Shown here: piece after piece, positions 1-64,000 of the stretch
How positions within the stretch are numbered: position 1 is the first letter of the stretch
Layout: every line of letters begins with the position of its first letter
Assembly (NCBI GenBank): GCA_963980225.1
Contig: CAXBYW010000002.1
Location: 39,502 to 103,501 of the forward strand
From: an uncultured bacterium
Lineage (GTDB): Bacteria > Patescibacteriota > Microgenomatia > UBA1400 > MFAQ01
Direction of reading: 5' to 3'
Length of the DNA: 64,000 nt
The notes under the pieces: generated by a model
Told to the model about the DNA's origin: nothing
Database searches by the model: none
What the model saw: the letters and a program-made list of their open reading frames with translations, nothing else
Made by a program: the position numbers and the translations under genes

Positions 1-23
1 TGGGTAGTTGTTTTGCTGCAAGT

Positions 24-485
24 GTGTTTTTTGAGGATAGGTACAGAGTATTGATGACCTGTAGAGGATTAAGGTCGGCTTTAGATCCGGTTAAAAACAA
101 GTATGTGGCTTGGGTTAAGAAAGGTGAAAACTTAAGAAGATTGGGTGAAATTGTCAATGGTAAGTTGCGTGCAAGTGTTGATGAAGATTTTGAAAAAATA
201 GAGATAACTGCGGAAGCAGATGGCTATCCTAGTAAGCCAGAGGGAGAGGTTTTGCTTTCTGGAAATATGGAAGGTATCGTATTTAACGGAAAAAAGATTG
301 TAGAAGAAGAGGTGATAGTAGTAGTTGATGAGATTGATGATCGGGGAGCGGTTACTCCTGAGGTCACGGAAGATTCAAGTGATGGGAATATCTTTAAGAT
401 TGTAGGTAAGGCATTGCTGACTGGATTCTTGGTCCTTTTAGGGGTGGTTGGAGTACTGTCTTTTGTGTCTAGAAGAAAGAAGTAA
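24..485 (+). CDS. hypothetical protein with C-terminal hydrophobic anchor and basic tail (possibly 5'-truncated by window edge)
   Basis: ORF; acidic body, C-terminal LLTGFLVLLGVVGVLSFV then SRRKK tail. No LPXTG motif. No recognisable catalytic motif. Confidence 0.3.
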   Translation: MFFEDRYRVLMTCRGLRSALDPVKNKYVAWVKKGENLRRLGEIVNGKLRASVDEDFEKIEITAEADGYPSKPEGEVLLSGNMEGIVFNGKKIVEEEVIVVVDEIDDRGAVTPEVTEDSSDGNIFKIVGKALLTGFLVLLGVVGVLSFVSRRKK

Positions 486-503
486 GAGAGAAGAGAGGTT
501 TTT

Positions 504-1115
504 TCAAGTAACTAAGGAGAAGAGAAGGCTGATTAAAGGTGATATGAGAGAGATGATGGGAGAGCTACCAAACACGGGTAGAATCAAGAAGATTAAGATA
601 AGGGTGCCGTAGCGTTGCATGACTGCTTGAAACTCAAAGCTTAGGTTTCTAGGTAGAATGCCCGAGAGGATTTTTTCACCATCGAGGGGGAAGACAGGAA
701 CTAGGTTGAAGATGGCTAAGACAAGGTTGATGTAGATTAAGGGATAGAGGAGTCCAATTAGAAAAGGTGAAGTAAGTACTTTAGTTAGTATTCCTAGAAT
801 GGTGGCTAGAAGGATGTTGCTGGCTGGACCGGCTAGGGAGATGATAGCGGCGTCTTTTCTGGGGTTTCTTAAGTTGTGGGGGTCAAAGTTAACTGGTTTG
901 CCCCAGCCAAATCCGAAGAGTAATAGCATGATGGTGCCAACTGGGTCCAAGTGAGCTAGTGGGTTTAGGGTGATCCTACCTTGTAGTGAAGGAGTGGGGT
1001 CTCCTAACTTGTCGGCCGTGAATGCGTGAGCGAATTCATGGATGGTTATGGCTATCAAAAGGCCGATTATAGAGACAAAAAAAGCGATGGGGGAGCTAAA
1101 AAATGTTTTGATCAT
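504..1115 (-). CDS. site-2 protease family (peptidase M50) membrane metalloprotease
   Basis: HEFAHAF (HExxH) in a TM helix, NLVPVFPLDG (LDG motif), multi-pass membrane profile. Confidence 0.7.
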   Translation of the reverse strand: MIKTFFSSPIAFFVSIIGLLIAITIHEFAHAFTADKLGDPTPSLQGRITLNPLAHLDPVGTIMLLLFGFGWGKPVNFDPHNLRNPRKDAAIISLAGPASNILLATILGILTKVLTSPFLIGLLYPLIYINLVLAIFNLVPVFPLDGEKILSGILPRNLSFEFQAVMQRYGTLILIFLILPVFGSSPIISLISPLISLLFSLVT

Positions 1116-1448
1116 ATTTGCTCTCTAAGTATATCAGTTGAGTAAGTTCTAAAACGAACCAGAACACCTGATATATTCAGGTCATGAAAAAATATACACA
1201 GATTACTACCCACCTATTGACTTATAAATTGGTGGCGTATGGGTAACCACTGTTAAAAGAGGGTATTTTTAGATTCAAAGGACTTAAGAAGTTGAGATTT
1301 GAGTTACAATCTATTACTAATTACACCAAGTGTTCTGGTTGAGACTAGAATTCGCAAGCGTGTTATACTATGAGAGTAAATGAAACAACACGGGACAGTT
1401 AGTTTCGATGGAGGAATTTTTCCCTCTGCAAAAAGAGGTGGGAGATTA

Positions 1449-1474
1449 GGCCGCGTAAAAGGCGGTCTTTTTTT
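1449..1474 (+). terminator. rho-independent terminator-like hairpin plus T7 run
   Basis: aggccgcg-taaaa-ggcggtc stem followed by ttttttt. Confidence 0.4.
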
Positions 1475-1552
1475 GTGTTGGTATAGACTATCCTCTTCCT
1501 ATTATGTCTTATAGCTTGACAAATGGTATTTAGTAATTTAATATAGGTTTAT

Positions 1553-3292
1553 ATGAGTGAAATAGAAAAAAATAGAAGAGAGTTCGAGAATAGAAATAAA
1601 GAGTTTAGCAGACAAGATTTTTTGAATCTGTTGAAGGTTGTTGGTGCGGCTACAGTATTGACAGCTTGTGGTTTAGAGATAGATGGGAATACTCCTCAGG
1701 TTGAGCTTGATGAGTCTTTAAATGAACCGGTAGCTACAGAAGTAGCGCCTAGGGCGTCTTTTTCAGCTGAAATCAAGGAGAATGAAGATTTTGATGTTGC
1801 CCAATTTAGAACTGAGACAGGGGTTGAGTTAACAGATGAACAGATTGTTTCATTTGTGGTTGAAGTTGAGGGGGTAGATTTTGATTTTGTTGCCTTACCG
1901 GTAGTATTAGATGCAGAAGGGAAGATTGCAAGTGAAGAGAAGTTGTTTTTTCAGATGGGATCCTCTTGGGAAAGTTTGTTTAAAGGAGAGGTTGAGTCGG
2001 GAGATTTAGTTGTATGGCAAACACTACCAGATATTAGTGGTGAAGGAGGAGAGCCTGTGTTTTGGTATCCAGCTACAGAAGAAGGTTGGCAGTTACCAGA
2101 ATCAGGTATGGCTGCTTTTTCACCACCAACTAAGATGGAAGAAATGATACCGAACTACACAAGAAATCTTGATGGAGGAATCTATATTGATAGAGAAGCT
2201 TTTCCGGAGGGTATGAGGAGAGCATTGTTTTCTTTAACTCCGGTGGAGTGGGAAGGAATAGCACGCTTGGAAGAGCTTAGGTTGAGATTGGGAAATGTAG
2301 TCAGTGTAAAGATAATTGATGATAAGAATATGTTGATGTACAAGAGTGAGGTTGTGGGTGAGTTAATCGGAGAGAATGAGATAGGTATAGAGAGGGATGG
2401 TGAAATAATAAGCGTGTTTGATAACAGTTTGGAGCTTGGAGAAGATAACAGCCTGTTGTCTATTAATAAGGAAAGAACCGAGGAGATGGGTAAGGATTGG
2501 GTAGAGTGGGTATGGACAAAAGATGGAGAGAGATTGGAGGTACCTGAGCCAGTAGTAGGACTACCTGAGACCTTAGAAGAGGCTCGAGTGATTAATGAAA
2601 ATATCCTTGATTTTTATATGCCCAAGCTTACGGCTGCGGAGAAGGCGTATCTAGATGAGGTTGGGTGGGGAAGTAATAATATCTTTTTATCTAAGCCTGA
2701 TTATTATATTCCCGGTATTCCTTTTTATACCAGGGATATCCGTATAAGTACCAATGAGGACTCGGTACTTGAAGGTCAAGAAGATTTGCTGATTGTGGGA
2801 TTAACGAAGGTGCTCTTAAGTGAAGGGACGGAGCTATTGATGTACAGCGTTCCTGGTAAGGCAAGAGAAAGTAGCTTTGCTCAGTATGGTGGGGAAAATC
2901 TGGTTTTACATTTTGCATATAGTTTTGATGCATTTATAGAAAATTCAAGAAAAATGCATTCTGGAGTGATAAATGAAGGTTATTACAATGATCATTATGA
3001 ACCTGCATCTGTTTTAGCTCAGATGAATGATGGTTTGAAGTTTTCTACTATTAGGACGTTTTTTTCTACTAACCAAGAAGGTGTTAGAGGAGCAAGTCCG
3101 GAAGATAGGGATTCTTCTCAGTGGAACTACATTACCAGGTTCCTTGATGAGATGAATGAGGAGATAAATTTTAGTTACATATATGATAAGGAGATATATT
3201 ATCCACAAGGAGATATAGACGTTACAAGAGAGCAGATAGAAGGAATGCAGGAGATGATGTGGCCTGTAGTTTTTGTGAAGGCGGGTAAGTAG
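1553..3292 (+). CDS. acidic secreted lipoprotein, hypothetical
   Basis: N-terminal signal with lipobox LTAC (VLTACGL). Upstream TTGACA-N17-TAATAT promoter-like sequence. Highly acidic (D/E-rich) body. No enzyme motif recognised. Confidence 0.5.
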   Translation: MSEIEKNRREFENRNKEFSRQDFLNLLKVVGAATVLTACGLEIDGNTPQVELDESLNEPVATEVAPRASFSAEIKENEDFDVAQFRTETGVELTDEQIVSFVVEVEGVDFDFVALPVVLDAEGKIASEEKLFFQMGSSWESLFKGEVESGDLVVWQTLPDISGEGGEPVFWYPATEEGWQLPESGMAAFSPPTKMEEMIPNYTRNLDGGIYIDREAFPEGMRRALFSLTPVEWEGIARLEELRLRLGNVVSVKIIDDKNMLMYKSEVVGELIGENEIGIERDGEIISVFDNSLELGEDNSLLSINKERTEEMGKDWVEWVWTKDGERLEVPEPVVGLPETLEEARVINENILDFYMPKLTAAEKAYLDEVGWGSNNIFLSKPDYYIPGIPFYTRDIRISTNEDSVLEGQEDLLIVGLTKVLLSEGTELLMYSVPGKARESSFAQYGGENLVLHFAYSFDAFIENSRKMHSGVINEGYYNDHYEPASVLAQMNDGLKFSTIRTFFSTNQEGVRGASPEDRDSSQWNYITRFLDEMNEEINFSYIYDKEIYYPQGDIDVTREQIEGMQEMMWPVVFVKAGK

Positions 3293-3347
3293 GGGGAAGC
3301 ATATTTTTGGTGTTGCTGTATGGTGGGGATTTGTATAACATGGTGTT

Positions 3348-3824
3348 ATGACTGGTATGAAGAAGTATTGGTGGATTTTACTTGTGATTTTGGTGGTGTC
3401 TTTCTTGGTGGTTGGCTGGTCTTATTATATGAAGAAGAATAAATGGAAAACAGATGAGGGGTTGGTAAGGAGGATTCAGAACTTAACACCAGGGGAGATG
3501 TGGGTAAGGGTGCGTGAGTGGAATGACAAAGACCTGATACTTTCTTTCTGGGATGAGGTTAGTGGTGATACGGGTGAAATGAGAATAGACTTTCAAAAAA
3601 CTGTGGTTGTGGTGGGGGTGGTAGATAATGAGCGTGGTGAAATCCGCCAGGAACTATTGGTGAGTATGGCATCTCCATATTGGGAAAAAGCTTTTTGTCC
3701 AGAAGATTTTGTGACTTTTGAACTTAAGGGTTCTACTTATGTTTCAAAGAAGAGTGTTGCAGAGTTTACTAGTGAAGACGTAGAGAAAATTACAAACTTT
3801 GGCCCATCTAGATGCAGAAATTAA
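3348..3824 (+). CDS. hypothetical membrane-anchored protein
   Basis: Single N-terminal TM helix (WWILLVILVVSFLVVGW). Overlaps start of the downstream cysteine-rich gene by 13 nt, suggesting co-transcription. Confidence 0.4.
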   Translation: MTGMKKYWWILLVILVVSFLVVGWSYYMKKNKWKTDEGLVRRIQNLTPGEMWVRVREWNDKDLILSFWDEVSGDTGEMRIDFQKTVVVVGVVDNERGEIRQELLVSMASPYWEKAFCPEDFVTFELKGSTYVSKKSVAEFTSEDVEKITNFGPSRCRN

Positions 3825-6103
3825 AATTTATTATTGTCATTTTGGTGGTTGGTGTTCTTGGAAGCCTGATACGTCCCACTCCAGTGGAAGGGGCATTTCC
3901 TTGTGAAGACGTAGGTTATCAGTGTGGTGTGAATTCCCCCAATTGTTGGGATGAGTATTGTTCTTCTAGTTGTGGTGATGGTTGTTCCTTTGATTCTTGT
4001 TCTGGGGGGACGTGTAATTCATATTGTGACTGGAATAATTGCCCCGATGGTTGTAGATATCCGACAACTTCAGGTGGGGTGTGTAATGAGTGTACGGCGT
4101 ATTGTGATTCTAGTTGTGCTTATGGTTGTTCTTCTGAGTCTTGCTCTGGGGGTACATGCAACACACCTTCTTCTTGTGATGATTATTGCTGGAGTGGTTG
4201 TGCTTATGGTTGTTCTTCTGAAGACTGTGATGGTGGAGTGTGTAATTCGTCACCCACACCCACATCCACACCTACACCTACAAATGCTCCTGAGATTTGT
4301 AGTATCGACGAACTTACTTGTATTGATGGATATGAATATATATGTAGTGCGGATAGGACAGACTGGGATTATTTGAGAGCTTGTGCTTACGGTTGTGATA
4401 CTGCTGCCGACGTATGTAGTGTTTCGTCGTATTGTGAGGATGTGAGTTGTGGTGATTGTACTGCGGGTGGTGAGACTGGTTATAGGGTCATGTGTTGGTC
4501 TGATGAGACTCAAGAAGAGTTTCTTTGGGAGTCTTGCATAGCTTTTGATTCTGGCTATACACAGGATCAGTGTGAAACTCGTTTGGCGTCTAATGACCCT
4601 TGTCATGCTGTGAATGATACTTGTGGAGGACTGGCTTCTTGTGTGTTACCTTTGGTTTCACGTATAGATAGTTGTGGTTGGCAGGCGTGTGGTGTTGCTT
4701 GTGAACCACCACCAGTTGATGGAGGTGGTGATCCGGTCTGTGTTGCTAGTTATCCAGTGAAGGCGGTGTTGAGCTTGCCCGTTAGTGGAGGATCTACTGA
4801 TACTTTGAGTGTGAATCTTTCCTGGAGTCCGTCTACCGATTATGGGAATGGTTGTCCACAGAATAACGGTCAGACGGTGTTCTTGGAAGCGGGAGATAGT
4901 AGTCCGGATATTTGGGTGGCTTCTTTGTTTGCTAATGAAGGTTCGTATACAGCAAGTGGATTAGAGGGGAATAAGCAGTATTACTGGAGGGTGATGTCTA
5001 GTAATGGGTCTTTAGACATGTATTCGGATGTATATTCATTTATTACTCCAGGTATAGTTACGGGAACTTTATTTGATGCCTCTGATATTGACAGTTGTGC
5101 TTTAATGGGATCGGCACCAAAAATTTCTGGGTCTCTAGTTAATATTGTGGGAGGGGTAAGTTATGCACCAGTGACGGATGTCTTGGGTGTGTACTCACAG
5201 ATAGTGGGAGCACCAGATAGTTATGTGGTGACGCCGGTGGTGAGTGATCCATACAGTTCTACTCCTAAATTAACTTGCCAGGGAGCATCAGCTGATTTTG
5301 TGGTGGGTGGTCCGGAGACGGTAACCTTAGACTTTGGTTTTTGGAGGATTTATGGTGGTTGGTGGCAGGCCATTGGAGGGGATGTTTATGGTGGTGGGGG
5401 AATAGAGAGTGTTGTTCCGGTCGATGTGCCTGCAAATGAGAGATACTTAATTAAAAATGATGCTAACGGTAATGGAGGACTAGCGCAGTATGGTACTGGA
5501 GGAGTAATTGAGTTGGGTGATGGTGACGGAGTATACGTAAGTGAGAGTGGTTGGGAGGCAGAGAGTGGTTATGGTGGTCAGGATGTTAACTACGAGTACT
5601 ACACGGCCAAGATGAAGGTGTTGGAGAAGACGGTCTGGAGTGGTGTTGGTAAGCCAGTCTACAGTCCTGGTGTTGATGGATATGAGATTTATACATACAC
5701 AGGTGATGCAACGGTTAACTTTGATGTAAGTGGTGGGGAGAGAATGGTGTTTATGATTGACGGAAACGTAACGGTAAGTAGTGATGTGACGGTGGCTTTG
5801 GGGAGTCATTTAACGGTTATCTCTTCTGGAAATATTACCTTTGACAGTAACGTGGGAGAAGTACATGGATGGTGGGTAGCAGACAGGATAGTGATTGAGT
5901 CGACTGGGGACACGGCCACGGAGTTGCAGTTTAAAGGGGAAGGTAGTTTTGTTGGGTGGGATGCTGTCGAGCTTAATAGAGACAGAGGGGTGACTAACAA
6001 TACGGAGCCAGCCGAGGAGTTTACTTACAGGTCTGATTTGATGGTGAATGCTCCAAGAGCACTAAAGTTTTCTAGATACAAGTGGTTGGAGCAAGCGCCG
6101 TAG
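3812..6103 (+). CDS. large cysteine-rich repeat surface protein with PT linker, FN3-like and parallel beta-helix-like C-terminal region
   Basis: Signal/TM at N-terminus. About 300 aa with very high Cys content in repeated CxxxCxYGCSSExCxGGxCN units. PTPTSTPTPT linker. W...YYWRV FN3-like segment. C-terminal GNVTVSSDVTVALGSHLTVISSGNITFDSNVG beta-helix-like repeats. Confidence 0.6.
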   Translation: MQKLKFIIVILVVGVLGSLIRPTPVEGAFPCEDVGYQCGVNSPNCWDEYCSSSCGDGCSFDSCSGGTCNSYCDWNNCPDGCRYPTTSGGVCNECTAYCDSSCAYGCSSESCSGGTCNTPSSCDDYCWSGCAYGCSSEDCDGGVCNSSPTPTSTPTPTNAPEICSIDELTCIDGYEYICSADRTDWDYLRACAYGCDTAADVCSVSSYCEDVSCGDCTAGGETGYRVMCWSDETQEEFLWESCIAFDSGYTQDQCETRLASNDPCHAVNDTCGGLASCVLPLVSRIDSCGWQACGVACEPPPVDGGGDPVCVASYPVKAVLSLPVSGGSTDTLSVNLSWSPSTDYGNGCPQNNGQTVFLEAGDSSPDIWVASLFANEGSYTASGLEGNKQYYWRVMSSNGSLDMYSDVYSFITPGIVTGTLFDASDIDSCALMGSAPKISGSLVNIVGGVSYAPVTDVLGVYSQIVGAPDSYVVTPVVSDPYSSTPKLTCQGASADFVVGGPETVTLDFGFWRIYGGWWQAIGGDVYGGGGIESVVPVDVPANERYLIKNDANGNGGLAQYGTGGVIELGDGDGVYVSESGWEAESGYGGQDVNYEYYTAKMKVLEKTVWSGVGKPVYSPGVDGYEIYTYTGDATVNFDVSGGERMVFMIDGNVTVSSDVTVALGSHLTVISSGNITFDSNVGEVHGWWVADRIVIESTGDTATELQFKGEGSFVGWDAVELNRDRGVTNNTEPAEEFTYRSDLMVNAPRALKFSRYKWLEQAP

Positions 6104-6190
6104 GAGAGGGTTTGTGGTTGGTTCTGAGACTGATTCCGGTACCAAAAGGTGTTAAGATTGTTTTCATAGTAAGGAAGGTTTAAAAAAAGA

Positions 6191-7486
6191 ATGAGAGATA
6201 AAATATTTGATCTAATTGATAGAGAAGGAAAAAGACAGAAGAATGAGTTGAATCTTATTCCTTCAGAAAATCGTGTTAGTAAAGAGGTGTCCTTGGCCTT
6301 GGGAAGTTGTTTGGTGAATAAGTACGCAGAAGGAGTGGTGGGCAAGAGATTCTATCAAGGCAACCGAGAGATTGACAAGATCGAAAAGACAGCTGTAGAT
6401 AGAGCCAAGAAACTGTTTGGTGTGCCCCATGCTAATGTCCAGCCGTACTCTGGGTCCCCGGCTAACAGTGCGGTTCAGTTTGGCTTGCTTGATAAGGGAG
6501 ACACGGTAATGGGTCTGTCTTTGTCTTCTGGTGGACACTTGACTCATGGTCATCCGGACATCACCTTTTCTGGCAGGTGGTTTAATTCCGTCCAGTACGG
6601 AGTGGGTAAGGATGGCCGATTGGACTACAAGGAGATAATGGTAATGGCTAAGAAAGCATCTCCCAAACTTATTATCGCTGGAACCACAGCTTACTCAAGA
6701 ATAATTGACTGGGAAAAGTTTAGAGAGATTGCTGATGAAGTAGGAGCTTATCTGATGGCGGACATCTCTCATATTGCCGGACTGGTGGTGGCGGGAGAGC
6801 ACCCTTCACCTTCAAGGTGGGTTGATGTTATAACCACAACGACACACAAAACCTTACGAGGACCAAGAGGAGCGATGATAATGGTGACTGATAGAGGCCT
6901 CAAGAAGGACCCTGATATGGCTAGAAGAATCGACAGAGCTGTCTTCCCTGGTCTTCAGGGTGGACCACATATACACACGATTGCTGGAATTGCAGTAGCC
7001 TTAAAGGAAGCAGAGAGTGATAGTTTCAAGGAGTATGCACATCAGGTAGTAAAAAATGCTTCGGTGTTAGCCCAAGAGTTGACTAAGTTAGGTTTTGATT
7101 TGGTATCTGGAGGGACTGACAATCATCTGATGTTGGTGGATTTAAGAAACAAAGAAGTGTCTGGTTGGGTGGCAGCTTGGGCACTGGAAGTTGCAGGAAT
7201 AGTGGTGAATTACAATTCTGTTCCACACGATACGTCCTCACCTTTGTATCCGGCTGGAATTAGACTGGGGACGCCGTTTTTAACTACTAGGGGGATGAAA
7301 GAGACAGAGATGGTAAGAATCGCTGAGTGGATAAAGTTGGTGGTTGATCATATTAAGGGTGAGAAACTACCTACGGACAAGGTCAAACGAAGAGAGTTAG
7401 TTAAGAGCTTTAAAAAGAGAGTGTTTGATGATAAGTATTTGGTGGAGTTACGTAAAGAGGTGGTGGCTTTTTCGAGAAAGTACTGA
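6191..7486 (+). CDS. glyA: serine hydroxymethyltransferase
   Basis: GGHLTHGHP, TTTTHKTLRGPRGAMI PLP-lysine region. Length 431 aa. Confidence 0.95.
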   Translation: MRDKIFDLIDREGKRQKNELNLIPSENRVSKEVSLALGSCLVNKYAEGVVGKRFYQGNREIDKIEKTAVDRAKKLFGVPHANVQPYSGSPANSAVQFGLLDKGDTVMGLSLSSGGHLTHGHPDITFSGRWFNSVQYGVGKDGRLDYKEIMVMAKKASPKLIIAGTTAYSRIIDWEKFREIADEVGAYLMADISHIAGLVVAGEHPSPSRWVDVITTTTHKTLRGPRGAMIMVTDRGLKKDPDMARRIDRAVFPGLQGGPHIHTIAGIAVALKEAESDSFKEYAHQVVKNASVLAQELTKLGFDLVSGGTDNHLMLVDLRNKEVSGWVAAWALEVAGIVVNYNSVPHDTSSPLYPAGIRLGTPFLTTRGMKETEMVRIAEWIKLVVDHIKGEKLPTDKVKRRELVKSFKKRVFDDKYLVELRKEVVAFSRKY

Positions 7487-7517
7487 AAGTGAGGGTGTTT
7501 TGTAGTGTGGGGAGTGG

Positions 7518-7736
7518 TTGTGTGGTAGAATACTAAAAGTTATGAGAAGAAGAAAATTTGGTTGTGCAACATGCGGTAAAGGAGTTCAGTACGCTCAGAA
7601 TGTGAGTCACGCCAAGAATAGATCCAAGAAAATCAGACGACCTAACTTACACACACATAAGATATTGGTGAATGGGATTAAGACAAAACTAAAACTTTGT
7701 ACTAAGTGTAAGAGAGCTGCCAGGAAAGAAAAATGA
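7518..7736 (+). CDS. rpmB: 50S ribosomal protein L28 (true start probably the internal Met at 7542)
   Basis: CGKGVQYAQNVSHAKNRSKKIRRPNLHTHK matches the L28 GNxVSHAxNxTKRxxxPNL pattern. Small basic protein. Confidence 0.7.
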   Translation: MCGRILKVMRRRKFGCATCGKGVQYAQNVSHAKNRSKKIRRPNLHTHKILVNGIKTKLKLCTKCKRAARKEK

Positions 7737-8389
7737 GTCGCCCGGAAGGGATTGAGTTGTGGAATGATGCGGTTTCAATAAAAGAGAATTGGGGAGGGAC
7801 GAGAGATCCATTTGAACGGGTAAGGCAGCTGTGGACTGGAGACGAAAGGTTGAGTTGGGGTTCAGGAATAAATAGAGCCAATGCAATCTTGATTAGTAAT
7901 GAGAAGAAGGGCATAGAAGCAAAGTTGAATTTGGATGATTGGGAGGGAATACATCTTAAGTATGATAAAAAAGGGGAGTTGGCAAGTATTGACATACGCT
8001 CTATGGCATTTTTGTATTTGACCGGAAACAAAAGGATGATACAGGTGGCAGATGGTTTAGATGAACTACACCGAGACACCTTAATATCGATCGATCTTGT
8101 AAGTAAAAAACTGTTTGTTGGTATAGAAGATGAAGGAGAGGACGTATTTACTGATATAGATGAAGAAATAGCGGAAGGAAGGGGTATGTTTTGGGTATTG
8201 GTTTTACCTGATGATCTTAGTCTTGGTATCAGTTTGAAAATCGAAAAAAAAGAGGTGGTGATGATGTTTGAGAACGTAATGGTGGACATAAACCGTCATG
8301 TGGATTTAAGAACAGTTAGAAGTATTAGAGATATAGGAACGGCCAATGATCTTTTGCTTAATAATCTGTTGAAGGTTTGGGAAGTTTGA
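7733..8389 (+). CDS. hypothetical protein
   Basis: ORF with ATGA overlap to rpmB. No motif recognised. Confidence 0.4.
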   Translation: MSRPEGIELWNDAVSIKENWGGTRDPFERVRQLWTGDERLSWGSGINRANAILISNEKKGIEAKLNLDDWEGIHLKYDKKGELASIDIRSMAFLYLTGNKRMIQVADGLDELHRDTLISIDLVSKKLFVGIEDEGEDVFTDIDEEIAEGRGMFWVLVLPDDLSLGISLKIEKKEVVMMFENVMVDINRHVDLRTVRSIRDIGTANDLLLNNLLKVWEV

Positions 8390-8397
8390 TGGTTCGT

Positions 8398-9246
8398 TTA
8401 TAACCTAAGTTGGAACTGTTGCCAGGAGATAGGGTTCTTGCCCGGGATTTGGACGGTTATGATTTCTAGTTTGCCATTGGTTACTTTTGTCTGGAGAAGC
8501 TTTATTTCCTGACCGTTTATCTTTGTCCATGCGCCAGGCTCTGGGTTTAAGGAGCGGATAAGGGCATGAAGTTTTTTTGGGTTACTGGTTTCTAGGGTGG
8601 GGATGAAGGCTGATTGTCTGGTGCGGGTTTTTAGACTGGGGGTATTAATGGCTTTTTTGTGATCCTGATTGGTTTTAGATTTAATGTCTTGTAGAGAGTT
8701 GATGTTGGAGATAAGCAGGATGGCTTTTTGAGTGAGTTTTTTGGTTAGAGTAGCTACGTCGTCGTCATCACTGATAGTTAGTTTTTTTTGAAGGATGATG
8801 GGTCCGTGGTCTAGTTTGGCATCCATTTCCATTAAGGTGACTCCAGTTTCTTGATCTTGGTTTCTTATGCTTTCTGAAACACAGAGAGCGCCGCGGTATT
8901 TAGGGAGTAGAGAAAAGTGGATGTTTAGAGTGGTAGTTTTGGGGGCGTCTAACCAAGATTGGGGGATGATCTGGCCGTAAGCGGCTACTAGAAAGATGTC
9001 TGCTTGTAGTAGTTTGATGTGCTGCAGATTAGATTGATCTAGTTTGGTGGGTTTGAAAATGGGGATGTTGTTTTTTGTCGCCACTTGAGCTACGGGAGAA
9101 GTAGTAAGGGTTCTTTTTCTGCCGACGGGTTTGTCCGGCTGGGTGACGATACCGACAACGTCTATGTTTTTATCTTTGATTAGAGAAGAAAGGATGGTGG
9201 CGGAAAAGTCTGGAGTGCCGAAATAAACAAGCTTGATGGGTTTCAT
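8398..9246 (-). CDS. fmt: methionyl-tRNA formyltransferase
   Basis: N-terminal VYFGTPDFS, NIHFSLLPKYRGA formyltransferase motif. Directly downstream of def. Confidence 0.9.
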   Translation of the reverse strand: MKPIKLVYFGTPDFSATILSSLIKDKNIDVVGIVTQPDKPVGRKRTLTTSPVAQVATKNNIPIFKPTKLDQSNLQHIKLLQADIFLVAAYGQIIPQSWLDAPKTTTLNIHFSLLPKYRGALCVSESIRNQDQETGVTLMEMDAKLDHGPIILQKKLTISDDDDVATLTKKLTQKAILLISNINSLQDIKSKTNQDHKKAINTPSLKTRTRQSAFIPTLETSNPKKLHALIRSLNPEPGAWTKINGQEIKLLQTKVTNGKLEIITVQIPGKNPISWQQFQLRL

Positions 9247-9776
9247 TGGTTTAGTGGAGTAAGGCCATTTTTAGTTTCTTTGAAGATAGTTCCGTTTTGT
9301 TTTAGGATGCGATCGGTAAAGAGGACCCCGTCTAGATGGTCTTGTTCATGTTGTATGCCAATGGCGTCTAGGTTTTTAAAGGTTTTGGTGACGGATTTTA
9401 AGGTTTGGTTTTCAAGAGTGTGATAAGTAAAGACGACCTGGTAGGGGCGATCTACAAAACCCCAGAGTTTGGGAATAGAGAGGCAGCCCTCTAATGGACG
9501 TTTTCTGTCATTTTTATATTTGTCTGAGAGCATTTTAGTGGAGACCTCAAGTATTTTTGGGTTGATGAATACTTTGACGTTATCTTCATCGAGGAGAATA
9601 AAGAAGCGTTTGTCTATACCTACTTGAGTAGCGGCAAGACCAACTCCTTGAGGATCTTTCGATTCTTTAAGAAGAACTGTCATTTCTTCGAGTTGTTTTT
9701 GTAACTTAGGGGTCCAAGAAGTTACTGGCTTAGCCTTTTTTCTTAAAAATGGATCTGGTGTGGTCAGGATCTTCAT
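9243..9776 (-). CDS. def: peptide deformylase
   Basis: GVGLAATQVG, EGCLSIP, HEQDHLDG motifs. Confidence 0.9.
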   Translation of the reverse strand: MKILTTPDPFLRKKAKPVTSWTPKLQKQLEEMTVLLKESKDPQGVGLAATQVGIDKRFFILLDEDNVKVFINPKILEVSTKMLSDKYKNDRKRPLEGCLSIPKLWGFVDRPYQVVFTYHTLENQTLKSVTKTFKNLDAIGIQHEQDHLDGVLFTDRILKQNGTIFKETKNGLTPLNQ

Positions 9777-9821
9777 GGTAGGTATTATACCAATGTAGGG
9801 GGATTTTGGGTAATAAAAAGG

Positions 9822-11717
9822 TTACTGTGAAAGTTGTTCCAAGCGAAAGAGAGCTTCCTGATAGTTTGATTTTAGTTCGAGTGCTTTTTGATAACTTAGA
9901 ATAGCCAGGTCTTTTTGGTTGGTGTTTTGATAGAGAAGAGCGATGTTAAAAAGAAGTTTTGGATCTGTAGGAGCCAAGATTGAAGCTTGAAGAAGAGTGT
10001 TTAAAGCTGATTGTTGGTACTTAGTGTCTACGTTTGCAAGATAGATCTCGACTCTGGCTTTAGACTTTAGTAAGTTTAGGTTATAAGGACTCATGTCTAC
10101 TGCTTGGGTAGCGTGCTCTAGAGCTTGTTCTTGGTACTGTTTTTGTATGTTTTGAGCTGATTCAGGTAGGTTTTCCAGTTGGAGGAATATGGTGGCAGCA
10201 GCCTTGGACTCTTGTTCTGCTAGTTTGGCTAAGAATAGGGGCTGTTTTGGTTGGAGGTTGACGGCAGTCTCTAGTAGTTTTAGAGCAGACTGGTTTTGGC
10301 CGGCGGTGATGTGGGCCTTGCCCGATTGGTAGTTAAGATCGGCTCTAAAAGTGTTTACGAGAGAAGTTAGAAAATAGATGGCGAGGATAATGGTAGTGAT
10401 GTTTAAGACTGATGGGATAATGGGTAACTTGAAGTCTTTTGTTTTTGGTTTGTCGTCGGTTAGGACAAAGTTTAGGGCAGGCAGGAGAAAGAAAAGTAGA
10501 GCTACAGCGACAACAGAGAAGCCAAAGAAGTTGGTAAACAGGATGCTTAACCAGCCAATGAAGAGGGCGGCTGAGATGTTTGAAGTAGGGCCTTTTAACC
10601 ACCATTTTGTGATCCAGATAATGAGTAAAAGATAGGAACCTATACCTAAGAGTCCGGTATTAGCAAAGAAGTTTAGGTACTCATTGTGAGCTTTGTTGTA
10701 GAGAAAGTCCCATTCCGACAACAGGTTGTGTTCTGCTGGTCTTTCCCAGTAATAGGAGTAGGCAAAGGTTTCTGGTCCTGTGCCTAAAATGGGGTGTTTT
10801 TTACCCAAGGTTAGAGCACCTTGCCAGACGACACGGCGAATGGTCATGGAGTCAGAACCACCGTTGCCTCGCGCATCAAGGTCTTTTAGGACTAGTTCTT
10901 TGGTGGTGGAGTGGAAAGGATTGATTTGGTTTAAGGAGTTAAGTGACTGGGGTTTCAAGATTAAAAAAGTTGCTAATAGAATGGCAAGTGAGAGCAGTAG
11001 TTTGCCTTTGGATTTGACTTTGTAGATGGTGATTAATACAAGGACGATGAGAAGTGTAGCGATACCGGACTGAGATTTGGTGAAGATGATACTGGTGATG
11101 ATAAGAAGAGATAGAAGTAAGTGTGCAGGTTTTTTGTTTTTTAAGAACAGGAGTATGGGGAGTGGGAGAATGGCTACTAGGTAAGCAGATAACCAGTTGG
11201 GTTGACCTAACGTAGAGAATACTCTTGACTGAACATCTTGGACCCAGAGGGTCTTGTCTATACCAAAGTGTTCTAGTACTGCATAGGTTGAGATTAAGCC
11301 AGTGGAAAGAAATATGGTGTTTAAGTAGGAGAGAACATAGGTCTTTTTAGATTTGCCGTCTTTAGGTGAGGAAGATATGAATATATAGAAGAGCAGAATA
11401 TAGGAGATAGTAGAGGCTAAGCCACCGTGGAATCTACTATAGTAGCCCCAGAGACTGGTGTGGGGGTCGATAGAGAAGATGGTAGACAGTATTTGGACAA
11501 GTATAAACAAGAGAATGGGGATGTCTAGTGGAGTACGGCGAATGGTGATTTTTTTTGATTTGATCCAGTCTAGAATTTGAACTGTGGTAATCAATATGGT
11601 AACTCCATAAACAAAAAGCATCTTAGGAAACTCGAAGACTTCACTGGTCTGGGGCCAGAGAAGTAGAGGTGTAAAGAAGAATAGGGTACGAAACAAAAAA
11701 GAGATCAGCTGATTCAT
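9822..11717 (-). CDS. O-antigen ligase/polymerase-like polytopic membrane protein with C-terminal TPR repeats (start reassigned to internal Met; long ORF extends to 11882)
   Basis: 10+ TM helices. Periplasmic loop typical of the Wzy_C/O-antigen ligase family. C-terminal 200 aa are TPR-like (LLETAVNLQPKQP..., YQKALELKSNYQEAL). Conventional start MNQLISF at 11717 avoids overlap with divergent mreB. Confidence 0.6.
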   Translation of the reverse strand: MNQLISFLFRTLFFFTPLLLWPQTSEVFEFPKMLFVYGVTILITTVQILDWIKSKKITIRRTPLDIPILLFILVQILSTIFSIDPHTSLWGYYSRFHGGLASTISYILLFYIFISSSPKDGKSKKTYVLSYLNTIFLSTGLISTYAVLEHFGIDKTLWVQDVQSRVFSTLGQPNWLSAYLVAILPLPILLFLKNKKPAHLLLSLLIITSIIFTKSQSGIATLLIVLVLITIYKVKSKGKLLLSLAILLATFLILKPQSLNSLNQINPFHSTTKELVLKDLDARGNGGSDSMTIRRVVWQGALTLGKKHPILGTGPETFAYSYYWERPAEHNLLSEWDFLYNKAHNEYLNFFANTGLLGIGSYLLLIIWITKWWLKGPTSNISAALFIGWLSILFTNFFGFSVVAVALLFFLLPALNFVLTDDKPKTKDFKLPIIPSVLNITTIILAIYFLTSLVNTFRADLNYQSGKAHITAGQNQSALKLLETAVNLQPKQPLFLAKLAEQESKAAATIFLQLENLPESAQNIQKQYQEQALEHATQAVDMSPYNLNLLKSKARVEIYLANVDTKYQQSALNTLLQASILAPTDPKLLFNIALLYQNTNQKDLAILSYQKALELKSNYQEALFRLEQLSQ

Positions 11718-11756
11718 AAGCGTAAGTTTATCATGAACATGGTATGATCTTTTACA

Positions 11757-12821
11757 ATGCTTGAAAAAATTTGGCGGATGACTACTTTGGATGTGGGGAT
11801 TGACCTGGGGACAGCTAATACGGTGGTGCATGTTAGAGGTAAAGGGATCGTGATTAGACAACCATCGGTGGTGGCAAGACATAAAAAAACTGGAGAGATA
11901 CTGGCTATTGGAGAAGAGGCCAGGAAGATGTTGGGCAAGAATCCTGCTAGCATAGAGGTGATAAGGCCTTTAAGGGATGGAGTGATAGCTGACTTTGATG
12001 CAACCGAGGCGATGCTTAAGCATTATATAGTTCAAGTACATGAGACATATAAGGGATTGGGGTTTAAGATGCCAAGGCCTAGGGTGGTAGTGGGGATTCC
12101 ATCTGGAGTAACAGAAGTAGAAAGAAGAGCGGTTTATGAGGCGGCCATAACGGCTGGAGCTAGAAAGGTGTTTTTGATTGAAGAACCTATGGCGGCGGCT
12201 ATCGGAGCAGGCATGCCTGTCAGTAAGGCTCAGGGACAGATGGTTATAGATATTGGAGGAGGAACTACAGAGATTGGGGTTATCTCCTTAGGAGGGTTAG
12301 TGTTGAACAAGTCATTGAGAGTTGCGGGAGACGAGTTGACTGAGGCGGTAATGTCGTTTGTTAGATTGAAACATAGTTTGCTTTTGGGTGAGAGTACAGC
12401 GGAGTCGGTCAAGTTAGCTGTGGGTTCTGCTTTCGAGTTAAAGTCAGAAGCAGATGGTAAACAGTTGCAGGTGGTGGTAAGAGGTAGAAGTTTAAATGAT
12501 GGTCTGCCAAAGTCTTTGAGACTTGGAAGTGTGGAGATTAGAGAAGCATTGATGCCGGTAATTAATACTATTTTGGTAGAGATTGCCCAGATTATTGAGG
12601 AGACACCACCGGATCTAGTAGCGGACATCTTGGAAAAAGGAGCTGTTATGGCTGGTGGAGGATCTTTGATTAGAGGAATTGACAAGTTAATATCTGAACA
12701 AACCGGCATGCCGGTTTGGATAACAGACAATCCGATGGAAGCAGTAGTAAGAGGGTGTGCTAAGGTTTTGGAAAATGATGGATTACTTAAAAAAGTAAGA
12801 GTGGTAGGGGATTTGGGATAG
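11757..12821 (+). CDS. mreB: rod shape-determining protein MreB
   Basis: DLGTANTVV, GGGTTEIGVISLGG actin-fold motifs. Confidence 0.95.
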   Translation: MLEKIWRMTTLDVGIDLGTANTVVHVRGKGIVIRQPSVVARHKKTGEILAIGEEARKMLGKNPASIEVIRPLRDGVIADFDATEAMLKHYIVQVHETYKGLGFKMPRPRVVVGIPSGVTEVERRAVYEAAITAGARKVFLIEEPMAAAIGAGMPVSKAQGQMVIDIGGGTTEIGVISLGGLVLNKSLRVAGDELTEAVMSFVRLKHSLLLGESTAESVKLAVGSAFELKSEADGKQLQVVVRGRSLNDGLPKSLRLGSVEIREALMPVINTILVEIAQIIEETPPDLVADILEKGAVMAGGGSLIRGIDKLISEQTGMPVWITDNPMEAVVRGCAKVLENDGLLKKVRVVGDLG

Positions 12822-12840
12822 TTTGTAGTATATTTAGTGT

Positions 12841-13413
12841 ATGAAGAAGTTGGCTTGGGTGGTATCTAGGCTTTTTGACCCGGTAATCGAGATTCCGATG
12901 ATCCTTTCGGTGGCGGTCTGGTGGGCATTGACCAATGGATTGAGATGGCGTTTTTTGATATTTCTTTTGATAGTGGATGCTTTGCTTCCAGCTTTGTACA
13001 TGTTCTATGGTTTGAAGAAAGGTTTTATTTCTGACTGGGATATAACAAAAAAGAAGGAGAGAAGAAGTTTGTATATTGTTACTTCCTTGACTCACTTAGT
13101 GGGAGTGGTTTATGCATTTTTCTTGGGTAAGACAGAGCTGGCCTCGATTTTGTTGGTATTTTGGAGTTTGGCAGTGGTATTTGCGGTAGTGACTTATTTC
13201 TGGAAGATTTCGGTTCACGCTGGAGTCAATGGCGTCATGTTGGCCTTTTTTAACCATTTCTGGGGCTGGGAAAGCTACTGGTGGTTGACGTTGGTTTTAC
13301 TGTTGGTTTTGTGGTCTAGGGTGGAGATTAAGAAACATAGTTGGTTACAGGTGATGGTGGGAGCAGGTTTGGCGGTTGCCTGGGTGGAGATGGGTTTAAA
13401 TTGGCTGCTTTAG
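12841..13413 (+). CDS. PAP2-superfamily-like membrane phosphatase (possible undecaprenyl-diphosphatase type)
   Basis: Polytopic membrane protein. ISVHAG (PSGH-like) and SRVEIKKH (SRxxxxxH) motifs. Confidence 0.4.
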   Translation: MKKLAWVVSRLFDPVIEIPMILSVAVWWALTNGLRWRFLIFLLIVDALLPALYMFYGLKKGFISDWDITKKKERRSLYIVTSLTHLVGVVYAFFLGKTELASILLVFWSLAVVFAVVTYFWKISVHAGVNGVMLAFFNHFWGWESYWWLTLVLLLVLWSRVEIKKHSWLQVMVGAGLAVAWVEMGLNWLL

Positions 13414-14162
13414 TTAGGATCAGTGATGATGTAGGTATCGGTTATTTGTGAGACGTTTAGAGGGAGATCGATTTCTACTTTTTGAATTGGATTACTTGGT
13501 TTGGTGAGGACCTGCTTTACCTGACCGACGATAAGACCTTCGGGGATTTCCTCCGTTGGTAGGGTGAAGACGGTGTCGTCTTGGTTGGGGGTTTCTTGGT
13601 CAGTAATGTTTGTCATCTGAGAGAGTCGGTTCTGGAAGACGTAGTCACCTTGAGTGTCTTGGTCTGTTTGGACGGGGAAAGAAATATCATCATTTTTTAA
13701 GGGCAAGATGTAGATGATGGAAGAGCTTACCTTTTGGACGATGCCAATAATGTTGGTTGAGTGGACCAAAGGCATGCCTGGTTTTACCTGGTCGGTTTGA
13801 TTGGAGGTAGCGGATATTACTTGGTCGATTTTTATGATTCTTACGGGAACGGTGTTCCAAGATGGAGTCTCGAAGTTTGTTAGATTTAGTTTGTTTTTTA
13901 AGAGTAGATTTTGAGTCTTTAATTGGCTATTTTCTGCCTGTAGATCTAGGTTTTGATAGCGTATTTTAGGTAGCGAGGTAAGAAGTATTTTTTGTTGGTT
14001 TGTCTTGTTTTTTAAACTGGTAATTGGTTGGTGAAGAGAGATAAGGGAGTTGGTAATTTTTTGGTAGCTGGGTTCTAAGGGCTTGAGTTTACTTGTGACA
14101 AGCAGTAGGATGGATATGAGTAAAGGAGTAAGTTGCATAATGAATAAGAACATTATATACAA
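13410..14162 (-). CDS. mreC: rod shape-determining protein MreC-like
   Basis: N-terminal TM. Coiled-coil (LQAENSQLKTQNLLLKNKL). Beta-rich C-terminal domain with GLIVGQV motif typical of MreC. On the opposite strand to mreB/mreD/mrdA. Confidence 0.6.
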   Translation of the reverse strand: MYIMFLFIMQLTPLLISILLLVTSKLKPLEPSYQKITNSLISLHQPITSLKNKTNQQKILLTSLPKIRYQNLDLQAENSQLKTQNLLLKNKLNLTNFETPSWNTVPVRIIKIDQVISATSNQTDQVKPGMPLVHSTNIIGIVQKVSSSIIYILPLKNDDISFPVQTDQDTQGDYVFQNRLSQMTNITDQETPNQDDTVFTLPTEEIPEGLIVGQVKQVLTKPSNPIQKVEIDLPLNVSQITDTYIITDPN

Positions 14163-14544
14163 GCTGGTTGGAGTGGTGGTACTTTTGTTGGTTGGTGAGG
14201 GTGTACTAGGATGGGCAGTGTACTGGCCGGCCTTATGGTTTTTGTTAGACTGGGAGTATGTTTATTGGTTGGCATTTGTTTTGGGGTTTTTACTTACAGG
14301 AGTAGCTGGTATTGCCATTGGTTGGTCTAGTTTAGTATTGGTAGTAGGGGTGTGGTTAATGAGTCTTTTAAGGAGTTTTGTGGGTAAGGATAGTTGGATG
14401 GATGTTTTGGTAGTGACGGGGATGGCTTGGTTGGTTGCAATGGTAACTCGAGTTCAGTTCTCGTTAGTAGAGGCAGGAATTCTTGTTTTAATGATGGTGT
14501 TTTTGAAGATGAGAGATAGTTGGGGAGGAGAGATAAGGGTATGA
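14140..14544 (+). CDS. MreD-like small polytopic membrane protein (start at internal Met; ORF extends to 14083)
   Basis: About 135 aa, 4-5 TM helices, immediately upstream of and overlapping PBP2. Position and size fit mreD. No sequence motif to confirm. Confidence 0.35.
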   Translation: MNKNIIYKLVGVVVLLLVGEGVLGWAVYWPALWFLLDWEYVYWLAFVLGFLLTGVAGIAIGWSSLVLVVGVWLMSLLRSFVGKDSWMDVLVVTGMAWLVAMVTRVQFSLVEAGILVLMMVFLKMRDSWGGEIRV

Positions 14545-16085
14545 AAAAAGAAGTGTTGAGTTGGTTTAGGTTAGGAATCTACTTAGTAATAGGGGTGTTT
14601 CTTTCAAGGTTGGTATTTTTGACTCTTTTTTTGGGTGAGTATCATCAGGAACAAGCTAGTGGTAACAGGATCAGGAAAGAAAGAGTCGACCCAATGAGAG
14701 GAGCGATACTAGATAGGAATGGAGAGTATTTGGTGGTGAATAAAAAGGTGGGAGAAAAAATAATTAGACACTATCCTTTGGGTGAGGTGGGAGCTGGAGT
14801 TACCGGTTTTGTAGGTGAGATCTCAAAGGAGAAGTTGGAAGCGTGTGGTGATAGTTGTTTTTTGGGACAGATGGTCGGTAAGGCGGGTTTGGAGAGTTGG
14901 TATGATAAGAGGTTAAGAGGTGAGTGGGGTTTGAAGTTGATTGAGGAAAATGCTTTAGGGGAGACGATAAGAGAGTTAGACAGAGAAGAAGCTGTTGGTG
15001 GTAAGGATCTTAAGTTGAGCTTGGATGTAGGTTTACAAAGACAGGTTTACTGGGTAGTAAAAGAGACGATGGAAGAACACGGCTTAAGTGGAGCTGGAGT
15101 GGTGGTCAGTAAGGTGAATGGGGAGATTCTCTCCATGGTTAGCTTGCCTAGTTTTGATCCCAACTTATTTGTTAAGGAAGGGATAAGGGGAGAAGAAGGT
15201 GGAACATATACTAACTCCTTGGCGGTGGTTGAAGACAAGGAGAACAAGCCAATGTTTAATAGAGTTATTTCTGGAACATATCCTCCGGGATCGGTATATA
15301 AATTGGTGGTGGCCATAGCTGGTTTGGAAGAAGAAGTGGTTGATGGAAACAAGACTGTGGAAGATGCAGGTGAGATAAAGGTGGGTGAGTTTAGGTTTGG
15401 TAACTGGTACTTTGATCAGTACGGTAGGACTGAAGGGTTGGTAAATATTGAGAAGGCTTTGTCTAGAAGTAATGATATCTATTTTTACAAACTAGGGGAG
15501 TGGTTGGGGGTAGACAACATGGTCGAGTGGTCTGATAGAATGGGAGTAGGTAGGCAGACGGGGATCGATTTGCCCGGTGAGGCAACTGGTTTTTTGCCGA
15601 CTCCACTATGGAGAGAGAAGACAACGGGAGGAAGATGGTTTTTGGGTAATACCTATCACTTAGCTATTGGTCAGGGAGACTTACTGGTAACGCCTTTGCA
15701 GGTTAACAGTTGGACGGCCAGTGTGTTTAGCGGTAAGGTGTGTGAGCCAAGACTGGTAAGTGGAGAGTCGGACTGTAGAGACTTGAAGATAAGTGAGACG
15801 ACCAAGCGTTTAATTGCGTCTGGTATGAAAGGAGCATGTGCTAGTGGGGGAACGGCATTTCCATTTTTTGATTTAGAGAGTGATGTGTATTGTAAGACCG
15901 GGACGGCCCAACATGGTGGTGAGGAAGCCAAGCCGCATGCATGGATTACTGTGGTGGTACCGACCAGTAAAGATGAAAGTGAGTGGACGGTGGTAACAGT
16001 ATTGCTGCCGGAAGCGGGAGAGGGAAGTGAGATGGCCGGACCGGTTGCTCGAAAGATTGTGGACTACATTTTGCGGGGAAAATAA
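14520..16085 (+). CDS. mrdA: penicillin-binding protein 2 (peptidoglycan D,D-transpeptidase)
   Basis: PGSVYK (SxxK), SRSND (SxN), KTGTA (KTG) motifs. N-terminal TM. Confidence 0.85.
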   Translation: MGRRDKGMKKEVLSWFRLGIYLVIGVFLSRLVFLTLFLGEYHQEQASGNRIRKERVDPMRGAILDRNGEYLVVNKKVGEKIIRHYPLGEVGAGVTGFVGEISKEKLEACGDSCFLGQMVGKAGLESWYDKRLRGEWGLKLIEENALGETIRELDREEAVGGKDLKLSLDVGLQRQVYWVVKETMEEHGLSGAGVVVSKVNGEILSMVSLPSFDPNLFVKEGIRGEEGGTYTNSLAVVEDKENKPMFNRVISGTYPPGSVYKLVVAIAGLEEEVVDGNKTVEDAGEIKVGEFRFGNWYFDQYGRTEGLVNIEKALSRSNDIYFYKLGEWLGVDNMVEWSDRMGVGRQTGIDLPGEATGFLPTPLWREKTTGGRWFLGNTYHLAIGQGDLLVTPLQVNSWTASVFSGKVCEPRLVSGESDCRDLKISETTKRLIASGMKGACASGGTAFPFFDLESDVYCKTGTAQHGGEEAKPHAWITVVVPTSKDESEWTVVTVLLPEAGEGSEMAGPVARKIVDYILRGK

Positions 16086-16331
16086 TTGATTCCTAGTCTT
16101 TCTAAATGTCTGGATATAGCAGTATAAGTTTACTGATCGACCATAGAGAGTACGGAAATTACGTTAGGAGTTGCTTCGGGTTTTACGTTTGAGAAAATGG
16201 TGTGAAAATATTGAGTAATTAAAGTAGTCGATTGATGACAGGTCTTGAGTTTTTAAAGATGCGCTGGAGAAATAAAAAGAGATGTGTTTTACTGTCGTTG
16301 TTTAAAGATCTCTTTTTTACAAACTTGCAAG

Positions 16332-18392
16332 ATGATGTATAGTAAAGAGTTAATGAATCTTTTGATCGTTGAGTCACCAACTAAAACAAAAAACCTGTCA
16401 AAGTACTTGGGTAAAGGTTTTGAAGTGGTGGCAACGATGGGACATTTAAGGGATTTGCCTAAGTCCAAAATGGGTGTTGAGATCACAGAGAAGGACGGGA
16501 AGTATAAATTCGAACCGCAGTACATCCAGGTTAGAGGTAAGGCGAAACAAGTAAACGAGATAAAGGCGATGGTTGCTAAGGCAGATAAAGTGATACTGGC
16601 AACTGACCCAGACAGAGAAGGAGAGGCAATTGCTTGGCATGTACTGGAACTTTTAAAGGAAAAAGGTGAGGATGAGAAGAAGTTTTCTAGAGTGGTGTTT
16701 CATTCCATTACTAAGGAGGCGGTGCTTGCGGCAATGGAGAAAAAAGGGGAGATAAATATGGAGTTGGTTGAGGCCCAACAAGCTAGAAGGATTTTGGACA
16801 AGATTGTGGGATTTAGACTGTCACCTGTGTTGTGGCATAAGGTTAGAAGAGGCTTGTCTGGTGGTAGAGTGCAGAGTGTCGCAGTGAGATTGGTTTGGGA
16901 GCGTGAGAATGAGATCGAGAAGTTTAAGGCGGATGAGTACTGGGTAATTGGAGCTGATCTTTTAACTAAGGATAAGGAGGTGGTGTTGGTGTCGGCAGAG
17001 CTTTCTAAAATCGACGGTAAGAAACAGGAAGTAGGAAATGAGGTAGAGGCAAGTAAGATAAAAAAGGATCTTGAGGGAGCAGAGTACGAGGTGACTAAGG
17101 TAGTCAAGAAAGCCAGGAAGGCTTATCCTAGACCACCATTCAAGACTTCTACGATGCAACAGTCGGCAGCAAATAGATTGGGTTGGTCGGCTAGGAAAAC
17201 CATGAGTGTGGCCCAGAGTCTTTATGAACATGGAAATATTACCTACCACAGGACTGACTCGTTAAACTTAGTTTCTTCTGTGGTTAGTGACGTTAGAGTT
17301 TTAGTTAAGAAGCAGTTTGGTGTTAGTTATGTGCCGGCTAAACTCAAAACCTACAAGTCTGGTGGTAAGGTACTGGCTCAGGAAGCCCATGAAGCGGTTA
17401 GGCCAACTAAGATTGGTAAGTTGCCGGAAGAGTTTAAAGGTAGGGGTAAGATGGCTACGGATGAAGCAAAGCTTTATAGACTAATTTGGCAGAGAACAGT
17501 TGCTAGCCAGATGGCGGAGGCCTTGTATGACCAGACAAGGGTGGAGATTGGGGCAGGTAAGTATCAGTTGGTTGCTAGGGGTGAGATAGAGAAGTTTGAT
17601 GGCTGGAAGAAGGTGTTTGGTAAGGGAGTAGGAGAGGATAAATTATTGCCTGACATTAGCGAGAAAGAAAAACTGGATCTTGATAAAGTACTGGCTGAAC
17701 AGAAGTTTACCCAACCACCAGCAAGATTTAACGATGCTTCTCTGATTAGAGAGCTCGAAAAGAGAGGGATTGGTAGGCCGTCTACTTATGCACCGACGAT
17801 TACGAAGATAATCTACAGACGATATGTGGAACGAAAAGAAAAAAGATTTTTCTTGACGGATATTGGTAGAACGGTAACTGAGTTTTTGGTCAAGAACTTC
17901 CCGGATCAGCTGGAGTATGAGTTTACGGCAGAGATGGAGAAGAAGCTGGACGGGGTAGTGACAAAGGAAGAGAGCTGGCAGGAGATGTTGTCTGAGTTTT
18001 ATGGTCCGTTCGACAAAAAGGTACTGGAGGTAGAGGAAAAGGTGAAGGCAATTGTGATTCCGGTAGTAAAGACTGGGAGAAATTGTCCGGAGTGTAAAAA
18101 GGGAGAAATAATCGTAAAGAGCGGTAGGTTTGGAGAGTTCTTTGCTTGTGATCAGTTCCCAGCGTGTAGGCATATCGAGAACATGACGAAGTACTTAGAA
18201 GGAGTTAAGTGTGAGAAATGTGGATCAAAGGTGGTTATAAAAAAGACGAGAAAAGGTAGAGAGTTTTATGGTTGTGAGAAGTATCCTAAGTGTGACTGGG
18301 CTAGTTGGAAGAAACCGGTGGTAAAAGGAGAAGAAGTGAAAAAAGAAGTAGTGGAAGATAAAAAACCGACTCTGGTTAAGGAGTCGGGTTAG
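16332..18392 (+). CDS. topA: DNA topoisomerase I (start set at MMYSK; ORF begins 16284)
   Basis: LIVESPTKTKNL Toprim start. Type IA core. C-terminal Cys4 zinc ribbons (CPECK...C, CEKCG...C). Confidence 0.95.
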   Translation: MMYSKELMNLLIVESPTKTKNLSKYLGKGFEVVATMGHLRDLPKSKMGVEITEKDGKYKFEPQYIQVRGKAKQVNEIKAMVAKADKVILATDPDREGEAIAWHVLELLKEKGEDEKKFSRVVFHSITKEAVLAAMEKKGEINMELVEAQQARRILDKIVGFRLSPVLWHKVRRGLSGGRVQSVAVRLVWERENEIEKFKADEYWVIGADLLTKDKEVVLVSAELSKIDGKKQEVGNEVEASKIKKDLEGAEYEVTKVVKKARKAYPRPPFKTSTMQQSAANRLGWSARKTMSVAQSLYEHGNITYHRTDSLNLVSSVVSDVRVLVKKQFGVSYVPAKLKTYKSGGKVLAQEAHEAVRPTKIGKLPEEFKGRGKMATDEAKLYRLIWQRTVASQMAEALYDQTRVEIGAGKYQLVARGEIEKFDGWKKVFGKGVGEDKLLPDISEKEKLDLDKVLAEQKFTQPPARFNDASLIRELEKRGIGRPSTYAPTITKIIYRRYVERKEKRFFLTDIGRTVTEFLVKNFPDQLEYEFTAEMEKKLDGVVTKEESWQEMLSEFYGPFDKKVLEVEEKVKAIVIPVVKTGRNCPECKKGEIIVKSGRFGEFFACDQFPACRHIENMTKYLEGVKCEKCGSKVVIKKTRKGREFYGCEKYPKCDWASWKKPVVKGEEVKKEVVEDKKPTLVKESG

Positions 18393-18406
18393 ATGATGAA
18401 ATATTT

Positions 18407-19201
18407 TCAGACAGAGATTGGAGCCTTTATGTGTGGATGAGCCTGGTAATCGACTAGTTGAAAGTCTTCGAAAATGAAACGGTCGATGTTTTTGACCTCG
18501 GGAGCGATGAGCATTTTGGGCAATAGGTAGGGGTTTCTTGATAATTGCTCCCTGGCTTGGTTGAAGTGATTGCTGTAAAGGTGAGTATCTCCTAGACTCA
18601 AGATTAAGTCTCCTGGTTCAAGATCAGTGACCTGAGCGACCATCATGGTTAACAAGGCGTAGGAAGCGATGTTAAACGGTAAGCCTAAGAAGACATCTAC
18701 TGACCGTTGAGTCATAAGACAAGAGAGCTTGCCTTCCGCTACATAAAACTGGAACATTAAGTGACATGGAGGCAAGGCCATGTCTTTTAGACTAGAGACG
18801 TTCCAGGCATTGACGATCATGCGAGTGGAGCTTGGCTCGGTCTTGATCAAATGTATAGCGTCGCGAAGTTGGTCATAGGTTTCACCGTGTGGACCTAGCC
18901 AGTTACGCCATTGGCTACCATAGGTAGGACCTAGCTCACCTTGTTCATCTGCCCATTCATTCCATATCCTGACATTGTGCTGGTTTAAGTAGTTGATGTT
19001 GGTGCTGCCTTGGATGAACCAAAGTAGTTCATAAATGACTGATTTTAGATGGACTTTTTTGGTGGTGATCAAGGGAAACCCTTTTTGTAGGTTGAAGCGC
19101 ATCTGATGCCCGAAGATGGAACGTCTACCTGTTCCAGTACGGTCTGGTCTGTCGACTCCGTCCTTTAAGATTTTGTCAATCAATTCTAGATACTGTTTCA
19201 T
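18407..19201 (-). CDS. thyA: thymidylate synthase
   Basis: [15 protein letters not shown]...DRTGTG...RSIFG N-terminus and active-site Cys region ([11 protein letters not shown]). Confidence 0.95.
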
Positions 19202-19278
19202 TAGTATTACTCCTTTTTTGAGATTTTAAAGAACTGGTGGTTTTTAAGTTGGTTGATTTTATCAGATGAAGTGCTATA

Positions 19279-19971
19279 TTGAATGAAATGAATAAAGGAC
19301 AGTACATGGTTTTTGAGGGTCCGGGGTTTGCAGGTAAATCTACGATAATGAGGGAAGTAAAAGAAGAATTGGAAAAAGAAGGGTTTGAGGTGGTGATGAC
19401 GAGAGAGCCTGGGGGATGTCCTGAAGCGGAAAAGATTAGAAGTAAGATTTTTTTGGAGAAAAAATTGGGTAATTTGACACCAAGACAAGAAACCTATCTT
19501 TTCTATATGGCTAGAGAGATTAATATGAACCAAGTAGTTCTTCCGAACATAGAGAGGGGAGTAATAGTCTTAAAAGACAGGGACTATATGTCCACATTTA
19601 AGTATCAAGAGTTAAGTGGAATGAGTAGAGATGAGTTGGTAAAGATACATAATGATCTGTATGTAGATTACGGTTTTTCGGAACCAGACTTGCGACTGGT
19701 GCTCTCGATTAATGAGGAAAGTTTGCGAGAGAGGGCAAGTCGAGGTGCAGAAGGAGATCCTTTTGATGATATGGCTTTAGATATGGTTAAAGCATATGGT
19801 GCGGAGGCGCTGGACATTACTAGGGGTAGAGGTATGTTTGCTAAGAATACGGTGGTGGTTGACGCTAACTATGCGTTTGAAGTGGTAAAGAACAACTGCT
19901 TAAGATTAATAAAAGAGAGGTCAGGATTAAATGAAGATATGGAAGGTAAGAGGAGAGGTGTAGAATACTAG
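19279..19971 (+). CDS. tmk: thymidylate kinase
   Basis: FEGPGFAGKST P-loop. Size and position next to thyA. Confidence 0.8.
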   Translation: MNEMNKGQYMVFEGPGFAGKSTIMREVKEELEKEGFEVVMTREPGGCPEAEKIRSKIFLEKKLGNLTPRQETYLFYMAREINMNQVVLPNIERGVIVLKDRDYMSTFKYQELSGMSRDELVKIHNDLYVDYGFSEPDLRLVLSINEESLRERASRGAEGDPFDDMALDMVKAYGAEALDITRGRGMFAKNTVVVDANYAFEVVKNNCLRLIKERSGLNEDMEGKRRGVEY

Positions 19972-19973
19972 TT

Positions 19974-20690
19974 ATGGTATTTGATGGAAATCGTTTGGCA
20001 AAAGAGATAAAGGAAGAGTTAGCAGCAAGTGGAGTGTTAGTGGGTAAAAGACTGATTATTTTCCAGACAGGGGATAAGGAGAGTACGTATGTTAGGTTAA
20101 AAAGAGAGATGGGAGAGAGTTTAGGAGTTAAAGTAAGGGTGGTATTTTCCGAGGGAGCACCAGACCTTACTCGTTTGAATGAAAACGTAGATGGAGTACT
20201 GGTTCAGCTACCGATTGTTGGAGTAGATGAGAAGGGAAGAGATGATATCTTAAGGCAGATACCAAAAGAAAAGGATGTTGATGGGCTGAACCCCGACAGT
20301 AATGTATTTTTACCGGCGGTGGTAGTGGCTGTCGAGAAGATACTTGTTAAAGTAGGGGTTGATAAGGATAAGATGACGGTAGCTGTGGTTGGAAGCAAGG
20401 GAATGATTGGAAAGGCTTTGGTAAAGCGGTTTAGCGCAAAAGGGTTTGATATGGGAGATGACTTAGCTCGGTTAAAAGATTTTGACGTAGTGATTAGTGC
20501 CACGGGTCAACCAGGCCTAGTGAAGGCTAGTATGGTTAAAGAGGGAGTAGTGGCTGTCGATTTGGGTTATCCTAAGGCTGATTTTGATGATGGAGTAAAA
20601 GAAAAGGCAAGTGTGATTACTCCTGTGCCTGGTGGTGTGGGTCCGGTAACGGTGTTGAGTCTATTTGAAAATTTAAGTAAAACAGGTTAG
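19974..20690 (+). CDS. folD: bifunctional methylenetetrahydrofolate dehydrogenase/cyclohydrolase (short form)
   Basis: VVGSKGMIGKA, DVVISATGQPG, TPVPGGVGPVT motifs. N-terminal half shortened (238 aa). Confidence 0.85.
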   Translation: MVFDGNRLAKEIKEELAASGVLVGKRLIIFQTGDKESTYVRLKREMGESLGVKVRVVFSEGAPDLTRLNENVDGVLVQLPIVGVDEKGRDDILRQIPKEKDVDGLNPDSNVFLPAVVVAVEKILVKVGVDKDKMTVAVVGSKGMIGKALVKRFSAKGFDMGDDLARLKDFDVVISATGQPGLVKASMVKEGVVAVDLGYPKADFDDGVKEKASVITPVPGGVGPVTVLSLFENLSKTG

Positions 20691-20767
20691 AATAGAGAAG
20701 TTAATAAAACGCATCTTTGGGGAGTTTCCTTATAAAGGTCCCAGAGAGAGGTAATAAGGAAACTAAT

Positions 20768-21568
20768 ATGGCAACTAAAAAGATAGAAAAAGAAGTTAAA
20801 AAGACCGTAAAGTCAACAAAAAAAATTGTAAAGACCGTAAAAAAAGAGGTCAAGGAAGAAGTAAAAGTTTTGAAGGGAAGTAAAGAGGAGATGGTAAAGA
20901 TCCTTTTTGAGGCAGGAGCCCACTTTGGTCATGTAGCTAGGCGCTGGAATCCTAAGATGGACAAGTTTTTGCATGGCAAAAGAGGAGGAGTACATATATT
21001 TGACTTAGAAAAGACTGTAGACGCTATAGAGGCGGCTAGTGAAGCCTTGACTAAGTGGATGAGCGAGGGTAAGACTATCGCCTTAGTAGGAACAAAGAGA
21101 CAGGCAAAAGAGATCGTTAGAAGTGAGGCTGATAGAGTTAAACTACCTTTCGTGGTAGAGAGATGGCTTGGAGGCACGATTACTAACTGGCAACAGATGA
21201 AGACTAGGATTGATAGATTGAAGAAACTAAAGGAAGAGAGAGATAGTGGTGCCTTAAAGAGTTTTACTAAGAAAGAGAGACTGTTGATAGATAGGGAGAT
21301 TGCTAAGCTGGAGAGACAGTTTGGAGGCTTGGCTGACTTAAACTCAGCACCTAATATAATCTTGGTGGTTGATATCCGTAAGGAAAGAACGGCTATTAAA
21401 GAGGCTAAGATAAGAGGGACAAAAGTTGTAGCTTTGGTAGACTCTAATACTGACCCTGAACCAATAGACTATCCGATTCCTATGAATGATGATGCTACAG
21501 CGGCTGTGGAGCTGGTAGTTAGAAAACTAGTTGGAGCAATTGAACTAGGATTAAAGAAAAAGAAGTAA
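20768..21568 (+). CDS. rpsB: 30S ribosomal protein S2 with Lys-rich N-terminal extension (start at MATKK with AGGAA RBS; ORF begins 20717)
   Basis: MVKILFEAGAHFGH..RRWNPKM S2 signature. Confidence 0.9.
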   Translation: MATKKIEKEVKKTVKSTKKIVKTVKKEVKEEVKVLKGSKEEMVKILFEAGAHFGHVARRWNPKMDKFLHGKRGGVHIFDLEKTVDAIEAASEALTKWMSEGKTIALVGTKRQAKEIVRSEADRVKLPFVVERWLGGTITNWQQMKTRIDRLKKLKEERDSGALKSFTKKERLLIDREIAKLERQFGGLADLNSAPNIILVVDIRKERTAIKEAKIRGTKVVALVDSNTDPEPIDYPIPMNDDATAAVELVVRKLVGAIELGLKKKK

Positions 21569-21574
21569 AAGACT

Positions 21575-22024
21575 ATGATGGATAAGATCAAGAAATTACG
21601 AGACAAGACTGGTGCCGGAGTAATGGGAGTTAAGAAAGCCTTGGAAGAGGCTAAAGGGGATATGAAAAAGGCAGAGGCGATAATAAGAAAGAAAGGGCTA
21701 GCTAAGGCTACCAAAAAGTCTGATAGGGAAGTAAAGAGTGGGTTGATTCATTCTTACATTCACCAGACTGGCGGCGTAGGAGCCATGGTGGAGATAGCTT
21801 GTGAGACCGATTTTGTGGCTAAAAACGAGGAGTTTGTTAATCTTTGTAAAGAAGTAGCCATGCAGGTTGCGAGCATGAATCCAAAAGACGTTAAAGAGTT
21901 AGAGAAGCAGGCCTACATTAGAGACTCTAGTAAGAAAGTAGGAGATCTGGTGAAGGAGTTGGTGGGGAAGATTGGAGAGAACATGAGAATAGTTCGTTTT
22001 GTTCGCTTTGAACTGGGCGAGTAA
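21575..22024 (+). CDS. tsf: elongation factor Ts (short 149-aa form)
   Basis: IKKLRDKTGAGVMGVKKALEEAKGD UBA-like N-terminus. Immediately after rpsB. Confidence 0.85.
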   Translation: MMDKIKKLRDKTGAGVMGVKKALEEAKGDMKKAEAIIRKKGLAKATKKSDREVKSGLIHSYIHQTGGVGAMVEIACETDFVAKNEEFVNLCKEVAMQVASMNPKDVKELEKQAYIRDSSKKVGDLVKELVGKIGENMRIVRFVRFELGE

Positions 22025-22039
22025 TGATAGAATTAGTTT

Positions 22040-22645
22040 ATGGAAGATGAAAATGTTCCCTTTATAGATAGTGTAAAAAGACAGAATAAAGCCAGGGAGT
22101 TAGTGAAAAGAAAATATAAGTCGAAGGAAGATGGTAGTTTTGGTTTGCTTAAAGACTACGATAATGATCCAAGCTTAGCTGAAGAGGTTGAGGTTAAGAA
22201 GCCCTGGAAAATCTATGTAGTGTGTTTGGCTGGGGAAAATAGAAGTCGCCTGATTGCAGGTGTTTTGGAAGATGAAGATGTGGGAGAAAAAAAGAAACTT
22301 AATTATTTAGCCGGTTATGGTGGGACTAATTTTTCGTTTCCGGTAATGGAAAAAGAAATAGATGAGTTTGGTCCAGACGCAATTATTTTTGCTACCAGGA
22401 CGACCAGAAAAACTTTTGAAGAGAAGTTTCCAAGAATAGCTGAAAAGATGAAGGAGAAAAAGATTCTGGGGAGAAGTATTGGCCTAAGCGACAGTAGGGT
22501 GTCCTTGACCTTAGATAAAGGAGATGAAAAAATTGGTAAACTAAAGGATAAGATAAGAGGAAGATTGTTGGAAATGGGTTTTCAGGGGTTGACCACAGAA
22601 GATTTAGAAAAAAAATGGGCAGACGTTATTAAAAAAGGAAAGTAA
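22040..22645 (+). CDS. hypothetical protein with CX5R(S) P-loop resembling low-molecular-weight phosphotyrosine phosphatase / ArsC-type phosphatases
   Basis: VVCLAGENRSRL fits the C-x5-R-S phosphatase P-loop. Occupies the slot between tsf and frr where pyrH normally lies. No UMP-kinase motifs. Confidence 0.3.
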   Translation: MEDENVPFIDSVKRQNKARELVKRKYKSKEDGSFGLLKDYDNDPSLAEEVEVKKPWKIYVVCLAGENRSRLIAGVLEDEDVGEKKKLNYLAGYGGTNFSFPVMEKEIDEFGPDAIIFATRTTRKTFEEKFPRIAEKMKEKKILGRSIGLSDSRVSLTLDKGDEKIGKLKDKIRGRLLEMGFQGLTTEDLEKKWADVIKKGK

Positions 22646-23205
22646 TGGATCAAGAGATAATGAAGCTACTAAAAGAGAAGTTGGATAAAGTTCTAGAGAT
22701 AGTAAAAGGTGACATGGATACGGTGCGAACAGGGAAGGCTAAGCCAGACATGGTAGGAAATATCATGGTTAATGCTTATGGTGGTCAGAAGATGAGATTG
22801 CAGGAGCTAGCGAGTATTTCGGCACCAGATCACTCCTTGATCATTATCGAACCTTGGGACAAGAGTGTGGTCCAGGATATAGAAAAGGCAATTGTGGCCA
22901 GTGAACTACAGTTGTCTCCAGCCGTGAGTGAGGGTCTGATCAGACTGCCGGTCCCACCGCTAACCGAAGAGAGAAGACAGGATTTTGTGAAACTATTGGC
23001 TCAGAAAATCGAGAGTGGTAAGGTAATGCTTAGGCAGGCCAGGGGAGATGTCAAAGAGAGAATAGATAGCCTGGAAGGCGAGTCTGGTGTGAGTGAGGAT
23101 GATATAAAGAGAATGTTGGAGGAGATGCAGAAAATATTTGAGAAGTATCAAGAAAGACTGGACGAGATGAGTAAGATTAAGGAGCTTGAGATCATGGAAA
23201 TTTAA
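22645..23205 (+). CDS. frr: ribosome recycling factor
   Basis: DMDTVRTGKAKPDMVGNIMVNAYG RRF signature. 186 aa. Confidence 0.9.
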   Translation: MDQEIMKLLKEKLDKVLEIVKGDMDTVRTGKAKPDMVGNIMVNAYGGQKMRLQELASISAPDHSLIIIEPWDKSVVQDIEKAIVASELQLSPAVSEGLIRLPVPPLTEERRQDFVKLLAQKIESGKVMLRQARGDVKERIDSLEGESGVSEDDIKRMLEEMQKIFEKYQERLDEMSKIKELEIMEI

Positions 23206-24868
23206 GATGGAGATAAGAAAGATAATAGAACAGGCAATCGGGAAGGCGATTAAGACTCTCGATGTTTCGTCTTTGGGAAAAGTTGGAGTAGAACATCCAG
23301 CAGATGAATTAATGGGGGATTACTCTAGTAACGTAGCCTTGAAAACGGGTGTTAAGGCCAAGGTAATAAAGGAGAAGTTGGAGAAAGATAAGGATTTGAT
23401 GAAGGTAGTAGAGAAAGTTGAGATTGCCGGTCCTGGGTTTATAAACTTCTGGTTAAAGAAGGAATGGTTGGTAGCTGAGATGCTTAAGGTAGTTAAACAA
23501 AATAAAGATTACGGTAAGGGAAGTTGGGGTAAGGATAAGCGGATGGTGATTGATTACTCTGCGCCTAATATTGCCAAGCAGTTTAGTGTGGGCCACTTGC
23601 GATCCACCATTATTGGCCAGGCGATATATAACTTACATAAGTTTTCCGGTTGGAAGTGTGTTGGAGATAATCACTTGGGTGATTGGGGCACACAGTTTGG
23701 GATGATAGTGGCGGCGGTAGAAAAGTGGGACTTAGACTTATCAAAGATGAGTGTTAACGAGATAGAGGAAATTTATGTAAAATACAACAAATTGGTAAAG
23801 GAAGATGAGAAGTATCTAAAGAAAGCGCAAGAAGCCTTTGCAAGATTAGAGAAAGGGGAGCCAAAGGCAAAAAAGGTTTGGCAGACGGCTATCAAGATGA
23901 GTTTGAAGGATTTTGACAAGGTATATGATTTACTTGGAGTAAAGATAGATGAGGCGTACGGGGAGAGTTTCTATCAAGACGAGATGGAAAAGGTGATTAA
24001 AGAGATGAAGAAAAAGAAGGTTGCTGTCAAAGGAGAGGGTGGAGCTTTGATTGTGGAACTAGACGGTTTACCACCAGCAATGCTTGTCAAAAGCGATGGA
24101 TCGAGTACATATTTTACCCGAGATATGGCTACGGTAAAGTGGCGAAGAGAAAACCCGAATATGGCCTCAGATTTGTATATTTATGAGGTAGGTGCTGAAC
24201 AGAGTTTGCATTTTAAACAGGTATTTGCTGCGGCCGAAAAGACTGGTTGGGGCAAGAAAGAAGATTTTGTTCATGTTGCTCACGGACTGGTATTGGGGAC
24301 GGATGGTAAGAAGATGAGTACTAGAAAAGGCACCACTGAAAGTATGGAAGAGCTTTTGAAGAAGATGATTAATAAGGCGGCGGAGATAAATGAGACGTCA
24401 GCTAGACAAGTAGGTGTAGGAGCCACTATTTTTAATGATCTTAAACATTCACCTCAGACAAGCTACAAGTTTGACTGGGAGAAAGCCTTGTCGATGGAGG
24501 GTGATTCCGGCCCGTATGTGCAGTACAGCGCAGTAAGAGCGTTAAGTGTCTTGAAAAAATCTATGCCTCGTACAGGTGGGAAAGACTTGAAACTTGATAT
24601 GGCTAGTTTGAGTGAGGGAGAGTTAGAGGTGTTGAGGAAGTTGTACAGGTTTGGAGAAGTGGTAGAGAGAGCTACTAGAGAACTTTCACCCAACTTACTT
24701 TGTGAGTACTTACTTGATTTATCTAGAAGCTTTAATGGTTTTTACGGTAATAATCAGGTAATTGGTGGTGAAAACGAGGATTTTAGATTAGGATTGACCG
24801 CGGCTGTAGCCCAGATTTTGAAGACTGGATTGGGACTGCTTAACATAGAGGTGCCAGAAAAGATGTAG
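23186..24868 (+). CDS. argS: arginyl-tRNA synthetase
   Basis: SAPNIAKQFSVGHLRS (HIGH-class motif). C-terminal DALR-type anticodon-binding domain. Confidence 0.9.
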   Translation: MRSWKFKMEIRKIIEQAIGKAIKTLDVSSLGKVGVEHPADELMGDYSSNVALKTGVKAKVIKEKLEKDKDLMKVVEKVEIAGPGFINFWLKKEWLVAEMLKVVKQNKDYGKGSWGKDKRMVIDYSAPNIAKQFSVGHLRSTIIGQAIYNLHKFSGWKCVGDNHLGDWGTQFGMIVAAVEKWDLDLSKMSVNEIEEIYVKYNKLVKEDEKYLKKAQEAFARLEKGEPKAKKVWQTAIKMSLKDFDKVYDLLGVKIDEAYGESFYQDEMEKVIKEMKKKKVAVKGEGGALIVELDGLPPAMLVKSDGSSTYFTRDMATVKWRRENPNMASDLYIYEVGAEQSLHFKQVFAAAEKTGWGKKEDFVHVAHGLVLGTDGKKMSTRKGTTESMEELLKKMINKAAEINETSARQVGVGATIFNDLKHSPQTSYKFDWEKALSMEGDSGPYVQYSAVRALSVLKKSMPRTGGKDLKLDMASLSEGELEVLRKLYRFGEVVERATRELSPNLLCEYLLDLSRSFNGFYGNNQVIGGENEDFRLGLTAAVAQILKTGLGLLNIEVPEKM

Positions 24869-24888
24869 CTTGTGTTAACATAATTGGT

Positions 24889-25929
24889 ATGCAGGTTCTG
24901 ATATTTTTACTTACCCTATCTTTATTGATCTTGATTCACGAGCTGGGTCATTTTTTTGCTGCCAAGGCTTTTGGTATGGAAGTGGAAGAGTTTGGGATAG
25001 GCTTCCCTCCTAGGGTGAAGAAGCTTTTTCGTTGGAAAGGAACCTTGTTTTCCTTGAATTTGCTACCCATTGGAGGTTTTGTGAGTATCAAGGGAGAGAA
25101 CTTTGGACACAGAGAAAAGGCAAGTGATGATATGTTTTGGGATAGGCCAATATGGCAGAGAGCGGTTGTTTTACTTTCAGGTGTGTTTGGCAACTTTGTT
25201 TTAGGAGTGGTTCTTTTTGGGATAGTTTACTCTGTAATGGGAGTGCCGACACAGGTAGGTAAGGTCAAGGTGGTGGGAGTGTCGGAGGGAAGCCCGGCGG
25301 CAAAGGTAGGTATAAAAGAGGGAGAGATCATAAAGGGATTTACCAAGACAGAGGATGTAATATCTTTGATAGGAGAACATAAAGGTGAAGAGATAGTTTT
25401 GGTACTTGAAGGAGAGACAGAAGACAGGGAAGTAAAGGTAGTGCCTCGAGTGAGCCCACCAGAAGGCGAAGGTTCACTAGGTGTATTACTGTCTGACACC
25501 GAGCTAGTTAAGCTGCCTTGGTGGCAGATGCCTTTTAAGGGAGCTGTAGTAGGTACAAAAGAAGCCTACGCTTGGGGTAAGGAGATAGTTAAGGGGTTGG
25601 GAGGTATGTTGTCAGGATTAGTGAGTGGTGAAGGAGTGCCGGAAGATGTGTCTGGACCGGTAGGAATCTACAAGGTGTCTGCACGAGTGAACGAGATGGG
25701 TTGGCTAGCTAGTTTACAGTTTATGGCCATTTTATCTATGAATTTAGCTGTCTTAAACATATTGCCGATACCAGCATTGGATGGTGGAAGACTGGTGTTT
25801 TTAGGGCTTGAGATGGTGATTGGTAAAAAGATAAAAAACAGGATAGAAGGTTGGGTCCATGGGGTGGGAATGATATTCCTTTTGGGGTTGATGGTGCTTA
25901 TTACCATTAGGGATATAATAAAGTTATGA
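24889..25929 (+). CDS. rseP: RIP zinc metalloprotease RseP-like (M50 with PDZ)
   Basis: LIHELGHFFAAK HExxH in TM1. Central PDZ-like segment. C-terminal LPIPALDGG motif. Confidence 0.8.
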   Translation: MQVLIFLLTLSLLILIHELGHFFAAKAFGMEVEEFGIGFPPRVKKLFRWKGTLFSLNLLPIGGFVSIKGENFGHREKASDDMFWDRPIWQRAVVLLSGVFGNFVLGVVLFGIVYSVMGVPTQVGKVKVVGVSEGSPAAKVGIKEGEIIKGFTKTEDVISLIGEHKGEEIVLVLEGETEDREVKVVPRVSPPEGEGSLGVLLSDTELVKLPWWQMPFKGAVVGTKEAYAWGKEIVKGLGGMLSGLVSGEGVPEDVSGPVGIYKVSARVNEMGWLASLQFMAILSMNLAVLNILPIPALDGGRLVFLGLEMVIGKKIKNRIEGWVHGVGMIFLLGLMVLITIRDIIKL

Positions 25930-26282
25930 GTGGTGATGTTTGTTTGTTTTGCGAGATAGTAGCCGGTAGAGAACCTGGGAAAAAAGTGTGGGAAAATGAT
26001 GAGTTTTTAGCGATTGAAAACAAGTATCCCAAGGCTCCAGTGCACGTTTTGGTTATGCCTAAGGATCATATAAAGAAAAAGGACGCGGGAGATATAGGGG
26101 CTAGTAATTTGTCTGTATTCTGGGGTAAAATGATGGGAGCTGTTTTTAGTGTAGTTCATAAGCTGAATTTATCTAAAACTGGCTACAAGTTGGTAAGTAA
26201 CGGGGCAGGATACAACCACTTTGAACATGAACATATTCATGTTTTGGGTGGAAGTAAAAGCGAACCAGCAGGACAGACATAG
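25926..26282 (+). CDS. HIT family (histidine triad) protein
   Basis: C-terminal HEHIHVLGG histidine triad. N-terminal CLFCEI. Confidence 0.8.
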   Translation: MSGDVCLFCEIVAGREPGKKVWENDEFLAIENKYPKAPVHVLVMPKDHIKKKDAGDIGASNLSVFWGKMMGAVFSVVHKLNLSKTGYKLVSNGAGYNHFEHEHIHVLGGSKSEPAGQT

Positions 26283-26318
26283 TAATTAAATAAAATTAGA
26301 AACGAGGTGTTTTTATAA

Positions 26319-26543
26319 ATGGCTTTAGTAGCTAAAAAGAAAGAAGGTCAAAGTCAGCAACAACTCATAAATGAGTTCAAGCGAATGACCTTTAACGATC
26401 CAGGTTTGGAGAAAGTCAAGGAAGTGGCTTTTGGAGGTCATCAAAGTGATTCTAAAAAACGATACGAACAAAGAAAACTTTTGAAAAAAGAGTTCGCCAA
26501 GATTAGGCGAAGAAACAAAAGACAGTCAGGTAGAACTAAATAA
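26319..26543 (+). CDS. rpsU: 30S ribosomal protein S21 (probable)
   Basis: 74-aa basic protein. INEFKRMTFNDPGLEKVKE resembles the S21 LRRFKR..EKAGIL..V core. Followed by yqeY as in many bacteria. Confidence 0.5.
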   Translation: MALVAKKKEGQSQQQLINEFKRMTFNDPGLEKVKEVAFGGHQSDSKKRYEQRKLLKKEFAKIRRRNKRQSGRTK

Positions 26544-26544
26544 G

Positions 26545-26964
26545 ATGAACCTAAAAGAAAGAATCAAAAGTGATTTACTTACTGCTCAGAAAGAGGCAGA
26601 TAGGCTTTTGGTAGCTATTTTGAAGCTTTTATGGAGTGAGATAGGTTACTTGACTGTAGACAAAAAAGATGACGATGAGTCTGTTATAGCCATGCTTAAA
26701 AAAGAGGCTAGAAAGAGAAAGGACGCGATTGAGGTTTACAAACAAGCTGGTGACAAACAAAGACAGGAAAGTGAGGCGTACGAACTTAAGGTAATCGGAG
26801 GCTATTTGCCTGACGAAATGGGTGAGGAAGAAGTGAGAAAGATAGTTATGGAAGTAAGTAAAGGGAGTGATCTATCAGGAGGTAGATTGATTGGAGAGAT
26901 AATGAAGAAACTATCGGGAAAAGCAGATGGAAATCTAGTGGCCAAGATTGTAGGCGAGCTATGA
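26545..26964 (+). CDS. GatB/YqeY domain protein
   Basis: YqeY-like helical protein (LKKEARKRKDAIEVYKQAGDKQRQESEAYE...GKADGNLVAKIV). Confidence 0.75.
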   Translation: MNLKERIKSDLLTAQKEADRLLVAILKLLWSEIGYLTVDKKDDDESVIAMLKKEARKRKDAIEVYKQAGDKQRQESEAYELKVIGGYLPDEMGEEEVRKIVMEVSKGSDLSGGRLIGEIMKKLSGKADGNLVAKIVGEL

Positions 26965-27353
26965 AAGAGAAGTTAAGAGTAAAAGTAGCTATTGGGGCGG
27001 ATGGTAGGTATGTGTTTGACAGAAAAAGAATTAGAAAAGCAGTTGAGGAGTTACTACAAGACAAGGGTTTAACAGGTAAGGTGGTTTTAAGTGTATCCGT
27101 AGTGGGAGAGCGAAAGATTAAAGAACTAAACAAAAAGTATTTGGGTAAAGACGAGGTGACAGACGTTCTGTCTTTTAGCCAGATGGAAGGAACGTTAGTA
27201 CCCGAGGATGACCAGATGCTACTGGGAGACGTGATTGTTTGTTACAACGTCGCTAAGAAACAAGCAGTAAAGTTAAACAAAATTTTAGATGAGGAGATTG
27301 AGTTTTTAGTACTTCATGGGGTGTTGCATTTATTGGGTGTACATCACGATTAA
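26961..27353 (+). CDS. ybeY: rRNA maturation endoribonuclease YbeY
   Basis: HGVLHLLGVHHD H-x3-H-x5-H zinc motif. 130 aa. Confidence 0.85.
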   Translation: MKEKLRVKVAIGADGRYVFDRKRIRKAVEELLQDKGLTGKVVLSVSVVGERKIKELNKKYLGKDEVTDVLSFSQMEGTLVPEDDQMLLGDVIVCYNVAKKQAVKLNKILDEEIEFLVLHGVLHLLGVHHD

Positions 27354-27384
27354 GAGTTAGACGTTTTAAGAGATTTCTTAAGTC

Positions 27385-27996
27385 TTGACGAGATATGGTA
27401 TAGTAATTTTTATGGTATTGCCAAAAGAAAGAAGAAACCCAATAGTAAGAGAGATACAAGAAGAGCATGAAATAGCAGGGCTTAATAAGGCTTTTGTGGA
27501 GGCTCAGAAGTATTTAACCGATCTTGTACTGGAAGACTTAAACGTATCTGAGCCGTATAGAAGTAGTGTAATGAAAACGGAAAAAGAGTTAGTAATTGCT
27601 TTAGGTTCAGATGATAACTCGGATTTGAAAATTTTCTTTTTTGTTTTTAACCACGCAGATGGAAAAGGAGTTTTGCAGATTTGTACTAATGAGGGAGATG
27701 CAACGTTGTCTTCCAGGTTTGTGAAGATGAAAGAGGTGGCGGGTGGAGATGATGTTATCTTGGCGGAGGTAATAGATGATTATGAAGAGTTGGACGGTCA
27801 TGTGTTTGAGGTTGATATAGCAAGTCTGACGTCTCAAGGTGACGGTGTAACCCTCTCTTTGAGAGATGAAAATTTTGGTTGGACCGTGGCGTGGAACAAA
27901 AATAGAAAAGATGAAGAAGAAAGAAACGTAGGGTTTAAAAGAAACTTTGTGCAAGATGTGGCTTTGGTAAAAAAAAGCGAAGAAGAAAAATCATAA
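27385..27996 (+). CDS. hypothetical protein
   Basis: ORF only. Acidic, no motif recognised. Confidence 0.35.
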   Translation: MTRYGIVIFMVLPKERRNPIVREIQEEHEIAGLNKAFVEAQKYLTDLVLEDLNVSEPYRSSVMKTEKELVIALGSDDNSDLKIFFFVFNHADGKGVLQICTNEGDATLSSRFVKMKEVAGGDDVILAEVIDDYEELDGHVFEVDIASLTSQGDGVTLSLRDENFGWTVAWNKNRKDEEERNVGFKRNFVQDVALVKKSEEEKS

Positions 27997-28072
27997 AAAC
28001 AATAATTGTTTCATTTGTTGAGTCGGTTGAGTAAATAATTTCCACCTTGACAGGGGAGGAGTTGAGGGGTTA

Positions 28073-29566
28073 GTGTTAGATGTGAGCTATTACCTGAAGT
28101 ACCGACCACAGAAGATTGAAGAACTGGATTTAACGGATGTAAGGGATAATTTACTTAGTGCTTTAAAAGGAGGGAGTCTACCACATGCATATCTTTTCGT
28201 TGGACCAAGAGGATCCGGGAAGACTAGTGCAGCTAGAATCTTAGCGATGGCGGTCAACTGCGAAGAGAAAAAGGGAAAGGGAGAACCTTGCGGAAAGTGC
28301 AGAAGTTGTAAGGGAATCAAATCGGGAAATGAAGTAGATGTTTTAGAGATGGACGCGGCGTCACATCGAGGAATTGACGACATCAGAAGTTTGAAAGAGA
28401 GAATCAAATTATCACCGGTTAGTTTGACAAAGAAGATCTACATCATAGATGAGGTACACATGTTGACCAAGGAAGCCTTTAACGCCTTATTGAAGGTCTT
28501 GGAAGAGCCACCAGTACATGTGATGTTCTTTCTTTGTACTACCGAGCTACACAAGGTACCAGAGACGATTATAAGCAGGTGTGCCAAAGTAGCTTTTACG
28601 AAAGCAACTGAAAAGGAAGTGTTGGGTTCTTTGATGAAGGTGGTTAAGGGAGAAAAACTCAAGATGGACAAGGAAGCAGTGGAGATGTTGGCCGGGTCGG
28701 TTGATGGAAGCTTCAGGGAAGGACATAAACTTTTACAGCAACTGGGAAATTCCGGTAAGAAGATTACCAAAGAGACGGTAGAGAAGATACTGGGGTTAGC
28801 GGGAGGAGATGATGTTAGTGATCTAATTTTGACAAGTCTTGAAGGTAAGTCTGGTGATATAGGCAAGAAGCTAGAGAATCTAGAAAAAAAGGGAGTTAAT
28901 GCCGGTAGTTTACTGGAAGATTTGTTAAAAACCTTACAGGGAATGATCAGGCAGGCAGTAGAAAAGAAAGGTGACGTTGGCAAGATGGTGGTACTAGCAG
29001 GTCTTTTGGTTGAGTCGGCCGAGAAGCTTAAGGTGTCACCGTTACCATTTTTACCGATTGAGTTATCTCTTTTGGAAGTGGCTTTGGGGACAACAGGAGG
29101 AGGAAACCAAGAAGGTAAGTTAAAGGCTGAAGAAGTCGTTGAGGAAAAAGTGGAGATGAGAGTGCAGCAAAGGGTTGAGGTAAAACAAGCCCCGCCAGTA
29201 GAGAAGATTAAGGTAAAGAGAGGTAACAACAGCTTGTCTATCGTTAAAATTGAGGAAGAGTGGGGTAAGTTGTTGGACAAACTGTCTTCTAAGAACAGGT
29301 CGATAGCTGGGCTACTTAGAGCGTCAAAACCAAAGGTGGCTGATGGCAACAGTTTGACGGTGGAAGTGTTTTACGAGTTTCACAAAAGTCAGTTAGAACA
29401 AGATTCCAAGAGAGTATTGGTGGAGCAAGCTGCAGAGGAGCTTTGGGGTCCAACGGTTTTAAGATGTGTGTTGGGCGAGAAACAAGCAAAAAAGGTAGTG
29501 AAGGTAGATAGAGTGGTGAAGGTTGATGAGTATATAGAGGCAGCAGAAGATGTTTTTGGAAATTAG
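28073..29566 (+). CDS. dnaX: DNA polymerase III subunit gamma/tau
   Basis: HAYLFVGPRGSGKTS Walker A. Cys4 zinc module (CEEKKGKGEPCGKCRSC). AAA+ clamp-loader sensor motifs. Confidence 0.9.
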   Translation: MLDVSYYLKYRPQKIEELDLTDVRDNLLSALKGGSLPHAYLFVGPRGSGKTSAARILAMAVNCEEKKGKGEPCGKCRSCKGIKSGNEVDVLEMDAASHRGIDDIRSLKERIKLSPVSLTKKIYIIDEVHMLTKEAFNALLKVLEEPPVHVMFFLCTTELHKVPETIISRCAKVAFTKATEKEVLGSLMKVVKGEKLKMDKEAVEMLAGSVDGSFREGHKLLQQLGNSGKKITKETVEKILGLAGGDDVSDLILTSLEGKSGDIGKKLENLEKKGVNAGSLLEDLLKTLQGMIRQAVEKKGDVGKMVVLAGLLVESAEKLKVSPLPFLPIELSLLEVALGTTGGGNQEGKLKAEEVVEEKVEMRVQQRVEVKQAPPVEKIKVKRGNNSLSIVKIEEEWGKLLDKLSSKNRSIAGLLRASKPKVADGNSLTVEVFYEFHKSQLEQDSKRVLVEQAAEELWGPTVLRCVLGEKQAKKVVKVDRVVKVDEYIEAAEDVFGN

Positions 29567-29584
29567 TTGTGGTATATTTTTAAT

Positions 29585-29854
29585 ATGGGTATAGGAAACT
29601 TTGGATCAAAAGGAGCAGCAGCAGCAAAACTAGCAATATTGCAGCGACGCATCTCTAAGAAAAAGATGGAAGTACAAGATGATGGGATTAAGGTGGTGGT
29701 AACAGGAGCTGGAAAGCTAAAGGCAATGGAGATAGATGGTGAGGATGCAAAAAGAGTACTGAAGGTAGTAAATGAGGCAATTGATAAAGCACAAAAATGG
29801 TCGGCGGGTGAGATGCAAGGTATGATGGGTGAGTTAGGAAAGATTTTTAAGTAA
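29585..29854 (+). CDS. ybaB: nucleoid-associated protein YbaB/EbfC (start at MGIGNF; ORF begins 29567)
   Basis: VVVTGAGKLKAMEIDGE core. dnaX-ybaB-recR order. Confidence 0.8.
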   Translation: MGIGNFGSKGAAAAKLAILQRRISKKKMEVQDDGIKVVVTGAGKLKAMEIDGEDAKRVLKVVNEAIDKAQKWSAGEMQGMMGELGKIFK

Positions 29855-29882
29855 GGATTTTTGGTGTACACTGGATCGTGTT

Positions 29883-30488
29883 ATGAAAAGTATTAGACCA
29901 ATACAAAAGGTGATTGATGCGTTTGAGAGTTTACCTGGCATTGGACCAAAGTCTGCAGCTAGATTGGCTTACTATTTACTACATGTTCCACAAGAGAGAC
30001 TGGAAAAGTTTGGTGAAGGCTTGAGTCGTTTAAAAAAAGACACAAAAAGGTGTGAGATTTGCTTTAATATTGGCGAGGATAGCTTATGTCCGGTGTGTAA
30101 AGACAATGGGAGGGACAAGAAAATAGTCTGTGTGGTAGAAACACCACTGGACTTACTGGCTTTTGAGAGAGCTGATGGCTTTAATGGGGTTTATCATGTT
30201 TTGGGAGGGGCTATCAATCCATTAGGAGGAGTAGGACCAGAAGAGTTGACGATAGATGAGCTTTTGGGAAGAATAAAAAAGGGAGGGGTAGAGGAGCTTA
30301 TTTTGGCCACCAACCCAACTATGGAGGGTGAGGCTACTGCAATGTATATCACTCATAAGATAAAAGAAGGTAAAGCAAAGGACTTGAAGATAACTAGAAT
30401 AGGTAGGGGGCTGCCAACTGGAGCAGATGTGGAGTATGCCGACGGGCAGACCTTAAGTAGGGCTTTAGAAGGAAGGAGAGAGGTATGA
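29883..30488 (+). CDS. recR: recombination protein RecR
   Basis: SLPGIGPKSAARLAYYLL HhH. C4 zinc finger (CEICFNIGEDSLCPVC). Toprim domain. Confidence 0.9.
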   Translation: MKSIRPIQKVIDAFESLPGIGPKSAARLAYYLLHVPQERLEKFGEGLSRLKKDTKRCEICFNIGEDSLCPVCKDNGRDKKIVCVVETPLDLLAFERADGFNGVYHVLGGAINPLGGVGPEELTIDELLGRIKKGGVEELILATNPTMEGEATAMYITHKIKEGKAKDLKITRIGRGLPTGADVEYADGQTLSRALEGRREV

Positions 30489-30928
30489 ATTCTGCTGGAA
30501 TAGGAAAGAAAGTTCTGGGAGAGTTGGGAGATGTGGTAAAGAAGACAGCGGAAGATACTGTTAAAGCAGGAACTGATATTGTAAAAGGCACGGTTGAGAC
30601 AGTGGTTGGTGGAACTACACCCGTAACACAATCTGGTGAGAGACTAGTGGAGCAGGAAGGATCGAGCCAGAGTGACCCCGCGGAGACGCTAAAACGACAA
30701 GGAATGGTTAAAAAACAAAGAGGTCTACAAAGAGTGCGGGCAGAGTTAGCAGGATATGTAAGAGAGAAGCAACAAAAGGATACTCAAAAGGATAGGGTAG
30801 AAGAGAGACAAGGAGAGATCAAAAAAGAGCAAGAAAAAGAGATAAAGGAGAGTGAGAGAGACGCAATGATTAGGCAGGCCCAGAGGAGCGGTGGAGGTAC
30901 GGGTGAGATGTCTAGAAAGAAATACTAG
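30485..30928 (+). CDS. hypothetical low-complexity K/E/Q-rich protein
   Basis: ORF only, start overlaps recR stop. Confidence 0.3.
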   Translation: MNSAGIGKKVLGELGDVVKKTAEDTVKAGTDIVKGTVETVVGGTTPVTQSGERLVEQEGSSQSDPAETLKRQGMVKKQRGLQRVRAELAGYVREKQQKDTQKDRVEERQGEIKKEQEKEIKESERDAMIRQAQRSGGGTGEMSRKKY

Positions 30929-30958
30929 AATTATGGGACTTGAGTGGTAAGATAAGAC

Positions 30959-31393
30959 ATGCCAGAAATTCCAACATTAACTCCTAAAAACATAGAAGAT
31001 GAGGTTGCCTCTCAGGTAATAAGTGCTTGGAGAGATCAGTTGAAAGAGGAGTTGGGAAGAGATGAGTTTCGCAAGTTAATAAGACAGATATCGGCAAGTG
31101 GGGTGGTTTTTCAGGTTCAAGATGATGGTGTGGTGAATTTTTATGTTTTGGATGAGGTTGATGAAGAGACGTTGTTGGGCATGCGAGGTAAAGGTTGGTT
31201 GGTATATAAAGGGATAGACAATACTGGCAATATCTCGATGTCCGGAGACATATACGCCACTAGTCCAGATGACGTAGATGTACAAAAAAAGAAAGGGTAT
31301 AGTAAGAAATATAGACATGGTAAACACAGACAAGATGTAAGTGCGCGAAACAAACGAACTGTGCAAGCCATGAACAATAGAGGTAAAAAGTAG
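30959..31393 (+). CDS. hypothetical protein with basic C-terminal tail
   Basis: ORF only. Confidence 0.3.
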   Translation: MPEIPTLTPKNIEDEVASQVISAWRDQLKEELGRDEFRKLIRQISASGVVFQVQDDGVVNFYVLDEVDEETLLGMRGKGWLVYKGIDNTGNISMSGDIYATSPDDVDVQKKKGYSKKYRHGKHRQDVSARNKRTVQAMNNRGKK

Positions 31394-31411
31394 ATATAAT
31401 GATGTTTAGGT

Positions 31412-32824
31412 ATGAAGTTGTATAACAGTTTAACGCGCAAGATAGAGAAATTTAAACCAATTAAAAAAGGTGAGATTGGAATATATACCTGTGGACCAAC
31501 AGTGTATGATTTTGTGCAGATTGGTAACTGGAGAACGTATGTTTTAGGAGACTTGCTGGTAAGGACATTTAAGTACTTAGGACTTAAAACAACGTATGTA
31601 ATGAATATTACCGATGTGGGTCATTTGACGGGAGACAATGAAGGGGATTCTAGTACCGGAGAAGATAGACTAGAAAAAGGAGCTAAAAGAGAAGGTATAA
31701 CAGCTTGGGATGTGGCTGATAAGTACAGTAAGGACTTTAAGCAGGGTATGCATAGATTAAAGCTTTTGAAGCCAGATGTACTAGCTAAAGCTACAGATCA
31801 TATAAGAGAGCAAGTAAGTTTGGTAGAGAAATTAGAAAAAAAAGGTCTGACCTACAAAACTAGTGATGGGATATATTTTAGTACTAAGGCATTTGAAGAA
31901 AAAGGATTTAAGTATGGAGAGCTATCGACACTGGATGAGATAAAGGAAGGAGCTAGGGTGGCGGTAAATAAAGAAAAAAAGGATAAGCGAGACTTTGCTT
32001 TATGGAAGTTTTCACCTAAAGACAAGAAGCGAGATATGGAGTGGGAGAGCCCTTGGGGTAAGGGTTTCCCTGGCTGGCATGTTGAGTGTTCGGCTATGAG
32101 CATTAAGTACTTAGGTGAACAGTTTGATCTGCATATTGGAGGAGAGGACTTAAGAAGTACCCATCACCCAAACGAGATTGCTCAGAGTGAGGGGTCAACT
32201 GGTAAGAAGCCATTTGTAAAGTACTGGGTGCATGGTTCGTTTCTTCTGGTTGATGGAGGTAGGATGGGTAAAAGTTTGGGGAATGCATATTCCTTACAAG
32301 ATTTAGAAGAAAAAGGGTTCTTACCGTCTGACTTAAAGTATCTTTATTTAACGGGACATTACAGAAAGCAGTTAAACTTTACTTTTGAAGCCTTGGAGGC
32401 AGCACAGACAGCTTTAGGGAGACTTAAAAAGAAGGTTGATGAGATAAGAGGTGGGGATATAGAAGTAACGGATGTTTACGCCGAGTGGGAGGATAAGTTC
32501 AAAGAAAGACTGGAAGACGATCTAGATATGCCTGGAGCCTTGGCTTTGGTCTGGGAGATGATGAAGGATAAAAAATTATCAAACGGAGAGAAAGAAGGGT
32601 TGGTGACCGAATTTGACAAGGTACTGGGGTTAGATATTTTAGGTGTTGATGATGTTGAAAAAAAGGTAATTGATGATAGTGAAGTTAAAGCATTAGTGAA
32701 GGAGAGGGTTAGATTAAGAGAAGAAAAGAAGTGGGAAGAAGCAGACAAGATACGAGAAGAAATTGAGGAAATGGGATATGTGGTGGAAGACAAGGGTGGA
32801 GAAACTCAAGTAATGAAGAAGTAA
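31412..32824 (+). CDS. cysS: cysteinyl-tRNA synthetase
   Basis: IYTCGPTVYDFVQIGN (HIGH region equivalent), KMGKSLGN (KMSKS), zinc-binding Cys. Confidence 0.9.
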   Translation: MKLYNSLTRKIEKFKPIKKGEIGIYTCGPTVYDFVQIGNWRTYVLGDLLVRTFKYLGLKTTYVMNITDVGHLTGDNEGDSSTGEDRLEKGAKREGITAWDVADKYSKDFKQGMHRLKLLKPDVLAKATDHIREQVSLVEKLEKKGLTYKTSDGIYFSTKAFEEKGFKYGELSTLDEIKEGARVAVNKEKKDKRDFALWKFSPKDKKRDMEWESPWGKGFPGWHVECSAMSIKYLGEQFDLHIGGEDLRSTHHPNEIAQSEGSTGKKPFVKYWVHGSFLLVDGGRMGKSLGNAYSLQDLEEKGFLPSDLKYLYLTGHYRKQLNFTFEALEAAQTALGRLKKKVDEIRGGDIEVTDVYAEWEDKFKERLEDDLDMPGALALVWEMMKDKKLSNGEKEGLVTEFDKVLGLDILGVDDVEKKVIDDSEVKALVKERVRLREEKKWEEADKIREEIEEMGYVVEDKGGETQVMKK

Positions 32825-32826
32825 GG

Positions 32827-33456
32827 TCAGCCTATCTTTGGAGGTAGAGGTTTTTGAGTGAGGAAGTTTTCGATAAACTGGGGGGTGATTTCGGCTGGAG
32901 TGTTTGAAAAAGACGTTGGGAAACATTCTATCCAGAGTTCAAGGTGTTGTTGGAGTTTTTCTTGTAGGTTTTTTTGGGCACCAGATAGGTTTTGAACCTG
33001 GGATCTTTCTTTTTTGTACTTAACGGTGAGTTGAGTAGGAAGGTGAGTTAGACGGATGGCTGTTGCAAGTTTGTTTATATTTTGTCCACCTGGGCCTTGT
33101 TTACTAGCAAACCTTTTTGTTTCAACATTTTTTTGCATCTCTTTTGTGATGTCTATCTGTCCTCGTATTACGTTTTCTTGTAGCCATTGAGCGTAATTTA
33201 GGATACTGAGCTGTCTTTGATGAGGATGTTTGAAGCTTTCGTTGGAAAAGTTAAGTTGTAGTTGTTTGTATAGGATGAGTTTAGCCTTGTAGTGTCTGAG
33301 CTTTTGTTGATGTTGGTCTGTTTTCTTATGGCTGGTAAGAGTAGATCTGCCTGGTTTCTTGTTACCGCCAGTTTTATTTCTTCCCGCTTCTTGGTCCAGT
33401 TTGTCCTCATAATCGTCGGCAATCTTGGCTAGAGATGGGGGAAGCTCGTCTTTCAT
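32827..33456 (-). CDS. truncated class-I release-factor paralog (GGQ domain only)
   Basis: GPGGQNINKLATAIRLTHLPTQLTV...ERSQVQN is near-identical in pattern to the RF1 GGQ domain at 39756-40649. Lacks the codon-recognition (PxT/SPF) domain and the C-terminal RTYNFPQ segment. N-terminal 100 aa are low-complexity. Confidence 0.5.
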   Translation of the reverse strand: MKDELPPSLAKIADDYEDKLDQEAGRNKTGGNKKPGRSTLTSHKKTDQHQQKLRHYKAKLILYKQLQLNFSNESFKHPHQRQLSILNYAQWLQENVIRGQIDITKEMQKNVETKRFASKQGPGGQNINKLATAIRLTHLPTQLTVKYKKERSQVQNLSGAQKNLQEKLQQHLELWIECFPTSFSNTPAEITPQFIENFLTQKPLPPKIG

Positions 33457-33513
33457 AAGTTTAAGTATATATTATGCCGTTTTTAGTAAAAGGGTTTATG
33501 GTAAAGTGGATTC

Positions 33514-34170
33514 ATGAGTAAAGGGGGATGGATTGTAGTTGGTTTTATAGCTTTGAATCTGATTATCTTGAATGTATGGGTATTTGGAAACTTAGGCAAG
33601 ACGGATGCTGTTTTGGGAGATAGTGTAGAGAAGGTAATAGAAAAAGAGATTGTAGAAGTTAAGGGTGAAGATGATGGATGTGATCAGGAGTGCGTAATGG
33701 CAATAGTAGAAGAAAAAATAGATGAGTTAGTGAGTAAGTACGGTTTAGTGATAAAAAAAGAGACAAAGACGGTGTCTAAGACGGTAAGTACGATTAAACC
33801 AACAAGTGAGAAGTTTGTGAGAATAAGCGGGGGTGATGGTCAGGGAGCTGGTTGGATACGATTAGGAAGTAGTGTGTTTTGGTTGGATGCAGGCTTGTAT
33901 GGAGAGCTGGTGGAGGCTAGTTGGCAGGGTTGGTTGGAAACTTCTGGTGGGAGCTTGGATGGTTGGGTAAGGCTTTATGATGCAAGTAATGGTCGGGTGG
34001 TGGATGGAAGTGAGGTTCGAATAACAACTGATTTGTCTAAAACGAGTTTTTATTCAAGTAATATTGCCATCTGGCGAGGTCAGAACCAGTACTATATAGA
34101 AGTAAAGGATTTTGGAGGAGGAGATAGATTAACTGTGTCTGAACCTAGATTAAGGTTGGTGGTTAGGTAG
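33514..34170 (+). CDS. hypothetical membrane-anchored/secreted protein
   Basis: N-terminal TM. Beta-rich C-terminal region. No motif. Confidence 0.35.
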   Translation: MSKGGWIVVGFIALNLIILNVWVFGNLGKTDAVLGDSVEKVIEKEIVEVKGEDDGCDQECVMAIVEEKIDELVSKYGLVIKKETKTVSKTVSTIKPTSEKFVRISGGDGQGAGWIRLGSSVFWLDAGLYGELVEASWQGWLETSGGSLDGWVRLYDASNGRVVDGSEVRITTDLSKTSFYSSNIAIWRGQNQYYIEVKDFGGGDRLTVSEPRLRLVVR

Positions 34171-35134
34171 TCGGTTGATTCTTTTTGTACCAGTTGTAGG
34201 TTTTTTTGAGGCCTTGCTCTAGGGAAACTTTAGGTTCCCATTTAAGAAGTTTTTTGGCTAAAGAGACATCTGGTCGTCTCTTTTCAGGGTCTTCTGGGGG
34301 GCGAGAGATATAGACCTTTTCCAGTTTTACTTTTAAGGCCTTTTCAAAGTTTTTAGCAAGTTGATTGACGGTGATTTCGTGAGTATTACCTATGTTTACT
34401 GGACCTTCGATGTCGGAATCGATCATTTTAAGCCAAGCAGAAACCTGATCATCTATATAACAAAAAGAGCGTGTTTGTTTACCATCACCGTGGATGGTGA
34501 GTGGTTTTTTGTTTAGTATTTGATTGATGAAGTTAGTAATGACTCGACCATCGTCTAACTGCATGAAAGGACCATAAGTATTAAAGATTCTGATGATGCC
34601 GGTGTTTAGTTTAAATTTGTCTCGGTACGCTTTAATGAGGCTTTCTGCGTAACGCTTGCCCTCGTCGTACATAGAACGAGGTCCGTATGAGTTAACGTTA
34701 CCGAAATATGTTTCCTTTTGAGGAGATTTTTCAGGATTTCCGTAGATTTCAGAGGTAGAAGCTTGGACAAAACGACAGTTATGTTTTTTGGCAAGTTTAA
34801 GTAGATTTTCGGTTCCTAAACTATTGGTTCTTAGGGTGAAGATGGGGATTTTTTGGTATCTAGGTGGGGAAGCGGGGGAGGCTAGATTAGCGATGGCGTC
34901 GATTTTTGTATTGATTTTTGGAAGAGGCTTGGTAATGTCGTGTTCTATGAGAGTGAGATTGGGGTGTTTTTTCAGGTGATCTAAGTTCTTTTTATCACTA
35001 GTAACAAAGTTGTCTAGGATTATAACTTGATGACCTTTCTTTAGGAGTGTGGTAGTTAAGTTGGTACCAATAAAACCACCACCACCGGCGATGAGAATGG
35101 TCCTTTTTTTGCTAAGAAGTTTCTTTGATGGCAT
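34163..35134 (-). CDS. NAD-dependent epimerase/dehydratase, UDP-glucuronate decarboxylase (UDP-xylose synthase)-like
   Basis: GGGGFIGTNL Rossmann motif, YDEGKRYAE (YxxxK). Overall SDR-extended pattern closest to the UXS/ArnA-decarboxylase type. Confidence 0.75.
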   Translation of the reverse strand: MPSKKLLSKKRTILIAGGGGFIGTNLTTTLLKKGHQVIILDNFVTSDKKNLDHLKKHPNLTLIEHDITKPLPKINTKIDAIANLASPASPPRYQKIPIFTLRTNSLGTENLLKLAKKHNCRFVQASTSEIYGNPEKSPQKETYFGNVNSYGPRSMYDEGKRYAESLIKAYRDKFKLNTGIIRIFNTYGPFMQLDDGRVITNFINQILNKKPLTIHGDGKQTRSFCYIDDQVSAWLKMIDSDIEGPVNIGNTHEITVNQLAKNFEKALKVKLEKVYISRPPEDPEKRRPDVSLAKKLLKWEPKVSLEQGLKKTYNWYKKNQPTT

Positions 35135-35209
35135 TTAGACTAAATGTTAACACACCCTGTCCTTTTAAAAGTTATGTTTTCAGTGTAGAAGTGAGGTAAA
35201 ATAGCCAGG

Positions 35210-36250
35210 ATGAGTTTAAAAGTAGGAATAGTAGGATTAGCTAATGTGGGTAAATCAACCTTGTTTAACGCGCTTTTAAAGAAGCAGCAGGCTTTGGCGG
35301 CTAACTATCCCTTTGCTACCATCGAACCTAATGTGGGTATTGTGGGCGTGCCAGATGACCGATTAGAGAAACTGGCTAAGGTGGTAAAGACAGAGAATGT
35401 AATTCCGGCAACGGTGGAGTTTGTAGATATTGCGGGTTTGGTTAAAGGTGCTTCTAAAGGTGAAGGGTTGGGGAATAAGTTTCTGGCACATATTAGAGAA
35501 GTGGATTTAATGTGCTTAGTCTTGAGAGGTTTTTCTGACAAAGATGTGGTGGAGACCGGCAGTGGTGATCCAAAAGAAGACTTGGAAACACTGAAGATGG
35601 AACTTGTCTTGGCTGATCTTACTAGTTTAGAAAGACAGAATGAGCCTAAGATGAGCGCTAGTAAGGAAGAGAAGATTAGATGGGGTGGGGTAGAGAAGTT
35701 AAAAACTGGCTTGGGAGATGGGAAGATGGCAAGAGATGTTGAATTAACCGATGAAGAAAAGGTCTTGACTAAGGATCTGTCTCTTTTGACGATGAAACCT
35801 GCGATCGAGGTTTTGAACGTAGATGAGTCTCAAGTTAAAGAAGGAGAAGGCACGACAGTGAAGATTTGTGCGAAGATGGAGGCTGATCTTTCGGGATTTA
35901 GTGATAAGGAGAAGAAGGAGTACTTGGAACAGTTGGGAATAAAGGAGACAGGACTTGATAAATTGATCAGGTTGGCTTACGAAAAACTAGGGCTTTTGTC
36001 ATTTTTGACGGCTGGCGAGAAGGAAGTAAGGGCTTGGACTACTAAAAATGGGAGTACTGCACCGGTAGCAGCAGGAGTGATACATACGGATTTTGAGAAG
36101 AATTTTATCAAAGCTAAAGTAACCAGTTTTTCTGATTTTTTAAAGTTTAAAGGCTGGAAAGGTGTAAGTGAGGCTGGTAAGTTGAGACTAGAAGGAAAAG
36201 AATATGTGATGGAGGAAGGGGATGTGGTTGAGTTTATGGTGGGTAAGTAG
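35210..36250 (+). CDS. ychF: ribosome-binding ATPase YchF
   Basis: VGIVGLANVGKSTLFNAL G1 motif. C-terminal TGS domain. Confidence 0.9.
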   Translation: MSLKVGIVGLANVGKSTLFNALLKKQQALAANYPFATIEPNVGIVGVPDDRLEKLAKVVKTENVIPATVEFVDIAGLVKGASKGEGLGNKFLAHIREVDLMCLVLRGFSDKDVVETGSGDPKEDLETLKMELVLADLTSLERQNEPKMSASKEEKIRWGGVEKLKTGLGDGKMARDVELTDEEKVLTKDLSLLTMKPAIEVLNVDESQVKEGEGTTVKICAKMEADLSGFSDKEKKEYLEQLGIKETGLDKLIRLAYEKLGLLSFLTAGEKEVRAWTTKNGSTAPVAAGVIHTDFEKNFIKAKVTSFSDFLKFKGWKGVSEAGKLRLEGKEYVMEEGDVVEFMVGK

Positions 36251-36266
36251 TAAAATCTCTTAAGTT

Positions 36267-36590
36267 ATGGCAAGTAAGAAAGTAATCAAAAAGGTAGCAG
36301 ACAAAAAAGTAGCGGCTGGTGATGTCAGAAAGTACGAGATGTTGGCGATTTATCCTTTGAGTGTAAATGAGATAGCTGCAGAAAAAAGCTTGGCTGATAT
36401 GGCCAAAAAGAATGGCTTTTCTATTAGTGAAGTAGACAAATGGGGAGTTAAGAACTTGGCCTACGCCATTAAAAAAGAAACTAAGGGATATTACCTAAGG
36501 TTTATGATTGAGAATGGTGAGACTAATGGCTTAGAAAAGGACTTGAGTTTTGATGATAAAATACTAAGGTACATAATAGTTAGAATTTAG
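36267..36590 (+). CDS. rpsF: 30S ribosomal protein S6
   Basis: Size, RKYEMLAIYPL N-terminal pattern. rpsF-ssb-rpsR synteny. Confidence 0.7.
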   Translation: MASKKVIKKVADKKVAAGDVRKYEMLAIYPLSVNEIAAEKSLADMAKKNGFSISEVDKWGVKNLAYAIKKETKGYYLRFMIENGETNGLEKDLSFDDKILRYIIVRI

Positions 36591-36606
36591 TAGAAAAAGG
36601 AGTAGT

Positions 36607-37131
36607 ATGAGCACAAAAAGTTTAAATAAAGTAATGTTAATTGGAAACTTAACCCGAGACCCGGAGTTAAGATACACACCTTCTGGTGCTGCAGTTTGTA
36701 CTTTCAGTTTGGCAACAAATAGAAATTGGAATGATGCTAGTGGCCAGAAACAAGAAGACACTCAGTTTCATAGGGCAGTAGCTTGGGGTAAGTTAGGAGA
36801 GATTTGTGCAGAGCTTTTACATAAAGGGAGAAAAGTATATATCCAGGGCAGGCTTCAGACCAGAAATTGGGAGACCAAAGAAGGTCAAGAAAGACAGACT
36901 ACTGAAGTTGTGGTAGACGAAATGATTGCTTTAGGAGCACCTAAGGGTGGATTTGCCGGGAACGAAGGTGAGTACGATCAAGAAGTAAAAACTGAAAAAC
37001 CTGCTCAAAATGAAGCGCAAGAAGTTTTTAATCCAGATGGTGATGTGGTTAAGACAAAATCAAAACCAACTGTTAATAAGCCAAGTAAAGATACAACAGT
37101 TGATGATATTAATGATGACATACCTTTTTAA
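36607..37131 (+). CDS. ssb: single-stranded DNA-binding protein
   Basis: LNKVMLIGNLTRDPELRYTPSG OB-fold start. Acidic C-terminal tail ending DDIPF. Confidence 0.9.
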   Translation: MSTKSLNKVMLIGNLTRDPELRYTPSGAAVCTFSLATNRNWNDASGQKQEDTQFHRAVAWGKLGEICAELLHKGRKVYIQGRLQTRNWETKEGQERQTTEVVVDEMIALGAPKGGFAGNEGEYDQEVKTEKPAQNEAQEVFNPDGDVVKTKSKPTVNKPSKDTTVDDINDDIPF

Positions 37132-37146
37132 TAAATAAGTAAAAAC

Positions 37147-37386
37147 ATGGGAAAGCCAGTAAAGAAAAAGAAAATCAGAAAGTCTCATAAGCCCTGCGAG
37201 TTTTGCAAAGGTAAGGTTGAGCCTAACTACAAAGACCTTGATAGTTTGAAGGTGGGGTTGTCTAACAAGTTAAGGATTGTTGCTAGAATATATACTGGAG
37301 TATGCTTGAAACATCAAAGAAGGTTGACCAGAGAAATAAAGAAAGCCAGACACATGGCTTTGATTCCTTTCGTCCAGAAAGTATAA
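37147..37386 (+). CDS. rpsR: 30S ribosomal protein S18
   Basis: YKDLDSLK...ITG...KHQRRLTREIKKARHMALIP S18 signature. Confidence 0.9.
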   Translation: MGKPVKKKKIRKSHKPCEFCKGKVEPNYKDLDSLKVGLSNKLRIVARIYTGVCLKHQRRLTREIKKARHMALIPFVQKV

Positions 37387-37399
37387 GTTTGAAAAAAAG

Positions 37400-38596
37400 A
37401 TGAATTTGAAAAAAATTAGGACAGCATTGTTGGTGTCTTGTTTGATGCTTGGGTCTTTGTTTTTAGGAATGGGTTTGGGAGAAAAACGAGTTTTAAAAAG
37501 ATTGATGAATGGAAATGGAGTAAGAGATGTAGATTTATCGCTGATGTGGCAGACGTGGGATAGGTTGGAAGATAAATATCTTTTCTTGGACAAACTAGAT
37601 GAAAAAAAGATGATTAATGGAGCTGTTGCAGGAATGACGGCAGCTTTGGATGATCCTTATACTTCTTTTTTGGCACCTGATGATAACAAAAGATCAAGAG
37701 AAGATCTGTCTGGATCCTTTGGTGGAGTAGGTATTCAGCTTGGATTTATTGGTAAGACGTTAGCGGTAATGGCCCCTTTACCTGATAACCCAGCTATAAA
37801 GGTGGGAATTAAGGCTGGTGATCTTATCTTACACATAAAAGATGAAAATACAGGTGTTGATAAAGACACTGTTGGTATGGGGCTGATGGAAGCGGTGAAT
37901 GATATTAGGGGTAAGAAAGGTACACCGATAATTTTGACAATCTTGCATGAAGGAGCAAAAGCTTCAGAGGAGATAACCATAGTAAGAGATACGGTGTTGG
38001 TAGCCTCTGTGGAGCTAGAGTGGGTGGGGAGTGATGGGAAGACTGCTCTAATTAAACTGATGAAATTTGGGGAGAGAACCTTGCCGGAGTGGCAGGCAGC
38101 GGTTGATGAGGTTTTGGAAAAAGAAGCTACTGGAGTAATAGTGGACTTTAGGAACAATCCAGGAGGATACTTACAGAGAGCGATTGATTTGGTGAGTGAG
38201 TTTATTCCCGATGGAATAGTAGTACAACAAAGAGGTAAGGAAAGAACAGAGACGTTTAGAGTAAATAGGAATGGAAGACTGCTTGATATGCCGGTAGTAG
38301 CCTTGGTGAATAGAGGTTCGGCTAGTGCTTCTGAGATCATGGCAGGAGCTTTAAGAGACAGGTTAGGAGTAAAACTGGTAGGAGAGAAGACGTTTGGAAA
38401 AGGTACCGTTCAGGAAGTCCAAGACCTAAAAGGTGGAGCAGGACTACACATAACCATCGCTGAGTGGTTGTTGCCTAGTGGGGACAATATTCATGGGGAT
38501 GGGCTGATGGCTGACGTTGAGGTAAAAGATGACCCAGGAACACCAGAAGATGAACAGATTCTAAAAGCGATTGAGGTGTTGGATGAGATTAGGTAA
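37400..38596 (+). CDS. ctpA: carboxyl-terminal processing protease (S41)
   Basis: PDZ segment. RGSASASEIMAGAL (catalytic Ser region) and KTFGKGTVQ (catalytic Lys). Confidence 0.85.
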   Translation: MNLKKIRTALLVSCLMLGSLFLGMGLGEKRVLKRLMNGNGVRDVDLSLMWQTWDRLEDKYLFLDKLDEKKMINGAVAGMTAALDDPYTSFLAPDDNKRSREDLSGSFGGVGIQLGFIGKTLAVMAPLPDNPAIKVGIKAGDLILHIKDENTGVDKDTVGMGLMEAVNDIRGKKGTPIILTILHEGAKASEEITIVRDTVLVASVELEWVGSDGKTALIKLMKFGERTLPEWQAAVDEVLEKEATGVIVDFRNNPGGYLQRAIDLVSEFIPDGIVVQQRGKERTETFRVNRNGRLLDMPVVALVNRGSASASEIMAGALRDRLGVKLVGEKTFGKGTVQEVQDLKGGAGLHITIAEWLLPSGDNIHGDGLMADVEVKDDPGTPEDEQILKAIEVLDEIR

Positions 38597-38638
38597 TTTT
38601 AGCTTGAAAAAGTAGGCTCAAAGAGGTTTAATAAGACT

Positions 38639-39766
38639 ATGAAGAATTTCTTGATAGGACTAATGGTTTCGGTGATTGTACTTTTTTCTGCATTTGGAGG
38701 AGCCTTAGCAGACAGACTGTTTGTTATTAAGCCTTTGGATAAAATTTTTAAAAGAAGTGAGGTTGTGGTGGAAGAAAAGGTAAAAATACTAAGTGAGGAT
38801 GGTGGAGTAGTTGAAGTGGTAGAGAGAGTAAGTCCAGCGGTAGTGACGGTAGCGGTCATAGGCCAGACCCAAGGAAGAATAGTATTTGATGCTTTTGAGT
38901 TTTTTGGATTTAGACAAGAAGAACCGGAGATCGTACAACAAGATATTGGTTCTGGGTTTGTAGTCGATGGCCAAGAAGGGGTGGTGGTAACTAACAAGCA
39001 TGTAGTAGCTAGAGATGGAGTGAAGTATGTGGTGATTGATAAAGAAGGAGAGGAGTATGAGGTCAAGGATTTGTATAGGGACCCAGTGAATGACTTAGCG
39101 ATACTAAAGATTGAGGCTGAAAAGAGTTTGGAGGCAATTACGCTGGGTGATTCTGACCTTTTAAAGGTGGGCCAGAGAGTAATAGCTATTGGTACAGCTT
39201 TGGGAGAGTTTAGACACACAGTGACTACAGGGGTGATTTCTGGTTTGGGTAGGGGAATAAGTGCGGGTAATGGTTCCTTAGGGAGTCTTGAGAAAATTGA
39301 TGATGTCATCCAGACAGATGCCGCTATTAACCCTGGAAATTCTGGAGGACCTTTGCTTGATATAAATGGTCGGGTAATAGGAGTAAATGTAGCTGTGGCT
39401 GGTGGGGGAGAAAATATTGGTTTTGCTATTCCAATTAATGTAGTTAGGGAATCACTTGATAACTTTAAGGAGACAGGAAGCTTTGATAGGGTACAGTTGG
39501 GGGTGAAGTACAGGATGATAGATAAAGATGTGGCTTTACTGAATGATGTGCCTGCAGGAGCTTACATTGTGGAGGTGATGGAGGATTCAGTAGCAGCAAA
39601 AAATGGAGTTTTGGTAGGAGATATCATTATCAAACTTGAAAATGAAGGAGTAGTTGAAGTAGATGGTGGCCTGGCTGGTTTAATAGGTAAGTTGAAGGTG
39701 GGAGAAAATATTAAGATTGAATTATGGAGAAATGGTCAAATTTTGGTCCTAAATATTAAGCTTTAA
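38639..39766 (+). CDS. htrA: HtrA/DegP-family trypsin-like serine protease with PDZ domain
   Basis: N-terminal TM. TNKHVV (His), DLAILK (Asp), GNSGGPLLDINGRVIGVN (Ser) catalytic triad motifs. C-terminal PDZ. Confidence 0.85.
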   Translation: MKNFLIGLMVSVIVLFSAFGGALADRLFVIKPLDKIFKRSEVVVEEKVKILSEDGGVVEVVERVSPAVVTVAVIGQTQGRIVFDAFEFFGFRQEEPEIVQQDIGSGFVVDGQEGVVVTNKHVVARDGVKYVVIDKEGEEYEVKDLYRDPVNDLAILKIEAEKSLEAITLGDSDLLKVGQRVIAIGTALGEFRHTVTTGVISGLGRGISAGNGSLGSLEKIDDVIQTDAAINPGNSGGPLLDINGRVIGVNVAVAGGGENIGFAIPINVVRESLDNFKETGSFDRVQLGVKYRMIDKDVALLNDVPAGAYIVEVMEDSVAAKNGVLVGDIIIKLENEGVVEVDGGLAGLIGKLKVGENIKIELWRNGQILVLNIKL

Positions 39767-40649
39767 GGACTTTTTCTAGTTGACCTTCCATGACTTCTTT
39801 TAGGTTGTGCCAGCTTTTGTTTAGCCTGTGGTCGGTGAGTCTATTCTGGGGAAAGTTGTAGGTTTTTATCTTTTCTGATCTCATACCTCTACCTACGGCT
39901 TCTGATCTGGTGGCTTCGATTTCTTTTAGCTTTTCTTCTTCTTGCTGTTGCCAGAGTTTTGATCGCAGCATGTCTAAGGCTATTTCTTTGTTTTGAACTT
40001 GAGACCTTTCTTGACGAACAGATACAGTCATCTGGGTAGGTTTGTGGGTAAGACGAACAGCAGTGTTGACCTTGTTTACATTTTGTCCACCTGGTCCACC
40101 GGCTGTAGTGAAAGCCCATTCTAAGTCTGATAACTTGAGTTGGACTAAGTCCTTTTTAATTTCTGGTAAAACGGTTACTGTGGCAGTAGAGGTGTGGATT
40201 CTACCTTGTGACTCTGTGGCGGGGACTCTTTGGACTCTATGGACCCCAGCTTCATTTTTGAAGGTTTCAAAGCAACCTAGGGGCCAGTCAGAGCTGTTGG
40301 CTTTTTTGAGCTTGATTGTACTAGTGTCGATTTCTTCTATTTTGAAGTTATGGTTATTAGCAAATCTTACATACATTCGTAGTAGGTCTTGCGCAAAGAT
40401 TTTGGCTTCATCACCACCAGCAGCAGCTCTTATCTCTATGACGACTGGGGCATTTTTGGGAACTTGTGAAACTTTTTCTTTCTGTTTTTCTACCTGTTGG
40501 CCAGCTTTTTCTAGTTGTTTTATCTGATCTTGAAGTTTTTTGATTTCTTCTTTGGCTAGGGGACCGAGTTCAGGATCATTTACCAGGTCCTGGTGAGATT
40601 TGACTTTGTTTTGGAGGCGATCTATTTCTGGTTTAAGAGAGTTGTTCAT
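39756..40649 (-). CDS. prfA: peptide chain release factor 1 (N-terminally short, 297 aa)
   Basis: RVPATE (PxT tripeptide anticodon motif, RF1-type). GGQ ([12 protein letters not shown]). C-terminal [14 protein letters not shown]. Confidence 0.85.
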
Positions 40650-40939
40650 TTTCCGACTGGGGTGACGATAAGCATGTCTTTTAAAGACTTAGCTGGTCCC
40701 TGATCGTCACTTTTAGCCTTAGTTTTCTTTTTATACTTACCAGCAGCTTTTCTCTTGGCTAAGAATTTATCTACTCTACCTAGGGTATCTATATATTTCA
40801 TCTCTCCTGTGTAGAAAGGGTGGCATTTTGAGCAGATTTCAACTTGGATCTCTTTAGCGGTAGAACCTGTTTCTATTGTGGCTCCACAGGCACAGTTAAT
40901 GGTCATTTTATGGTATTCAGGATGTATTTTGGCTTTCAT
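40646..40939 (-). CDS. rpmE: 50S ribosomal protein L31 with long basic C-terminal extension
   Basis: [19 protein letters not shown]...[10 protein letters not shown] zinc-ribbon L31 signature. Confidence 0.85.
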
Positions 40940-41003
40940 ACAGAGGCTATTTTAACATAAAGATGATTTACACACTAGTAGTTTGTCGATTTTGAAGGTA
41001 AGT

Positions 41004-41032
41004 TTGACAGAAATACGGTCTTGTAGTATATT
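41004..41032 (+). promoter_or_regulatory. sigma70-type promoter of tRNA-like/ncRNA unit 1
   Basis: TTGACA (41004-41009), 17-nt spacer, TATATT (41027-41032). The CTTGTAGTATATTGAT block is repeated at unit 2. Confidence 0.6.
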
Positions 41033-41166
41033 GATGGAGTCATGTGTGAATTGGCAAACCTCCTTTTATTGAAGCCGTGTTGACACTTAGCTTCCAAGCT
41101 AGATAAATTTATTTGCCTCAATTTATCTAGCCGCACTTATTGCACATTTATTTGTATTTGGTTGAT

Positions 41167-41239
41167 GCGGGATTAGCTTAGTTGGCAGAGCACTTTCCTG
41201 CTCGGGAAGAGGTCACAGGTTCGAGTCCTGTATCCTGCT
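41167..41239 (+). tRNA. tRNA-like element 1 (class I cloverleaf; anticodon loop CUGCUCG lacks purine-37; identity unclear)
   Basis: 7-bp acceptor GCGGGAT/ATCCTGC. D-arm TAGCTTAGTTGGCAGAGC. Canonical T-arm ACAGG-TTCGAGT-CCTGT. Anticodon stem CTTTC/GGAAG with loop CTGCTCG (anticodon would be GCU, but the short variable arm is incompatible with tRNA-Ser). Confidence 0.5.
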
Positions 41240-41577
41240 TTTTAAAGGAGGCATAATCTCCTTTAAAAAATGATATAGGTAAGTGTCTAAGGTTTGATTT
41301 GAGATGAGTCAGATTTTGGCCTCCAACTTACCTAACCCTGATCTTGTCGTCTGAGGATAGATGTAGATACTGTCAATAGACAGTAATTTGCAGATGGGAT
41401 GTCCCACCGAAGACGACAAAACAACCAACAAGGAATGAAAACATATAACGCCGTAGTTTTCACTCCTTGATCGATCAAGGAAGTTCCTCGGTAGGATGAA
41501 ACCTTGTTGGTTGTTAAAAACTTATCCGTGTAGGATTAAGACTCGATTCTGAGTTTTGAGCTTACACGGTTTTTTTT
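41240..41577 (+). ncRNA. structured noncoding RNA co-transcribed downstream of tRNA-like element 1, ending in intrinsic terminator (41526-41577)
   Basis: No ORF. Nested stems (ggtaagt/acttacc; ttgtcgtct/agacgacaa; aaccaacaagg/ccttgttggtt; tccttgatc/gatcaagga). Terminator ccgtgtag...cttacacgg plus T8. Confidence 0.45.
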
Positions 41578-41597
41578 ATGGCAAGAAAGTAAACATA

Positions 41598-41626
41598 TTG
41601 ACAGAGATAAAAGCTTGTAGTATATT
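41598..41626 (+). promoter_or_regulatory. sigma70-type promoter of tRNA-like/ncRNA unit 2
   Basis: TTGACA (41598-41603), 17-nt spacer, TATATT (41621-41626). Same CTTGTAGTATATTGAT block as unit 1. Confidence 0.6.
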
Positions 41627-41769
41627 GATCAAACTGACAGATGTCAGTTATAGGAGGAGATCGGTACCTCCCGAATTTGGTGGAAGAGTCACCGTAAACT
41701 TCTAAGTTGGATAACTATCCATGGAAGGTTATCCAACCGCACTTATTGCACATTTTTATTTTTTTAAAC

Positions 41770-41848
41770 GCGGGCTTAGCTCAGCTGGTAGAGCATTCCG
41801 GACATCACTGAAAGGAAAAGGTCACAGGTTCGAATCCTGTAGTCCGCT
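41770..41848 (+). tRNA. tRNA-like element 2 with enlarged, non-canonical anticodon arm (23 nt instead of 17)
   Basis: Acceptor GCGGGCT/AGTCCGC. D-arm TAGCTCAGCTGGTAGAGC. T-arm ACAGG-TTCGAAT-CCTGT. Region between D and variable arms is ttccggacatcactgaaaggaaa, which cannot form a 5-bp stem plus 7-nt loop. Confidence 0.4.
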
Positions 41849-42144
41849 TTAAAGAGGGTGGTTAATCTCTCTTTATAAGAGGTTGAATAGGTTGCTACAA
41901 CCTGATCACAAAACCTCGTCGTCTAAGAACGGTTTAAGTATGCTGCTTTACAAAGATTTACCAGCCTAAACCGCTAATGAGACAGTAGCTCTCAGCGAAG
42001 ACGACAACGACTAACGAGGAAGTGAGGCATCCACTTCATTGGATCAAGGAGTTTTCCGTTTGGGAATGAACCTTGTTAGTCGTTAAAAAATCATCTGGAT
42101 AAAAGTAAGGCTCGATTCTGAGTTCTGAAATTATCCAGTTTTTT
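41849..42144 (+). ncRNA. structured noncoding RNA paralog downstream of tRNA-like element 2, ending in intrinsic terminator (42095-42144)
   Basis: Paralogous to 41240-41577. Conserved blocks: tcgtcgtct...gaagacgacaa, ggatcaagga, gaaccttgtt. Compensatory stem changes (gactaacgagg/ccttgttagtc). Terminator ctggataa...ttatccag plus T6 with the same loop gctcgattctgagttctga. Confidence 0.45.
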
Positions 42145-42155
42145 ATGGGAAAAAA

Positions 42156-43058
42156 CTAACGTTTTTCTGCTATGTAAACACCGAAAATGATGATGGCAAT
42201 GGAGAATATGTTTAGTAAAGAGATTGATTCTGAGAGTAATAGTATGGCTGTTGGTACGGAGAAGATCGGTTGGAGGTAGGTGAAAAGAGAGGCTTCTGAT
42301 GCTTCGATTTTGTCTTGACCAATAAGATAGAGGGTAAGTCCTATGATAGAGCCAAAGACACCCATATAGACGATTGCGGCTGCAGGCCAGAAACCAGTTG
42401 CTAATTGAAAAGGCTGGCCAGATATTAGGGCGATAGCTCCAAAAGAAATTAAACCAACCCAGAAGCTTATGTGGGTGACCAACCATTTATTTATACCAAC
42501 GTAGTGCTTTTTAGCTAAAAGAAAGTAGGCGGCCATACATACGTTTTGGCCTAAGACTAATAGATTTCCGGTAACAGTGCCAGTAAAACCACTGTTTCTC
42601 ACTAATGGTTCACCAACTAAGAATAGAGTTCCAATTAAGGCTAATATAGTACCTTTAAGCTCATGCTTTTGTTCCTTTTCCTTGAAAAATAGGATGCCAC
42701 CCAAGATAACTAGGATAGGCCAGGTGATGGCGATAAGGGAGGACTCAATAGCTGAAGTTCGGTTTAATCCTTGATAGAGCAGGAAGAGAGCAAGGAAGGT
42801 GCCGAGAGCTTCTAAAGGAACTATTTTAAGTATGTTTTTTAGGTGAATCTGTTTTTTAAACTTAGAATCCTTAAGGAATAGATAAATGATGATCGGAAAA
42901 GAAAAGAGAGTGGCCAAAAAGAACCTACCAATCAAGAAACTGTTGGGAGTTAGACCTGCGTCGAAACCTTTCTTGACGATGGGCAGAGCTAAACCCCAGA
43001 CGAATGTGTTACCTAAAAGTGCTAGATAAGCAATCAGGCGGGTTTTTGTGAGTTTCAT
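42156..43058 (-). CDS. EamA/DMT-family transporter
   Basis: 10 TM helices in two repeated halves typical of drug/metabolite transporter (EamA) proteins. Confidence 0.7.
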   Translation of the reverse strand: MKLTKTRLIAYLALLGNTFVWGLALPIVKKGFDAGLTPNSFLIGRFFLATLFSFPIIIYLFLKDSKFKKQIHLKNILKIVPLEALGTFLALFLLYQGLNRTSAIESSLIAITWPILVILGGILFFKEKEQKHELKGTILALIGTLFLVGEPLVRNSGFTGTVTGNLLVLGQNVCMAAYFLLAKKHYVGINKWLVTHISFWVGLISFGAIALISGQPFQLATGFWPAAAIVYMGVFGSIIGLTLYLIGQDKIEASEASLFTYLQPIFSVPTAILLLSESISLLNIFSIAIIIFGVYIAEKR

Positions 43059-44299
43059 TACTTTAGCTTGGAGAGGAGTTGTTTTAGAGTTAATGTTTCT
43101 TGTTTACCACTGATCATGTCTTTAAGAGTGACTTTACCGACTTTTTTCTCTTCCTCGCCTAAAATAATAATGAAGGGAACATTCATTTGATTGGCGTACT
43201 TTAGTTGTTTGCCGATATTGTCGTTTGCAGGATAGACCTCGGTATTTATCCCGGCCTTACGAAGGCTGTTGGCTACCTTTAAAGACTCGGTCTTAAATTC
43301 AGGAGAAAAGATGGAAACCAGTACTTTAGCGGTAGTTTTTGAACTTTCAAGTAACTCTAAGTTTTTGACGGCTTCTACTATGCGATCGAAACCAAAGGCT
43401 ATACCTACGGCTGGTACTTTAGGGCCACCTAGATCGCTTATTAAGTTATCGTAACGGCCACCGCCACCAAATGAACCAATAGGAATTTCTGGGATGATGA
43501 CTTCAAAGATCATGCCGGTGTAGTAGTCTAGACCACGAGCTAGGGTAGGTTCAAAGACTAGACTGTCTTTGGGAACACCAAGGGCTGTGGTTAAGGAGAT
43601 TATCTCTTTAAGGTTGGGAGTGGGGGAGGCTGATTTTATTTGTTTTAGAGCTTTTTTAGCCGTTTCTTTAGTGAGGCCTTTTTTTACTAGTTCGGCTTCA
43701 ACTTCAGCAACTGTTTTTTTATCAAGCTTGTCTACTGTCTGGATGATGGACATGATGTCTAACTTAGGGGTAGTGAAGGGTTTTAGTTGGTCAAAAAGTA
43801 TCTGGCGGTCGTTTATTTTGATCTTTATAGTAGGGAAGTTTAGGTTTTTGAAGGAAAAGTAGGTGCAAGCAACGGTTTCGGCATCTGATGTGGCGTCATT
43901 GGTGCCAAAGATGTCGATATCACACTGAGTAAACTCTCTGTATCTGCCTTTTTGAGGTTTGTCAGCCCTGAAAACACTTTGGATCTGGTATCGTCTGAAG
44001 AACTTAGGTAGTTTTGAGCCATACTGGGCTAGTAATCTAGCTGTGGGTACGGTTTGATCGTAACGTAAACCAATTTTTCTACTGCCTCGGTCCTTGAAGG
44101 TGTATACAAGTTTATCTGCCTCTTCACCGTACTTACCTAAAAGTAGAGATGCGTACTCTAAAGTGGGTGTTTCTACTGGTTCAAAACCAAAAGTTTCAAA
44201 GGTTTTGATGATGTTTTCCAAGACATTGTCTCTTATCTTTTTTTCTTCTGGAAGGAAGTCTCTAAACCCTTTAAGGTTTTGGGGTGTGTCTTTACTCAT
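43058..44299 (-). CDS. hisS: histidyl-tRNA synthetase
   Basis: LKGFRDFLPEE motif 1 region, FERIVE/GGGRYDNL class II motifs. C-terminal anticodon-binding domain. Confidence 0.9.
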   Translation of the reverse strand: MSKDTPQNLKGFRDFLPEEKKIRDNVLENIIKTFETFGFEPVETPTLEYASLLLGKYGEEADKLVYTFKDRGSRKIGLRYDQTVPTARLLAQYGSKLPKFFRRYQIQSVFRADKPQKGRYREFTQCDIDIFGTNDATSDAETVACTYFSFKNLNFPTIKIKINDRQILFDQLKPFTTPKLDIMSIIQTVDKLDKKTVAEVEAELVKKGLTKETAKKALKQIKSASPTPNLKEIISLTTALGVPKDSLVFEPTLARGLDYYTGMIFEVIIPEIPIGSFGGGGRYDNLISDLGGPKVPAVGIAFGFDRIVEAVKNLELLESSKTTAKVLVSIFSPEFKTESLKVANSLRKAGINTEVYPANDNIGKQLKYANQMNVPFIIILGEEEKKVGKVTLKDMISGKQETLTLKQLLSKLK

Positions 44300-44304
44300 G
44301 CTTT

Positions 44305-44946
44305 TTATTGTAGCAAAAGTTGAAGAGAGAGAAGGGTGTGCGTTTGATCCTCTATGTCGGTTTCGATGATGGCCATGATTGTTTGACCTATTTCTATTTC
44401 TTCTGTATCTAAGTCAAGGTTTTTGGGTATGTCTATGGTTAAGTCACCAATAGTTAGCTCAAGAGTGTCTAGGTCAAGGTTTTGGATAGGGCCAACAACT
44501 GTTTGGCGTGTGGAGTCGGGTGTAGTGGTTTTTATGGCTACAATGCGCTTAGCCGAGAGAATGTCTTCTGTATCTAGTTGGCCAATGGTGATGATCTTTT
44601 CTTCTATCGAAAGACTGGTGAGTTTAACTACTTGTCCGTTTCGCACTACGTCTGTATTCTCATTGGTAGTGATTTGGATTTCGGTGTTTTGAGAGGTGTT
44701 TATGATAATAACGGAACTCATTATCTTGGTAATGATGCCGGAATAGCCTACGAGAGCGCCTCTTTCCTGCTTGTCTTTAATGTTCTCTTCTGCGGTGTCT
44801 AGTTTATCCTTAACCACATCCTGGATTCTTTGTTTTAGGTTTTCGTTGATTTCCTCAGCACTTTGGGTGGCTACCATCTCTTCAGCAAAGACAGGTCGGG
44901 AGATGATTAAGGCGAGAGCAATGAGAAGGATGCTTAGTTTTTTCAT
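44305..44946 (-). CDS. hypothetical secreted protein
   Basis: N-terminal signal peptide (LLIALALIISRPVFA). No motif. Confidence 0.35.
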   Translation of the reverse strand: MKKLSILLIALALIISRPVFAEEMVATQSAEEINENLKQRIQDVVKDKLDTAEENIKDKQERGALVGYSGIITKIMSSVIIINTSQNTEIQITTNENTDVVRNGQVVKLTSLSIEEKIITIGQLDTEDILSAKRIVAIKTTTPDSTRQTVVGPIQNLDLDTLELTIGDLTIDIPKNLDLDTEEIEIGQTIMAIIETDIEDQTHTLLSLQLLLQ

Positions 44947-45413
44947 TCTATTTCAGCGGTAGTGTATATAACAATGATCTCTGTTTCCTCTTGGTATGAA
45001 AGCCCGTCACTGGCGGTGACCTTGATTATGTTTTCGCCTCCGACCAAGTTGATTTCCTGTTCAAAAATACCTGTTTCGTCTGATTTTATGATTGTTTCAT
45101 CGTCTTCCCAGATAAGAGCTACCCAAGCGTTTTGCATAGTTTTGCCGGTTAGGGTAATTGTTTCTTCAAAAGAAACACTATTGTTTAAAGGAGAAGTAAT
45201 TTGCAGGGTTGGAGTTGGGGTGGGGGTTAGTTGAGTAGTTGGAGATGTTGTTTGGTTGGGTAGATCAGTGTTATTAGCACTTTGATTGGCCAAATTTATA
45301 CCAAAAATTATGACTACACCTAGGATGACTCCCAAAACTATGGCTAAAATGATTTCTTTACGCATAAGTTTGCTTGTAATTAGTACGATAACAGGTGTAG
45401 CAAGTGAAGTCAA
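44943..45413 (-). CDS. hypothetical membrane-anchored protein with PT-rich linker and Ig-like C-terminal domain
   Basis: TM helix, TTQLTPTPTPT linker, beta-rich C-terminus. Overlaps downstream gene start (operon with 44305-44946). Confidence 0.35.
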   Translation of the reverse strand: MTSLATPVIVLITSKLMRKEIILAIVLGVILGVVIIFGINLANQSANNTDLPNQTTSPTTQLTPTPTPTLQITSPLNNSVSFEETITLTGKTMQNAWVALIWEDDETIIKSDETGIFEQEINLVGGENIIKVTASDGLSYQEETEIIVIYTTAEIE

Positions 45414-45436
45414 CTTTGTGTTAATATGTCTCTACT

Positions 45437-46081
45437 ATGGAATTAATGTACTTAGGCCACTCAAGTTTTAGAATGAAATTTAAAAGCGGCATGGTTTTGG
45501 TGACAGACCCATTTGATTCAGGATATGTTGGCCTGGCTTTCCCTAAACAAAAAGCAGATATCGTAACAGTGTCCCATGATTATAAGGACCACAATTTTGT
45601 TGAAGGTGTAACTGATCCAGTAAAAAGAGAAGATATTTTTGTTATAAACGAGGAAGGGGAGTATGAGGTAGGAGGAGTTGAGGTAACGGCAATGAAGGAT
45701 GGGGAAGAAAATCTAATTATGGTGATTAGACAGAATGGAATAAGTTTGTGTCACTTAGGAGATTTGAACCATAACTTAACTGAAAAAGAGATAGATCAGA
45801 TAGGGGCAATAGATGTTTTGTTAGTACCTGTTGGTGGAGAAAAGACTGTTAGTGATAAGAATATAGAAGAGATCATCTCTAACATGAGTCCTTCTATCGT
45901 GGTGCCGATGCATTACAAAGCTAAGGGAATGAAAGATGAATTTAAAACATTAAGAGAAGTAGATGAGTTTACAAAAAGTAGTAGTTTAGAGGTAATGATT
46001 GAAGGAGAAAATAGAATTAAGATTGATGTTAACAGCTTACCTGAGAATACTAAGATAGCGGTCTTGAGTCCTAAAAATTGA
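45437..46081 (+). CDS. MBL-fold metal-dependent hydrolase (UPF0173-like)
   Basis: MELMYLGHSSF...LVTDPF start and TVSHDYKDH motif characteristic of the small MBL-fold hydrolase family. Confidence 0.65.
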   Translation: MELMYLGHSSFRMKFKSGMVLVTDPFDSGYVGLAFPKQKADIVTVSHDYKDHNFVEGVTDPVKREDIFVINEEGEYEVGGVEVTAMKDGEENLIMVIRQNGISLCHLGDLNHNLTEKEIDQIGAIDVLLVPVGGEKTVSDKNIEEIISNMSPSIVVPMHYKAKGMKDEFKTLREVDEFTKSSSLEVMIEGENRIKIDVNSLPENTKIAVLSPKN

Positions 46082-46092
46082 GGTCTTGATGT

Positions 46093-47418
46093 ATGACCAA
46101 TCCTAAGATCCCACCACACTCAACAGATGCAGAGAAGTCGGTTTTGGGTGCTTTGCTAATTGATAAGGATGCAGTAACGGAGGTAGCAGAGTTTTTAAGA
46201 CCAGACATGTTTTACAGTAATGCTAATGGATTGATATTTGAGGCAATGTCAAACCTTTATGAGGATAGAGATCCAATCGATGTTTTAACGGTTTCCGAAA
46301 AACTAAAAGCTTCTAAGAATCTGACTAAGGTGGGTGGAAGAGCTTACCTTTCCTCTCTGTCTAACGAAGTTCCGGTAGCATCACATATCTTAAAGTATGC
46401 TCAGATTTTAAAAGAAACCTTTATTAAACGACAGATGATTGGTTTGGGGGCAAGATTGGGTGAGTGGGCGTTTGATGAAGGTATGGGACTTGATGATGTT
46501 TTGGACAAAGCAGAGCAAGCGGTTTTTTCTTTGTCTCAGAAAAACGTTAAGAAATCCTTTATTCCAGTAAAAGATGCTTTGGCAGAGAGTTTTGACAGGT
46601 TAGATGAGATTCATAAGGATTCTGGGGGACTAAGAGGTGTGCCAACGGGCTTTGAAGACTTAGATACTGCCTTGGCTGGTATGCAGGACAGTAACATGTT
46701 GGTGTTGGCTGCTAGACCAGGTATGGGTAAGACTTCCCTGGCTACGAATATAGCTCAGTACGTGGCGGTAGAGAAGAGATGGCCGGTAGGTTACTTCTCA
46801 CTAGAAATGAGTAACTTGGAAATGGTTGATAGGATGTTGGTGGCCCAGGCTGATATCGATGCCTGGAAGATGAAAACAGGAAACTTAAGTGGAGACGACT
46901 TTACCAAGCTATCCGAGGCCATGGGTGTCTTGGCCGAAGCCCCACTACATATTGATGACACTCCTGGCCAGACCATCTTGGAGATGAGAACTAAAGCTAG
47001 AAGGTTACATGCACAAGTAGGTTTGAAACTACTTGTGGTTGACTACTTACAGTTAGTGGTTGGTGGTGGAAAGTATGATAATAGGGTGGCAGAGGTGGGT
47101 ATTATCTCTCAAGGGCTGAAGAACCTGGCCCGTGAGCTGAAGATCCCTGTTTTGGCTTTAAGTCAGCTAAACCGAGCAGTGGAGACAAGAGGTGAGAAGA
47201 TTCCACAACTGGCTGATCTAAGGGAATCTGGTTCGATCGAACAGGATTCTGACGTAGTTATGTTCTTGTACAAACAAGATGATGAAAATATGGAGAATTT
47301 TAAGTTATCTATTAGTAAGCATAGGAATGGTCCAATGAGAACAGGGGATATGGCTATTAACCTAAGGTTTGAAGGAAATAGGATTAGGTTCCATAGTATG
47401 TCTAAGAGGAAGGAATAG
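46093..47418 (+). CDS. dnaB: replicative DNA helicase DnaB
   Basis: N-terminal DnaB domain (PPHSTDAEKSVLGALL), Walker A ARPGMGKTSLATNIA, RecA-fold motifs H2-H4. Confidence 0.9.
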   Translation: MTNPKIPPHSTDAEKSVLGALLIDKDAVTEVAEFLRPDMFYSNANGLIFEAMSNLYEDRDPIDVLTVSEKLKASKNLTKVGGRAYLSSLSNEVPVASHILKYAQILKETFIKRQMIGLGARLGEWAFDEGMGLDDVLDKAEQAVFSLSQKNVKKSFIPVKDALAESFDRLDEIHKDSGGLRGVPTGFEDLDTALAGMQDSNMLVLAARPGMGKTSLATNIAQYVAVEKRWPVGYFSLEMSNLEMVDRMLVAQADIDAWKMKTGNLSGDDFTKLSEAMGVLAEAPLHIDDTPGQTILEMRTKARRLHAQVGLKLLVVDYLQLVVGGGKYDNRVAEVGIISQGLKNLARELKIPVLALSQLNRAVETRGEKIPQLADLRESGSIEQDSDVVMFLYKQDDENMENFKLSISKHRNGPMRTGDMAINLRFEGNRIRFHSMSKRKE

Positions 47419-47497
47419 GAATTTTGTGTGAGTTTCTTTATATAAAAAAAGAACCTAACTTTTTATTAGTTAGGTTCTAAAAGTAAATCGTGGATAA

Positions 47498-47950
47498 TTA
47501 TGATGGTTTAATCTCCACTCTTGCTACCGCTTTGCGAGCCATATCATTCAAATCTATTGATTTAGGTTTGGAATCAGAAAAAATGATACTGAGGACATTC
47601 TGACCATCTATCATATAGAATAGTGCGTCTCTTGCGTTCATGATTTTTGGATCGGCTGCGGACAAGGTAATCTTGGTGGTAATCGTTTTATCGATGTTGT
47701 TGAGTCCATTTTCGATTTCCATTGAATTAATATACATACTAGATGTATCACCCTTTGCTTTGCCGATACCAAGAGTGATCTCATCTCCTCCAACAAATAC
47801 AGAGATGTAGTTTTTGTCGCATTTTAAGTTCCATATACCGTTGGAGAGTAGTGTTGAAGAGACAGTGCAAAAATCTATGTCTTGTTTACCTATTTTAATT
47901 TCAGATATTGCGACGACAGCATAAAAACCTTTTTCAGACCCTTTAGTCAT
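47498..47950 (-). CDS. hypothetical protein
   Basis: ORF only. Beta-rich, no motif. Followed by hairpin terminator shared with dnaB at 47440-47480. Confidence 0.3.
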   Translation of the reverse strand: MTKGSEKGFYAVVAISEIKIGKQDIDFCTVSSTLLSNGIWNLKCDKNYISVFVGGDEITLGIGKAKGDTSSMYINSMEIENGLNNIDKTITTKITLSAADPKIMNARDALFYMIDGQNVLSIIFSDSKPKSIDLNDMARKAVARVEIKPS

Positions 47951-48104
47951 TTCTTTTTGCTCCCTTTCTTTTGTTGAAGAACTAGTTTTTTTGATATAGA
48001 GTGTCTATATCATTCAAGTTGGGAGATTATAGCATTATGAGATAAATATCACAAATTATGGGGCTCTTTAGATACACAAGACTAAGGTTTTTAAGCAGTA
48101 ATTG

Positions 48105-48188
48105 TGCCGCGGGAGGGGATCGAACCCTCATGGTGAAATCACCATTGGTTTTTGAGACCAACCTGTATACCAGTTCCAGCACCGCGGC
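48105..48188 (-). tRNA. tRNA-Leu (anticodon CAA), class II
   Basis: Reverse complement gives GCCGCGG acceptor, anticodon stem TTGGT/ACCAA with loop CTCAAAA, long variable arm TGGTGATTTCACCAT, T-arm GAGGG-TTCGATC-CCCTC. No encoded CCA. Confidence 0.8.
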
Positions 48189-48208
48189 TTGGTATATAAT
48201 TATAGCCT

Positions 48209-48769
48209 ATGATTGATGTAAACAAGTTAAAAGAAGGAGTAACTTACCTAGACGGTGGTCAGCCATTTAGGGTGATCAAGTACAACTTTAGCAAGATGGG
48301 TAGAGGTAAAGCTAATATAAAGGTGAAAGTAAAGAACCTTTTGACTGGAGCTTTGGTAATGAAATCTTACCTGTCTGGTAACTCTATGGAACCGATTCAG
48401 ATAGACAAAAAACACCTACAGTATCTGTATGCAGACGGAGACTCACTACATTTAATGGACCCAATTAGCTTCGAACAGATAGAGATAGCCAAAGCTTTGG
48501 TGGGGGACGATATAAACTACTTAGTAGAAGGTGAGAAGGTTTGGGTGCAATTTTGGGATGATAGGATAATAGGGGTGGAGTTACCACCATCGGTGGTGTT
48601 GAAAGTGGTAGAGACCGGCCCAGGAGAAAAAGGAAACAGTAGTACTAGTGTATTGAAACCAGCTACTTTAGAGAGTGGAGTGGTTGTCCAGGTACCGGCT
48701 TTCATCAAAGAAGGGGATAAGTGCAAGATAAACACACAGTCTGGAGAGTATGTGAGTAGAATAAGTTAA
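48209..48769 (+). CDS. efp: elongation factor P
   Basis: Three OB/KOW-like segments. MGRGKANIKVKVKNLLTG loop region. 186 aa. Confidence 0.9.
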   Translation: MIDVNKLKEGVTYLDGGQPFRVIKYNFSKMGRGKANIKVKVKNLLTGALVMKSYLSGNSMEPIQIDKKHLQYLYADGDSLHLMDPISFEQIEIAKALVGDDINYLVEGEKVWVQFWDDRIIGVELPPSVVLKVVETGPGEKGNSSTSVLKPATLESGVVVQVPAFIKEGDKCKINTQSGEYVSRIS

Positions 48770-48819
48770 AGAAATAAGAGGTTTGACTATTAGTATGATA
48801 TAGAATATTATCTGTTTAT

Positions 48820-49305
48820 ATGAAATCAGGTGTTGAGTATAAAGACAGACTAATAAATGAAATTTCAGAGGCCGGATTAGAGCTATTTTTTAAGGAGATG
48901 CTAAGAGATTCTGGTGAAAGGATTGAGTTTACTTTAGGTGAAAGACCCGCAGGAAACTTCTTTAAAGGAAAGGGTATGGTTAGAGCCGTGGAACCAATTA
49001 ACGATAAGATGTTATTGGTGGTGGATACTGATAGGTCAAATAAAGACCCGTTTGATATTAATGGTGATTTGTTTGTGTGGAGAAAGACTCTTGTCAGTGA
49101 AGGAAGTGAGTTATCTCGAACGGATTATCCAGAGCTACATGAGCTGTATATAGTGGTGTCTCCAAGAGGTGATAACTATCACCTGGGCGTAAAACAGCGT
49201 TTGGCGTATGGGGGTGAGAGAACGATAGGATATTTACCAGAAGTCAAAGAGTTGTTGTCAGCTTGGATTGATGGACGCAAACTACCTTCTGGCTGGAGAT
49301 TTTAA
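48820..49305 (+). CDS. hypothetical protein
   Basis: ORF only. Confidence 0.3.
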   Translation: MKSGVEYKDRLINEISEAGLELFFKEMLRDSGERIEFTLGERPAGNFFKGKGMVRAVEPINDKMLLVVDTDRSNKDPFDINGDLFVWRKTLVSEGSELSRTDYPELHELYIVVSPRGDNYHLGVKQRLAYGGERTIGYLPEVKELLSAWIDGRKLPSGWRF

Positions 49306-49431
49306 GAGGTTGTGGACTGGTTTTTTTAAAGAATTAGGAACGAGATAGCTGATTTTTAGCTAAAGATATGATACTATCGGTCTTAGTACATTGATAAATT
49401 TAATAAAATATATTTTTAAAGGAGATTTGGA

Positions 49432-49620
49432 ATGGAAAAAGGTAGGAAACTCATGTCTTATACCGTTGAGGAAGAAAGTGTGAATGATTTAACTAGTGAA
49501 TTTAATAATTTTTTTAAGAGATTAGAGGGTAGAAATCCCGAGGTGAAGGGCTTCAGTGTAAGTCATGGTGATGGGCCAAGATTGGTACAGGCAGTGATTG
49601 TCGAAGTAGACGAACCTTAA
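49432..49620 (+). CDS. hypothetical small protein (62 aa)
   Basis: ORF with AAAGGAG RBS and upstream TTGATA..TATATT promoter-like sequence. Confidence 0.25.
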   Translation: MEKGRKLMSYTVEEESVNDLTSEFNNFFKRLEGRNPEVKGFSVSHGDGPRLVQAVIVEVDEP

Positions 49621-49668
49621 ACCTTATTTTTATTTAATTTTTTTAACATTGATTTAGGAGGACTAAAA

Positions 49669-50433
49669 ATGGCTAATGAATACGCAGGGTTTGATAATCA
49701 TGGATTTACTGAGTGGCTTAAGGATTTTTTACCTACTGGAGTGCTTGGGGCTTTTGTTAATGATAAAAATGGACGAATTCTTGTTCTTGGGGAGTTTGCT
49801 AACAAAGGCGCTGATAATGAGAAACATCTTTATAATCAATTGTTTATCTCAAATGATGGGCGAACTTTTCGTCAGATGTCGAGTGGTAGGCATGTAGTAC
49901 CTGGTGGCAGGCAAGTATCTTCATACAAAGATCCCGCATCAGAGAAAATGTATCGAATACATTTAAATGATGATGTGTGTCTTCGCTGCGAGGATACAAG
50001 TGAGTTGGTTACCAGGGCGTCTGCTCTTTATGATGTCGATATGTTGGTTAAGTATAAGCCTAACAATCTTCACCAAGCTCAATTTATACCCGTACCTGAG
50101 ATCCGCAAACCCGAATTTCTGTTTGAGTTTGATGATGAGCAGTATGTATATATCGATGCCTTGAAGTATTACGGATATACATCTAAACAGCTGCGCCTGT
50201 TTGTGGGCACACCTGATTCTATGCAACAGCAAGAAATCAAAAAATATCTCCGCGTCCCTGATACTAACGATATAGAAATCACTACAGATGCGGGTTTGCT
50301 GTACATACCGATTAATATCCGTGAAGGACATGCTCCACATTGGATGGATAAACCGATTGAAGGATTGGATTTAAGTAAAGACAAGTTCCTTGCTTTGATC
50401 ACCTCTTTTAACCTTATCCCACTTAACATCTAG
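49669..50433 (+). CDS. hypothetical protein, compositionally atypical (candidate horizontally acquired)
   Basis: AGGAGG RBS. Codon usage (CGC/CGT/CGA Arg, CTT/CTG Leu, GCG Ala) differs from neighbouring genes (AGA/AGG, TTG). No motif recognised. Confidence 0.35.
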   Translation: MANEYAGFDNHGFTEWLKDFLPTGVLGAFVNDKNGRILVLGEFANKGADNEKHLYNQLFISNDGRTFRQMSSGRHVVPGGRQVSSYKDPASEKMYRIHLNDDVCLRCEDTSELVTRASALYDVDMLVKYKPNNLHQAQFIPVPEIRKPEFLFEFDDEQYVYIDALKYYGYTSKQLRLFVGTPDSMQQQEIKKYLRVPDTNDIEITTDAGLLYIPINIREGHAPHWMDKPIEGLDLSKDKFLALITSFNLIPLNI

Positions 50434-50512
50434 TGTGTTTTTCTAAGAAACTATTATTTAACATTAAGAGCTGGCATATTGCTAGCTCTTTTTTTATGTC
50501 TTTTGCTTGGGG

Positions 50513-50971
50513 CTATTTAAGTAGGTAGACAAGAAGTAGGGTAACGGCTTGGGGCCAGAGACCTTTGAATTTTTTAGGAGTAGACTCATGGGCGCTATTG
50601 TGAAAGTTAACAAAGCGTTTTAGAAACTTGGGTTTCCAGTTTAGAAATAGGTATGGAAACTCTAAAAAGTCTGGTAGTAGGGCAATAAACCAACCATAGA
50701 AAGCTAGTAAGTTTATCTCTCCCGAGCCGCTTGGAAACCAGAGATAGACCAAGAGAATGGATGCTGGAAAGTCTATTAATAACTCTTGAAAGAAGGCGGT
50801 TTTTTTGCTCTTTTTCTTTTTGGTCAAGCCTTGGCCGAAATCCCAGTGGGGAATGTAGTCTTGTAGGAAATGAGAGGCAAGGATAAGGGGGGTTGATATG
50901 AGGGGGTTGGGTATGGCGGTGGCGATTAAAGCTCCTGTAGTTCCGTGGGCAATTGAAAGCATATGGTGCAA
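50513..50971 (-). CDS. YdjM-like membrane-bound metal-dependent hydrolase family (DUF457-like), putative
   Basis: MLSIAHGTTGALIATAI N-terminus and C-terminal FHNSAH. Polytopic membrane protein. Confidence 0.3.
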   Translation of the reverse strand: MHHMLSIAHGTTGALIATAIPNPLISTPLILASHFLQDYIPHWDFGQGLTKKKKSKKTAFFQELLIDFPASILLVYLWFPSGSGEINLLAFYGWFIALLPDFLEFPYLFLNWKPKFLKRFVNFHNSAHESTPKKFKGLWPQAVTLLLVYLLK

Positions 50972-50999
50972 TTATATAACAATGATATACAATTGCTAT

Positions 51000-51782
51000 A
51001 TGCAAGATGTATTATTAACAGTAGAGGGAGTCAGTCTTTATACCCTGAGTGCCTTTGTCTTCTTAGCTTTTTTGTGGGCTGGGTTTGTTTTCTATAAAAA
51101 AGCGACGGAATATCACGAGAGTGAGGATGTAGTGTTTAATGCGATCTTACTCATGGGTATTTTATCCTTTGTTTTCTCTAGGTTGGCTTTTGTTGTAACT
51201 AAGCTTGATTGGTTTGTCGGTCACTGGATTAGAATCCTTTTTATCAGGGAGTATCCAGGAATGAGTGCCTGGGGTGTGTTTTTGGGAGTTCTGGTCGGTG
51301 TTTTTATGATAGTAAACAAGACGAAGAAGGATCTGTTTAACTGGTTGGACTTGACGGCTTTGGGTCTGTCTGCTGGGGTACCAATTGTGTATGCTGCAAA
51401 AGGAGTCTTGTCTACAGAGCCGGTAATTGGTAGTTTTATATCAATTGGAATTATAAAGGGACTGCTTTTAACCTTATGGTTCTTCTTGTTGTGGTGGGCG
51501 GAAGGGGAATATAGAACGTTTGAGTGGTATAGGTTTAGGAAAACCCAAGCTAGGACAGGTTTTGTTACTGGGGTGTTTGTTTTTGGTTTTGGACTGGTAA
51601 ACCTAATCGTAGGGATATTAACAAAAGATACCGCCTGGTGGCAGATGTATTCGCTTCTGGTTGTTGCGGGAGGACTGGTGGTGTATATTAGATCTGAGCG
51701 AAGGATTAAAAAAGACCTAGAGTTATTACAAAAGAATTTAAAAAAAATCAAATGGCCAAAAATAAAAAAGAAAAGAAAGTAA
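51000..51782 (+). CDS. prolipoprotein diacylglyceryl transferase (Lgt)-like membrane protein (start at internal Met; ORF begins 50898)
   Basis: ILFIREYPGMSAWGVFLGVLVGVF...DLTALGLSAGVPIV resembles the Lgt I..IW.GGMS.HGG...D..AP segment. The GRxGNF motif is not conserved. Confidence 0.4.
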   Translation: MQDVLLTVEGVSLYTLSAFVFLAFLWAGFVFYKKATEYHESEDVVFNAILLMGILSFVFSRLAFVVTKLDWFVGHWIRILFIREYPGMSAWGVFLGVLVGVFMIVNKTKKDLFNWLDLTALGLSAGVPIVYAAKGVLSTEPVIGSFISIGIIKGLLLTLWFFLLWWAEGEYRTFEWYRFRKTQARTGFVTGVFVFGFGLVNLIVGILTKDTAWWQMYSLLVVAGGLVVYIRSERRIKKDLELLQKNLKKIKWPKIKKKRK

Positions 51783-52204
51783 AGTTGAAAAAGGTAAGGG
51801 TAAATAAAAAAGGTTCTAAAATGAATATGAGCCAGGTAATTAGTTTTCCTTTAAAGATATTACAACCTTTAATAAAGTTCTTGAAACAAGAAGAGAAGAG
51901 ATTAAAAAAGGCTAAAAAAAACTTAAACAAAGAAGATCCGTTTAGTGATCCAACCAGAGTAGATGATAATGCGGTAGATACTGATGTTACAGAACAAGTG
52001 GAACACGAGCGAGTATCGGCCCTGAAGATGAACTTAAATAGGTCTTTGGTAGGAGTAAGAAAAACCTTGACCAGGATTAAGCTAGGAAGGTACGGAATTT
52101 GTGAAGAATGTAATAAGATGATTGATACTGATAGGTTGTCTATTAAGCCTACGGCAGATTACTGTATCAGTTGTGCGAATAAACTTGAAGGTAAGAAAAA
52201 GTAG
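51752..52204 (+). CDS. DksA/TraR-family C4 zinc-finger protein with Lys-rich N-terminal extension
   Basis: C-terminal CEECNKMIDTDRLSIKPTADYCISC. Preceding coiled-coil. Confidence 0.6.
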   Translation: MAKNKKEKKVKLKKVRVNKKGSKMNMSQVISFPLKILQPLIKFLKQEEKRLKKAKKNLNKEDPFSDPTRVDDNAVDTDVTEQVEHERVSALKMNLNRSLVGVRKTLTRIKLGRYGICEECNKMIDTDRLSIKPTADYCISCANKLEGKKK

Positions 52205-52230
52205 AAGGCAAATAGTTTAGAATTGAGAGT

Positions 52231-52857
52231 GTGAAGATGGAGATAGTTTGGCAAAACAATGATATTATGGTGGTTAATAAACCTAGTGGAATGCTCTGCT
52301 TCAGAGAAGAGACTCCCACAGAGTGGCCGGTGATGGCGCATAGGTTGGATAAAGAGACTAGTGGAGCTCTGCTTATGGCTAAGAACCCAGAAAGTTTGAA
52401 GTTTTTGATGGATTTGTTTAAAAGACGCAAGATGGACAAGGAATATCTAGCCTTAGTGCATGGGTGGATTGAGCCTAGTGAAGGTAGGATAAAACTACCT
52501 CTAGCAAACAAAGGTGCTGGAGATGTACGCAGGTCTGTTAGGTATGATGGCAAGATGGCCGATACCTCTTGGGAGGTGGTTGAAAGACTGAAGAAATATG
52601 GTGAGAAGCTTAGTTTGCTTAAGATTAAGATATATACGGGTAGAACTCATCAAATTAGAGTACATATGGCTCATTTGGGGTATCCGGTGTTCTCTGATAG
52701 TCAGTATTTACACAAAAATTTAATGCGAGCAGATAGAGAGATACTAAAAAGACATTTTTTACATGCCCACAAGATTGCCTTTGATCTACCAAATGGAGGT
52801 AGAAAAGAAGTAGTAGTTGATTTACCTAAAGAACTAAAGGAGGTTTTAAAAAAATGA
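52231..52857 (+). CDS. RluA-family pseudouridine synthase
   Basis: HRLDKETSGALLMAKN catalytic-Asp motif, YLALVHG, HQIRVHMAHLGYPV. Confidence 0.85.
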   Translation: MKMEIVWQNNDIMVVNKPSGMLCFREETPTEWPVMAHRLDKETSGALLMAKNPESLKFLMDLFKRRKMDKEYLALVHGWIEPSEGRIKLPLANKGAGDVRRSVRYDGKMADTSWEVVERLKKYGEKLSLLKIKIYTGRTHQIRVHMAHLGYPVFSDSQYLHKNLMRADREILKRHFLHAHKIAFDLPNGGRKEVVVDLPKELKEVLKK

Positions 52858-53699
52858 GACGTTTAGCCTTAGTTTTTATAGCATTTTTAAGTTTGGCAGT
52901 TTTCTGGAGGATTGTTAATACTAGAGCTTACCAGCCGGACATGGGTATAAATTTGGTGGTAGTAGGGGAGGACAAGGTCTCTGTTGTGGGTATATCAAAA
53001 AATAAAGAAGGTGTGGTGTGGGTAGATTTACCAAGCAACTTGAAAGTTGATGGTTATCCAGCAGTATCTATCTGGGGACTAGGAGAGATAGAAGGGAGGA
53101 GCGAGGAGTTGGTGGTGAGTAGTTTAGGTGAAGGTCTAGGTTTGTGGTTGGGAGCAGCCTTAAAAGTAGAAGGTAATGCTTCTGTAGACGGTTTACTTAA
53201 AAGGCTTTTAAGCGTTAGGGGTATTAAAGGTTTAAGTTGGTTAGATAGATATACTTTGTATAAAGACGTGTCTTCTTTGGCAACTAAGGGAGTTGTTCTA
53301 GAGATGAGTTTGCCTAATCAAGTGAGAGATAGTGTTCAGGATGTTGATGGATATGAGTGGCAAGAGTTAAATGAAGCTGTGTTTGTTTGGTCCAGGGAGT
53401 TGTGGCCAAAAGAAGAGATAGTCAACTTAGGAATAACTGCAGAGGTGGTAAATGTGTCTGGTGATCCAGGAAAGGCTAGGATAAGAGCTAGGCAGTTAGA
53501 GTCGATAGGATTTAGAGTAGTTAAGGTAGATACAGGTAGTGAAGAAATTAGTAAGAAGTGCTTAGTAAAGATCAATCCGGAGATGGTGGAGAAAAATGAG
53601 TTCTTGAAGCAGTTATTAAAGATTTATTTAAGGTGTGAGGTGCAAATGGAGGATGAGATGGATGATGTTTTTGGTGATTTAGTCTTCCTTGTGGGTTAG
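52854..53699 (+). CDS. hypothetical membrane-anchored extracytoplasmic protein (weak LytR/LCP-like features)
   Basis: N-terminal TM. INLVVVGEDK weakly resembles the LCP start. Not confirmed. Confidence 0.3.
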   Translation: MRRLALVFIAFLSLAVFWRIVNTRAYQPDMGINLVVVGEDKVSVVGISKNKEGVVWVDLPSNLKVDGYPAVSIWGLGEIEGRSEELVVSSLGEGLGLWLGAALKVEGNASVDGLLKRLLSVRGIKGLSWLDRYTLYKDVSSLATKGVVLEMSLPNQVRDSVQDVDGYEWQELNEAVFVWSRELWPKEEIVNLGITAEVVNVSGDPGKARIRARQLESIGFRVVKVDTGSEEISKKCLVKINPEMVEKNEFLKQLLKIYLRCEVQMEDEMDDVFGDLVFLVG

Positions 53700-54427
53700 T
53701 TTGGTTGAGTTAATGGGTCAAATATTTCTAGAGGATGGCTGACTGGTGTGCCAGGAAGAATTTCTACCAGTCTTTTCCCGTCTCTCATCGGAAAACTAGG
53801 AGTGTCTTTTAGTCTCTTGGATCTCTTTATCTCTTGGATGAAGATTTGAGGAAACTGGGGGTTGATAGATTTAATGACAACTTGATACTTGTAACCTGAT
53901 TTTATGAACTTACTTAGTGAGAGAGATAGGTCATCTGGTAGTCGACCTATGTATTCCTTGGTGTCTTCAGAGAAAGCTTTTATTCTTCTTGCTGAGGGTT
54001 TTAAGGTAACAGCATCCCCAATGGTTAGGTTGGCAATCATTGTGGGACTGCCTGGTTTTATCAAAGGTACAATTTTGGAAATCCCCGGTTCTTCTATGAA
54101 GTTGACAAGGGTGGTTTTGGGTTGATCTTTTTCTATTGAATTTGTGTCTTTAGGTTGGAGTTTTAATTTAGAGAGATTCTTCAAGGCAATGGTGTTTTGA
54201 GGATTTAGCTTTAAGACTTTGTTGAATGTCTTTCTGGCTAATTGAGCTTGAGAGGTTTTTAAGTAAGCTACTCCCAACCTATTTAAAGAAGCGAGGTTTT
54301 TGGGGAAGATCCTGATTATTTCTAGATTTAATTCAATTGCCTGTTTCCAGTCGTTGTTGAGATTAGCATGAATAGCCTTGTTTTCTAGTGGAGTGATATC
54401 TTGTTGTTGATCCATACTGGTAGTCAA
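53696..54427 (-). CDS. TPR-repeat protein
   Basis: Three N-terminal TPR-like repeats (WKQAIELNLEII..., LNRLGVAYLKTSQAQLARKTFNKVLKLNPQN). Confidence 0.45.
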   Translation of the reverse strand: MTTSMDQQQDITPLENKAIHANLNNDWKQAIELNLEIIRIFPKNLASLNRLGVAYLKTSQAQLARKTFNKVLKLNPQNTIALKNLSKLKLQPKDTNSIEKDQPKTTLVNFIEEPGISKIVPLIKPGSPTMIANLTIGDAVTLKPSARRIKAFSEDTKEYIGRLPDDLSLSLSKFIKSGYKYQVVIKSINPQFPQIFIQEIKRSKRLKDTPSFPMRDGKRLVEILPGTPVSHPLEIFDPLTQPN

Positions 54428-54479
54428 TATATGTTTTAAATACTGTTAAGTCAAGGGGGTAGATGATAGAATTTAGATT

Positions 54480-55007
54480 ATGTCCGGACATTCTAAGTGG
54501 TCTACCATAAAACATAAAAAAGCGGCGACGGATGCTAAGAGGGGAGTAGTGTTTGGTAGAATAGCAAAGCAAATTTACTTGGCGGTAAAGGAAGGTGGCT
54601 CCGGTGATCCAGATAAAAACCCCATCTTAAGAAAATCACTGGATGATGCTAGAGGCGCAAATATGCCTGCTGATAATGTGCGACGCGCAATTGATAAGGC
54701 TTTAGGTATGAGCGGAGGTCAAGTTATGGAAGAAACTGATTATGAAGGCTATGGCCCAGGCGGCGTAGGAATAATCATTAAGTGTGTAACTGATAATAAG
54801 AACAGAACTGGTGGGGAAGTTAGGTTCCTATTTGAGAAAAGCGAAGGAAGTTTGGGTGAACCAGGATCGGTATCCTATATGAAGAAGATTGACCCTGTAC
54901 CGATGATTGAGCTGACCGGGGATGATTTGGTAAAGGTAAAGAAATTGATAGCTGTTTTAGATGAACATGAAGATGTGGTGTCTGTATGGTCTAACTTAAA
55001 ATCATAA
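54480..55007 (+). CDS. YebC/PmpR-family transcriptional regulator (short form)
   Basis: MSGHSKWSTIKHKKAATDAKRG N-terminus diagnostic of YebC. Confidence 0.85.
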   Translation: MSGHSKWSTIKHKKAATDAKRGVVFGRIAKQIYLAVKEGGSGDPDKNPILRKSLDDARGANMPADNVRRAIDKALGMSGGQVMEETDYEGYGPGGVGIIIKCVTDNKNRTGGEVRFLFEKSEGSLGEPGSVSYMKKIDPVPMIELTGDDLVKVKKLIAVLDEHEDVVSVWSNLKS

Positions 55008-55832
55008 ATGTCAAAAAGACTAAAATTTATATCGGTAGCTGGTGTGTTGGGGGTGTTTTTGTGGCTATCTAGTTTTGTGGTGGTTGAGAATCGGTTTACG
55101 ATGATACTTGCTGCTACCGCAGTTTCTTATGTCTTGTCTGTGTGGGTTTTGTTTGAGGATTTAAAGGGTATGGAATGGATTACTTTGATGATTTTGCCTG
55201 TCATGTTTACTTTGGGATTTGGCCTGTTTACTAACCTGTTGCCTGATGCGGTACCTAACTTATTAGGATTGAGATTTGAGATAGAAACGGCAATTGTGAT
55301 GGCTAAGGTGGTTAAGGGGATATTTGTTTTACTCTACATCTTGGGTCTATACGCAATATATCTTCTGGAAAATATTATCTCTGTGGCATCTATTAGAACA
55401 ATACAGCTTTTGAGGGCAGCTAGGTCCATGGGTTTTGTGATGAGTCTGGTGGTGTCTCTGTTCTTCTTTGCGGTGACTCTAAGCTTAAAACTACCGTTCT
55501 ATTGGATTGGTTTAAATTTAGCAGTAGTAAGTTATTTGTTATCTTATGGTCATTTGTGGAGTATTGACATTAAGGATGAAAGTAGGCGAGTGGTTAAGTT
55601 GTATAGTTTGACGATCGCTTTTTTAATGGGACTTTTGGGGGTAGTGATGGCCTTTTGGCCGGTGACGGCCTTTATGGGCGGTTTAATGATGACGGTATTC
55701 TTTTATACTCATCTGGGGATCTTAGAAAACTATTTGAAGCATCGCTCTCATGGAGAGTCCCTGGTTGAGTACTTGGTGTTTGGATTAATTATCTTTATTA
55801 TTGGATTTGCGACAACCTCCTGGCGAGGTTAA
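55008..55832 (+). CDS. hypothetical polytopic membrane protein
   Basis: 7-8 TM helices. Followed by palindromic hairpin gaatagattatctattc. Confidence 0.35.
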   Translation: MSKRLKFISVAGVLGVFLWLSSFVVVENRFTMILAATAVSYVLSVWVLFEDLKGMEWITLMILPVMFTLGFGLFTNLLPDAVPNLLGLRFEIETAIVMAKVVKGIFVLLYILGLYAIYLLENIISVASIRTIQLLRAARSMGFVMSLVVSLFFFAVTLSLKLPFYWIGLNLAVVSYLLSYGHLWSIDIKDESRRVVKLYSLTIAFLMGLLGVVMAFWPVTAFMGGLMMTVFFYTHLGILENYLKHRSHGESLVEYLVFGLIIFIIGFATTSWRG

Positions 55833-56687
55833 TGAATAGATTATCTATTCAACTTCAAAAAAAGTTTTTGATACGTCAACCCAAAGGGGGGGAGTGCTAT
55901 AGGGTCTTTAGGCCTATAATTATATATCCTATAAAACTGGGCTGTGTTTTCACGAAATATAGGTCTTTTCACGGCTAGCAGTCTATGTGGATAACTGCTG
56001 ATATAGAATGATATAGTTATGCGGCATAGGCAGAGGAGGGAGGATGACAGTGCTTGGAGAGGTAATTAAATGTAATTGGTGGTCGCCACTCCCTAGTAGA
56101 GGTCCCTGAAGTATTTTCTTTAATAATTTTTTTTTGGTGGTTGACACTTCCCTTTTGCAATAGAGGAGAGCTAAACCAGAATGATATATAGAGTGTCGTA
56201 CAATGTTACTTATGCGACGTCACCTTGGAGCGATTGTGGAACAGTAGTGGTTGTCCTCGACTTTGGTAATCTGTATAAAATCCCGAAGAGATTTGTTACT
56301 TGACTGTTTACGCTTACTATCCCCTTGATTGTTGGTGCATGAAGTTACTTAAGGGCTTGATTGGTTGATTTATAGATTAACCCGAATGTTTTAATCCAAA
56401 AAATATCAAACTAGTCATTGGGATGCGGTGATCGAGATGTACTTAATCATAAAGAAAGTCAGGGGCCGTTTTAGGGGCATTAGAAGGGCTTGTAGCCTCG
56501 AAATACTGTGTTTTAAGGCATGATTTTAACGTTTGCCATGTGTTCTTGTGCTTGACATGTAAACTTTAAGATTAACAATGAATTAAAGATTGAGTATCAT
56601 AACTTGGTACTTGTTTCACTGTGGCGGTGAACAGATTCTTGTCTCCCTTTGGGAACAGGACGTGGACAACATTTTGTTGTTCTGCAT

Positions 56688-56762
56688 TAAAGGTGAATAA
56701 TTTTTCTAGAGAGCTTTTTTCTCAAGCAAACTTTATTCACCTTTTTTATTTTTTGTATTTCA
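56688..56762 (+). terminator. putative intrinsic terminator (long stem-loop plus T-rich run)
   Basis: aggtgaataa...ttattcacct inverted repeat followed by ttttttattttttg. Confidence 0.3.
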
Positions 56763-56848
56763 GTCGATATTTAGCATATAAAAATATATAGGATATTATC
56801 TCTAAAAAAAAGGTTACCCCCCTACCCCACTGGTGGTATCGAAAAATA

Positions 56849-56877
56849 TTGACAGATGAATACTTGTTCAATATAAT
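56849..56877 (+). promoter_or_regulatory. perfect-consensus sigma70 promoter in noncoding region
   Basis: TTGACA (56849-56854), 17-nt spacer, TATAAT (56872-56877). Confidence 0.5.
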
Positions 56878-57409
56878 TCTTTCTTACACAACCTTGGAGG
56901 TAACTACCGATGCGTAAGAGCCTACCAAAAGCCGTTGTGAAGAGATCTGTAGAAGGTGATTATCGACAATCATCGAGCAGGCCAGGATTCGGACCTGGTA
57001 CCTCATCCAATGGCGTAAAAAGTTGACTTGTCCAACCCCTAATCCTTTATATTTAGGGCAAGTCAACCGCAAATTAATAATCTCAGACAATGTTTGTAAT
57101 GTGGACAAAAAAAGTCTGAGAATATATAACTTGGAGGAACCACAATGCGTAGACCTCCCCCCTTTAGGGTACGACCAAGAAGTCGGACTTCTTCACGAAG
57201 GAGCCGAACTTTTTCGAGTCGACCCTCACTGTCGCAATCGCGACGTAGCGGTCGAAGCTGCGGGCCAGATGAAGGATCTGGTATCCGTATTTAGCTTCTG
57301 ACTGTAACAACTATACGGCCAATCATTCTTATTTAAAAGATTTTCAAGAATGGTTGGCCAGTTTTTTGTTCTTTGCATGTCGCACATTGGAATGTGCTAG
57401 TATTGAGTT

Positions 57410-58354
57410 ATGGCGAAAGAAAAAAAAGAAGAACAAGTTTTAAGCAAGCTAATATCAAAATATTTAAGACATATTGAGCTAGAGAAGAATTACTCACCCT
57501 ATACCTTAAGGAACTATAAATATTATTTAAACTTTTTTAAAAATTGGTTTGAGAAGAAATATGAACAGGAGTATATCCAGAGGTTGACGAGTGAGATGGT
57601 AAGTAGTTATCGGTTGCACTTATCTAGACACGAGGATGAAAAAGGTAAGGGTTTGTCTGCGGCCACCCAAAGCTATTACATCATTTCCTTGAGGGCATTT
57701 TTAAAGTTTTTAGCAAAGAAAGGAATTAAAAGTTTGAGTGCAGAGAAAATAGATTTACCAAAAGTGGGTAGTAGGCAGATTAAGTTTCTAACTAGAGACC
57801 AAGTAGAGAGGCTACTAACGACTCCAGACTTGACAACAGTAAATGGCTTAAGAGATAGAACGATTTTGGAGGTATTATTCAGTACAGGTTTAAGGGTAAG
57901 TGAGATGGCTAAGCTCAATAGAGACAAGATTGATTTGAAAGCCAAGGAGTTTGGGATTATTGGAAAAGGTCGACGATCTAGAGTTGTGTTTTTAACGGAG
58001 AGATCTTGTGATTGGCTCAAAAGATACTTAAGTACAAGAGACGATCAATATAAACCATTGTGGATTAGATATTCTGGTAAGGCGGCTGATATCACCTCTT
58101 CTGGCGATAGTATGAGACTGTCTGTAAGAAGTATTCAAAGATTGGTCGAGAAATATAGAAGATTGGCGGGACTACCAATGAAGGTTAGCCCACACACCTT
58201 GAGACATTCTACTGCCACTACCCTACTCTCTTCCGGAGCAAATTTGAGATCTGTCCAAGAAATTTTGGGACATAAAAATGTAGCCACTACTCAGATATAT
58301 ACTCATATCACTAACCCCCAGTTAAAGAAAATCCACGAGAAATACTTGAAGTAA
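57410..58354 (+). CDS. tyrosine site-specific recombinase XerC/XerD-like
   Basis: N-terminal SAM-like core-binding domain. C-terminal HTLRHSTATTLLSSGANLRSVQEILGHKNVATTQIYTHI (HxxR...Y catalytic motifs). R in LRVSE box. Confidence 0.85.
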   Translation: MAKEKKEEQVLSKLISKYLRHIELEKNYSPYTLRNYKYYLNFFKNWFEKKYEQEYIQRLTSEMVSSYRLHLSRHEDEKGKGLSAATQSYYIISLRAFLKFLAKKGIKSLSAEKIDLPKVGSRQIKFLTRDQVERLLTTPDLTTVNGLRDRTILEVLFSTGLRVSEMAKLNRDKIDLKAKEFGIIGKGRRSRVVFLTERSCDWLKRYLSTRDDQYKPLWIRYSGKAADITSSGDSMRLSVRSIQRLVEKYRRLAGLPMKVSPHTLRHSTATTLLSSGANLRSVQEILGHKNVATTQIYTHITNPQLKKIHEKYLK

Positions 58355-58359
58355 TTTTG

Positions 58360-60993
58360 TTACTTTTTATTGATGGCAGTGATAGCGGCTACTGAATCCC
58401 CCGCTTTATTGAAACGCATGAGTATTACTCCTTGGGTTGGTCTTTTTAAAACAGTAATGTTCTTTATTGGTAGTTTGATTGCCTGAGCTTTGGTGGTAGT
58501 GATGATTAGTTCATCTGAATTTTGATCTACCATAACAGCACCGGCTATTTTTCCTGTTTTTTCGGTTACATCAGAAACTTTTAGACCTTGTCCACCCCTC
58601 TTTTGAGCAGGATATTGATTGAGAGGAGTTCTTTTACCTAGGCCATTTTTTGTGACGATTAGTAGATCCCTAAAAGCTTTCTTTCTCTTGTCTTTAAACT
58701 TTACTTGATTGGACGTGAAACACTCTAGAGACACACAGAAGTCATCTTTCTTTAGACTAATACCTCTAACTCCCATGGTGTCTCTTTTGGTAGCTCTGAC
58801 ATCTGATTCTTTAAATCTGATTGACTTACCATCCCTGGTAACTAAAAGAATATGATGGTCTCCAGATGTTTGATTAACCCAAACCAATTGATCCTTTTTA
58901 GTTAGATTGATGGCGATTAGACCATTGCTTTTAATGTTGGCGTATTGAGACAAAAGAGTTTTCTTAACAGTTCCTTGTCTGGTGGTGAAGAAAAGATAGG
59001 TATCTTTTTTGTCTAGGTCTTCTTTACCCAAAGGAAGTATGGCTTGAACCCTCTCTTCACCTTCGATGTTTATTAGATTAATGATGGCTTGACCCTTACT
59101 GGTTCTTGAGCCTTCTGGGAGTTCCCAAACTTTTAAAGAAAACACGCGACCCTTGTTGGTGAACACTAAAAGCTCATCATGAGTGTTGGCATTAGTCAGT
59201 AAACGGATGTTATCTGTTTCTCTTACAGACATTCCAGTCACTCCTTTACCACCTCTTCTTTGGCTTTTAAATATTCCTCGAGGCATGCGTTTTATGTAAC
59301 CAGACTTAGTAAGAGCAACGATGGTTTCTTCTTGAGGTACTAAATCTTCTTCTGAAAAATTTTCTATTGATGAAGCTACAACTTTTGTTTTTCTTTTGTC
59401 TCCGTAAATTTTGGTCAGCTCTACTAGCTCCTCTTTAATTATTTGAAGTACTTTTTCAGGTGATTTTAGTGTTATTACTATCTCTTTAATTATTCGAAGT
59501 AATTCATCATATTCATCTTGGATTTTTTCTCTTTCTAAGGCTGCTAAGCGACGCAACTGCATTTCTAAAATGGCTTCTGCTTGAAGTTCTGATAGTTTGA
59601 ATTTGGTCGTTAAATTCTTTTTAGCATCTACCTGATCTTTACTTTTCTTGATGGTTTCTATTATTTTGTCGATGTTGGCAAGGGCGATGAGTAGTCCCTC
59701 GAGTATGTGGGCTCTCTTTTTGGCGTTTGTGAGGTCGAATTGATTTCTTCTAACGATTACTCCTTGACGATGAATAACAAACTCTACAAGAATACTTTTA
59801 AGATTTAGTAGGCTGGGAACTCCTTTGGAAGTAAGGGCCACGACGTTGGCAGGATAGTTTATTTGTAGATCAGTATGTTTGTATAGTTGGTTAAGAATAC
59901 TTTTGGGCTTGGCGTCTTTTTTGAGATCTACTGCGATAGTTAGACCTTTTCTGTCTGATTCGTCTCTCAGGTCTTTGATACCGGTTATCTTTTTTTGTTT
60001 TACCAAGTCGGCAATTTTGGTAATTAATTTTGCTTTATTTACTTGATATGGAAGTTCGGAGATCAATATTTGCAACCTACCGTTCTTGTTTTCTATTATT
60101 TCAGCTACTCCCCTAACTTTAATACTGGCTTTACCAGTGTGGTAGAGTTTTTCTATTTCTTTTTTATCGTAGATGATGCCAGCGGTAGGGAAATCTGGTC
60201 CCTTAATGTGTTTTACTAGATGCTCCACCTGAGCTTTGGATGTTAGTTCACCGGTAATTTTTGAATAATGGGTGGTTTCAAGATCTTTATCTTCTATTTT
60301 ATTTGTAACGCTGACACTACTCTGGTCAATCAGTTCTTTTATGGCTTCAGTTATTTCACCTAAGTTGTGAGGTGGAATCTTGGTAGCCATACCTACGGCA
60401 ATGCCGTCCCCGCCCATTAGAAGTAGATTGGGAAGTCTGGCTGGCAAAACGTCAGGTTCTTGTTGGCTGCCATCAAAATTGTCACTGAAGTTTACAGTAT
60501 CCTTTTCGATGTCTTTGGTGAGCTCTTGAGCAATCTTAGTTAGCCTGGCTTCTGTGTAACGCATGGCAGCAGCGGAATCACCGTCGATAGAACCAAAGTT
60601 ACCTTGACCGTCCACTAACGGATAACGCATAGAGAATTCTTGAGCCAAGCGAACCATTGTTTGGTAGACAGCCTGGTCTCCATGAGGGTGGTATTTACCT
60701 AGAACCTCACCAACTACACGAGCTGATTTTTTATATGAACTTTTATGAGTGAGGCCCATTTCTTTCATGGCGAAAAGAATACGCCTATGAACTGGTTTTA
60801 GCCCATCTCTTACGTCTGGTAAGGCACGGGACACAATAACACTCATGGCGTAGTCTACATATGACTTCTCCATTTCATCAATGATTCCGGTTGCTTGAAT
60901 TAGTCCAAACTTGGTTGATTTGGGCTCACTACTACCATTAGAATCATCATTTTCTTGATCGACGATGGTTGGTATTTTTGTGTCTTTATCCAT
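58360..60993 (-). CDS. gyrA: DNA gyrase subunit A
   Basis: AMRYTEARL active-site Tyr region. C-terminal beta-pinwheel repeats. 877 aa. Confidence 0.95.
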
Positions 60994-61933
60994 TTTGAAT
61001 TATTTTTTCTATTGCGGGGGCGATTTCCTTTTTTCTTGATAACTTAGGACCGATATCTAAGATACCATCCACAGCTTGAGTTTTAAATGCTTTCTCTCCA
61101 ATTTGTATTGAAGAATCGATGGTGATTAGCTTGGTGTTTACATTTAATATGTCTGAGACAGCCAGGAAAATAATGTCTAGTTGTAGTTCTTTTTGTAGGT
61201 CAAGCATAGCTTTTTTTAACCCTGGCCCCCTACTTGATATGACTTCCTTTTGCTCTACTGTTTCGATTTGACCAATAAAAGTCTTTTTGCCGGCAAAATC
61301 AAATACTTTATAGTCGTTTTTAAGAAGTTCGGTGTCTGATAGTTTTGAAGTATTGGATTTAGCTTTGAAGATCTCTAGAGCCAACTTGTCGATATTTTGT
61401 ACTTTGGCTATTTTTGCCAGAGCTATGACCGCCTTTTTGTCTACATTAGTGGTGGTAGATGATTTAAGGTTAACTGTGTCGGATATAACTGCGGAAAGCA
61501 TGAGAGCGGCTAGTTTTTCTGGGATGTCTATTTTATAAAGATCCATGATGTTCCAGGCAATGGTGCAGGTTGATCCCCAGGCTTTGATGGTGGCATATAT
61601 TGGTTGGGGTAAATTCAGTGATAATTTGTGGTGGTCAAAAATATCGGAGATAAGTTCCGGATTTAGGCCATCTAGTCTTTGTGATTCTTCGTTATGGTCT
61701 ACCAAAACGACCTTGTCTTTTTGATTGATGTCTGATGCTGAAATGATTTCTGGTGTTGATTCCCCAAACTTATCGAACAAGAAAGCTGTTTCTGGATTTA
61801 AGGGATGAGCGATACAAGCTTTTGATGTTGGGTGACCCCAGCAGTCTTGGGTATCAAAAATATGTTTGAAAGCCAAAGCGGCTACAACGGAGTCTGTATC
61901 TGGTTTTTGGTGGCCTATTATAAAAGTTGTCAT
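60986..61933 (-). CDS. ppaC: manganese-dependent inorganic pyrophosphatase (family II, DHH/DHHA2)
   Basis: [38 protein letters not shown] motifs closely match family II PPase. 8-nt overlap with gyrA start. Confidence 0.8.
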
Positions 61934-61938
61934 TTTGT

Positions 61939-63999
<2,061 letters not shown>

Positions 64000-64000
64000 T

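Follow-up and report, generated by a model that had tools for sequence, protein, structure and literature searches.

Gene layout and the upstream genes

Three open reading frames, designated A, B and C, lie in the same orientation in the window, that is, the whole 64-kb stretch of DNA that was analysed (Table 1). A preliminary description of this DNA had listed three co-oriented genes with the last two overlapping, and the reading frames agreed exactly, with the 3' end of B and the 5' end of C sharing 13 nt. All three are real genes, and each is under purifying selection (dN/dS 0.07-0.33 in the operon; 0.22-0.25 for A and 0.18 for B). One highly conserved promoter precedes them. In the consensus scan, the -35 (TTGACA, 1516-1521) and -10 (TAATAT, 1539-1544) hexamers were separated by a 17-nt spacer, and about 48 nt of the promoter is invariant among the window and the related loci L003 and L001, across which the A proteins are 41-66% identical. 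Since the ATG of gene A lies 8 nt past the -10 hexamer, the transcript would be leaderless or almost so. Gene C is single-copy in the window and the surrounding genes are housekeeping genes; no DsbA gene was found within the 64 kb, and no pilus genes were found among the neighbours examined.

Table 1. Features of the A-B-C locus, with positions counted from the first nucleotide of the window.
Feature	Residues	Position (nt)	Strand	Basis
Promoter/operator of operon		1507-1552	+	consensus scan, 10/12
Gene A, acidic lipoprotein, 579 aa		1553-3292	+	ORF, lipobox
A signal and lipobox	1-39	1553-1669	+	LTAC lipobox
A N domain	40-232	1670-2248	+	
A C domain	233-579	2249-3289	+	
Gene B, small bitopic membrane protein, 158 aa		3348-3824	+	ORF, hydropathy
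B TM helix	7-27	3366-3428	+	hydropathy
Gene C, 763 aa		3812-6103	+	ORF
C signal peptide (MQKLKFIIVILVVGVLGSLIRPTPVEG, cleavage before A)	1-27	3812-3892	+	n-, h- and c-regions kept in homologues
C Cys block 1	28-146	3893-4249	+	Cys positions
C Pro/Thr linker	147-160	4250-4291	+	sequence
C Cys block 2	161-311	4292-4744	+	invariant Cys columns
C FN3 domain	312-412	4745-5047	+	family profile match
C CarboxypepD_reg/SdrD-B/CnaB-like beta-sandwich	413-505	5048-5326	+	fold and profile similarity
C C-terminal beta-solenoid and stop codon	506-763	5327-6103	+	

All three products carry an export signal, A as a lipoprotein, B with an N-terminal signal-anchor and C with a Sec signal peptide. The earlier view of A as a strongly acidic lipoprotein held: with a pI of 4.28 it ranks, together with C, as one of the two most acidic proteins among the 58 of the window (median pI 7.4), and V-L-T-A-C39 matches the lipobox pattern [LVI][ASTVI][GAS]C, with the Cys invariant in 7/7 homologues. 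Nothing was found in support of the cation binding that had also been suggested for A, and searches of Pfam, NCBIfam and the PDB found no relatives of it. As a Tat substrate (S/T-R-R-x-F-L-K), A was rejected, the corresponding residues being S-R-Q-D-F-L-N in the window and D-R-K-D-F-L-N in L003. The L001 orthologue has the canonical twin-arginine S-R-R-D-F-L-K, and from these motifs the signal of A looks Tat-derived and degenerate in the window. Protein B consists of a single N-terminal hydrophobic helix and a C-terminal domain of about 130 aa with a Cys pair (117 and 156), a pattern common to four loci.

Modular organisation of protein C

Protein C is modular, comprising a Cys-dense variable N-terminal region, an FN3 domain, a CnaB/CarboxypepD_reg-like sandwich and a conserved IBP/ComZ-like beta-solenoid. 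It contains 46 Cys, an even count, which is 6.0% of its residues compared with a median of 0.48% for the 58 window proteins, and 42 of these fall within residues 31-310 (15%), in line with the extreme density reported before. Block 1 carries six-Cys units of about 23 aa (C-x3/4-C-x3-C-x3-C-x4-C-x4-C), as had been claimed, but these do not form a uniform array: three are full (residues 45-68, 94-116 and 122-144) and one is partial (72-91). Residues 71-93 (nt 4022-4090) constitute a 23-aa indel unit which is missing in the L003 haplotype. The Pro/Thr linker and the second Cys block follow as described previously, and TRF detected a 6-nt tandem repeat (CACCCA, 5.3 copies, 4251-4282) in the linker-coding DNA. 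The positions of the 19 Cys in block 2 are kept family-wide, and TSP1-like modules of relatives align with the last module of this block, TSP1 itself being sub-threshold in these relatives (P0004, 22.8 bits against a cutoff of 23.8; P0084, 18.4 against 41); the Pfam search gave no TSP_1 or TSP1_ADAMTS match in the window protein. Both Cys blocks are under purifying selection (dN/dS 0.15-0.21). Pfam and PDB searches with the 23-aa unit and block 1 returned no match, nor did a fold search with the Cys-rich region, for which the AlphaFold2 (AF2) pLDDT was 47 (30-50 in block 1, and 57-73 only for residues ~158-257). Given this pLDDT and the lack of a fold match, the rigid disulfide stalk proposed below is putative. 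Tyr, Trp and Gly stand between the Cys residues, CxC and CC clusters are lacking, and His is almost absent.

Several known classes were considered for C and rejected. The signal peptide, the C-x3/4-C spacing with Tyr, Trp and Gly, and the lack of a Pfam match do not fit a metallothionein-like protein (intracellular, CxC/CxxC, few aromatics), and metal binding by the Cys region is unlikely. A type IV pilin or ComZ-like minor pilin does not fit the N-terminus either, as the cleavage of MQKLKFIIVILVVGVLGSLIRPTPVEG before A is Sec-type, with no class III signal (cleavage between G and F/M-x-x-x-E). For LPXTG sortase anchoring, C ends in KFSRYKWLEQAP, its sole hydrophobic segment is the N-terminal signal, and the NCBIfam LPXTG_anchor model did not match it.

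The FN3-like domain of the preliminary description was recovered, since positions 273-376 of the family profile match proteins that Pfam annotates with 10-15 fn3 domains, giving fn3 profile similarity over the expected ~90-100 residues; direct Pfam matches were only to the fn3-like Pur_ac_phosph_N and sub-threshold (E 0.0066 in the window, 1.8e-5 in P0001). The beta-sandwich between FN3 and the solenoid had been missed in that description. It contains an invariant Cys pair (C429/C489), and Pfam detects CarboxypepD_reg or SdrD_B in relatives.

As for the C-terminal beta-helix, the solenoid and the adhesin-type domain set were supported, but the resemblance is to DUF3494 ice-binding proteins and the ComZ solenoid and not to polysaccharide lyases. 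AF2 modelling, which had been suggested for both ends of C, served the C-terminal part, where the model behind the fold assignment had a pLDDT of 81.8 (only 51-68 for the highly conserved residues 513-592), and gave no identifiable fold for the Cys region. The Foldseek matches were weak (E 3e-3 to 4e-2) and the class matched is a generic solenoid. In the model of C, the helix beside the solenoid has only 7 residues, and model quality is poor for the first coils. The Pfam DUF3494 (Ice_binding) model did not match the window protein at E<=1, nor any of 17 family members at E<=0.1. At the sequence level, the solenoid is linked only to DUF7305 (PF23981), a domain predicted to be a beta-helix and as yet uncharacterised, for which we found no function or literature; this model scored 16.4 bits with the whole of C and 18.5 bits with the C-terminal fragment, below the gathering threshold of 27 bits, and its matches in 2/17 relatives (E<=0.1, best 7.7e-7) suggest a distant relationship. 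The solenoid has the strongest constraint in the operon (dN/dS 0.07), and the polar cap at its C-terminus (RDRG..NNT.PAE.F..R.DL..NAP) is strongly conserved. By these sequence comparisons, the most constrained and conserved part of C is the C-terminal module, not the Cys repeats.

Relatives and gene order

The A-B-C order is also found in L001, L003/L004, L005 and L006. In close relatives both operon and promoter are conserved, whereas distant relatives keep the gene order with upstream and anchor proteins of no detectable homology. In distant Collierbacteria/Woesebacteria-type loci, the C homologue directly follows a small gene with an N-terminal TM helix, often with an overlap between the two, and upstream of this small gene comes one for a Tat-signal protein or lipoprotein. 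A gene of B architecture is immediately upstream of the C homologue in five loci (L008, L010, L015, L016 and L018), and upstream of an A-like gene instead in L012; the B-like proteins have almost no sequence similarity between loci. Those relatives that carry a name belong to Collierbacteria, Woesebacteria and Patescibacteria/Microgenomates, which agrees with the reduced-genome organism proposed earlier. Neither of two findings that had been named as contrary to a surface role was made, i.e., a known intracellular metal-binding fold with no secretion signal, or a gene absent or pseudogenised in close relatives with no synteny; signal peptide, synteny and purifying selection were found instead.

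The family profile covers 443 representative clusters (E<1e-30), FN3-repeat proteins included, so that the sandwich-plus-solenoid module, which is without a Pfam model, occurs in at most 443. The N-termini of the family are variable and mostly Cys-rich, with Hint domains in some relatives, and the number of Cys units differs among relatives, a variation that the preliminary description had proposed to look for. In two relatives, P0033 (L022) and P0084 (L023), whose loci have no separate B gene, one unbroken ORF encodes in turn an N-terminal TM helix, a domain of 170-240 aa, a Cys-rich region, FN3, sandwich and solenoid. Homology of their B-like N-termini to the window B could not be demonstrated; the TM helix places the N-terminus near the membrane and the solenoid distally in both fusion proteins. 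DsbA lies downstream of C in most relatives, directly in L001, L002, L003 and L020 and a few genes off in the P0166 contig and L019. A sortase gene was found near one relative only (L023).

A putative stalk-and-tip adhesin and its alternatives

We propose, at what we would call an even chance and on the basis of sequence, that this operon of a Microgenomates-type (Patescibacteria/CPR) bacterium builds a surface stalk-and-tip adhesin which is membrane-tethered, disulfide-stiffened and equipped with a distal binding solenoid. C would be exported by Sec and its 46 Cys then oxidised to disulfides, probably by a DsbA-type oxidoreductase such as that encoded just downstream in most relatives, and the N-terminal ~280 aa would become a rigid spacer of variable length. 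The even Cys count, the family-invariant Cys columns and the Cys pairs of the sandwich and of B-like proteins are consistent with disulfides. The 13-nt overlap may couple translation of B and C, and B would tie the N-terminal end of C to the membrane, where lipoprotein A would be another bound partner; Lys and Arg are richer after the TM helix of the window B than before it, which by the positive-inside rule weakly favours the opposite orientation. The FN3 and sandwich domains would lengthen the stalk, and the solenoid with its conserved polar cap would be the distal functional end, binding a conserved surface outside the cell, for which a host cell or particle that bears a regular polymer or lattice is the most plausible candidate. 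Of the surface and host-attachment role suggested earlier, the export or membrane signals in all three products and the adhesin-type domains support the first part, and host attachment is a step that we infer.

Compared with known systems, C shares the stalk-plus-solenoid logic of the SfIBP_1-type 'ice adhesin' of Shewanella frigidimarina (PDB 6bg8), which, going by the title of that entry and a reference cited in PMC11645318, has tandem beta-sandwich domains and a DUF3494 domain. Hundreds of non-ice bacteria have DUF3494 domains, which may bind other surfaces (PMC11645318). C differs from DUF3494/IBP-1 proteins in lacking the Pfam match and in its short flanking helix and poorly modelled first coils, and from the ice adhesins in its Cys-rich spacer and three-gene operon, with nothing that points to a cold habitat or ice binding. 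ComZ of Thermus thermophilus (PDB 6qvi), a competence-associated tip pilin argued to sit at the pilus tip (PMC6561018), likewise has a solenoid that is proposed to lie at the far end of a surface appendage, where it would bind an external ligand. However, ComZ is type IV pilin-like, with the solenoid inserted in the pilin fold and DNA as ligand, whereas C has a Sec signal and no pilin N-terminus. Like the Gram-positive stalk adhesins and pilins with CnaB/SdrD-B and FN3-type domains (SdrD, UafA, SpaA and BcpA), C is secreted and acidic with FN3 before the sandwich, but it is without LPXTG, and its conserved module is C-terminal and its variable part N-terminal. The Cys units resemble TSP1, EGF-, furin- and TNFR-like modules in being short, extracellular and tandem with about six Cys, but the 23-aa unit is denser in Cys (~25%) and belongs to no Pfam or PDB family.

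A reversed arrangement, in which the C-terminal sandwich-plus-solenoid would be a cell-proximal docking or assembly part and the variable Cys-rich N-terminus an exposed, diversifying ligand-binding head, seems rather unlikely to us. The N-terminal variation in length, unit number and content (the 23-aa indel, the Hint domains of some relatives) would suit it, and the high conservation of the C-terminal module and last residues is as expected for contact with the cell's own machinery; however, the fusions P0033 and P0084 have an N-terminal TM helix with the solenoid distal, C has no C-terminal anchor (neither LPXTG nor a TM segment), and the Cys blocks are under purifying rather than diversifying selection. 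Distinctly unlikely is a structural role, in which C would self-assemble, e.g., by end-to-end or lateral solenoid stacking, into an S-layer-like coat or fibre with no foreign target. S-layer proteins are typically Cys-poor, and the Cys content of C is extreme; its stalk-like modules and variable N-terminus are also easier to reconcile with a projecting protein than with a lattice, and no sign of oligomerisation was found here, against which stand the acidity of C, shared with many S-layer proteins, the strong conserved promoter, which suggests high expression, and the single copy in a housekeeping context.

We consider it improbable that a 7TM inactive-transglutaminase/ATP-grasp/RimK-like (Rlo-like) envelope system has C as its partner or substrate, the two forming one unit in relatives and being separated in this genome. 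C homologues do lie beside or close upstream of a (DsbA)-7TM_transglut-ATPgrasp_ST-RimK block at seven loci, down to ~40% identity, with a direct link and no intervening DsbA in L021, and an envelope-stress system of the 7TM-transglutaminase/ATP-grasp type is known from Pseudomonas as rloABC (PMC11957051). The window, however, has the module without the 7TM_transglut block, toxin-antitoxin, NUDIX and other genes intervene at two loci, and the housekeeping genes AspRS and MnmA lie in the same conserved block, so the association may be plain colinearity. Extracellular thiol or metal binding, by a Cys region staying reduced in an anoxic habitat for metallothionein-like metal or Fe-S sequestration and an acidic lipoprotein binding cations, is very improbable: 15% Cys across 280 aa, the acidity of A and C and a region with no assignable fold would be expected of it, but the signal peptide, the even number and invariant positions of the Cys with Gly and aromatics between them, the lack of CxC/CC clusters and near lack of His, the DsbA adjoining in relatives and the TSP1-like disulfide modules that some relatives have in this place all argue against it. 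Finally, C almost certainly does not belong to the true ice-binding or antifreeze proteins of DUF3494 type, judging by the unmatched Pfam model in the window protein and 17 relatives and by the 7-residue helix, and ComZ of a thermophile has the same fold with no ice role (PMC6561018).

In conclusion, this operon is real and uncharacterised, yet its parts are of familiar adhesin types. In a more far-reaching version of the stalk-and-tip reading, which we think unlikely as a whole, the C family with split or fused anchor B and with A would be the organelle, long sought, with which CPR bacteria of Microgenomates type attach to a host by means other than a pilus. This would amount to a new kind of surface fibre, independent of sortase, in which a stack of undescribed 23-aa triple-disulfide units holds, away from the cell, an IBP-fold solenoid whose conserved polar cap recognises an S-layer or wall-polymer lattice of the host, and which may be matured by the adjacent DsbA and possibly by the 7TM-transglutaminase/ATP-grasp system.

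Genomic setting of the A-B-C module

The three co-oriented genes proposed in the preliminary description, encoding an acidic lipoprotein (A), a small membrane protein with a single transmembrane (TM) helix (B) and a secreted Cys-rich protein (C), were recovered at exactly matching coordinates, all on the + strand, with a 13-nt overlap between B and C. A and C, each present in one copy within the window, have the two lowest isoelectric points (4.28 and 4.05, respectively) among the 58 window proteins (median 7.4). The neighbours are housekeeping genes, including those for an M50 peptidase, glyA, fmt, def, a Wzy_C/TPR protein and an MreB-like protein, the last assigned from its N-terminal sequence only. 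About 4 kb away from A-B-C, the Wzy_C/TPR gene (9822-11882, - strand) is likewise envelope-related: its 686-aa membrane protein product combines an O-antigen ligase-type Wzy_C domain with TPR repeats at the C-terminus. When A, B and C were searched against Pfam and NCBIfam, no significant match was found, and PDB sequence searches with the Cys-rich region, the C-terminal profile, the A profile and B were empty or at chance level (E≥0.69). Literature searches returned no description of the C family or of DUF7305.

Features of the module (window coordinates for genes and promoter, residues for protein C)
Feature	Position	Strand	Remarks
Sigma-70-like promoter	1516-1544	+	TTGACA, 17 nt, TAATAT
Gene A	1553-3292	+	ORF, 579 aa
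Gene B	3348-3824	+	ORF, 158 aa
Gene C	3812-6103	+	ORF, 763 aa
C signal peptide	1-27		Sec-type; cleavage region V-[EQ]-[GA]|A conserved
C Cys block 1, full units	45-68, 94-116, 122-144		C-x3/4-C-x3-C-x3-C-x4-C-x4-C
C Cys block 1, partial unit	72-91		
C Pro/Thr linker	147-160		at the DNA level, 6-nt repeat at 4251-4282
C Cys block 2	161-311		
C FN3	312-412		family profile matches proteins with 10-15 Pfam fn3 repeats
C solenoid	506-763		AF2 pLDDT 84-97 in coil stack

The -10 box of the promoter ends 8 nt short of the gene A ATG. About 48 nt, covering the -35 box, spacer, -10 box and gene A start codon, are invariant between the window (1507-1555) and two related public contigs (L003, ~9956-10003; L001, 7323-7373), with the A proteins only 41-66% identical. 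This invariance speaks for an A-B-C transcript that is conserved, nearly leaderless and possibly regulated, and the conserved spacer suggests an operator besides the promoter. A further conserved element that looks non-coding (1356-1480, +) overlaps a 44-aa ORF at 1380-1514, terminates in a GC-rich hairpin with a T-run (1448-1475) and has about 90% identity in L003 and partial conservation in L001. With a folding z-score of -2.45 and no family in Rfam (the best hits, GcvB at E 0.16 and Trp_leader, were far below gathering scores), this element may encode a small RNA or may terminate transcription of a very small gene lying upstream.

The order A-B-C is also found in L001, L003/L004, L005 and L006. 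In more distant loci, where C is about 33-40% identical, a gene with a Tat or lipoprotein signal is followed by a small gene for a protein of 141-205 aa with a single N-terminal TM helix and then by the C homologue, and the last two frequently overlap (by 13 nt also in L008). The small B-like proteins of different loci are hardly similar in sequence. Homology of window B to them, or to the N-termini of two fusion proteins (P0033 and P0084), was sought by sequence and none was found; the sole similarities in this comparison were between the L008 and L015 B-like proteins (E 3e-5) and, marginally, between the L012 protein and the P0033 N-terminus (E 0.016). A Cys pair is common to the B-like proteins of four loci, one Cys lying mid-domain and the other 2-10 residues from the C-terminus, which suggests an extracytoplasmic disulfide.

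In most relatives, C is followed downstream by DsbA, 7TM_transglut, ATPgrasp_ST, RimK and MnmA. The block (DsbA)-7TM_transglut-ATPgrasp_ST-RimK(x1-2)-MnmA adjoins or lies near C-family genes down to about 40% identity (L001, L002, L003/L004, L019, L020, L021 and the P0166 contig, in each case downstream of the C homologue), and the block is similar to the rloABC-type envelope system of Pseudomonas (PMC11957051). The block, together with AspRS, was looked for in the window and is absent; glyA lies downstream of C instead.

Anatomy of protein C and its family

Protein C contains 46 Cys, 42 of which fall within residues 31-310 (15%), giving an overall content of 6.0% compared with a median of 0.48% for the 58 window proteins. 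Cysteines are even in number, and many of their alignment columns do not vary across the family. The number of Cys units is variable: a 23-aa unit (residues 71-93) present in the window type is absent from the L003 type, and the family member P0001 has further insertions. The Cys-rich, FN3 and beta-helix layout recognized earlier was borne out, with the addition of an extra beta-sandwich, similar to CarboxypepD_reg/CnaB domains, between FN3 and the beta-helix. Only superfamily-level tests, for FN3 and CarboxypepD_reg/CnaB, are positive for C. The C-terminal repeats do form a beta-helix in the AF2 coil stack, but the suggested likeness to polysaccharide lyases was not supported. The first 80 residues of the solenoid are Gly-rich and highly conserved, yet AF2 pLDDT there is only 51-68, and the C-terminal cap is polar and strongly conserved (RDRG..NNT.PAE.F..R.DL..NAP). 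A sub-threshold similarity to DUF7305 is the only sequence link of the solenoid, Pfam DUF3494 matched no family member examined, and Foldseek on the solenoid pointed, with weak E-values, to the fold families of DUF3494 ice-binding proteins and ComZ.

Several known classes were considered and rejected for C. C does not qualify by sequence as a DUF3494 protein, nor as a metallothionein or TSP1 protein, and it carries neither a class III signal of type IV pilins nor an LPXTG sorting motif. In some relatives, TSP1-like modules (W..W..C...CGGG.Q.R), just under Pfam thresholds, stand directly before FN3 at the position of the last Cys module of the window protein (P0004 residues 143-188, P0084 residues 255-280, L001 9503-11317); TSP1-like repeats are uncommon in bacteria.

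When the family profile was run with HMMER against all 1.84 billion representatives, 6134 matches passed E<1e-3 and 443 passed E<1e-30. The latter include FN3-repeat proteins, and multi-FN3 giants match at FN3 positions only. The non-giant matches are 500-1000-aa proteins with a C-terminal sandwich-plus-solenoid module, and four such proteins compared with Pfam had no annotated domain. Their N-termini are variable, carry signal peptides and are mostly Cys-rich, and some appear to contain Hint/intein-like domains within the variable region. By eye, Hint/bacterial intein-like segments (CF[PL][AP][GE]T...H-N-K/W) were seen in P0086, P0133, P0144, P0163 and L015 (6387-9173). The conserved unit of the family is the C-terminal module, and the 23-aa Cys unit is confined to the closer relatives of the window protein.

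Two haplotypes of the module

Public assemblies hold two haplotypes of the module, the window type and the L003 type, with protein identities of 66% for A, 87% for B and 84% for C. Between them, dN/dS (Nei-Gojobori) was 0.22-0.25 for A, 0.18 for the B ectodomain and 0.07-0.33 over the segments of C, with 0.15-0.21 in the Cys blocks and 0.07 in the solenoid; therefore, A, B and C are all functional and constrained. A metagenome scan for close strain variants yielded the L003 contig, one C-terminal relative and nothing else. The named relatives (Candidatus Collierbacteria, Candidatus Woesebacteria and "Patescibacteria group bacterium") agree with the earlier guess of a reduced-genome CPR organism.

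When window 1358-6103 was compared with L003, L005 and L006, the last two contigs were mosaic between the haplotypes. L005 is of L003 type until window ~3377 and then 100% window type, encoding a C protein identical to that of the window and joining the AspRS flank to the glyA flank, and L006 is 100% window type until ~2646 and then 100% L003 type. These mosaics are either within-module recombinants or assembly chimeras switching at conserved stretches. The + strand of the window also has an extreme GC skew, (G-C)/(G+C) in 2-kb bins being +0.33 to +0.53 up to ~40 kb and 0.02-0.41 thereafter, far above typical bacterial skews. Because the coding strands of minus-strand genes up to ~35 kb are mostly negative (-0.25 to -0.45; -0.14 for 18407-19201), the skew is a property of the strand and not of coding. 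Across related loci it is 0.34-0.52 for L001-L007; Collierbacteria/Woesebacteria loci mostly show 0.18-0.27, and three of them are negative (-0.13 to -0.17).

A proposed tethered stalk with a distal solenoid

We favour a model in which C has a tethered N-terminus, a stalk and a distal, putatively binding solenoid. B, with lipoprotein A, would tether the N-terminal end of C, the stalk would consist of the disulfide-rich region plus both sandwich-type domains, and the solenoid would be the distal binding module. This model is based on the fusion proteins, the probable B/C coupling, the lack of a C-terminal anchor motif in C, the polar cap, and parallels with ComZ, argued to be a tip protein (PMC6561018), and with DUF3494 domains, which occur in many non-ice bacteria and may bind other surfaces there (PMC11645318). 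P0033 (L022) and P0084 (L023) are each encoded by one uninterrupted ORF in the order TM helix, 170-240-aa non-Cys domain, Cys-rich region, FN3, sandwich and solenoid, and in neither locus does a distinct B gene lie between C and its upstream neighbour, so in these proteins the N-terminus is at the membrane and the solenoid is distal. In the window, translation of C is probably coupled to that of B. Homology between the fusion N-termini and window B could not be demonstrated, and the charge distribution of window B is atypical for an N-in orientation. By analogy, C may work like a stalk-and-tip adhesin, comparable with SdrD- or CnaB-type stalks, SfIBP_1-type solenoid adhesins and ComZ at the pilus tip.

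The reverse topology, with the conserved C-terminus as anchor and the variable Cys head as ligand binder, accords with the common pattern in which the exposed parts are the variable ones; however, it is opposed by the fusion proteins P0033 and P0084 and by purifying selection in the Cys blocks, and we regard it as unlikely. That C is instead a self-assembling envelope or matrix protein seems rather improbable. The probability is lower still that C forms a functional unit with the 7TM-transglutaminase/ATP-grasp system, a link that recurs in seven loci but may reflect colinearity only. Metal binding by C through reduced thiols appears very improbable, and we give true ice binding almost no credence.

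Compared with known systems, the C family, for which we favour a tether, stalk and distal solenoid, is uncharacterised; its operon is conserved and its Cys-dense repeat is new, although the family is not surprising in kind. Two entities are missing from databases, namely the C-terminal sandwich-plus-solenoid module, which is widespread among the representative clusters searched and has no Pfam model, and the very Cys-dense 23-aa repeat unit. To the best of our knowledge, host or surface contact by Microgenomates-type CPR/Patescibacteria is largely uncharacterised, and what is known concerns mostly type IV pili of other CPR lineages. The family is apparently CPR-wide, and the operon, whose architecture is defined and which makes testable predictions, is a concrete, widely conserved candidate in the surface biology of Microgenomates. 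If its function is merely structural, the analysis would still help to annotate a large family of proteins now labelled "hypothetical".

Follow-up and report, generated by a model that had tools for sequence, protein, structure and literature searches.

The gene that lies between tsf and frr in this patescibacterial genome, here called X, probably encodes a cysteine-dependent phosphohydrolase of the LMW-PTP (low-molecular-weight phosphotyrosine phosphatase)/ArsC/Ssu72 superfamily and represents a tiny new family within it; its catalysis, its acid residue, and its substrate class are proposed by analogy with known members. In the textbook gene string rpsB-tsf-pyrH-frr this position belongs to pyrH, the UMP kinase gene. 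Taken as a whole, the explanation that accounts best for the data, and one that we regard as likely, is that X neither descends from pyrH nor replaces it. Throughout, "the window" denotes the whole stretch of 64,000 nucleotides that was analysed, L numbers denote loci, and P numbers denote family members.

Gene X in a translation-factor operon

The TAA stop codon of X overlaps the ATG of frr (Table 1), and no terminator-like site was found between tsf, X, and frr. Both features place X within a tightly packed housekeeping operon with the order tmk-folD-rpsB-tsf-X-frr-argS-M50 peptidase-HIT, and they suggest that X is co-transcribed and translationally coupled with frr. The block from rpsB to the M50 peptidase (rpsB-tsf-X-frr-argS-M50) looks like a remnant of the classic rpsB-tsf-pyrH-frr...rseP string. 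X evolves faster than its neighbours: where the RpsB, EF-Ts, RRF, and ArgRS of two genomes are 74-87% identical, their X proteins share about 60% identity. As a separate observation, the EF-Ts of the window is very short and covers the Pfam EF_TS model only at positions 1-76 of 204; this short form also occurs in relatives and in a Woesebacteria locus (153 aa), whereas a Saccharibacteria locus encodes an EF-Ts of 239 aa.

Table 1. Gene X, its sequence features, and its neighbours in the window
Feature	Position	Strand	Basis or remark
rpsB	20717-21568	+	Pfam Ribosomal_S2, E 3.8e-76
tsf, short (149 aa), immediately upstream of X	21575-22024	+	Pfam EF_TS, E 3.8e-21
Gene X, open reading frame of 201 aa	22040..22645	+	ATG start; unannotated protein family, predicted LMW-PTP-like fold
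N-terminal extension of X, residues 1-56	22040..22207	+	three predicted helices, 12-25, 29-34, and 44-53
β-strand 1, K57-C62 (KIYVVC), ending at the putative nucleophile Cys62	22208..22225	+	AF2 strand 57-62
P-loop, C62-L-A-G-E-N-R68-S69 (C-x5-R-S)	22223..22246	+	conservation and in-register profile alignments
Asp151, GLSDS loop after β-strand 4, candidate general acid	22490..22492	+	column conservation
TAATG, stop codon of X sharing bases with the frr start codon	22643..22647	+	direct sequence reading
frr	22645-23205	+	Pfam RRF, E 1.7e-51
argS	23186-24868	+	phmmer match to the syntenic argS of relatives, which have Pfam matches
M50/RseP-type peptidase	24889-25929	+	Pfam matches in the syntenic genes of relatives

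Several features of the wider window were recorded as well. Its two strands differ extremely in composition, most strongly in positions 1-40000. Over its first 40 kb, the plus-strand GC skew is +0.33 to +0.53 in 2-kb bins. The skew at third codon positions is +0.32 to +0.67 in plus-strand terms for genes on both strands, and this common sign indicates a strand bias (replication or mutational), not a coding bias. From about 40 kb onwards, the point at which minus-strand genes and tRNA genes (41167-41848) set in, the bulk skew drops to 0.0-0.3; this low-skew part includes a tyrosine recombinase gene (57410-58354, +; Phage_integrase with a SAM-like N-terminal domain, E 5e-42), which could be XerC/D or mark the border of a mobile element. 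Between topA and tmk, thyA is present in the window (18407-19201, -) and in L006 (1687-2526; Pfam Thymidylat_synt); L001 (2125-2841), a close relative, has the non-homologous thyX (Thy1) there, and L009 (1482-1694) only a 70-aa thyA fragment. The window thyA has an overall GC skew of 0.14, compared with 0.4-0.5 in its neighbours, and a recent acquisition of the gene would fit. Two release-factor-like genes were noted, one for an RF-1/GGQ-domain-only protein of 209 aa (32827-33456, -; E 4.8e-16), perhaps a truncated release factor or an ArfB-like protein, and one for a short PCRF+RF-1 release factor of 297 aa (39756-40649, -). Two large ORFs (1553-3292, +, 579 aa; 3812-6103, +, 763 aa) have no Pfam match at E ≤ 1e-5, and mid-sized ORFs that lack a Pfam match lie at 7733-8389, 12841-13413, 27385-27996, 30485-31393, 33514-34170, 44305-44946, 48820-50433, and 52854-53699.

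Extent of the family, P-loop, and predicted fold

In single-sequence and four-sequence profile searches, X matched no Pfam, NCBIfam, or PDB sequence model. A word-indexed search returned three homologues at 60-63% identity. With a profile of these close homologues, HMMER was run exhaustively against 1.84 billion representatives and reached E ≤ 1e-3 for just 8 proteins; P0011, whose sole annotation is "hypothetical protein [Patescibacteria group bacterium]", was added by another profile search. One member, P0004, is a fragment of 108 aa with 99% identity to the window protein. Scanning metagenome contigs with the family alignment yielded a single locus, one already found, and no family member turned up among the GTDB representatives when one genome of each species was scanned with frr. 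About 11 sequences are thus known among roughly 15 billion proteins, and this tiny, previously unannotated family appears, as far as the sources of its members are known, to be restricted to Patescibacteria. No member reaches any Pfam threshold, those for LMWPc, Ssu72, DSPc, and PTS_IIB included, and none of the 11 matches LMWPc (PF01451) at E ≤ 1. The sole recurrent weak match is to DSPc (two members, best E 0.011), owing to the loop sequence C-x-A-G-x-x-R-S, which X shares with dual-specificity phosphatases (PF00782, HC-x-A-G-x-x-R-S).

The most conserved feature of the family is the motif V-C-x-A-G-x-N-R-S-(R/K), carried in X by the peptide VVCLAGENRSRL with C62...R68-S69. In the 11-sequence alignment, where identity to the window protein is 22-62%, C62 is invariant in 11/11 sequences, as are the columns E49, G65, R68, S69, L76, Y89, G95, F126, and R145; P55, A64, N67, A73, P101, I115, L176, and G180 are near-invariant, with A64 and N67 conserved in at least 90%. 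Position +4 of the loop varies across the family (E/M/Q/K/S). Only one cysteine is present in six of the 11 members, among them the window protein, and no second cysteine column is conserved. The bare pattern C-x5-R-[ST] is weak evidence by itself: among six-frame ORFs of 60 aa or more, the window contains five instances, of which the four outside X lie in short or antisense ORFs. A candidate for the general acid is Asp151, whose column, following 'IGL', holds D or E in 9/10 sequences of alignment A2, the tenth having Asp one position earlier. An hhalign comparison with B. subtilis ArsC (hand-entered sequence) placed GLSDS on GFDDP with low confidence, and the alignment to the YwlE set, in which the general-acid region is not reliably aligned, did not confirm Asp151. 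The N-terminal extension is shorter in P0006, P0007, and P0010, and two of the conserved columns, E49 (invariant) and P55 (near-invariant), fall within it; its length of 55 aa in X, as given in the initial annotation, proved accurate, since the first core strand begins at residue 57.

Profile comparisons connect this loop with authentic phosphatases. A YwlE query (hand-entered sequence; best database match 92% identical) was used to collect 18 diverse authentic PF01451 proteins, which were aligned and compared with the X family by hhalign, giving a probability of 76.5% and an E value of 2.2e-5. In this alignment, C62, R68, and S69 fall on C7, R13, and S14 of the PF01451 proteins, 'P-l-(t/m)-E-E' falls on 'P-L-T-x-E', and 'D-A-I-I-F-A-T' falls on 'D-L-I-L-T-M-T', so that the β3 segment 'DxIIxxT' is also in register. 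The probability of 76% is below 95%, which counts against the main reading. A profile search of the PDB gave sub-threshold but in-register matches to the LMW phosphatase-family ArsC 8p5n (E 0.068) and to Ssu72 (E 0.39 and 1.1), along with a sub-threshold match to a PTS IIB domain (E 0.69). Against single hand-entered sequences, hhalign probabilities were 57% for Ssu72, 32% for bovine LMW-PTP, 12% for ChbB, 0.4% for B. subtilis ArsC, and 0.3% for PyrH.

The predicted structure points in the same direction. From the 11-sequence alignment, AF2 produced a model with a pLDDT of 85.7 and a pTM of 0.81 (all five models 83-86), compared with a pLDDT of 44 from a four-sequence alignment; a good model was obtained only once the exhaustive search had supplied divergent family members, and this structure is a prediction built from just 11 sequences. 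The core comprises β1 (57-62), the P-loop, a helix (67-77), β2 (90-95), a helix (104-110), β3 (114-117), a helix (120-138), β4 (143-146), and a helix (163-178), followed by a C-terminal helix (186-199); the N-terminal block is modelled with a pLDDT of 81-94 over residues 11-60. The model has the four-stranded parallel β-sheet with flanking helices (β1-α1-β2-α2-β3-α3-β4-α4) of the LMW-PTP superfamily, and the C-x5-R-(S/T) loop stands where that superfamily has it, after strand 57-62 and before helix 67-77. In a structure comparison, the top 16 chains were all LMW-PTPs, ArsC arsenate reductases, or Ssu72 (4egs 10.1, Wzb 7dhd 9.8, pI258 ArsC 1jf8 9.3, Ssu72 3o2q 8.7, lowest 7.3), and the LMW-PTP-type matches clearly outscored IIB. 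Foldseek, with a best E of 3.8e-4 and target TM values of 0.5-0.58, likewise placed little other than LMW-PTP, YwlE, Wzb, and ArsC structures at the top. Neither list contained an amino-acid-kinase structure, and a viral structure library gave no match to the model. The possibility, named in the initial annotation as a refuting outcome, that the CX5R match is coincidental is therefore not borne out: the loop is invariant in 11/11 sequences and in register with the PF01451 proteins, and a phosphatase-type fold is supported by AF2, Foldseek, and profile alignment.

X nevertheless differs from each of the known systems to which it can be compared. Relative to LMW-PTP and YwlE (PF01451; T. tengcongensis 4egs, V. 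vulnificus Wzb 7dhd, B. subtilis YwlE 4etn), it stays below the Pfam threshold, shows 14-20% identity in structural alignments, has the loop C-x-A-G-x-N-R-S instead of the consensus C-x-G-N-x-C-R-S, lacks the D-P-(Y/F)-G acid loop, and adds a conserved helical N-terminus of about 55 aa and a C-terminal helix. A D-x-x-D-P-F-G acid loop, together with a Thr in position +4 of the P-loop (C-T-G-N-T-C-R-S), marks the YwlE-type arginine phosphatases; this Thr is not found in X, and the invariant D115, D118, P119, and G121 of YwlE have no counterpart in it. Ssu72, the eukaryotic RNA polymerase II CTD phosphatase (PF04722, with which X has no Pfam match; 3o2q/3o2s), carries an inserted cap subdomain that is absent from the X model, where the extra residues are the N-terminal helices; we know of no CTD-like substrate in CPR bacteria. 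Thioredoxin-coupled ArsC enzymes of the pI258/B. subtilis type need two further cysteines for their mechanism (Cys82 and Cys89 in pI258 ArsC), whereas X has neither these two resolving cysteines nor an ars context. An Arg-Ser pair after the Cys loop is a phosphatase signature, the Arg being absent from cellobiose-type EIIB, and X shows neither the Arg-less Cys loop nor the EIIA/EIIC neighbours of PTS EIIB (lactose/cellobiose type, PF02302). With PyrH (PF00696, amino-acid kinase), X has genomic position alone in common; sequence, profile, and fold differ.

The tsf-frr interval and the absence of pyrH

In the frr scan of GTDB species (one genome each), the closest locus was that of a Patescibacteria group bacterium MAG (L011), whose RRF is about 80% identical to that of the window (81% in the scan); the RRFs of other Patescibacteria are 33-41% identical. 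These matches assign the window to a CPR bacterium. When rpsB, tsf, pyrH, frr, and X were mapped onto every fetched locus, the order tsf-pyrH-frr was found in seven non-CPR loci (Actinobacteria, Spirochaetia, Clostridia, Nitriliruptorales, two Caldisericales, and Rhizobiaceae) and pyrH-frr in an eighth, partial one. By contrast, pyrH was absent from all fetched DNA of the Patescibacteria loci retrieved via frr: tsf directly adjoins frr in L011 and in L019 (Saccharibacteria), unrelated genes separate the two in L021 (Woesebacteria), and frr is preceded in the other Patescibacteria loci by holB and a gene without a known function. A tblastn search of the window with a hand-entered E. coli PyrH sequence returned nothing with E below 0.1, and Pfam scans of about 50 ORFs detected tmk and no amino-acid kinase or other NMP kinase. 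A literature search for pyrH or UMP kinase in CPR/Patescibacteria, or for LMW phosphatases in CPR, returned nothing relevant.

Loss of pyrH from this slot is thus general in the Patescibacteria loci sampled and is not caused by X. The initial annotation had singled out a non-pyrH gene in the pyrH slot and suggested that pyrH might have been displaced. The slot itself is real, as the seven non-CPR loci attest, but the striking premise dissolves, because the sampled Patescibacteria have no pyrH there anyway, even where tsf adjoins frr (L011 and L019), and half of the X family is located elsewhere.

The same locus in related genomes gives a divided picture. Each of the three close homologues (P0001-3) occupies the tsf-frr interval, in some cases with one or two additional small ORFs ahead of frr, and P0005, which is 40% identical to X, also has tsf-X-frr in a genome whose RRF and EF-Ts are 45% and 57% identical to those of the window, implying that the arrangement is old. 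P0006 (L038) lies directly after an M50/RseP peptidase gene and before a CofD/YvcK-type gene; as the M50 peptidase gene of the window stands two genes after frr, this location would still belong to the same ancestral supercluster. P0009 has rplU-rpmA before it and a Cas4-like nuclease gene after it, P0010 lies ahead of a PGA_cap gene, and P0008 and P0011 stand alone in the vicinity of ychF and rpsF-ssb-rpsR. L011, although as close as the other relatives, has no X between tsf and frr, and tblastn found no remnant of X in L011, L019, or L021; the function of X is therefore dispensable or encoded elsewhere in that close relative. X is an accessory, patchily distributed gene that tends to ride in the rpsB-tsf-frr-rseP cluster and is not tied to it.

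The tsf-frr interval is also an insertion hot spot in this clade. In L005-L007, X is followed by ORFs of 320 and 88 aa with no Pfam match on record (L005, 3733-4961; L007, 909-2137), in L008-L010 by an ORF of 93 aa (L008, 4849-5130), and L011, which has no X, carries a 92-aa minus-strand ORF in the interval (5681-5959, -). Toxin-antitoxin-like genes (PemK, PIN) flank frr and argS in L005 and L009. Close to the distant members P0008 and P0011, by ychF and rpsF-ssb-rpsR, a 200-aa protein with a PF22547 (2H-SAK) match is encoded in L033 (2792-3394) and L034 (2725-3327, -).

Proposed function and competing explanations

By analogy with the superfamily, Arg68 and the backbone amides of the C62-S69 loop would bind the phosphate of the substrate, and attack by the Cys62 thiolate, stabilised by Ser69, would yield a phosphocysteine intermediate. 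The leaving group would be protonated by an acidic residue, for which Asp151 after strand 4 is the likeliest candidate (D159 and the invariant E49 are alternatives), and water would then release phosphate. The most likely substrate class is a phosphorylated protein side chain; this is a guess, because no conserved partner gene or kinase adjoins X across the family contexts and no protein kinase was found among the roughly 50 window ORFs scanned. The conserved N-terminal helices could mediate docking, and translation factors, again as a guess, are the substrates that the operon context loosely suggests. A narrower version, in which X is a dedicated phosphatase for phosphorylated EF-Tu, EF-Ts, or RRF of the same operon, seems to us fairly unlikely. 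We consider it unlikely that X is a catalytically inert, phosphatase-derived binding or regulatory protein, such as a partner of a translation factor. Its embedding and translational coupling in a translation-factor operon, the possible docking role of its N-terminal helices, and a general acid that is only a candidate, with Asp151 not confirmed in the YwlE-set alignment, would all suit such a role; however, pseudo-phosphatases usually lose the Cys or the Arg, and here Cys, Arg, and Ser are invariant in 11/11 members, down to 22% identity to the window protein.

The remaining readings concern other chemistries or pyrH itself. X shares its P-loop and fold with thioredoxin-coupled ArsC-type arsenate reductases, and to that extent the phosphatase/ArsC-type assignment in the initial annotation stands; that it is such a reductase, or another redox enzyme with the same loop, is nonetheless very unlikely, given that the resolving cysteines are missing (the window protein and five other members are single-Cys), that no ars genes occur in any context examined, and that the hhalign probability with B. 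subtilis ArsC is so low. A phosphocarrier or phosphotransferase with a phospho-Cys like that of PTS EIIB, in its extreme version a non-orthologous in-situ replacement of UMP kinase, is highly improbable in view of the invariant Arg-Ser and of LMW-PTP-type structural matches that score clearly above IIB; moreover, a general PyrH substitute in Patescibacteria would have to be far more common than these few known members, neither X nor pyrH stands between tsf and frr in L011 and L019, and half of the members lie outside this slot. We attach hardly any probability to an in-situ pyrH successor in the form of a phosphocysteine enzyme acting on uridine nucleotides, whether as a phosphotransferase or as a UMP/UDP-specific phosphatase that tunes salvage, in a lineage without the canonical UMP kinase that it once had; were it correct, the retention of tsf-X-frr despite 45% frr identity would reflect function and not operon inertia. 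Finally, that X is a highly divergent or truncated PyrH in its ancestral slot has practically no probability left. The position is that of pyrH in the seven non-CPR loci, and CLAGE and YGGTN in X look superficially, by eye, like the PyrH motifs KLSGE and GGGN; these segments were rejected as PyrH motifs on the hhalign result and the fold searches. An amino-acid-kinase fold, sought as a refutation test, did not appear, and the observation that no UMP kinase is encoded between tsf and frr is upheld by the PyrH comparison, the lack of a Pfam match, and the non-kinase fold.

If X is the cysteine-dependent phosphohydrolase that we favour, it adds an extremely rare, unannotated family to the LMW-PTP/ArsC/Ssu72 superfamily. 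The fold itself is well known, and the novelty would lie in a DSP-like P-loop sequence on an LMW-PTP topology together with a lineage-specific helical N-terminal module. For annotation, X should not be called pyrH, and "LMW phosphatase-like protein" is defensible. The break in the rpsB-tsf-pyrH-frr string in the Patescibacteria loci sampled is relevant to UDP synthesis in these organisms and to the choice of pyrH as a marker. To our knowledge, little is known of protein phosphorylation in CPR bacteria, which makes X, set in an rpsB-tsf-frr operon, a concrete and cheap target for biochemistry.

What the first reader, a model, noticed from the sequence alone, without database searches (positions are those of the whole stretch)
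32827..33456. Second, truncated GGQ-domain release-factor paralog in addition to RF1
The 209-aa protein carries a GGQ domain (GPGGQNINKLATAIRLTHLPTQLTV..ERSQVQN) almost motif-for-motif identical to that of RF1 at 39756-40649. It has no codon-recognition domain (no PxT or SPF) and no C-terminal RTYNFPQ block. Its N-terminal 100 aa are low-complexity.

It is not ArfB-like, since the GGQ is central and not N-terminal, and it is not a frameshifted prfB (no upstream coding potential). Since TGA is a stop here, a genuine RF2 is expected elsewhere. This gene could be a diverged ribosome-rescue/peptidyl-tRNA hydrolase factor or a decaying RF2 remnant.
Basis: partly seen in the sequence, partly recalled or inferred. 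Interest (0 to 1): 0.6.

Follow-up and report, generated by a model that had tools for sequence, protein, structure and literature searches.

The report
New GGQ peptide-release factor family
This intact, conserved gene encodes a release-factor catalytic (GGQ) domain joined to a previously undescribed N-terminal helical, basic module; it is probably a new kind of stalled-ribosome rescue factor in Patescibacteria and Chloroflexota, and it is not a decaying RF2.

Summary
ORF 32827-33456 (-) encodes 209 aa with a significant RF-1/GGQ domain (Pfam 59 bits), no PCRF codon-recognition domain, and 57% identity to the window's RF1 over 58 residues.

The gene is not a decaying RF2 or a frameshifted prfB. 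The identical protein is on 31 contigs, and orthologues at 77% and 54% identity keep the full length. pN is 0.14 against a saturated pS of 0.75.

It belongs to an unannotated family of at least 75 clusters at 50% identity, each 175-260 aa. Members occur in Patescibacteria (Collierbacteria; the window organism resembles Woesebacteria) and in a Chloroflexota-labelled MAG.

The shared plan is an acidic head, a Gly/Lys-rich basic segment, two helices with near-invariant Y..W, the GGQ domain, an alpha7-like helix with H...W, and a non-basic C-tail.

Two AlphaFold models agree on this topology. Only the GGQ domain matches any solved structure, Pfam model or RF2 profile. The N-module was only ever found attached to GGQ.

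The most likely function is stop-codon-independent peptidyl-tRNA hydrolysis on stalled ribosomes, with the sensor placed N-terminally rather than C-terminally as in ArfB. I could not establish whether prfB exists elsewhere in this genome.

The parts
32827..33456 (-). Complete gene for the 209-aa GGQ protein (ATG at 33456, TGA stop at 32827-32829)
   Evidence: ORF list. Pfam RF-1, 59 bits. The identical protein is on 31 contigs. The N-terminus aligns from Met1 with its orthologues.
33379..33456 (-). Residues 1-26: acidic head (ELPPSLAKIADDYEDKLDQE), predicted helix 7-26 of modest confidence
   Evidence: Net charge is -4 here, the family mean is -4.9, and 95% of 44 members are negative. pLDDT is 67-76. 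The same region is disordered in the distant member P0244.
33250..33378 (-). Residues 27-69: Gly/Lys-rich flexible stretch (GRNKTGGNKKPGRS) running into a long basic helix (37-69)
   Evidence: Net charge is +10 here, the family mean is +7.5, and 95% of members are positive. The family consensus is GxGGGxKK. Helix 37-69 has pLDDT above 90 from about residue 41. The equivalent helix in P0244 is 42-72.
33142..33249 (-). Residues 70-105: second helix (78-98) carrying the near-invariant Y88..W91 motif (codons 33193-33195 and 33184-33186)
   Evidence: Y88 and W91 are at least 90% conserved in 44 sequences and in the N-module-only alignment. pLDDT is 96-97.
33001..33141 (-). Residues 106-152: GGQ catalytic domain (strands 111-116, 133-138, 144-147); GGQ codons at 33082-33090
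32923..33000 (-). Residues 153-178: alpha7-like helix with H171 (near-invariant) and W175 (invariant; codon 32932-32934), a family-specific motif HL..W
   Evidence: Alignments A2 and A5. Helix 153-178 has pLDDT 96-98.
32830..32922 (-). Residues 179-209: short non-basic C-terminal tail with one helix (192-200). It replaces RF domain 4 and differs from the basic tail of ArfB
   Evidence: Net charge is 0 here and the family mean is -1. There is no match to positions 73-116 of the Pfam RF-1 profile.
33457..33513 (.). 57-bp divergent intergenic region between the GGQ gene and the 218-aa hypothetical gene. The promoter presumably lies here or just beyond
   Evidence: ORF map. The only minus-strand promoter-like match nearby is at 33590-33562, and it is weak (9 of 12 positions). 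No terminator-like site was found.
35210..36250 (+). ychF, the recurrent neighbour of this family in Patescibacteria (context, not part of the gene)
   Evidence: ychF lies next to the GGQ gene in L007, L008 and L099, and two genes away here.

Best explanation
The gene encodes a stand-alone peptidyl-tRNA hydrolase that acts on the ribosome without reading a stop codon. It belongs to a previously unannotated family found in Patescibacteria and Chloroflexota.

What is shown:
- It carries a complete, conserved release-factor GGQ domain.
- It has no stop-codon-reading domain.
- A family-specific N-terminal module was only ever found attached to GGQ, in a search of limited sensitivity.
- The gene is under purifying selection.
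- It has no fixed partner gene.

What is inferred: the protein enters the A site of ribosomes that are stalled, so not at a normal stop codon. The two long helices, together with the alpha7-like helix, would act as a rigid spacer. The flexible Gly/Lys-rich basic stretch near the N-terminus would bind rRNA at or near the vacant decoding centre or mRNA channel, the job done by the basic C-terminal tails of ArfB, PrfH-CT and SmpB. The GGQ loop would then reach the peptidyl-transferase centre and release the nascent chain. The acidic head may mask the basic stretch when the protein is off the ribosome; this last point is speculation.

The protein would back up trans-translation in lineages where canonical ArfB is rare.
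For: - GGQ domain is significant, with the catalytic GGQ and the TH.PT motif invariant in 44-49 sequences.
- No PCRF domain and no RF domain 4.
- Family size: about 75 of the best 150 representatives at 50% identity align over nearly the whole profile.
- Members include a Collierbacteria protein and a protein in a Chloroflexota-labelled MAG scoring 170 bits.
- The charge pattern is conserved: acidic head -4.9, basic segment +7.5, C-tail -1.
- Two AlphaFold models of members only 23% identical give the same topology, with pLDDT 86.9 and 78.7.
- The N-module profile retrieves only proteins of 174-230 aa that also carry PF00472.
- Purifying selection acts on every segment: pN 0.14 against pS 0.75.
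- No conserved partner gene such as RtcB and no defence-system match.
- In Patescibacteria the gene sits in a translation-gene block: ychF, S6-SSB-S18, prfA, L31.
- Canonical ArfB was found in 1 of 16 Chloroflexi genomes (PMC4235212).
- Basic tails are the established sensors in ArfB, SmpB and PrfH-CT (PMC8012679; PMC12829566).
Against: - There is no experimental data and no ribosome-complex model.
- The flexible basic stretch is short, about 10-20 residues, and most of the basic segment is predicted to be part of a packed helix.
- The family is patchy. A Woesebacteria genome with the same gene order lacks the gene at that site.
- I could not determine whether this genome has tmRNA/SmpB, ArfB, RqcH or RF2.
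- The substrate (70S non-stop complex, split 50S carrying peptidyl-tRNA, or a damaged ribosome) is not distinguished by any result here.
Confidence: 0.55

Rival explanations
1. It rescues split large subunits that still carry peptidyl-tRNA, as mitochondrial mtRF-R/C12orf65 does with MTRES1. The N-terminal helical and basic module would contact the P-site tRNA or 23S rRNA in place of the missing small subunit.
Against: The similarity covers the GGQ domain only. mtRF-R has its extension at the C-terminus and needs a partner, MTRES1, whereas no conserved partner gene is seen here. Nothing tested here separates 50S from 70S substrates.
Confidence: 0.2
2. It is a PrfH-like factor that releases peptides from ribosomes damaged by ribotoxins, using the N-module to recognise cleaved rRNA.
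For: It is about 200 aa with the GGQ at about residue 120, as in PrfH. NCBIfam prfH scores 45.7 bits. The PrfH chains 9mor_A and 7sa4_8 are among the top sequence and fold hits.
Against: The score is far below the prfH cutoff of 166.65 and matches the GGQ region only. The N-module is predicted all-helical and matches no solved structure, PrfH included. No RtcB neighbour appears in any of the nine distinct contexts read.
Confidence: 0.07
3. It is a decaying remnant of RF2 (or RF1), or the 3' half of a frameshifted or misassembled prfB.
For: The GGQ core resembles RF1 and RF2. No prfB was seen in the 84 kb examined.
Against: - The identical sequence is on 31 independent contigs.
- Orthologues at 77% and 54% identity keep the full length and the same start.
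- pN/pS is about 0.19 with pS saturated.
- The family is large and has its own invariant residues.
- hhalign of the N-module against RF2 gives probability 1.25%.
- A divergent gene starts 57 bp upstream, and there is no PCRF-like coding there.
Confidence: 0.02
4. It replaces RF2 functionally. The lineage would have lost prfB, and this protein would release chains at UGA, either by a new recognition mode in the helical N-module or by rescuing ribosomes paused at UGA.
For: TGA ends 16 of 69 ORFs. No prfB was found in the window or its 10-kb flanks, and the prfB-ftsEX cluster seen in another Patescibacteria genome is not in the window. The profile's next-best hits after family members are Patescibacteria RF2s.
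Against: Only about 84 kb of a contig of at least 526 kb was examined. The family also occurs in a Chloroflexota-labelled MAG, a phylum I expect to carry RF1 and RF2 on general grounds. The family is patchy even among close relatives. Some Microgenomates-group genomes do have RF2, for example the Pacebacteria protein P0307 with an SPF motif. Nothing resembling a codon-reading element is conserved.
Confidence: 0.03
5. It is a permanent ribosomal subunit component, as ICT1/mL62 is in mitoribosomes, anchored by the N-module and compensating for ribosomal proteins missing in CPR bacteria.
Against: The distribution is patchy. Chloroflexota-type members sit next to formate dehydrogenase genes. There is no homology to ICT1's own extensions.
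Confidence: 0.04

Closest known systems
ArfB (YaeJ) / mitochondrial ICT1 (mL62)
   Same: A stand-alone GGQ domain without a stop-codon-reading domain. It is a single-gene system with no obligatory partner gene. It carries a strongly basic segment that could bind rRNA.
   Different: In ArfB the GGQ domain is N-terminal and is followed by a linker and a basic C-terminal tail, in about 140 aa. Here the GGQ is central, the basic segment and a two-helix module are N-terminal, and the C-tail is not basic (mean charge -1). The NCBIfam ArfB model scores 29 bits against a cutoff of 100, over 25 residues only.
PrfH (RF-H), including the PrfH-CT subfamily (PMC12829566)
   Same: About 200-230 aa with the GGQ near residue 120. 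It is an accessory release factor alongside RF1 and RF2. PrfH chains are among the best GGQ-domain hits.
   Different: PrfH has an rRNA-recognition domain derived from RF domains 2/4, and usually an RtcB neighbour. PrfH-CT adds a basic C-terminal tail. The N-module here is predicted helical and matches no solved structure. It is unrelated to RF2 by hhalign. No RtcB is nearby. The prfH model scores 45.7 bits against a cutoff of 166.65.
Class I release factors RF1 / RF2
   Same: The GGQ domain and the start of helix alpha7 are homologous (hhalign probability 99.8% over 71 columns; 57% identity to the window's RF1).
   Different: There is no domain 1, no PCRF domain 2 with a PxT or SPF motif, and no domain 4. 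It therefore has none of the known means of reading a stop codon.
C12orf65 / mtRF-R
   Different: The extension in mtRF-R is C-terminal and basic, the protein works with MTRES1 on split mitoribosomal large subunits, and it is eukaryotic and organellar.

Membership tests
RF1/RF2 (class I release factors; NCBIfam TIGR00019/TIGR00020) | PCRF domain (domain 2) with a PxT or SPF tripeptide | tested here: not met
   No PF03462 hit. hhalign of the N-module against an RF2 alignment gives probability 1.25%. The window's RF1 does have PCRF (136 bits) and a PAT motif.
RF1/RF2 (class I release factors; NCBIfam TIGR00019/TIGR00020) | Whole-protein score above the curated cutoff | tested here: not met
   prfB scores 54.6 bits against 370, and prfA scores 48.7 bits against 423.
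RF1/RF2 (class I release factors; NCBIfam TIGR00019/TIGR00020) | GGQ domain (PF00472) | tested here: met
   59.2 bits against a cutoff of 35. GGQ is invariant in the family.
ArfB (NF006718) | N-terminal GGQ domain, then a linker and a basic C-terminal tail; about 140 aa; score above cutoff | tested here: not met
   29.1 bits against a cutoff of 100. The GGQ is at residues 123-125 of 209. C-tail net charge is 0 here and averages -1 across the family.
PrfH (TIGR03072 / IPR017509) | N-terminal rRNA-recognition domain related to RF domains 2/4; score above cutoff | tested here: not met
PrfH (TIGR03072 / IPR017509) | Operon partner RtcB | tested here: not met
   No RtcB in any of the nine distinct gene contexts read.
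N-extended GGQ family defined here (unnamed) | Acidic head, then a Gly/Lys-rich basic segment, then a helix with Y..W, then the GGQ domain, then a helix with H...W; 175-260 aa | tested here: met
   All motifs are present in the window protein: Y88, W91, H171 and W175. It scores 171 bits against the family profile. The charge pattern fits.
N-extended GGQ family defined here (unnamed) | Peptidyl-tRNA hydrolase activity on ribosomes | not testable with these tools
   Inferred only from the invariant GGQ and the conserved rRNA-contacting motif TH.PT.
Anti-phage defence systems (PADLOC) | Match to a defence-system model | tested here: not met
   No PADLOC hits for this protein or its upstream neighbour.

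The most novel reading that the evidence does not exclude
This is a fourth architecture of stop-codon-independent release factor, after ArfB/ICT1, C12orf65 and PrfH. In it, a novel N-terminal helical and basic module, rather than a C-terminal tail or an RF-derived recognition domain, recognises the stalled ribosome. It would be the main backup to trans-translation in part of the Patescibacteria and Chloroflexota.

A more radical version is that it handles UGA in a lineage lacking prfB. This is not excluded but is very unlikely (about 0.03).
Probability: 0.45. Interest if true: 0.7.

Novelty: new variant of a known kind. Interest (0 to 1): 0.6.

Why it matters
Bacterial backup systems for stalled ribosomes are known for only a few lineages: ArfA, ArfB, ArfT, BrfA, PrfH and RqcH. 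For the Candidate Phyla Radiation and most Chloroflexota no alternative rescue factor has been described. Canonical ArfB was found in 1 of 16 Chloroflexi genomes (PMC4235212).

A conserved family that couples the universal GGQ catalytic domain to a new recognition module would add an independent solution to the same problem. It would show that the sensor can sit on the other side of the catalytic domain. It would also give a testable candidate for how genome-reduced episymbionts maintain translation quality control.

The family is currently annotated only as 'hypothetical protein' or mislabelled 'release factor B'. The N-module matches no Pfam model, and NCBIfam returns only the generic release-factor and ArfB models, all far below their cutoffs.

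Tried and rejected
- **GTDB genome scan.** The scan with the close-subfamily alignment was swamped. It still yielded one true member by chance (L025, Chloroflexota MAG) and a Woesebacteria locus (L040) that placed the organism.
- **Search for prfB.** tblastn of the window, 10-kb extensions at both ends, and a look for the prfB-ftsE-ftsX-pyrG neighbourhood seen in another Patescibacteria genome were all negative. A protein search for this genome's RF2 was judged hopeless, because Patescibacteria RF2s are 55-70% identical to each other and only 120 hits are listed.
- **Neighbour-joining tree of the 70-residue GGQ core** (family, RF1, RF2, ArfB-like). It is unresolved. Bootstrap support for family monophyly is 6 of 100, and 0 for RF1 and RF2. 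Mean identity is about 38% both within the family and between the family and RF1 or RF2. The origin of the GGQ domain cannot be assigned.
- **N-module as a relic of RF domain 1.** hhalign gives probability 1.25%. Rejected as undetectable.
- **N-module against PDB sequences and Pfam.** Only noise was returned.
- **AlphaFold-database fold library.** Not available.
- **Defence-system models.** No hits.
- **Literature.** Searches for GGQ with CPR, Patescibacteria or Chloroflexi found no description of this architecture.

Full report
**1. The observation**

- Pfam finds the RF-1/GGQ domain at residues 109-171 (59.2 bits, E 4.8e-16, cutoff 35) and no PCRF domain.
- NCBIfam models for prfB, prfA, prfH and ArfB all match only the GGQ region and fall far below their cutoffs: 54.6/370, 48.7/423, 45.7/167 and 29/100 bits.
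It shares 33 of 58 residues with the GGQ core of this protein (E 8e-18).
- TGA is a working stop codon here. It ends 16 of 69 long ORFs, and the proteins it ends have normal lengths. RecR, for instance, is 201 aa both here and in L008.
- Nothing upstream resembles a PCRF domain. A divergent gene starts 57 bp upstream.

**2. It is not a remnant**

- The identical protein occurs on 31 contigs from several sources, the longest 526,271 bp. RF1 and CysRS of the window share that longest-contig value.
- Orthologues at 77%, 54% and 54% identity keep the same start, full length (191-209 aa) and conserved residues along the whole protein, including the N-terminal 100 residues.
- Against the 77% orthologue, pN is 0.14 and pS is 0.75 (saturated), in every segment.

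**3. It belongs to a sizeable, unannotated family**

A profile of the four close sequences was searched against 1.84 billion cluster representatives. It found about 75 proteins of 160-260 aa that align over nearly the whole profile, among the best 150 hits.

A 44-sequence alignment (A2) shows:
- invariant G123, G124, Q125, H138 and W175;
- at least 90% conservation of Y88, W91, K129, T141, R151, N156, A160 and H171.

The shared plan is:
- an acidic head (mean net charge -4.9; negative in 95% of members);
- a Gly/Lys-rich stretch (consensus GxGGGxKK) leading into a basic helix (segment mean +7.5; positive in 95%);
- a second helix with Y..W;
- the GGQ domain;
- an alpha7-like helix ending HL..W;
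- a short tail that is not basic (mean -1).

A profile of the N-terminal 100 residues alone retrieved only proteins of 174-230 aa that also carry PF00472. So, as far as that search could see (it needs shared 5-residue words), the module occurs only with GGQ. Sources name these proteins 'hypothetical protein' or, wrongly, 'release factor B'.

**4. Structure**

- AlphaFold2 on A2 gives a confident model (pLDDT 86.9, pTM 0.75). Its elements are helices 7-26, 37-69, 78-98 and 103-109, strands 111-116, 133-138 and 144-147, and helices 153-178 and 192-200. The GGQ loop has lower confidence, as expected.
- A member only 23% identical (P0244) gives the same topology. Its first 39 residues, the acidic and Gly/Lys part, are predicted disordered.
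- Sequence profiles against the PDB align only positions 94-168.
- The N-module has no PDB or Pfam relative and no detectable similarity to RF2 (hhalign probability 1.25%). The GGQ part aligns with RF2 at probability 99.8%.

**5. Who has it, and where it sits**

- The window's RF1 is 60% identical over its full length to that of a Woesebacteria MAG (L040). The gene order EamA-L31-RF1-S41 peptidase-S18-SSB-S6-YchF...hyp218-CysRS is shared. The organism is therefore a Microgenomates-type Patescibacterium.
- L040 has hyp218 and cysS adjacent, with no GGQ gene between them and no family member in the 20-kb locus. The family is patchy.
- Named or placed members: Collierbacteria (P0121), 'Patescibacteria group bacterium' (P0004), and a MAG labelled Chloroflexota (L025 9725-10321, 170 bits).
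- In Patescibacteria the gene is next to or near ychF in four of five contexts: the window, L007, L008 and L099. L099 holds a member only 22% identical to the window protein.
- In the Chloroflexota-type members it follows a formate dehydrogenase cluster (L010, L025, L100).
- There is no conserved partner such as RtcB, and there are no defence-system matches.

**6. Mechanism**

Shown:
- an intact catalytic GGQ domain with the residues that contact the peptidyl-transferase centre in release factors;
- no codon-reading domain;
- a conserved, structured N-module with a flexible basic stretch;
- a single-gene system.

Inferred: the protein hydrolyses peptidyl-tRNA on ribosomes that are stalled rather than terminating. 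This is the only known role of GGQ proteins that lack a codon-reading domain: ArfB/ICT1, C12orf65 and PrfH (PMC6514570; PMC8012679; PMC12829566).

In those factors a basic tail (ArfB, PrfH-CT, SmpB) or an rRNA-recognition domain (PrfH) senses the abnormal decoding site. Here the only strongly basic, flexible element is N-terminal. I therefore propose that it does the sensing or anchoring, with the helix bundle as spacer.

Canonical ArfB is rare in Chloroflexi (1 of 16 genomes; PMC4235212), which leaves room for an alternative. The substrate could be a 70S non-stop complex, a split 50S or a damaged ribosome. This remains open.

**7. What I could not settle**

I could not show whether prfB exists elsewhere in this genome. 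It is absent from the window and from 10 kb on each side. The prfB-ftsEX cluster seen in another Patescibacterium is not in the window. That covers only about 84 kb of a contig of at least 526 kb.

The family also occurs in a Chloroflexota-labelled MAG, and some Microgenomates-group genomes have RF2 (P0307, with an SPF motif). I therefore consider RF2 replacement very unlikely.

The 70-residue GGQ tree is unresolved. Whether the domain came from RF1 or RF2 cannot be said. It is equally similar to the genome's own RF1 (57%) and to foreign RF2s (53-55%).

**8. Verdict**

The finding is real, and more interesting than 'truncated paralogue' suggests. It is a member of an undescribed GGQ family with a new N-terminal module. 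The family is a new variant within the known kind 'stop-codon-independent GGQ peptidyl-tRNA hydrolases'. The functional assignment is inference only.

Noticed in passing
window 1-64000 (strongest over 1-57000): The plus strand has an extreme G-over-C bias. GC skew is +0.3 to +0.5 in 2-kb windows. At third codon positions it is +0.26 to +0.75 in every gene, whatever the gene's orientation. Minus-strand genes, including the GGQ gene and RF1, are therefore C-rich and encode Q/H/P/T/L-rich proteins. This explains the 'low-complexity' look of the N-terminus. The whole-gene skew falls to near zero over the minus-strand gyrA/DHH/gyrB genes (58360-63996), although the third-position skew stays at +0.3 to +0.4 there.
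   Followed up: partly
window 41167-41239 (+): ARAGORN calls this tRNA Ser(GCU). It is only 73 nt, has a short variable loop (not the long arm of bacterial tRNA-Ser), a G3:U70 pair (the classical alanine identity element) and C at position 37. AGT still sits at conserved serine positions: GSASASE in the S41 peptidase and GKS in CysRS. There is therefore no sign of AGY reassignment. The identity of this tRNA is unexplained.
   Followed up: partly
window 41770-41848 (+): tRNA-Met(CAU) is 79 nt, with six extra nucleotides in the anticodon arm relative to the Rfam model. Its D and T arms are nearly identical to those of the neighbouring tRNA.
   Followed up: no
window 39756-40649 (-): RF1 is only 297 aa, and the Pfam PCRF match starts at profile position 44, so domain 1 is shortened. 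The Woesebacteria orthologue matches over the same full length. Patescibacteria RF2s are also about 293 aa.
   Followed up: partly
L025 9725-10321; L010 10001-10534; L100 10001-10597: Family members in a Chloroflexota-labelled MAG and in similar contigs always lie just downstream of an NAD-dependent formate dehydrogenase/FdhD/FTHFS cluster. The linkage is unexplained. It may simply reflect close relatedness of these three organisms.
   Followed up: partly
L040 13147-20164 (Woesebacteria MAG DAOORK010000001.1): This locus shares the window's gene order but lacks the GGQ gene. hyp218 and cysS are directly adjacent, and different small ORFs lie between ychF and hyp218. The gene is gained or lost at this spot within Microgenomates.
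   Followed up: partly
window 33514-34170 (+): This 218-aa protein has an N-terminal hydrophobic segment and no Pfam or PADLOC match. It is conserved next to cysS in the Woesebacteria locus (44% identity). It is divergently transcribed from the GGQ gene.
   Followed up: no
window 57410-58354 (+) and 58360-63996 (-): An XerC/D-type tyrosine recombinase lies next to gyrA, a DHH-family phosphoesterase and gyrB. Type IV pilus and T2SS-like genes follow beyond the window end.
   Followed up: no

Follow-up and report, generated by a model that had tools for sequence, protein, structure and literature searches.

What is encoded in the ORF-free DNA between rpmE and an EamA transporter gene of the window, i.e. 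the whole 64-kb stretch of DNA analysed, which comes from an uncultivated Patescibacteria bacterium, where two stretches of the same build follow one another, is the question that this locus raises. The first-pass annotation had described two units of about 570 bp here, and both were recovered as paralogous predicted transcription units on the + strand (41004–41577 and 41598–42144), each approximately 570 bases long, which align over 625 columns with a mean column identity of 77%. Both follow one plan, i.e. a TTGACA-N17-TATATT promoter, a structured leader of ~130 nt, a tRNA-shaped module, a multi-domain trailer (~335 nt in unit 1 and ~300 nt in unit 2) and a terminator. Divergent from unit 1 lies rpmE, encoding ribosomal protein L31 (40646–40939, minus strand; PF01197, 99.6 bits), and convergent with unit 2 lies the EamA/DMT transporter gene (42156–43058, minus strand; PF00892, 129 bits), whose homologues carry Patescibacteria/Microgenomates-group names. 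This context is purely housekeeping (hisS, EamA, rpmE and prfA), and no partner protein or target for the units could be proposed from it. With both flanking genes on the minus strand, there is no + strand gene 3′ of either unit, and a cis-regulatory leader (riboswitch, T-box or ribosomal-protein leader), for which a downstream gene on the same strand is the criterion, was therefore rejected. The locus appears to hold an RNA gene undescribed so far, from a family that appears to be new and narrow in distribution.

The promoters, at 41004–41032 and 41598–41626, agree with the consensus at 11 of 12 positions each and share the block CTTGTAGTATATT, as the first reading of the sequence had it, and the same promoter type stands at the head of all ten units found in the window and its relatives. 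A promoter scan as a whole gave no enrichment over shuffles (4 found compared with 4.7 expected), so that the case for these two stands on their position and on their conservation in ten of ten units. The shared block was rejected as a family signature: a near-identical −10 region, TTTGTAGTATATT (12822–12834), fronts an ordinary ORF, and the block is thus probably a general promoter feature. The leaders, whose starts are predicted, span 41039–41166 (~128 nt) and 41633–41769 (~137 nt), and the terminal hairpins expected of them are found at 41098–41131 and 41706–41737, in both cases with an invariant CCGCACTTATTGCACATTT after the hairpin, the motif TTATTGCACATTT (41137–41149 and 41743–41755) and a U-rich tract. 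Nine of the ten units carry a leader hairpin, of differing sequence, and the motif after it is conserved in sequence (TTATTGCACATTT, also UUAUUGCAC); one unit, L003, has no leader. The apical loops of the leader hairpins carry 6-nt palindromes that differ between units (CCAUGG, CCGCGG and UCUAGA).

At the other end of each unit is an intrinsic terminator, at 41526–41577 in unit 1 (stem CCGTGTAG/CTTACACGG, followed by T8) and at 42095–42144 in unit 2 (stem CTGGATAA/TTATCCAG, followed by T6). The stems differ between the copies (ccgtgtag/cttacacgg compared with ctggataa/ttatccag), whereas the apical element is conserved (GACTCGATTCTGAGTTTTGA and GGCTCGATTCTGAGTTCTGA; apical hairpin ACUCG-AUUC-UGAGU), which is the combination of divergent stems and conserved loop that had been reported. 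A simple terminator scan with a loop limit of 8 nt found neither of them because their loops are longer than this; the hairpins have 6–8 T residues directly 3′, and a hairpin with at least six T residues forms the 3′ end of all ten units.

Between leader and trailer, each unit had been credited with a tRNA-like cloverleaf. The cloverleaves were indeed found by ARAGORN and RF00005, and the description can be refined, since their anticodon arms cannot be used for decoding. The T1 module of unit 1 (41167–41239, + strand, 73 nt) is called ‘Ser GCU’ by ARAGORN and scores 56.1 bits with RF00005, and that of unit 2 (41770–41848, + strand, 79 nt) is called ‘Met CAU’ and scores 51.4 bits, values to be set beside the 54–57 bits of genuine tRNA-Leu genes. 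Both have the canonical 7-bp acceptor stem (7/7 pairs), D arm, 5-bp T stem (5/5 pairs) and TΨC-type loop. Neither has the canonical 5-bp anticodon stem and 7-nt loop with U33 and a purine at position 37: the arm of unit 1 T1 reads CUUUC-CUGCUCG-GGAAG, with C37 and a possible C32–G38 pair, and that of unit 2 T1 has a 4-bp stem (UUCC/GGAA) and a 14-nt loop, such that the ‘Met CAU’ call requires a mismatched stem, A33 and C37, and the RF00005 alignment leaves this arm unaligned (printed as [19] between asterisks). Nor does isotype identity match the anticodon. Bacterial tRNA-Ser needs a long variable arm, and the ‘Ser GCU’ module of unit 1 has a 5-nt variable region in place of one, together with G3·U70, which is the AlaRS identity pair. 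Judged by these features, the window modules are tRNA-derived and non-decoding in their anticodon arms, and are not ordinary tRNAs. The tRNA-Leu(CAA) gene of the window, by comparison, is preceded by a TATAAT at a distance of 10 nt and has no long structured flank on either side.

The trailers begin directly 3′ of T1 with a hairpin (41240–41270, UUUUUAAAGGAGG-CAUAA-UCUCCUUUAAAAA, in unit 1; 41850–41876 in unit 2), an equivalent of which follows the first tRNA-shaped module in all seven units examined, i.e. six with T1 and L007, whose sole module is T2-type. In the predicted folds there follow a hairpin H1 (41276–41334 in the MFE fold of unit 1, where it is long; 41879–41917 in unit 2), a domain H2 (41346–41417, a multibranch structure in unit 1; 41918–42005 in unit 2), closed in both units by GTCGTCT/AGACGAC, and a domain H3 (41421–41514 and 42007–42083). 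H3 is a junction with a 13–14 bp closing stem, ACAACCAACAAGG/CCTTGTTGGTTGT in unit 1 and, with one G·U pair inside, ACGACTAACGAGG/CCTTGTTAGTCGT in unit 2; this contains the long stem quoted earlier as aaccaacaagg/ccttgttggtt and gactaacgagg/ccttgttagtc, and the claim that stems are preserved between the copies by compensatory changes holds with the stems as written. Compared with dinucleotide shuffles, the trailers fold with z-scores of −10.1 (unit 1) and −4.25 (unit 2) and the whole units with −7.7 and −5.0 respectively. No coding signal was detected in the units, and alignment gaps between them do not come in multiples of three. The two units resemble each other at the peptide level in several frames and on both strands simultaneously, which indicates nucleotide conservation and not a conserved ORF, and small-protein coding was rejected for want of frame-specific conservation. 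The trailer is thus, as first described, an ORF-free and heavily base-paired RNA of ~300 nt. Two further roles were considered and rejected: a CsrA sponge, since GGA enrichment is only 1.4-fold, and pairing of the conserved H3 strand CCUUGUUGGU with an antisense target, since elsewhere in the window it has a single exact complement, located in a long ORF, which is the number that chance would give.

To what extent does this arrangement recur? Eight more units are present in relatives, at the same EamA–rpmE site and in one or two copies each, which makes ten with those of the window; other relatives, several of them close, have no unit, and at these empty loci the EamA gene adjoins or overlaps rpmE. 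The absence from several close relatives means that the family is dispensable, and the EamA tree suggests ancestral presence of the units followed by later loss. Modules are shuffled among the units. Common to all ten are the promoter, the terminator and the long-stem junction domain H3, and each has at least one tRNA-shaped module; as L003 lacks the leader and the T2 position of the window is not tRNA-shaped, only H3 and the terminator are universal among the non-tRNA modules.

Given this set of relatives, we asked what has been conserved and on which strand. A covariance model of the H3–terminator (3′) domain, R1, which was built from the two window copies only, finds this domain in ten of ten units, with E-values in the relatives of 7e-12 to 9e-3, and has no match at the empty loci or in the rest of the 64-kb window. 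Canonical pairs make up 269 of 277 cells (97%), compensatory double changes occur in 30 of 37 pairs and all 14 H3 closing pairs are kept with covariation, counts that are somewhat inflated because the alignment was derived from the covariance model and is fitted to the structure. In the controls, none of 1000 shuffles reached the observed pair values, and pairing with shifted partners was 24–49% canonical. Despite sequence differences, the hairpins of the leader and after the tRNA-shaped module are likewise kept, and whole-unit MFE z-scores across units range from −2.7 to −11. For EamA, dS was 1.46 or higher in each pairing of the window with a relative, or could not be computed on account of saturation, so that neutral DNA would no longer be recognisable and the parts that are conserved, i.e. 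promoter, leader motif, cloverleaves, H3 and terminator, are under selection. The H3 and terminator stems hold 27 G·U or U·G cells and a single A·C or C·A cell, an excess that indicates an RNA read from the + strand, and this also fits the orientation of the tRNAs given by ARAGORN. Read from these comparisons, the units are under purifying selection as RNA of the + strand, which supports the earlier suggestion of a functional structured RNA family in preference to decaying duplicate DNA.

The same strand bias bears on the idea that the locus works at the level of DNA, as a bidirectional terminator for hisS–EamA and a new promoter region for rpmE–prfA. The terminator of unit 2 lies 12 nt from the stop codon of EamA, A-runs before both terminators mean that they could work in both directions, an extended −10-like element for rpmE, TGTTAAAAT (40949–40957, minus strand), is conserved in unit-bearing loci, and the abutting or overlapping genes of the empty loci would also fit. 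A G·U excess of 27 to 1 is, however, the mark of selection on pairing in + strand RNA and not on DNA palindromes, and terminator or insulator duty needs neither 1.2 kb nor cloverleaves, a + strand promoter or a three-way junction; we consider this explanation very improbable.

The ten units together contain 13 tRNA-shaped modules, 12 of which have 7/7 acceptor and 5/5 T-stem pairs. Their T-loops are near-invariant (TTCGAAT or a one-base variant), their pairs covary, and 12 of the 13 score 37–64 bits with RF00005, with one below threshold at 24.8 bits. It is in the anticodon arms that the family departs from tRNA, with loops of 5, 8 or 14 nt or long rods, and a stop-codon or quadruplet suppressor tRNA, considered for the 8-nt loops on account of the ARAGORN anticodons ctta, acta and atta, was rejected because these are not conserved across modules. 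The sole canonical module is the T2 of L054, with the loop CUGUUAA and G73; GUU with G73 is the tRNA-Asn identity set. The loops of other T2 modules can be read as mutated versions of this Asn loop, and the UUA/CUA shared by the 8-nt loops is best read as a relic of CUGUUAA in L054. The T2 module of relatives sits where the window has its GTCGTCT...AGACGAC domain, which implies that the ‘structured RNA’ is itself partly tRNA-derived and modular. H2 of unit 1 is not recognised as a tRNA by ARAGORN or Rfam, and we infer from its position that H2 of the window may be a degenerate T2 module. With a canonical tRNA-Asn-like module surviving in L054, the RNA family probably derives from a tRNA operon.

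A tRNA operon as the source raises the question of whether anything more than an operon is present, namely an ordinary one (tRNA-Asn and another) with redundant paralogues in decay, in which the window copies would be pseudogenes and their flanks leftover leader and trailer. The L054 T2 module does resemble a functional tRNA-Asn and the other T2 loops mutated Asn loops, the T2 position of the window is degenerate, and several relatives have lost their units altogether. Simple decay does not account for promoters, terminators, leader motif and cloverleaf and H3 stems that persist by compensation despite saturated dS, nor for changes that are not random, clustering as they do in the anticodon arm with pairing kept, and the normal tRNA genes of this genome are without such flanks. 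In addition, Patescibacteria genomes are very small (PMC13011429); a streamlined genome would be unlikely to retain 1.2 kb of dead DNA, and one would hardly expect conserved non-coding DNA of this length to be idle when it carries two strong promoters. We regard decay as improbable.

With moderate confidence, we propose instead that the locus carries a lineage-restricted non-coding RNA gene of tRNA-operon origin in two paralogous tandem copies, in which the tRNA-shaped modules would serve as processing handles. A strong σ70-type promoter would drive a + strand transcript of ~510–540 nt to the intrinsic terminator, consisting of the structured leader, a non-decoding tRNA-shaped module, the post-tRNA hairpin with H1 and H2, and H3 with the terminator hairpin; at the H2 position, the transcripts of relatives would have a second module derived from tRNA-Asn. 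The modules would be retained because the maturation machinery reads the ‘top half’, i.e. acceptor and T arm, regardless of the anticodon: RNase P would act at the 5′ end of a module and either RNase Z or 3′ exonucleases at its 3′ end, possibly joined by the CCA-adding enzyme. Our best guess is that the modules are RNase P/RNase Z handles which release stable leader and trailer RNAs, the predicted pieces being an RNA from the leader, a tRNA mimic or two and an H3–terminator RNA of ~150 nt. A role unrelated to decoding would fall to one or more of the non-tRNA pieces or to the tRNA shape as such. The proposal rests on enzymology, the acceptor/T-arm helix being what RNase P and RNase Z recognise, and on the mascRNA-type precedents discussed below; the features of a processing substrate are present, i.e. 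a 12-bp stack of acceptor and T stems with A/U-rich sequence 5′ of it and U-rich sequence 3′ of it. Two observations sit less easily with processing handles: D-arm conservation is left unexplained, and an RNA with a promoter and terminator of its own has no evident reason for tRNA-type processing.

Conservation of this extent in the cloverleaf also allows the modules themselves to be the active product, as non-decoding tRNA mimics that are matured, CCA-ended and perhaps aminoacylated and that act outside decoding, for example by supplying amino acids for the aminoacylation of cell wall or lipids, or by acting on tRNA-binding proteins as decoys or regulators, with leader and trailer serving expression and stability only. 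Conservation with covariation takes in the D arm as well as the acceptor and T arms of the ‘top half’; no unit is without a module; the anticodon arms have been rebuilt as stable short-loop or rod-like hairpins and have not merely decayed; and unit 1 T1 carries the AlaRS pair G3·U70. Acceptor identity is, however, unconserved, with G3·U70 in one of six T1 modules and U, G, A or C at N73, no Fem/MprF-type or other tRNA-using gene lies nearby, and selection on the H3 domain and the leader motif would go unexplained. Active mimics therefore seem to us doubtful, though less so than decay. Extended a little, and held just as tentatively, the same reading would make the units a new bacterial class of tRNA mimics (regulators, decoys or donors), borne on or released from an ornate scaffold of leader and H3 that may self-associate; the palindromes of the leader loops would then allow kissing-loop dimers, and the RNA would be a Patescibacteria counterpart of GOLLD-type RNAs with a cellular and not a phage role.

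If the modules are processing handles, the stepwise conversion of a tRNA operon into a non-coding RNA gene can be traced across close relatives, and if they are themselves active, a new kind of tRNA mimic would be at hand. There is also a practical side, in that annotation pipelines will label the modules tRNA-Ser, tRNA-Met, tRNA-Lys, tRNA-Ile or ‘undetermined’, and so inflate or distort tRNA inventories, and that tandem copies break assemblies at the EamA–rpmE locus.

We scanned 185,579 species genomes for the exact leader motif together with GCGG, a pattern of the window, L001 and L044 type that is silent on diverged relatives. It gave 32 matches in unrelated taxa, which share only the pattern and are thus due to chance; the species of the window, L001 and L044 are themselves missing from this collection. 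A scan of JGI metagenomes with a stricter motif returned one contig, identical to L001. As far as these genomes and metagenomes go, recurrence is real in that eight further units exist, but is restricted to one narrow clade and to this locus, and the family is no general feature of the candidate phyla radiation.

Could the units nevertheless be a divergent form of a known large RNA (group I intron, GOLLD/ROOL, two-piece tmRNA or RNase P), or the remnant of a mobile element or phage? Copy number does vary and contigs do break at the units. A mobile element was rejected, as a single genomic site is occupied, no integrase, transposase or phage gene lies nearby and the matches from two pattern scans of viral contigs were all due to chance. 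Searches with Rfam 15, which covered the window in full at the gathering threshold, 40800–42300 at E≤10 and six relatives at E≤5, matched the tRNA model and no other family; RNase P RNA, SRP RNA and 6S RNA gave no match at the gathering threshold or at E≤10, and neither ARAGORN nor Rfam found a tmRNA, in agreement with the first-pass annotation, which could assign the RNA to none of these four. We consider a known family or a mobile remnant a very slight prospect.

Group I introns are often carried by Patescibacteria tRNA-Asn genes, and some escape RF00028 (PMC13011429). In those genes as in the units, tRNA-Asn-type sequence from the same phylum stands by a structured RNA of ~300 nt, and the anticodon is mis-called by standard tools. 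Those introns lie at position 35/36 of tRNA-Asn/Asp, inside the anticodon loop (PMC13011429), whereas the cloverleaves of the window are uninterrupted and the structured RNA starts after N73, 3′ of the acceptor end; RF00028 with its catalytic core (P3–P7) gave no match in the window region or the six relatives. GOLLD and ROOL are large (~500–800 nt) structured bacterial non-coding RNAs next to tRNA genes (PMC12286853, PMC5737381), and in GOLLD tRNAs are sometimes covalently embedded in the linker (PMC12286853). Assembly into homo-oligomeric nanocages is a further hallmark of GOLLD and ROOL. The window units are likewise large, highly structured bacterial RNAs with a tRNA association, but give no covariance-model match to either even at E≤10 and occupy a chromosomal housekeeping locus in place of a phage or prophage; they also differ in that the embedded cloverleaves are non-decoding and the family is modular, fast-evolving and confined to a narrow Patescibacteria clade.

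Three other comparisons concern how tRNA shape and non-coding RNA can be joined. Both tmRNA and YrlA resemble the units in combining tRNA mimicry with extra structured domains in a bacterial non-coding RNA. Their tRNA-like domain is partial and formed from both RNA ends, whereas the window units have complete, contiguous cloverleaves; the units have no conserved tag ORF, no Y-RNA-like Rfam match and no rsr neighbour. The 3′ external transcribed spacer of glyW-cysT-leuZ acts as an sRNA sponge, and such tRNA-operon spacer RNAs are alike in being functional RNA pieces that are co-transcribed with tRNAs and freed by tRNA-processing nucleases, the more so as the unit probably came from a tRNA operon. 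They differ in that the modules here no longer decode, in the much greater length and elaborate folding of the spacers here, and in that no Hfq-type target pairing can be proposed. Finally, mascRNA at the 3′ end of MALAT1, the tRNA–miRNA transcripts of murine gammaherpesvirus 68 and the t-elements of plant mitochondria are non-decoding cloverleaf mimics whose retention is explained by RNase P and RNase Z cuts that define the ends of a neighbouring non-coding RNA. These systems are eukaryotic, viral or organellar, and processing at the window units is as yet a proposal. We know of no bacterial chromosomal family of cloverleaf processing signals, and if the modules described here are such handles, they would provide a bacterial chromosomal example of a strategy familiar from eukaryotic, viral and organellar RNAs.

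The gap of 1216 bases between rpmE (40646-40939) and the EamA/DMT transporter gene (42156-43058), both housekeeping genes on the minus strand like prfA (39756-40649) and hisS (43058-44299) at the same locus, holds two plus-strand units with 77% mean column identity across 625 alignment columns. Both begin with a TTGACA-N17-TATATT promoter agreeing with the consensus at 11 of 12 positions (41004-41032 in unit 1 and 41598-41626 in unit 2), followed by a leader of approx. 128 and 137 nt respectively, whose 3′ end consists of a hairpin of 10–12 bp, then the invariant block CCGCACTTATTGCACATTT and finally a U-rich tract. Next comes a tRNA-shaped module on the plus strand, called Ser-GCU by ARAGORN in unit 1 (41167-41239; RF00005, 56.1 bits) and Met-CAU in unit 2 (41770-41848; 51.4 bits), and then a trailer of approx. 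335 and 300 nt respectively, which folds in order into a hairpin directly adjoining the 3′ end of the tRNA, the H1 hairpin, the multibranch domain H2 (closing stem GTCGTCT/AGACGAC), the junction H3 (closing stem of 13–14 bp) and a terminator hairpin followed by 6–8 T. Compared with dinucleotide shuffles, both trailers fold much more stably (z = −10.1 and −4.25 for units 1 and 2), and no frame-specific ORF conservation was found in the units. The first-pass annotation had described two units with promoters, leader hairpins, cloverleaves, structured trailers and terminators, and was correct in every specific. Judged by these sequence elements, each is an autonomous promoter-to-terminator unit.

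Homologues of the EamA transporter are labelled Patescibacteria or carry the Microgenomates-type source names Woesebacteria, Pacebacteria and Chisholmbacteria, and through them we fetched the syntenic contigs of relatives. With EamA identities to the window in brackets, two units lie at the site in L001 (the same as L002 and L047; 80%) and in L044 (76%), one in L007 and L006 (76%), and at least one, as a lower bound since the contig ends inside a unit, in L003–L005 (80%), L043 (90%) and L054 (72%). Units are absent from L008 and L009 (76%), L010 (75%), L045 and L046 (73%), L053 (58%) and the P0015 contig (69%, judged from a 269-nt gap alone). In a rough neighbour-joining tree of EamA, unit-bearing genomes occur across the whole clade, with empty ones nested inside and an empty outgroup, a distribution which suggests that the units are ancestral and were lost later in some lineages. 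The broken contigs, from several independent assemblies, stop within a unit or immediately 5′ of it (L003 7473, L004 4904, L005 2733, L043 2656 and L054 3465). Tandem and partly similar units evidently disrupt short-read assembly there, and one L006 scaffold has a run of N with duplicated flanks at the unit site (6451-6548).

The eight further units in relatives are built, mosaic-like, from the same types of module. Counting the window pair, all ten units have the promoter and H3 plus terminator, nine have the leader hairpin with its TTATT(T)G(C/T)AC motif, and the first and second types of tRNA-shaped module, T1 and T2, occur in six and seven units respectively. Between L001 (8030-6898) and L044 (2530-1280), the rpmE-proximal unit of the former resembles the EamA-proximal unit of the latter (78% across 185 nt of the leader), and vice versa; this swapped order suggests that tandem copies recombined or underwent gene conversion.

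Both window modules have complete acceptor (7/7) and T (5/5) stems and standard D and T loops, but their anticodon arms, as read from the sequence, cannot decode, and the modules are not ordinary tRNAs. The anticodon loop of unit 1, CUGCUCG, has C37 and a possible C32–G38 pair, and its Ser-GCU identity is ruled out by a 5-nt variable region. The G3·U70 wobble is the main identity element for alanyl-tRNA synthetase; it is present in the acceptor stem of the unit 1 T1 (41169 and 41236) and absent from unit 2 and the relatives' T1 modules. Unit 2 has a 4-bp anticodon stem with a 14-nt loop, an arm that the Rfam tRNA model skips. Every one of the ten units has at least one cloverleaf (13 in total), and 12 of these have 7/7 acceptor and 5/5 T-stem pairs, which covary, while the anticodon arms range over 5-nt loops on 6–7 bp stems, 8-nt loops, one 14-nt loop and long rods. 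The sole canonical arm among the 13 is that of the L054 T2, with loop CUGUUAA and discriminator G73. This is a near-canonical tRNA-Asn-like gene (L054 3242-3167, minus strand; U1-A72) with one extra base between the D and anticodon stems, flanked by the same leader and H3/terminator that elsewhere enclose non-decoding modules. GUU and G73 together specify tRNA-Asn identity. The remaining T2 loops, UUCUUAGG, UUACUAGA and CCAUUAAA, are read as mutated Asn loops, which removes a stop-codon or quadruplet suppressor tRNA reading and makes a tRNA operon the most likely ancestor of the family. The window tRNA-Leu(CAA) (48104-48188, minus strand), which served as internal control for how a normal tRNA gene is laid out, has TATAAT 10 nt upstream and lacks structured flanks; it is kept in the relatives' syntenic block, adjoining efp and dnaB.

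R1, a covariance model of H3 and the terminator built on the two window copies only, found this element in all eight other units (E values from 7e-12 to 9e-3) with no match at the empty loci or elsewhere in the window; a few lower-scoring reverse-strand echoes of the palindromic stems were also picked up. In the nine true rows of its alignment, which was fitted to the structure and thereby favours it, 269 of 277 pair cells are canonical and 30 of 37 pairs show compensatory double changes, upholding the earlier claim of a functional structured RNA as opposed to a decaying duplicate. None of 1000 shuffles reached the observed pairing values, and shifting the 3′ partner by 1–3 columns lowered canonical cells to 24–49%. 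Every unit has long, perfect H3 and terminator stems, with folding z-scores between −2.7 and −11 for whole units. As G·U pairs outnumber A·C pairs by 27 to 1, pairing is selected in the plus-strand RNA and not in DNA, and a DNA-level terminator or promoter role is very improbable. For EamA, comparison of the window with each relative gives a dS of 1.46 or more, or saturation, a distance over which unconstrained sequence would be randomized; by this measure, purifying selection acts on the promoter, leader motif, cloverleaves, H3 and terminator. Their persistence largely rules out simple pseudogene decay, and for all the family's probable origin in a tRNA operon it leaves residual decay of that operon an improbable explanation.

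We consider it very probable that the units represent a real, selected and undescribed tRNA-derived non-coding RNA gene. Whatever the anticodon, RNase P and RNase Z recognize the acceptor/T-arm helix. The tRNA-shaped modules may accordingly have been retained as substrates of these tRNA maturation enzymes, which the upstream A/U-rich tract and the U-rich start of the trailer would fit. Processing would release leader RNA, tRNA mimics and an H3–terminator RNA of approx. 150 nt, at least one of which would act independently of translation. We hold this processing-handle mechanism only tentatively, and the overall explanation, a selected tRNA-derived RNA gene jointly with processing handles, has about an even chance of being right. 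The main rival, which takes the active product to be the tRNA mimics themselves, seems unlikely.

Several features of the promoters and hairpins were also observed. A sequence near-identical to the units' −10 block, TTTGTAGTATATT (12822-12834), lies just 5′ of an ordinary 190-aa ORF (12841-13413), and the (T)TGTAGTATATT block probably marks strong promoters of this genome in general instead of being peculiar to the RNA units. Between unit 1 and rpmE, approx. 10 nt 5′ of the rpmE start, rpmE has an extended −10-like element (40949-40957; minus strand TGTTAAAAT), the plus-strand form of which, TATTTTAACA, is kept in all unit-bearing loci (L001, L007 and L044). Where units are missing, EamA and rpmE form one operon, adjoining or overlapping each other, so that the presence of units coincides with a split operon in which rpmE–prfA has its own promoter. 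The apical loops of the leader hairpins carry unit-specific palindromes of 6–8 nt (CCAUGG/CCCAUGGG, CCGCGG and UCUAGA), located at 41718-41725 in the window (UCCAUGGA), at approx. 7868-7861 and 7285-7278 in L001 and at approx. 2368-2361 in L044. These cannot pair inside one loop and may form kissing-loop dimers or reflect a DNA-level palindrome, three distinct variants not being statistically strong. A hairpin 3′ of the first tRNA-shaped module pairs a Shine–Dalgarno-like strand (GGAGG/GGGAG) with a CCUCC-type strand (window 41245-41265; approx. L003 7273-7253, L044 2242-2222 and L007 6083-6064). In L003 its loop and 3′ strand read GAUCACCUCC, which equals the conserved 3′ end of 16S rRNA, and GGAG…CUCC hairpins recur in leaders and in H3 (AAGGAGUU).

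Searches of the window and six relatives against Rfam 15 at permissive thresholds matched tRNA only, with no match to RNase P, SRP, 6S, tmRNA, GOLLD, ROOL, OLE, raiA, group I introns, T-box or Y-RNA-like families. The first-pass failure to assign a known class thus stands for the whole unit, the modules alone matching a known family. No reverse transcriptase, nuclease, integrase or transposase genes were found near the units; retron, guide-RNA and mobile-element readings lack their defining partner gene nearby, and a missed known RNA class or mobile element is highly unlikely. A cis-regulatory element was rejected, there being no plus-strand gene 3′ of the units. Exact-pattern scans with the leader motif gave only chance matches in 185,579 species-representative genomes and in viral contigs, and a single contig, identical to L001, in JGI metagenomes. 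As far as these searches reach, the family occurs at this locus alone and within a small Microgenomates-like clade, the patterns being narrow enough that diverged relatives are possible. This RNA is plainly genuine and under selection, and it stands out in so streamlined a genome, yet it is narrowly distributed, dispensable in sister lineages and of no demonstrable function.

Group I introns recently described in tRNA-Asn/Asp genes of Patescibacteria interrupt the anticodon loop (PMC13011429), whereas in the units nothing interrupts the cloverleaves, and the structured RNA is located 3′ of them. Closest in kind are GOLLD and ROOL, large ornate RNAs that adjoin or embed tRNAs (PMC12286853, PMC5737381). 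Spacer-derived sRNAs of tRNA operons are also close, as are mascRNA, gammaherpesvirus tRNA–miRNA transcripts and plant mitochondrial t-elements, in which tRNA-like structures are processing signals. The units belong to none of these sequence families, and we regard them as a family not described before, though there are precedents for its likely logic.
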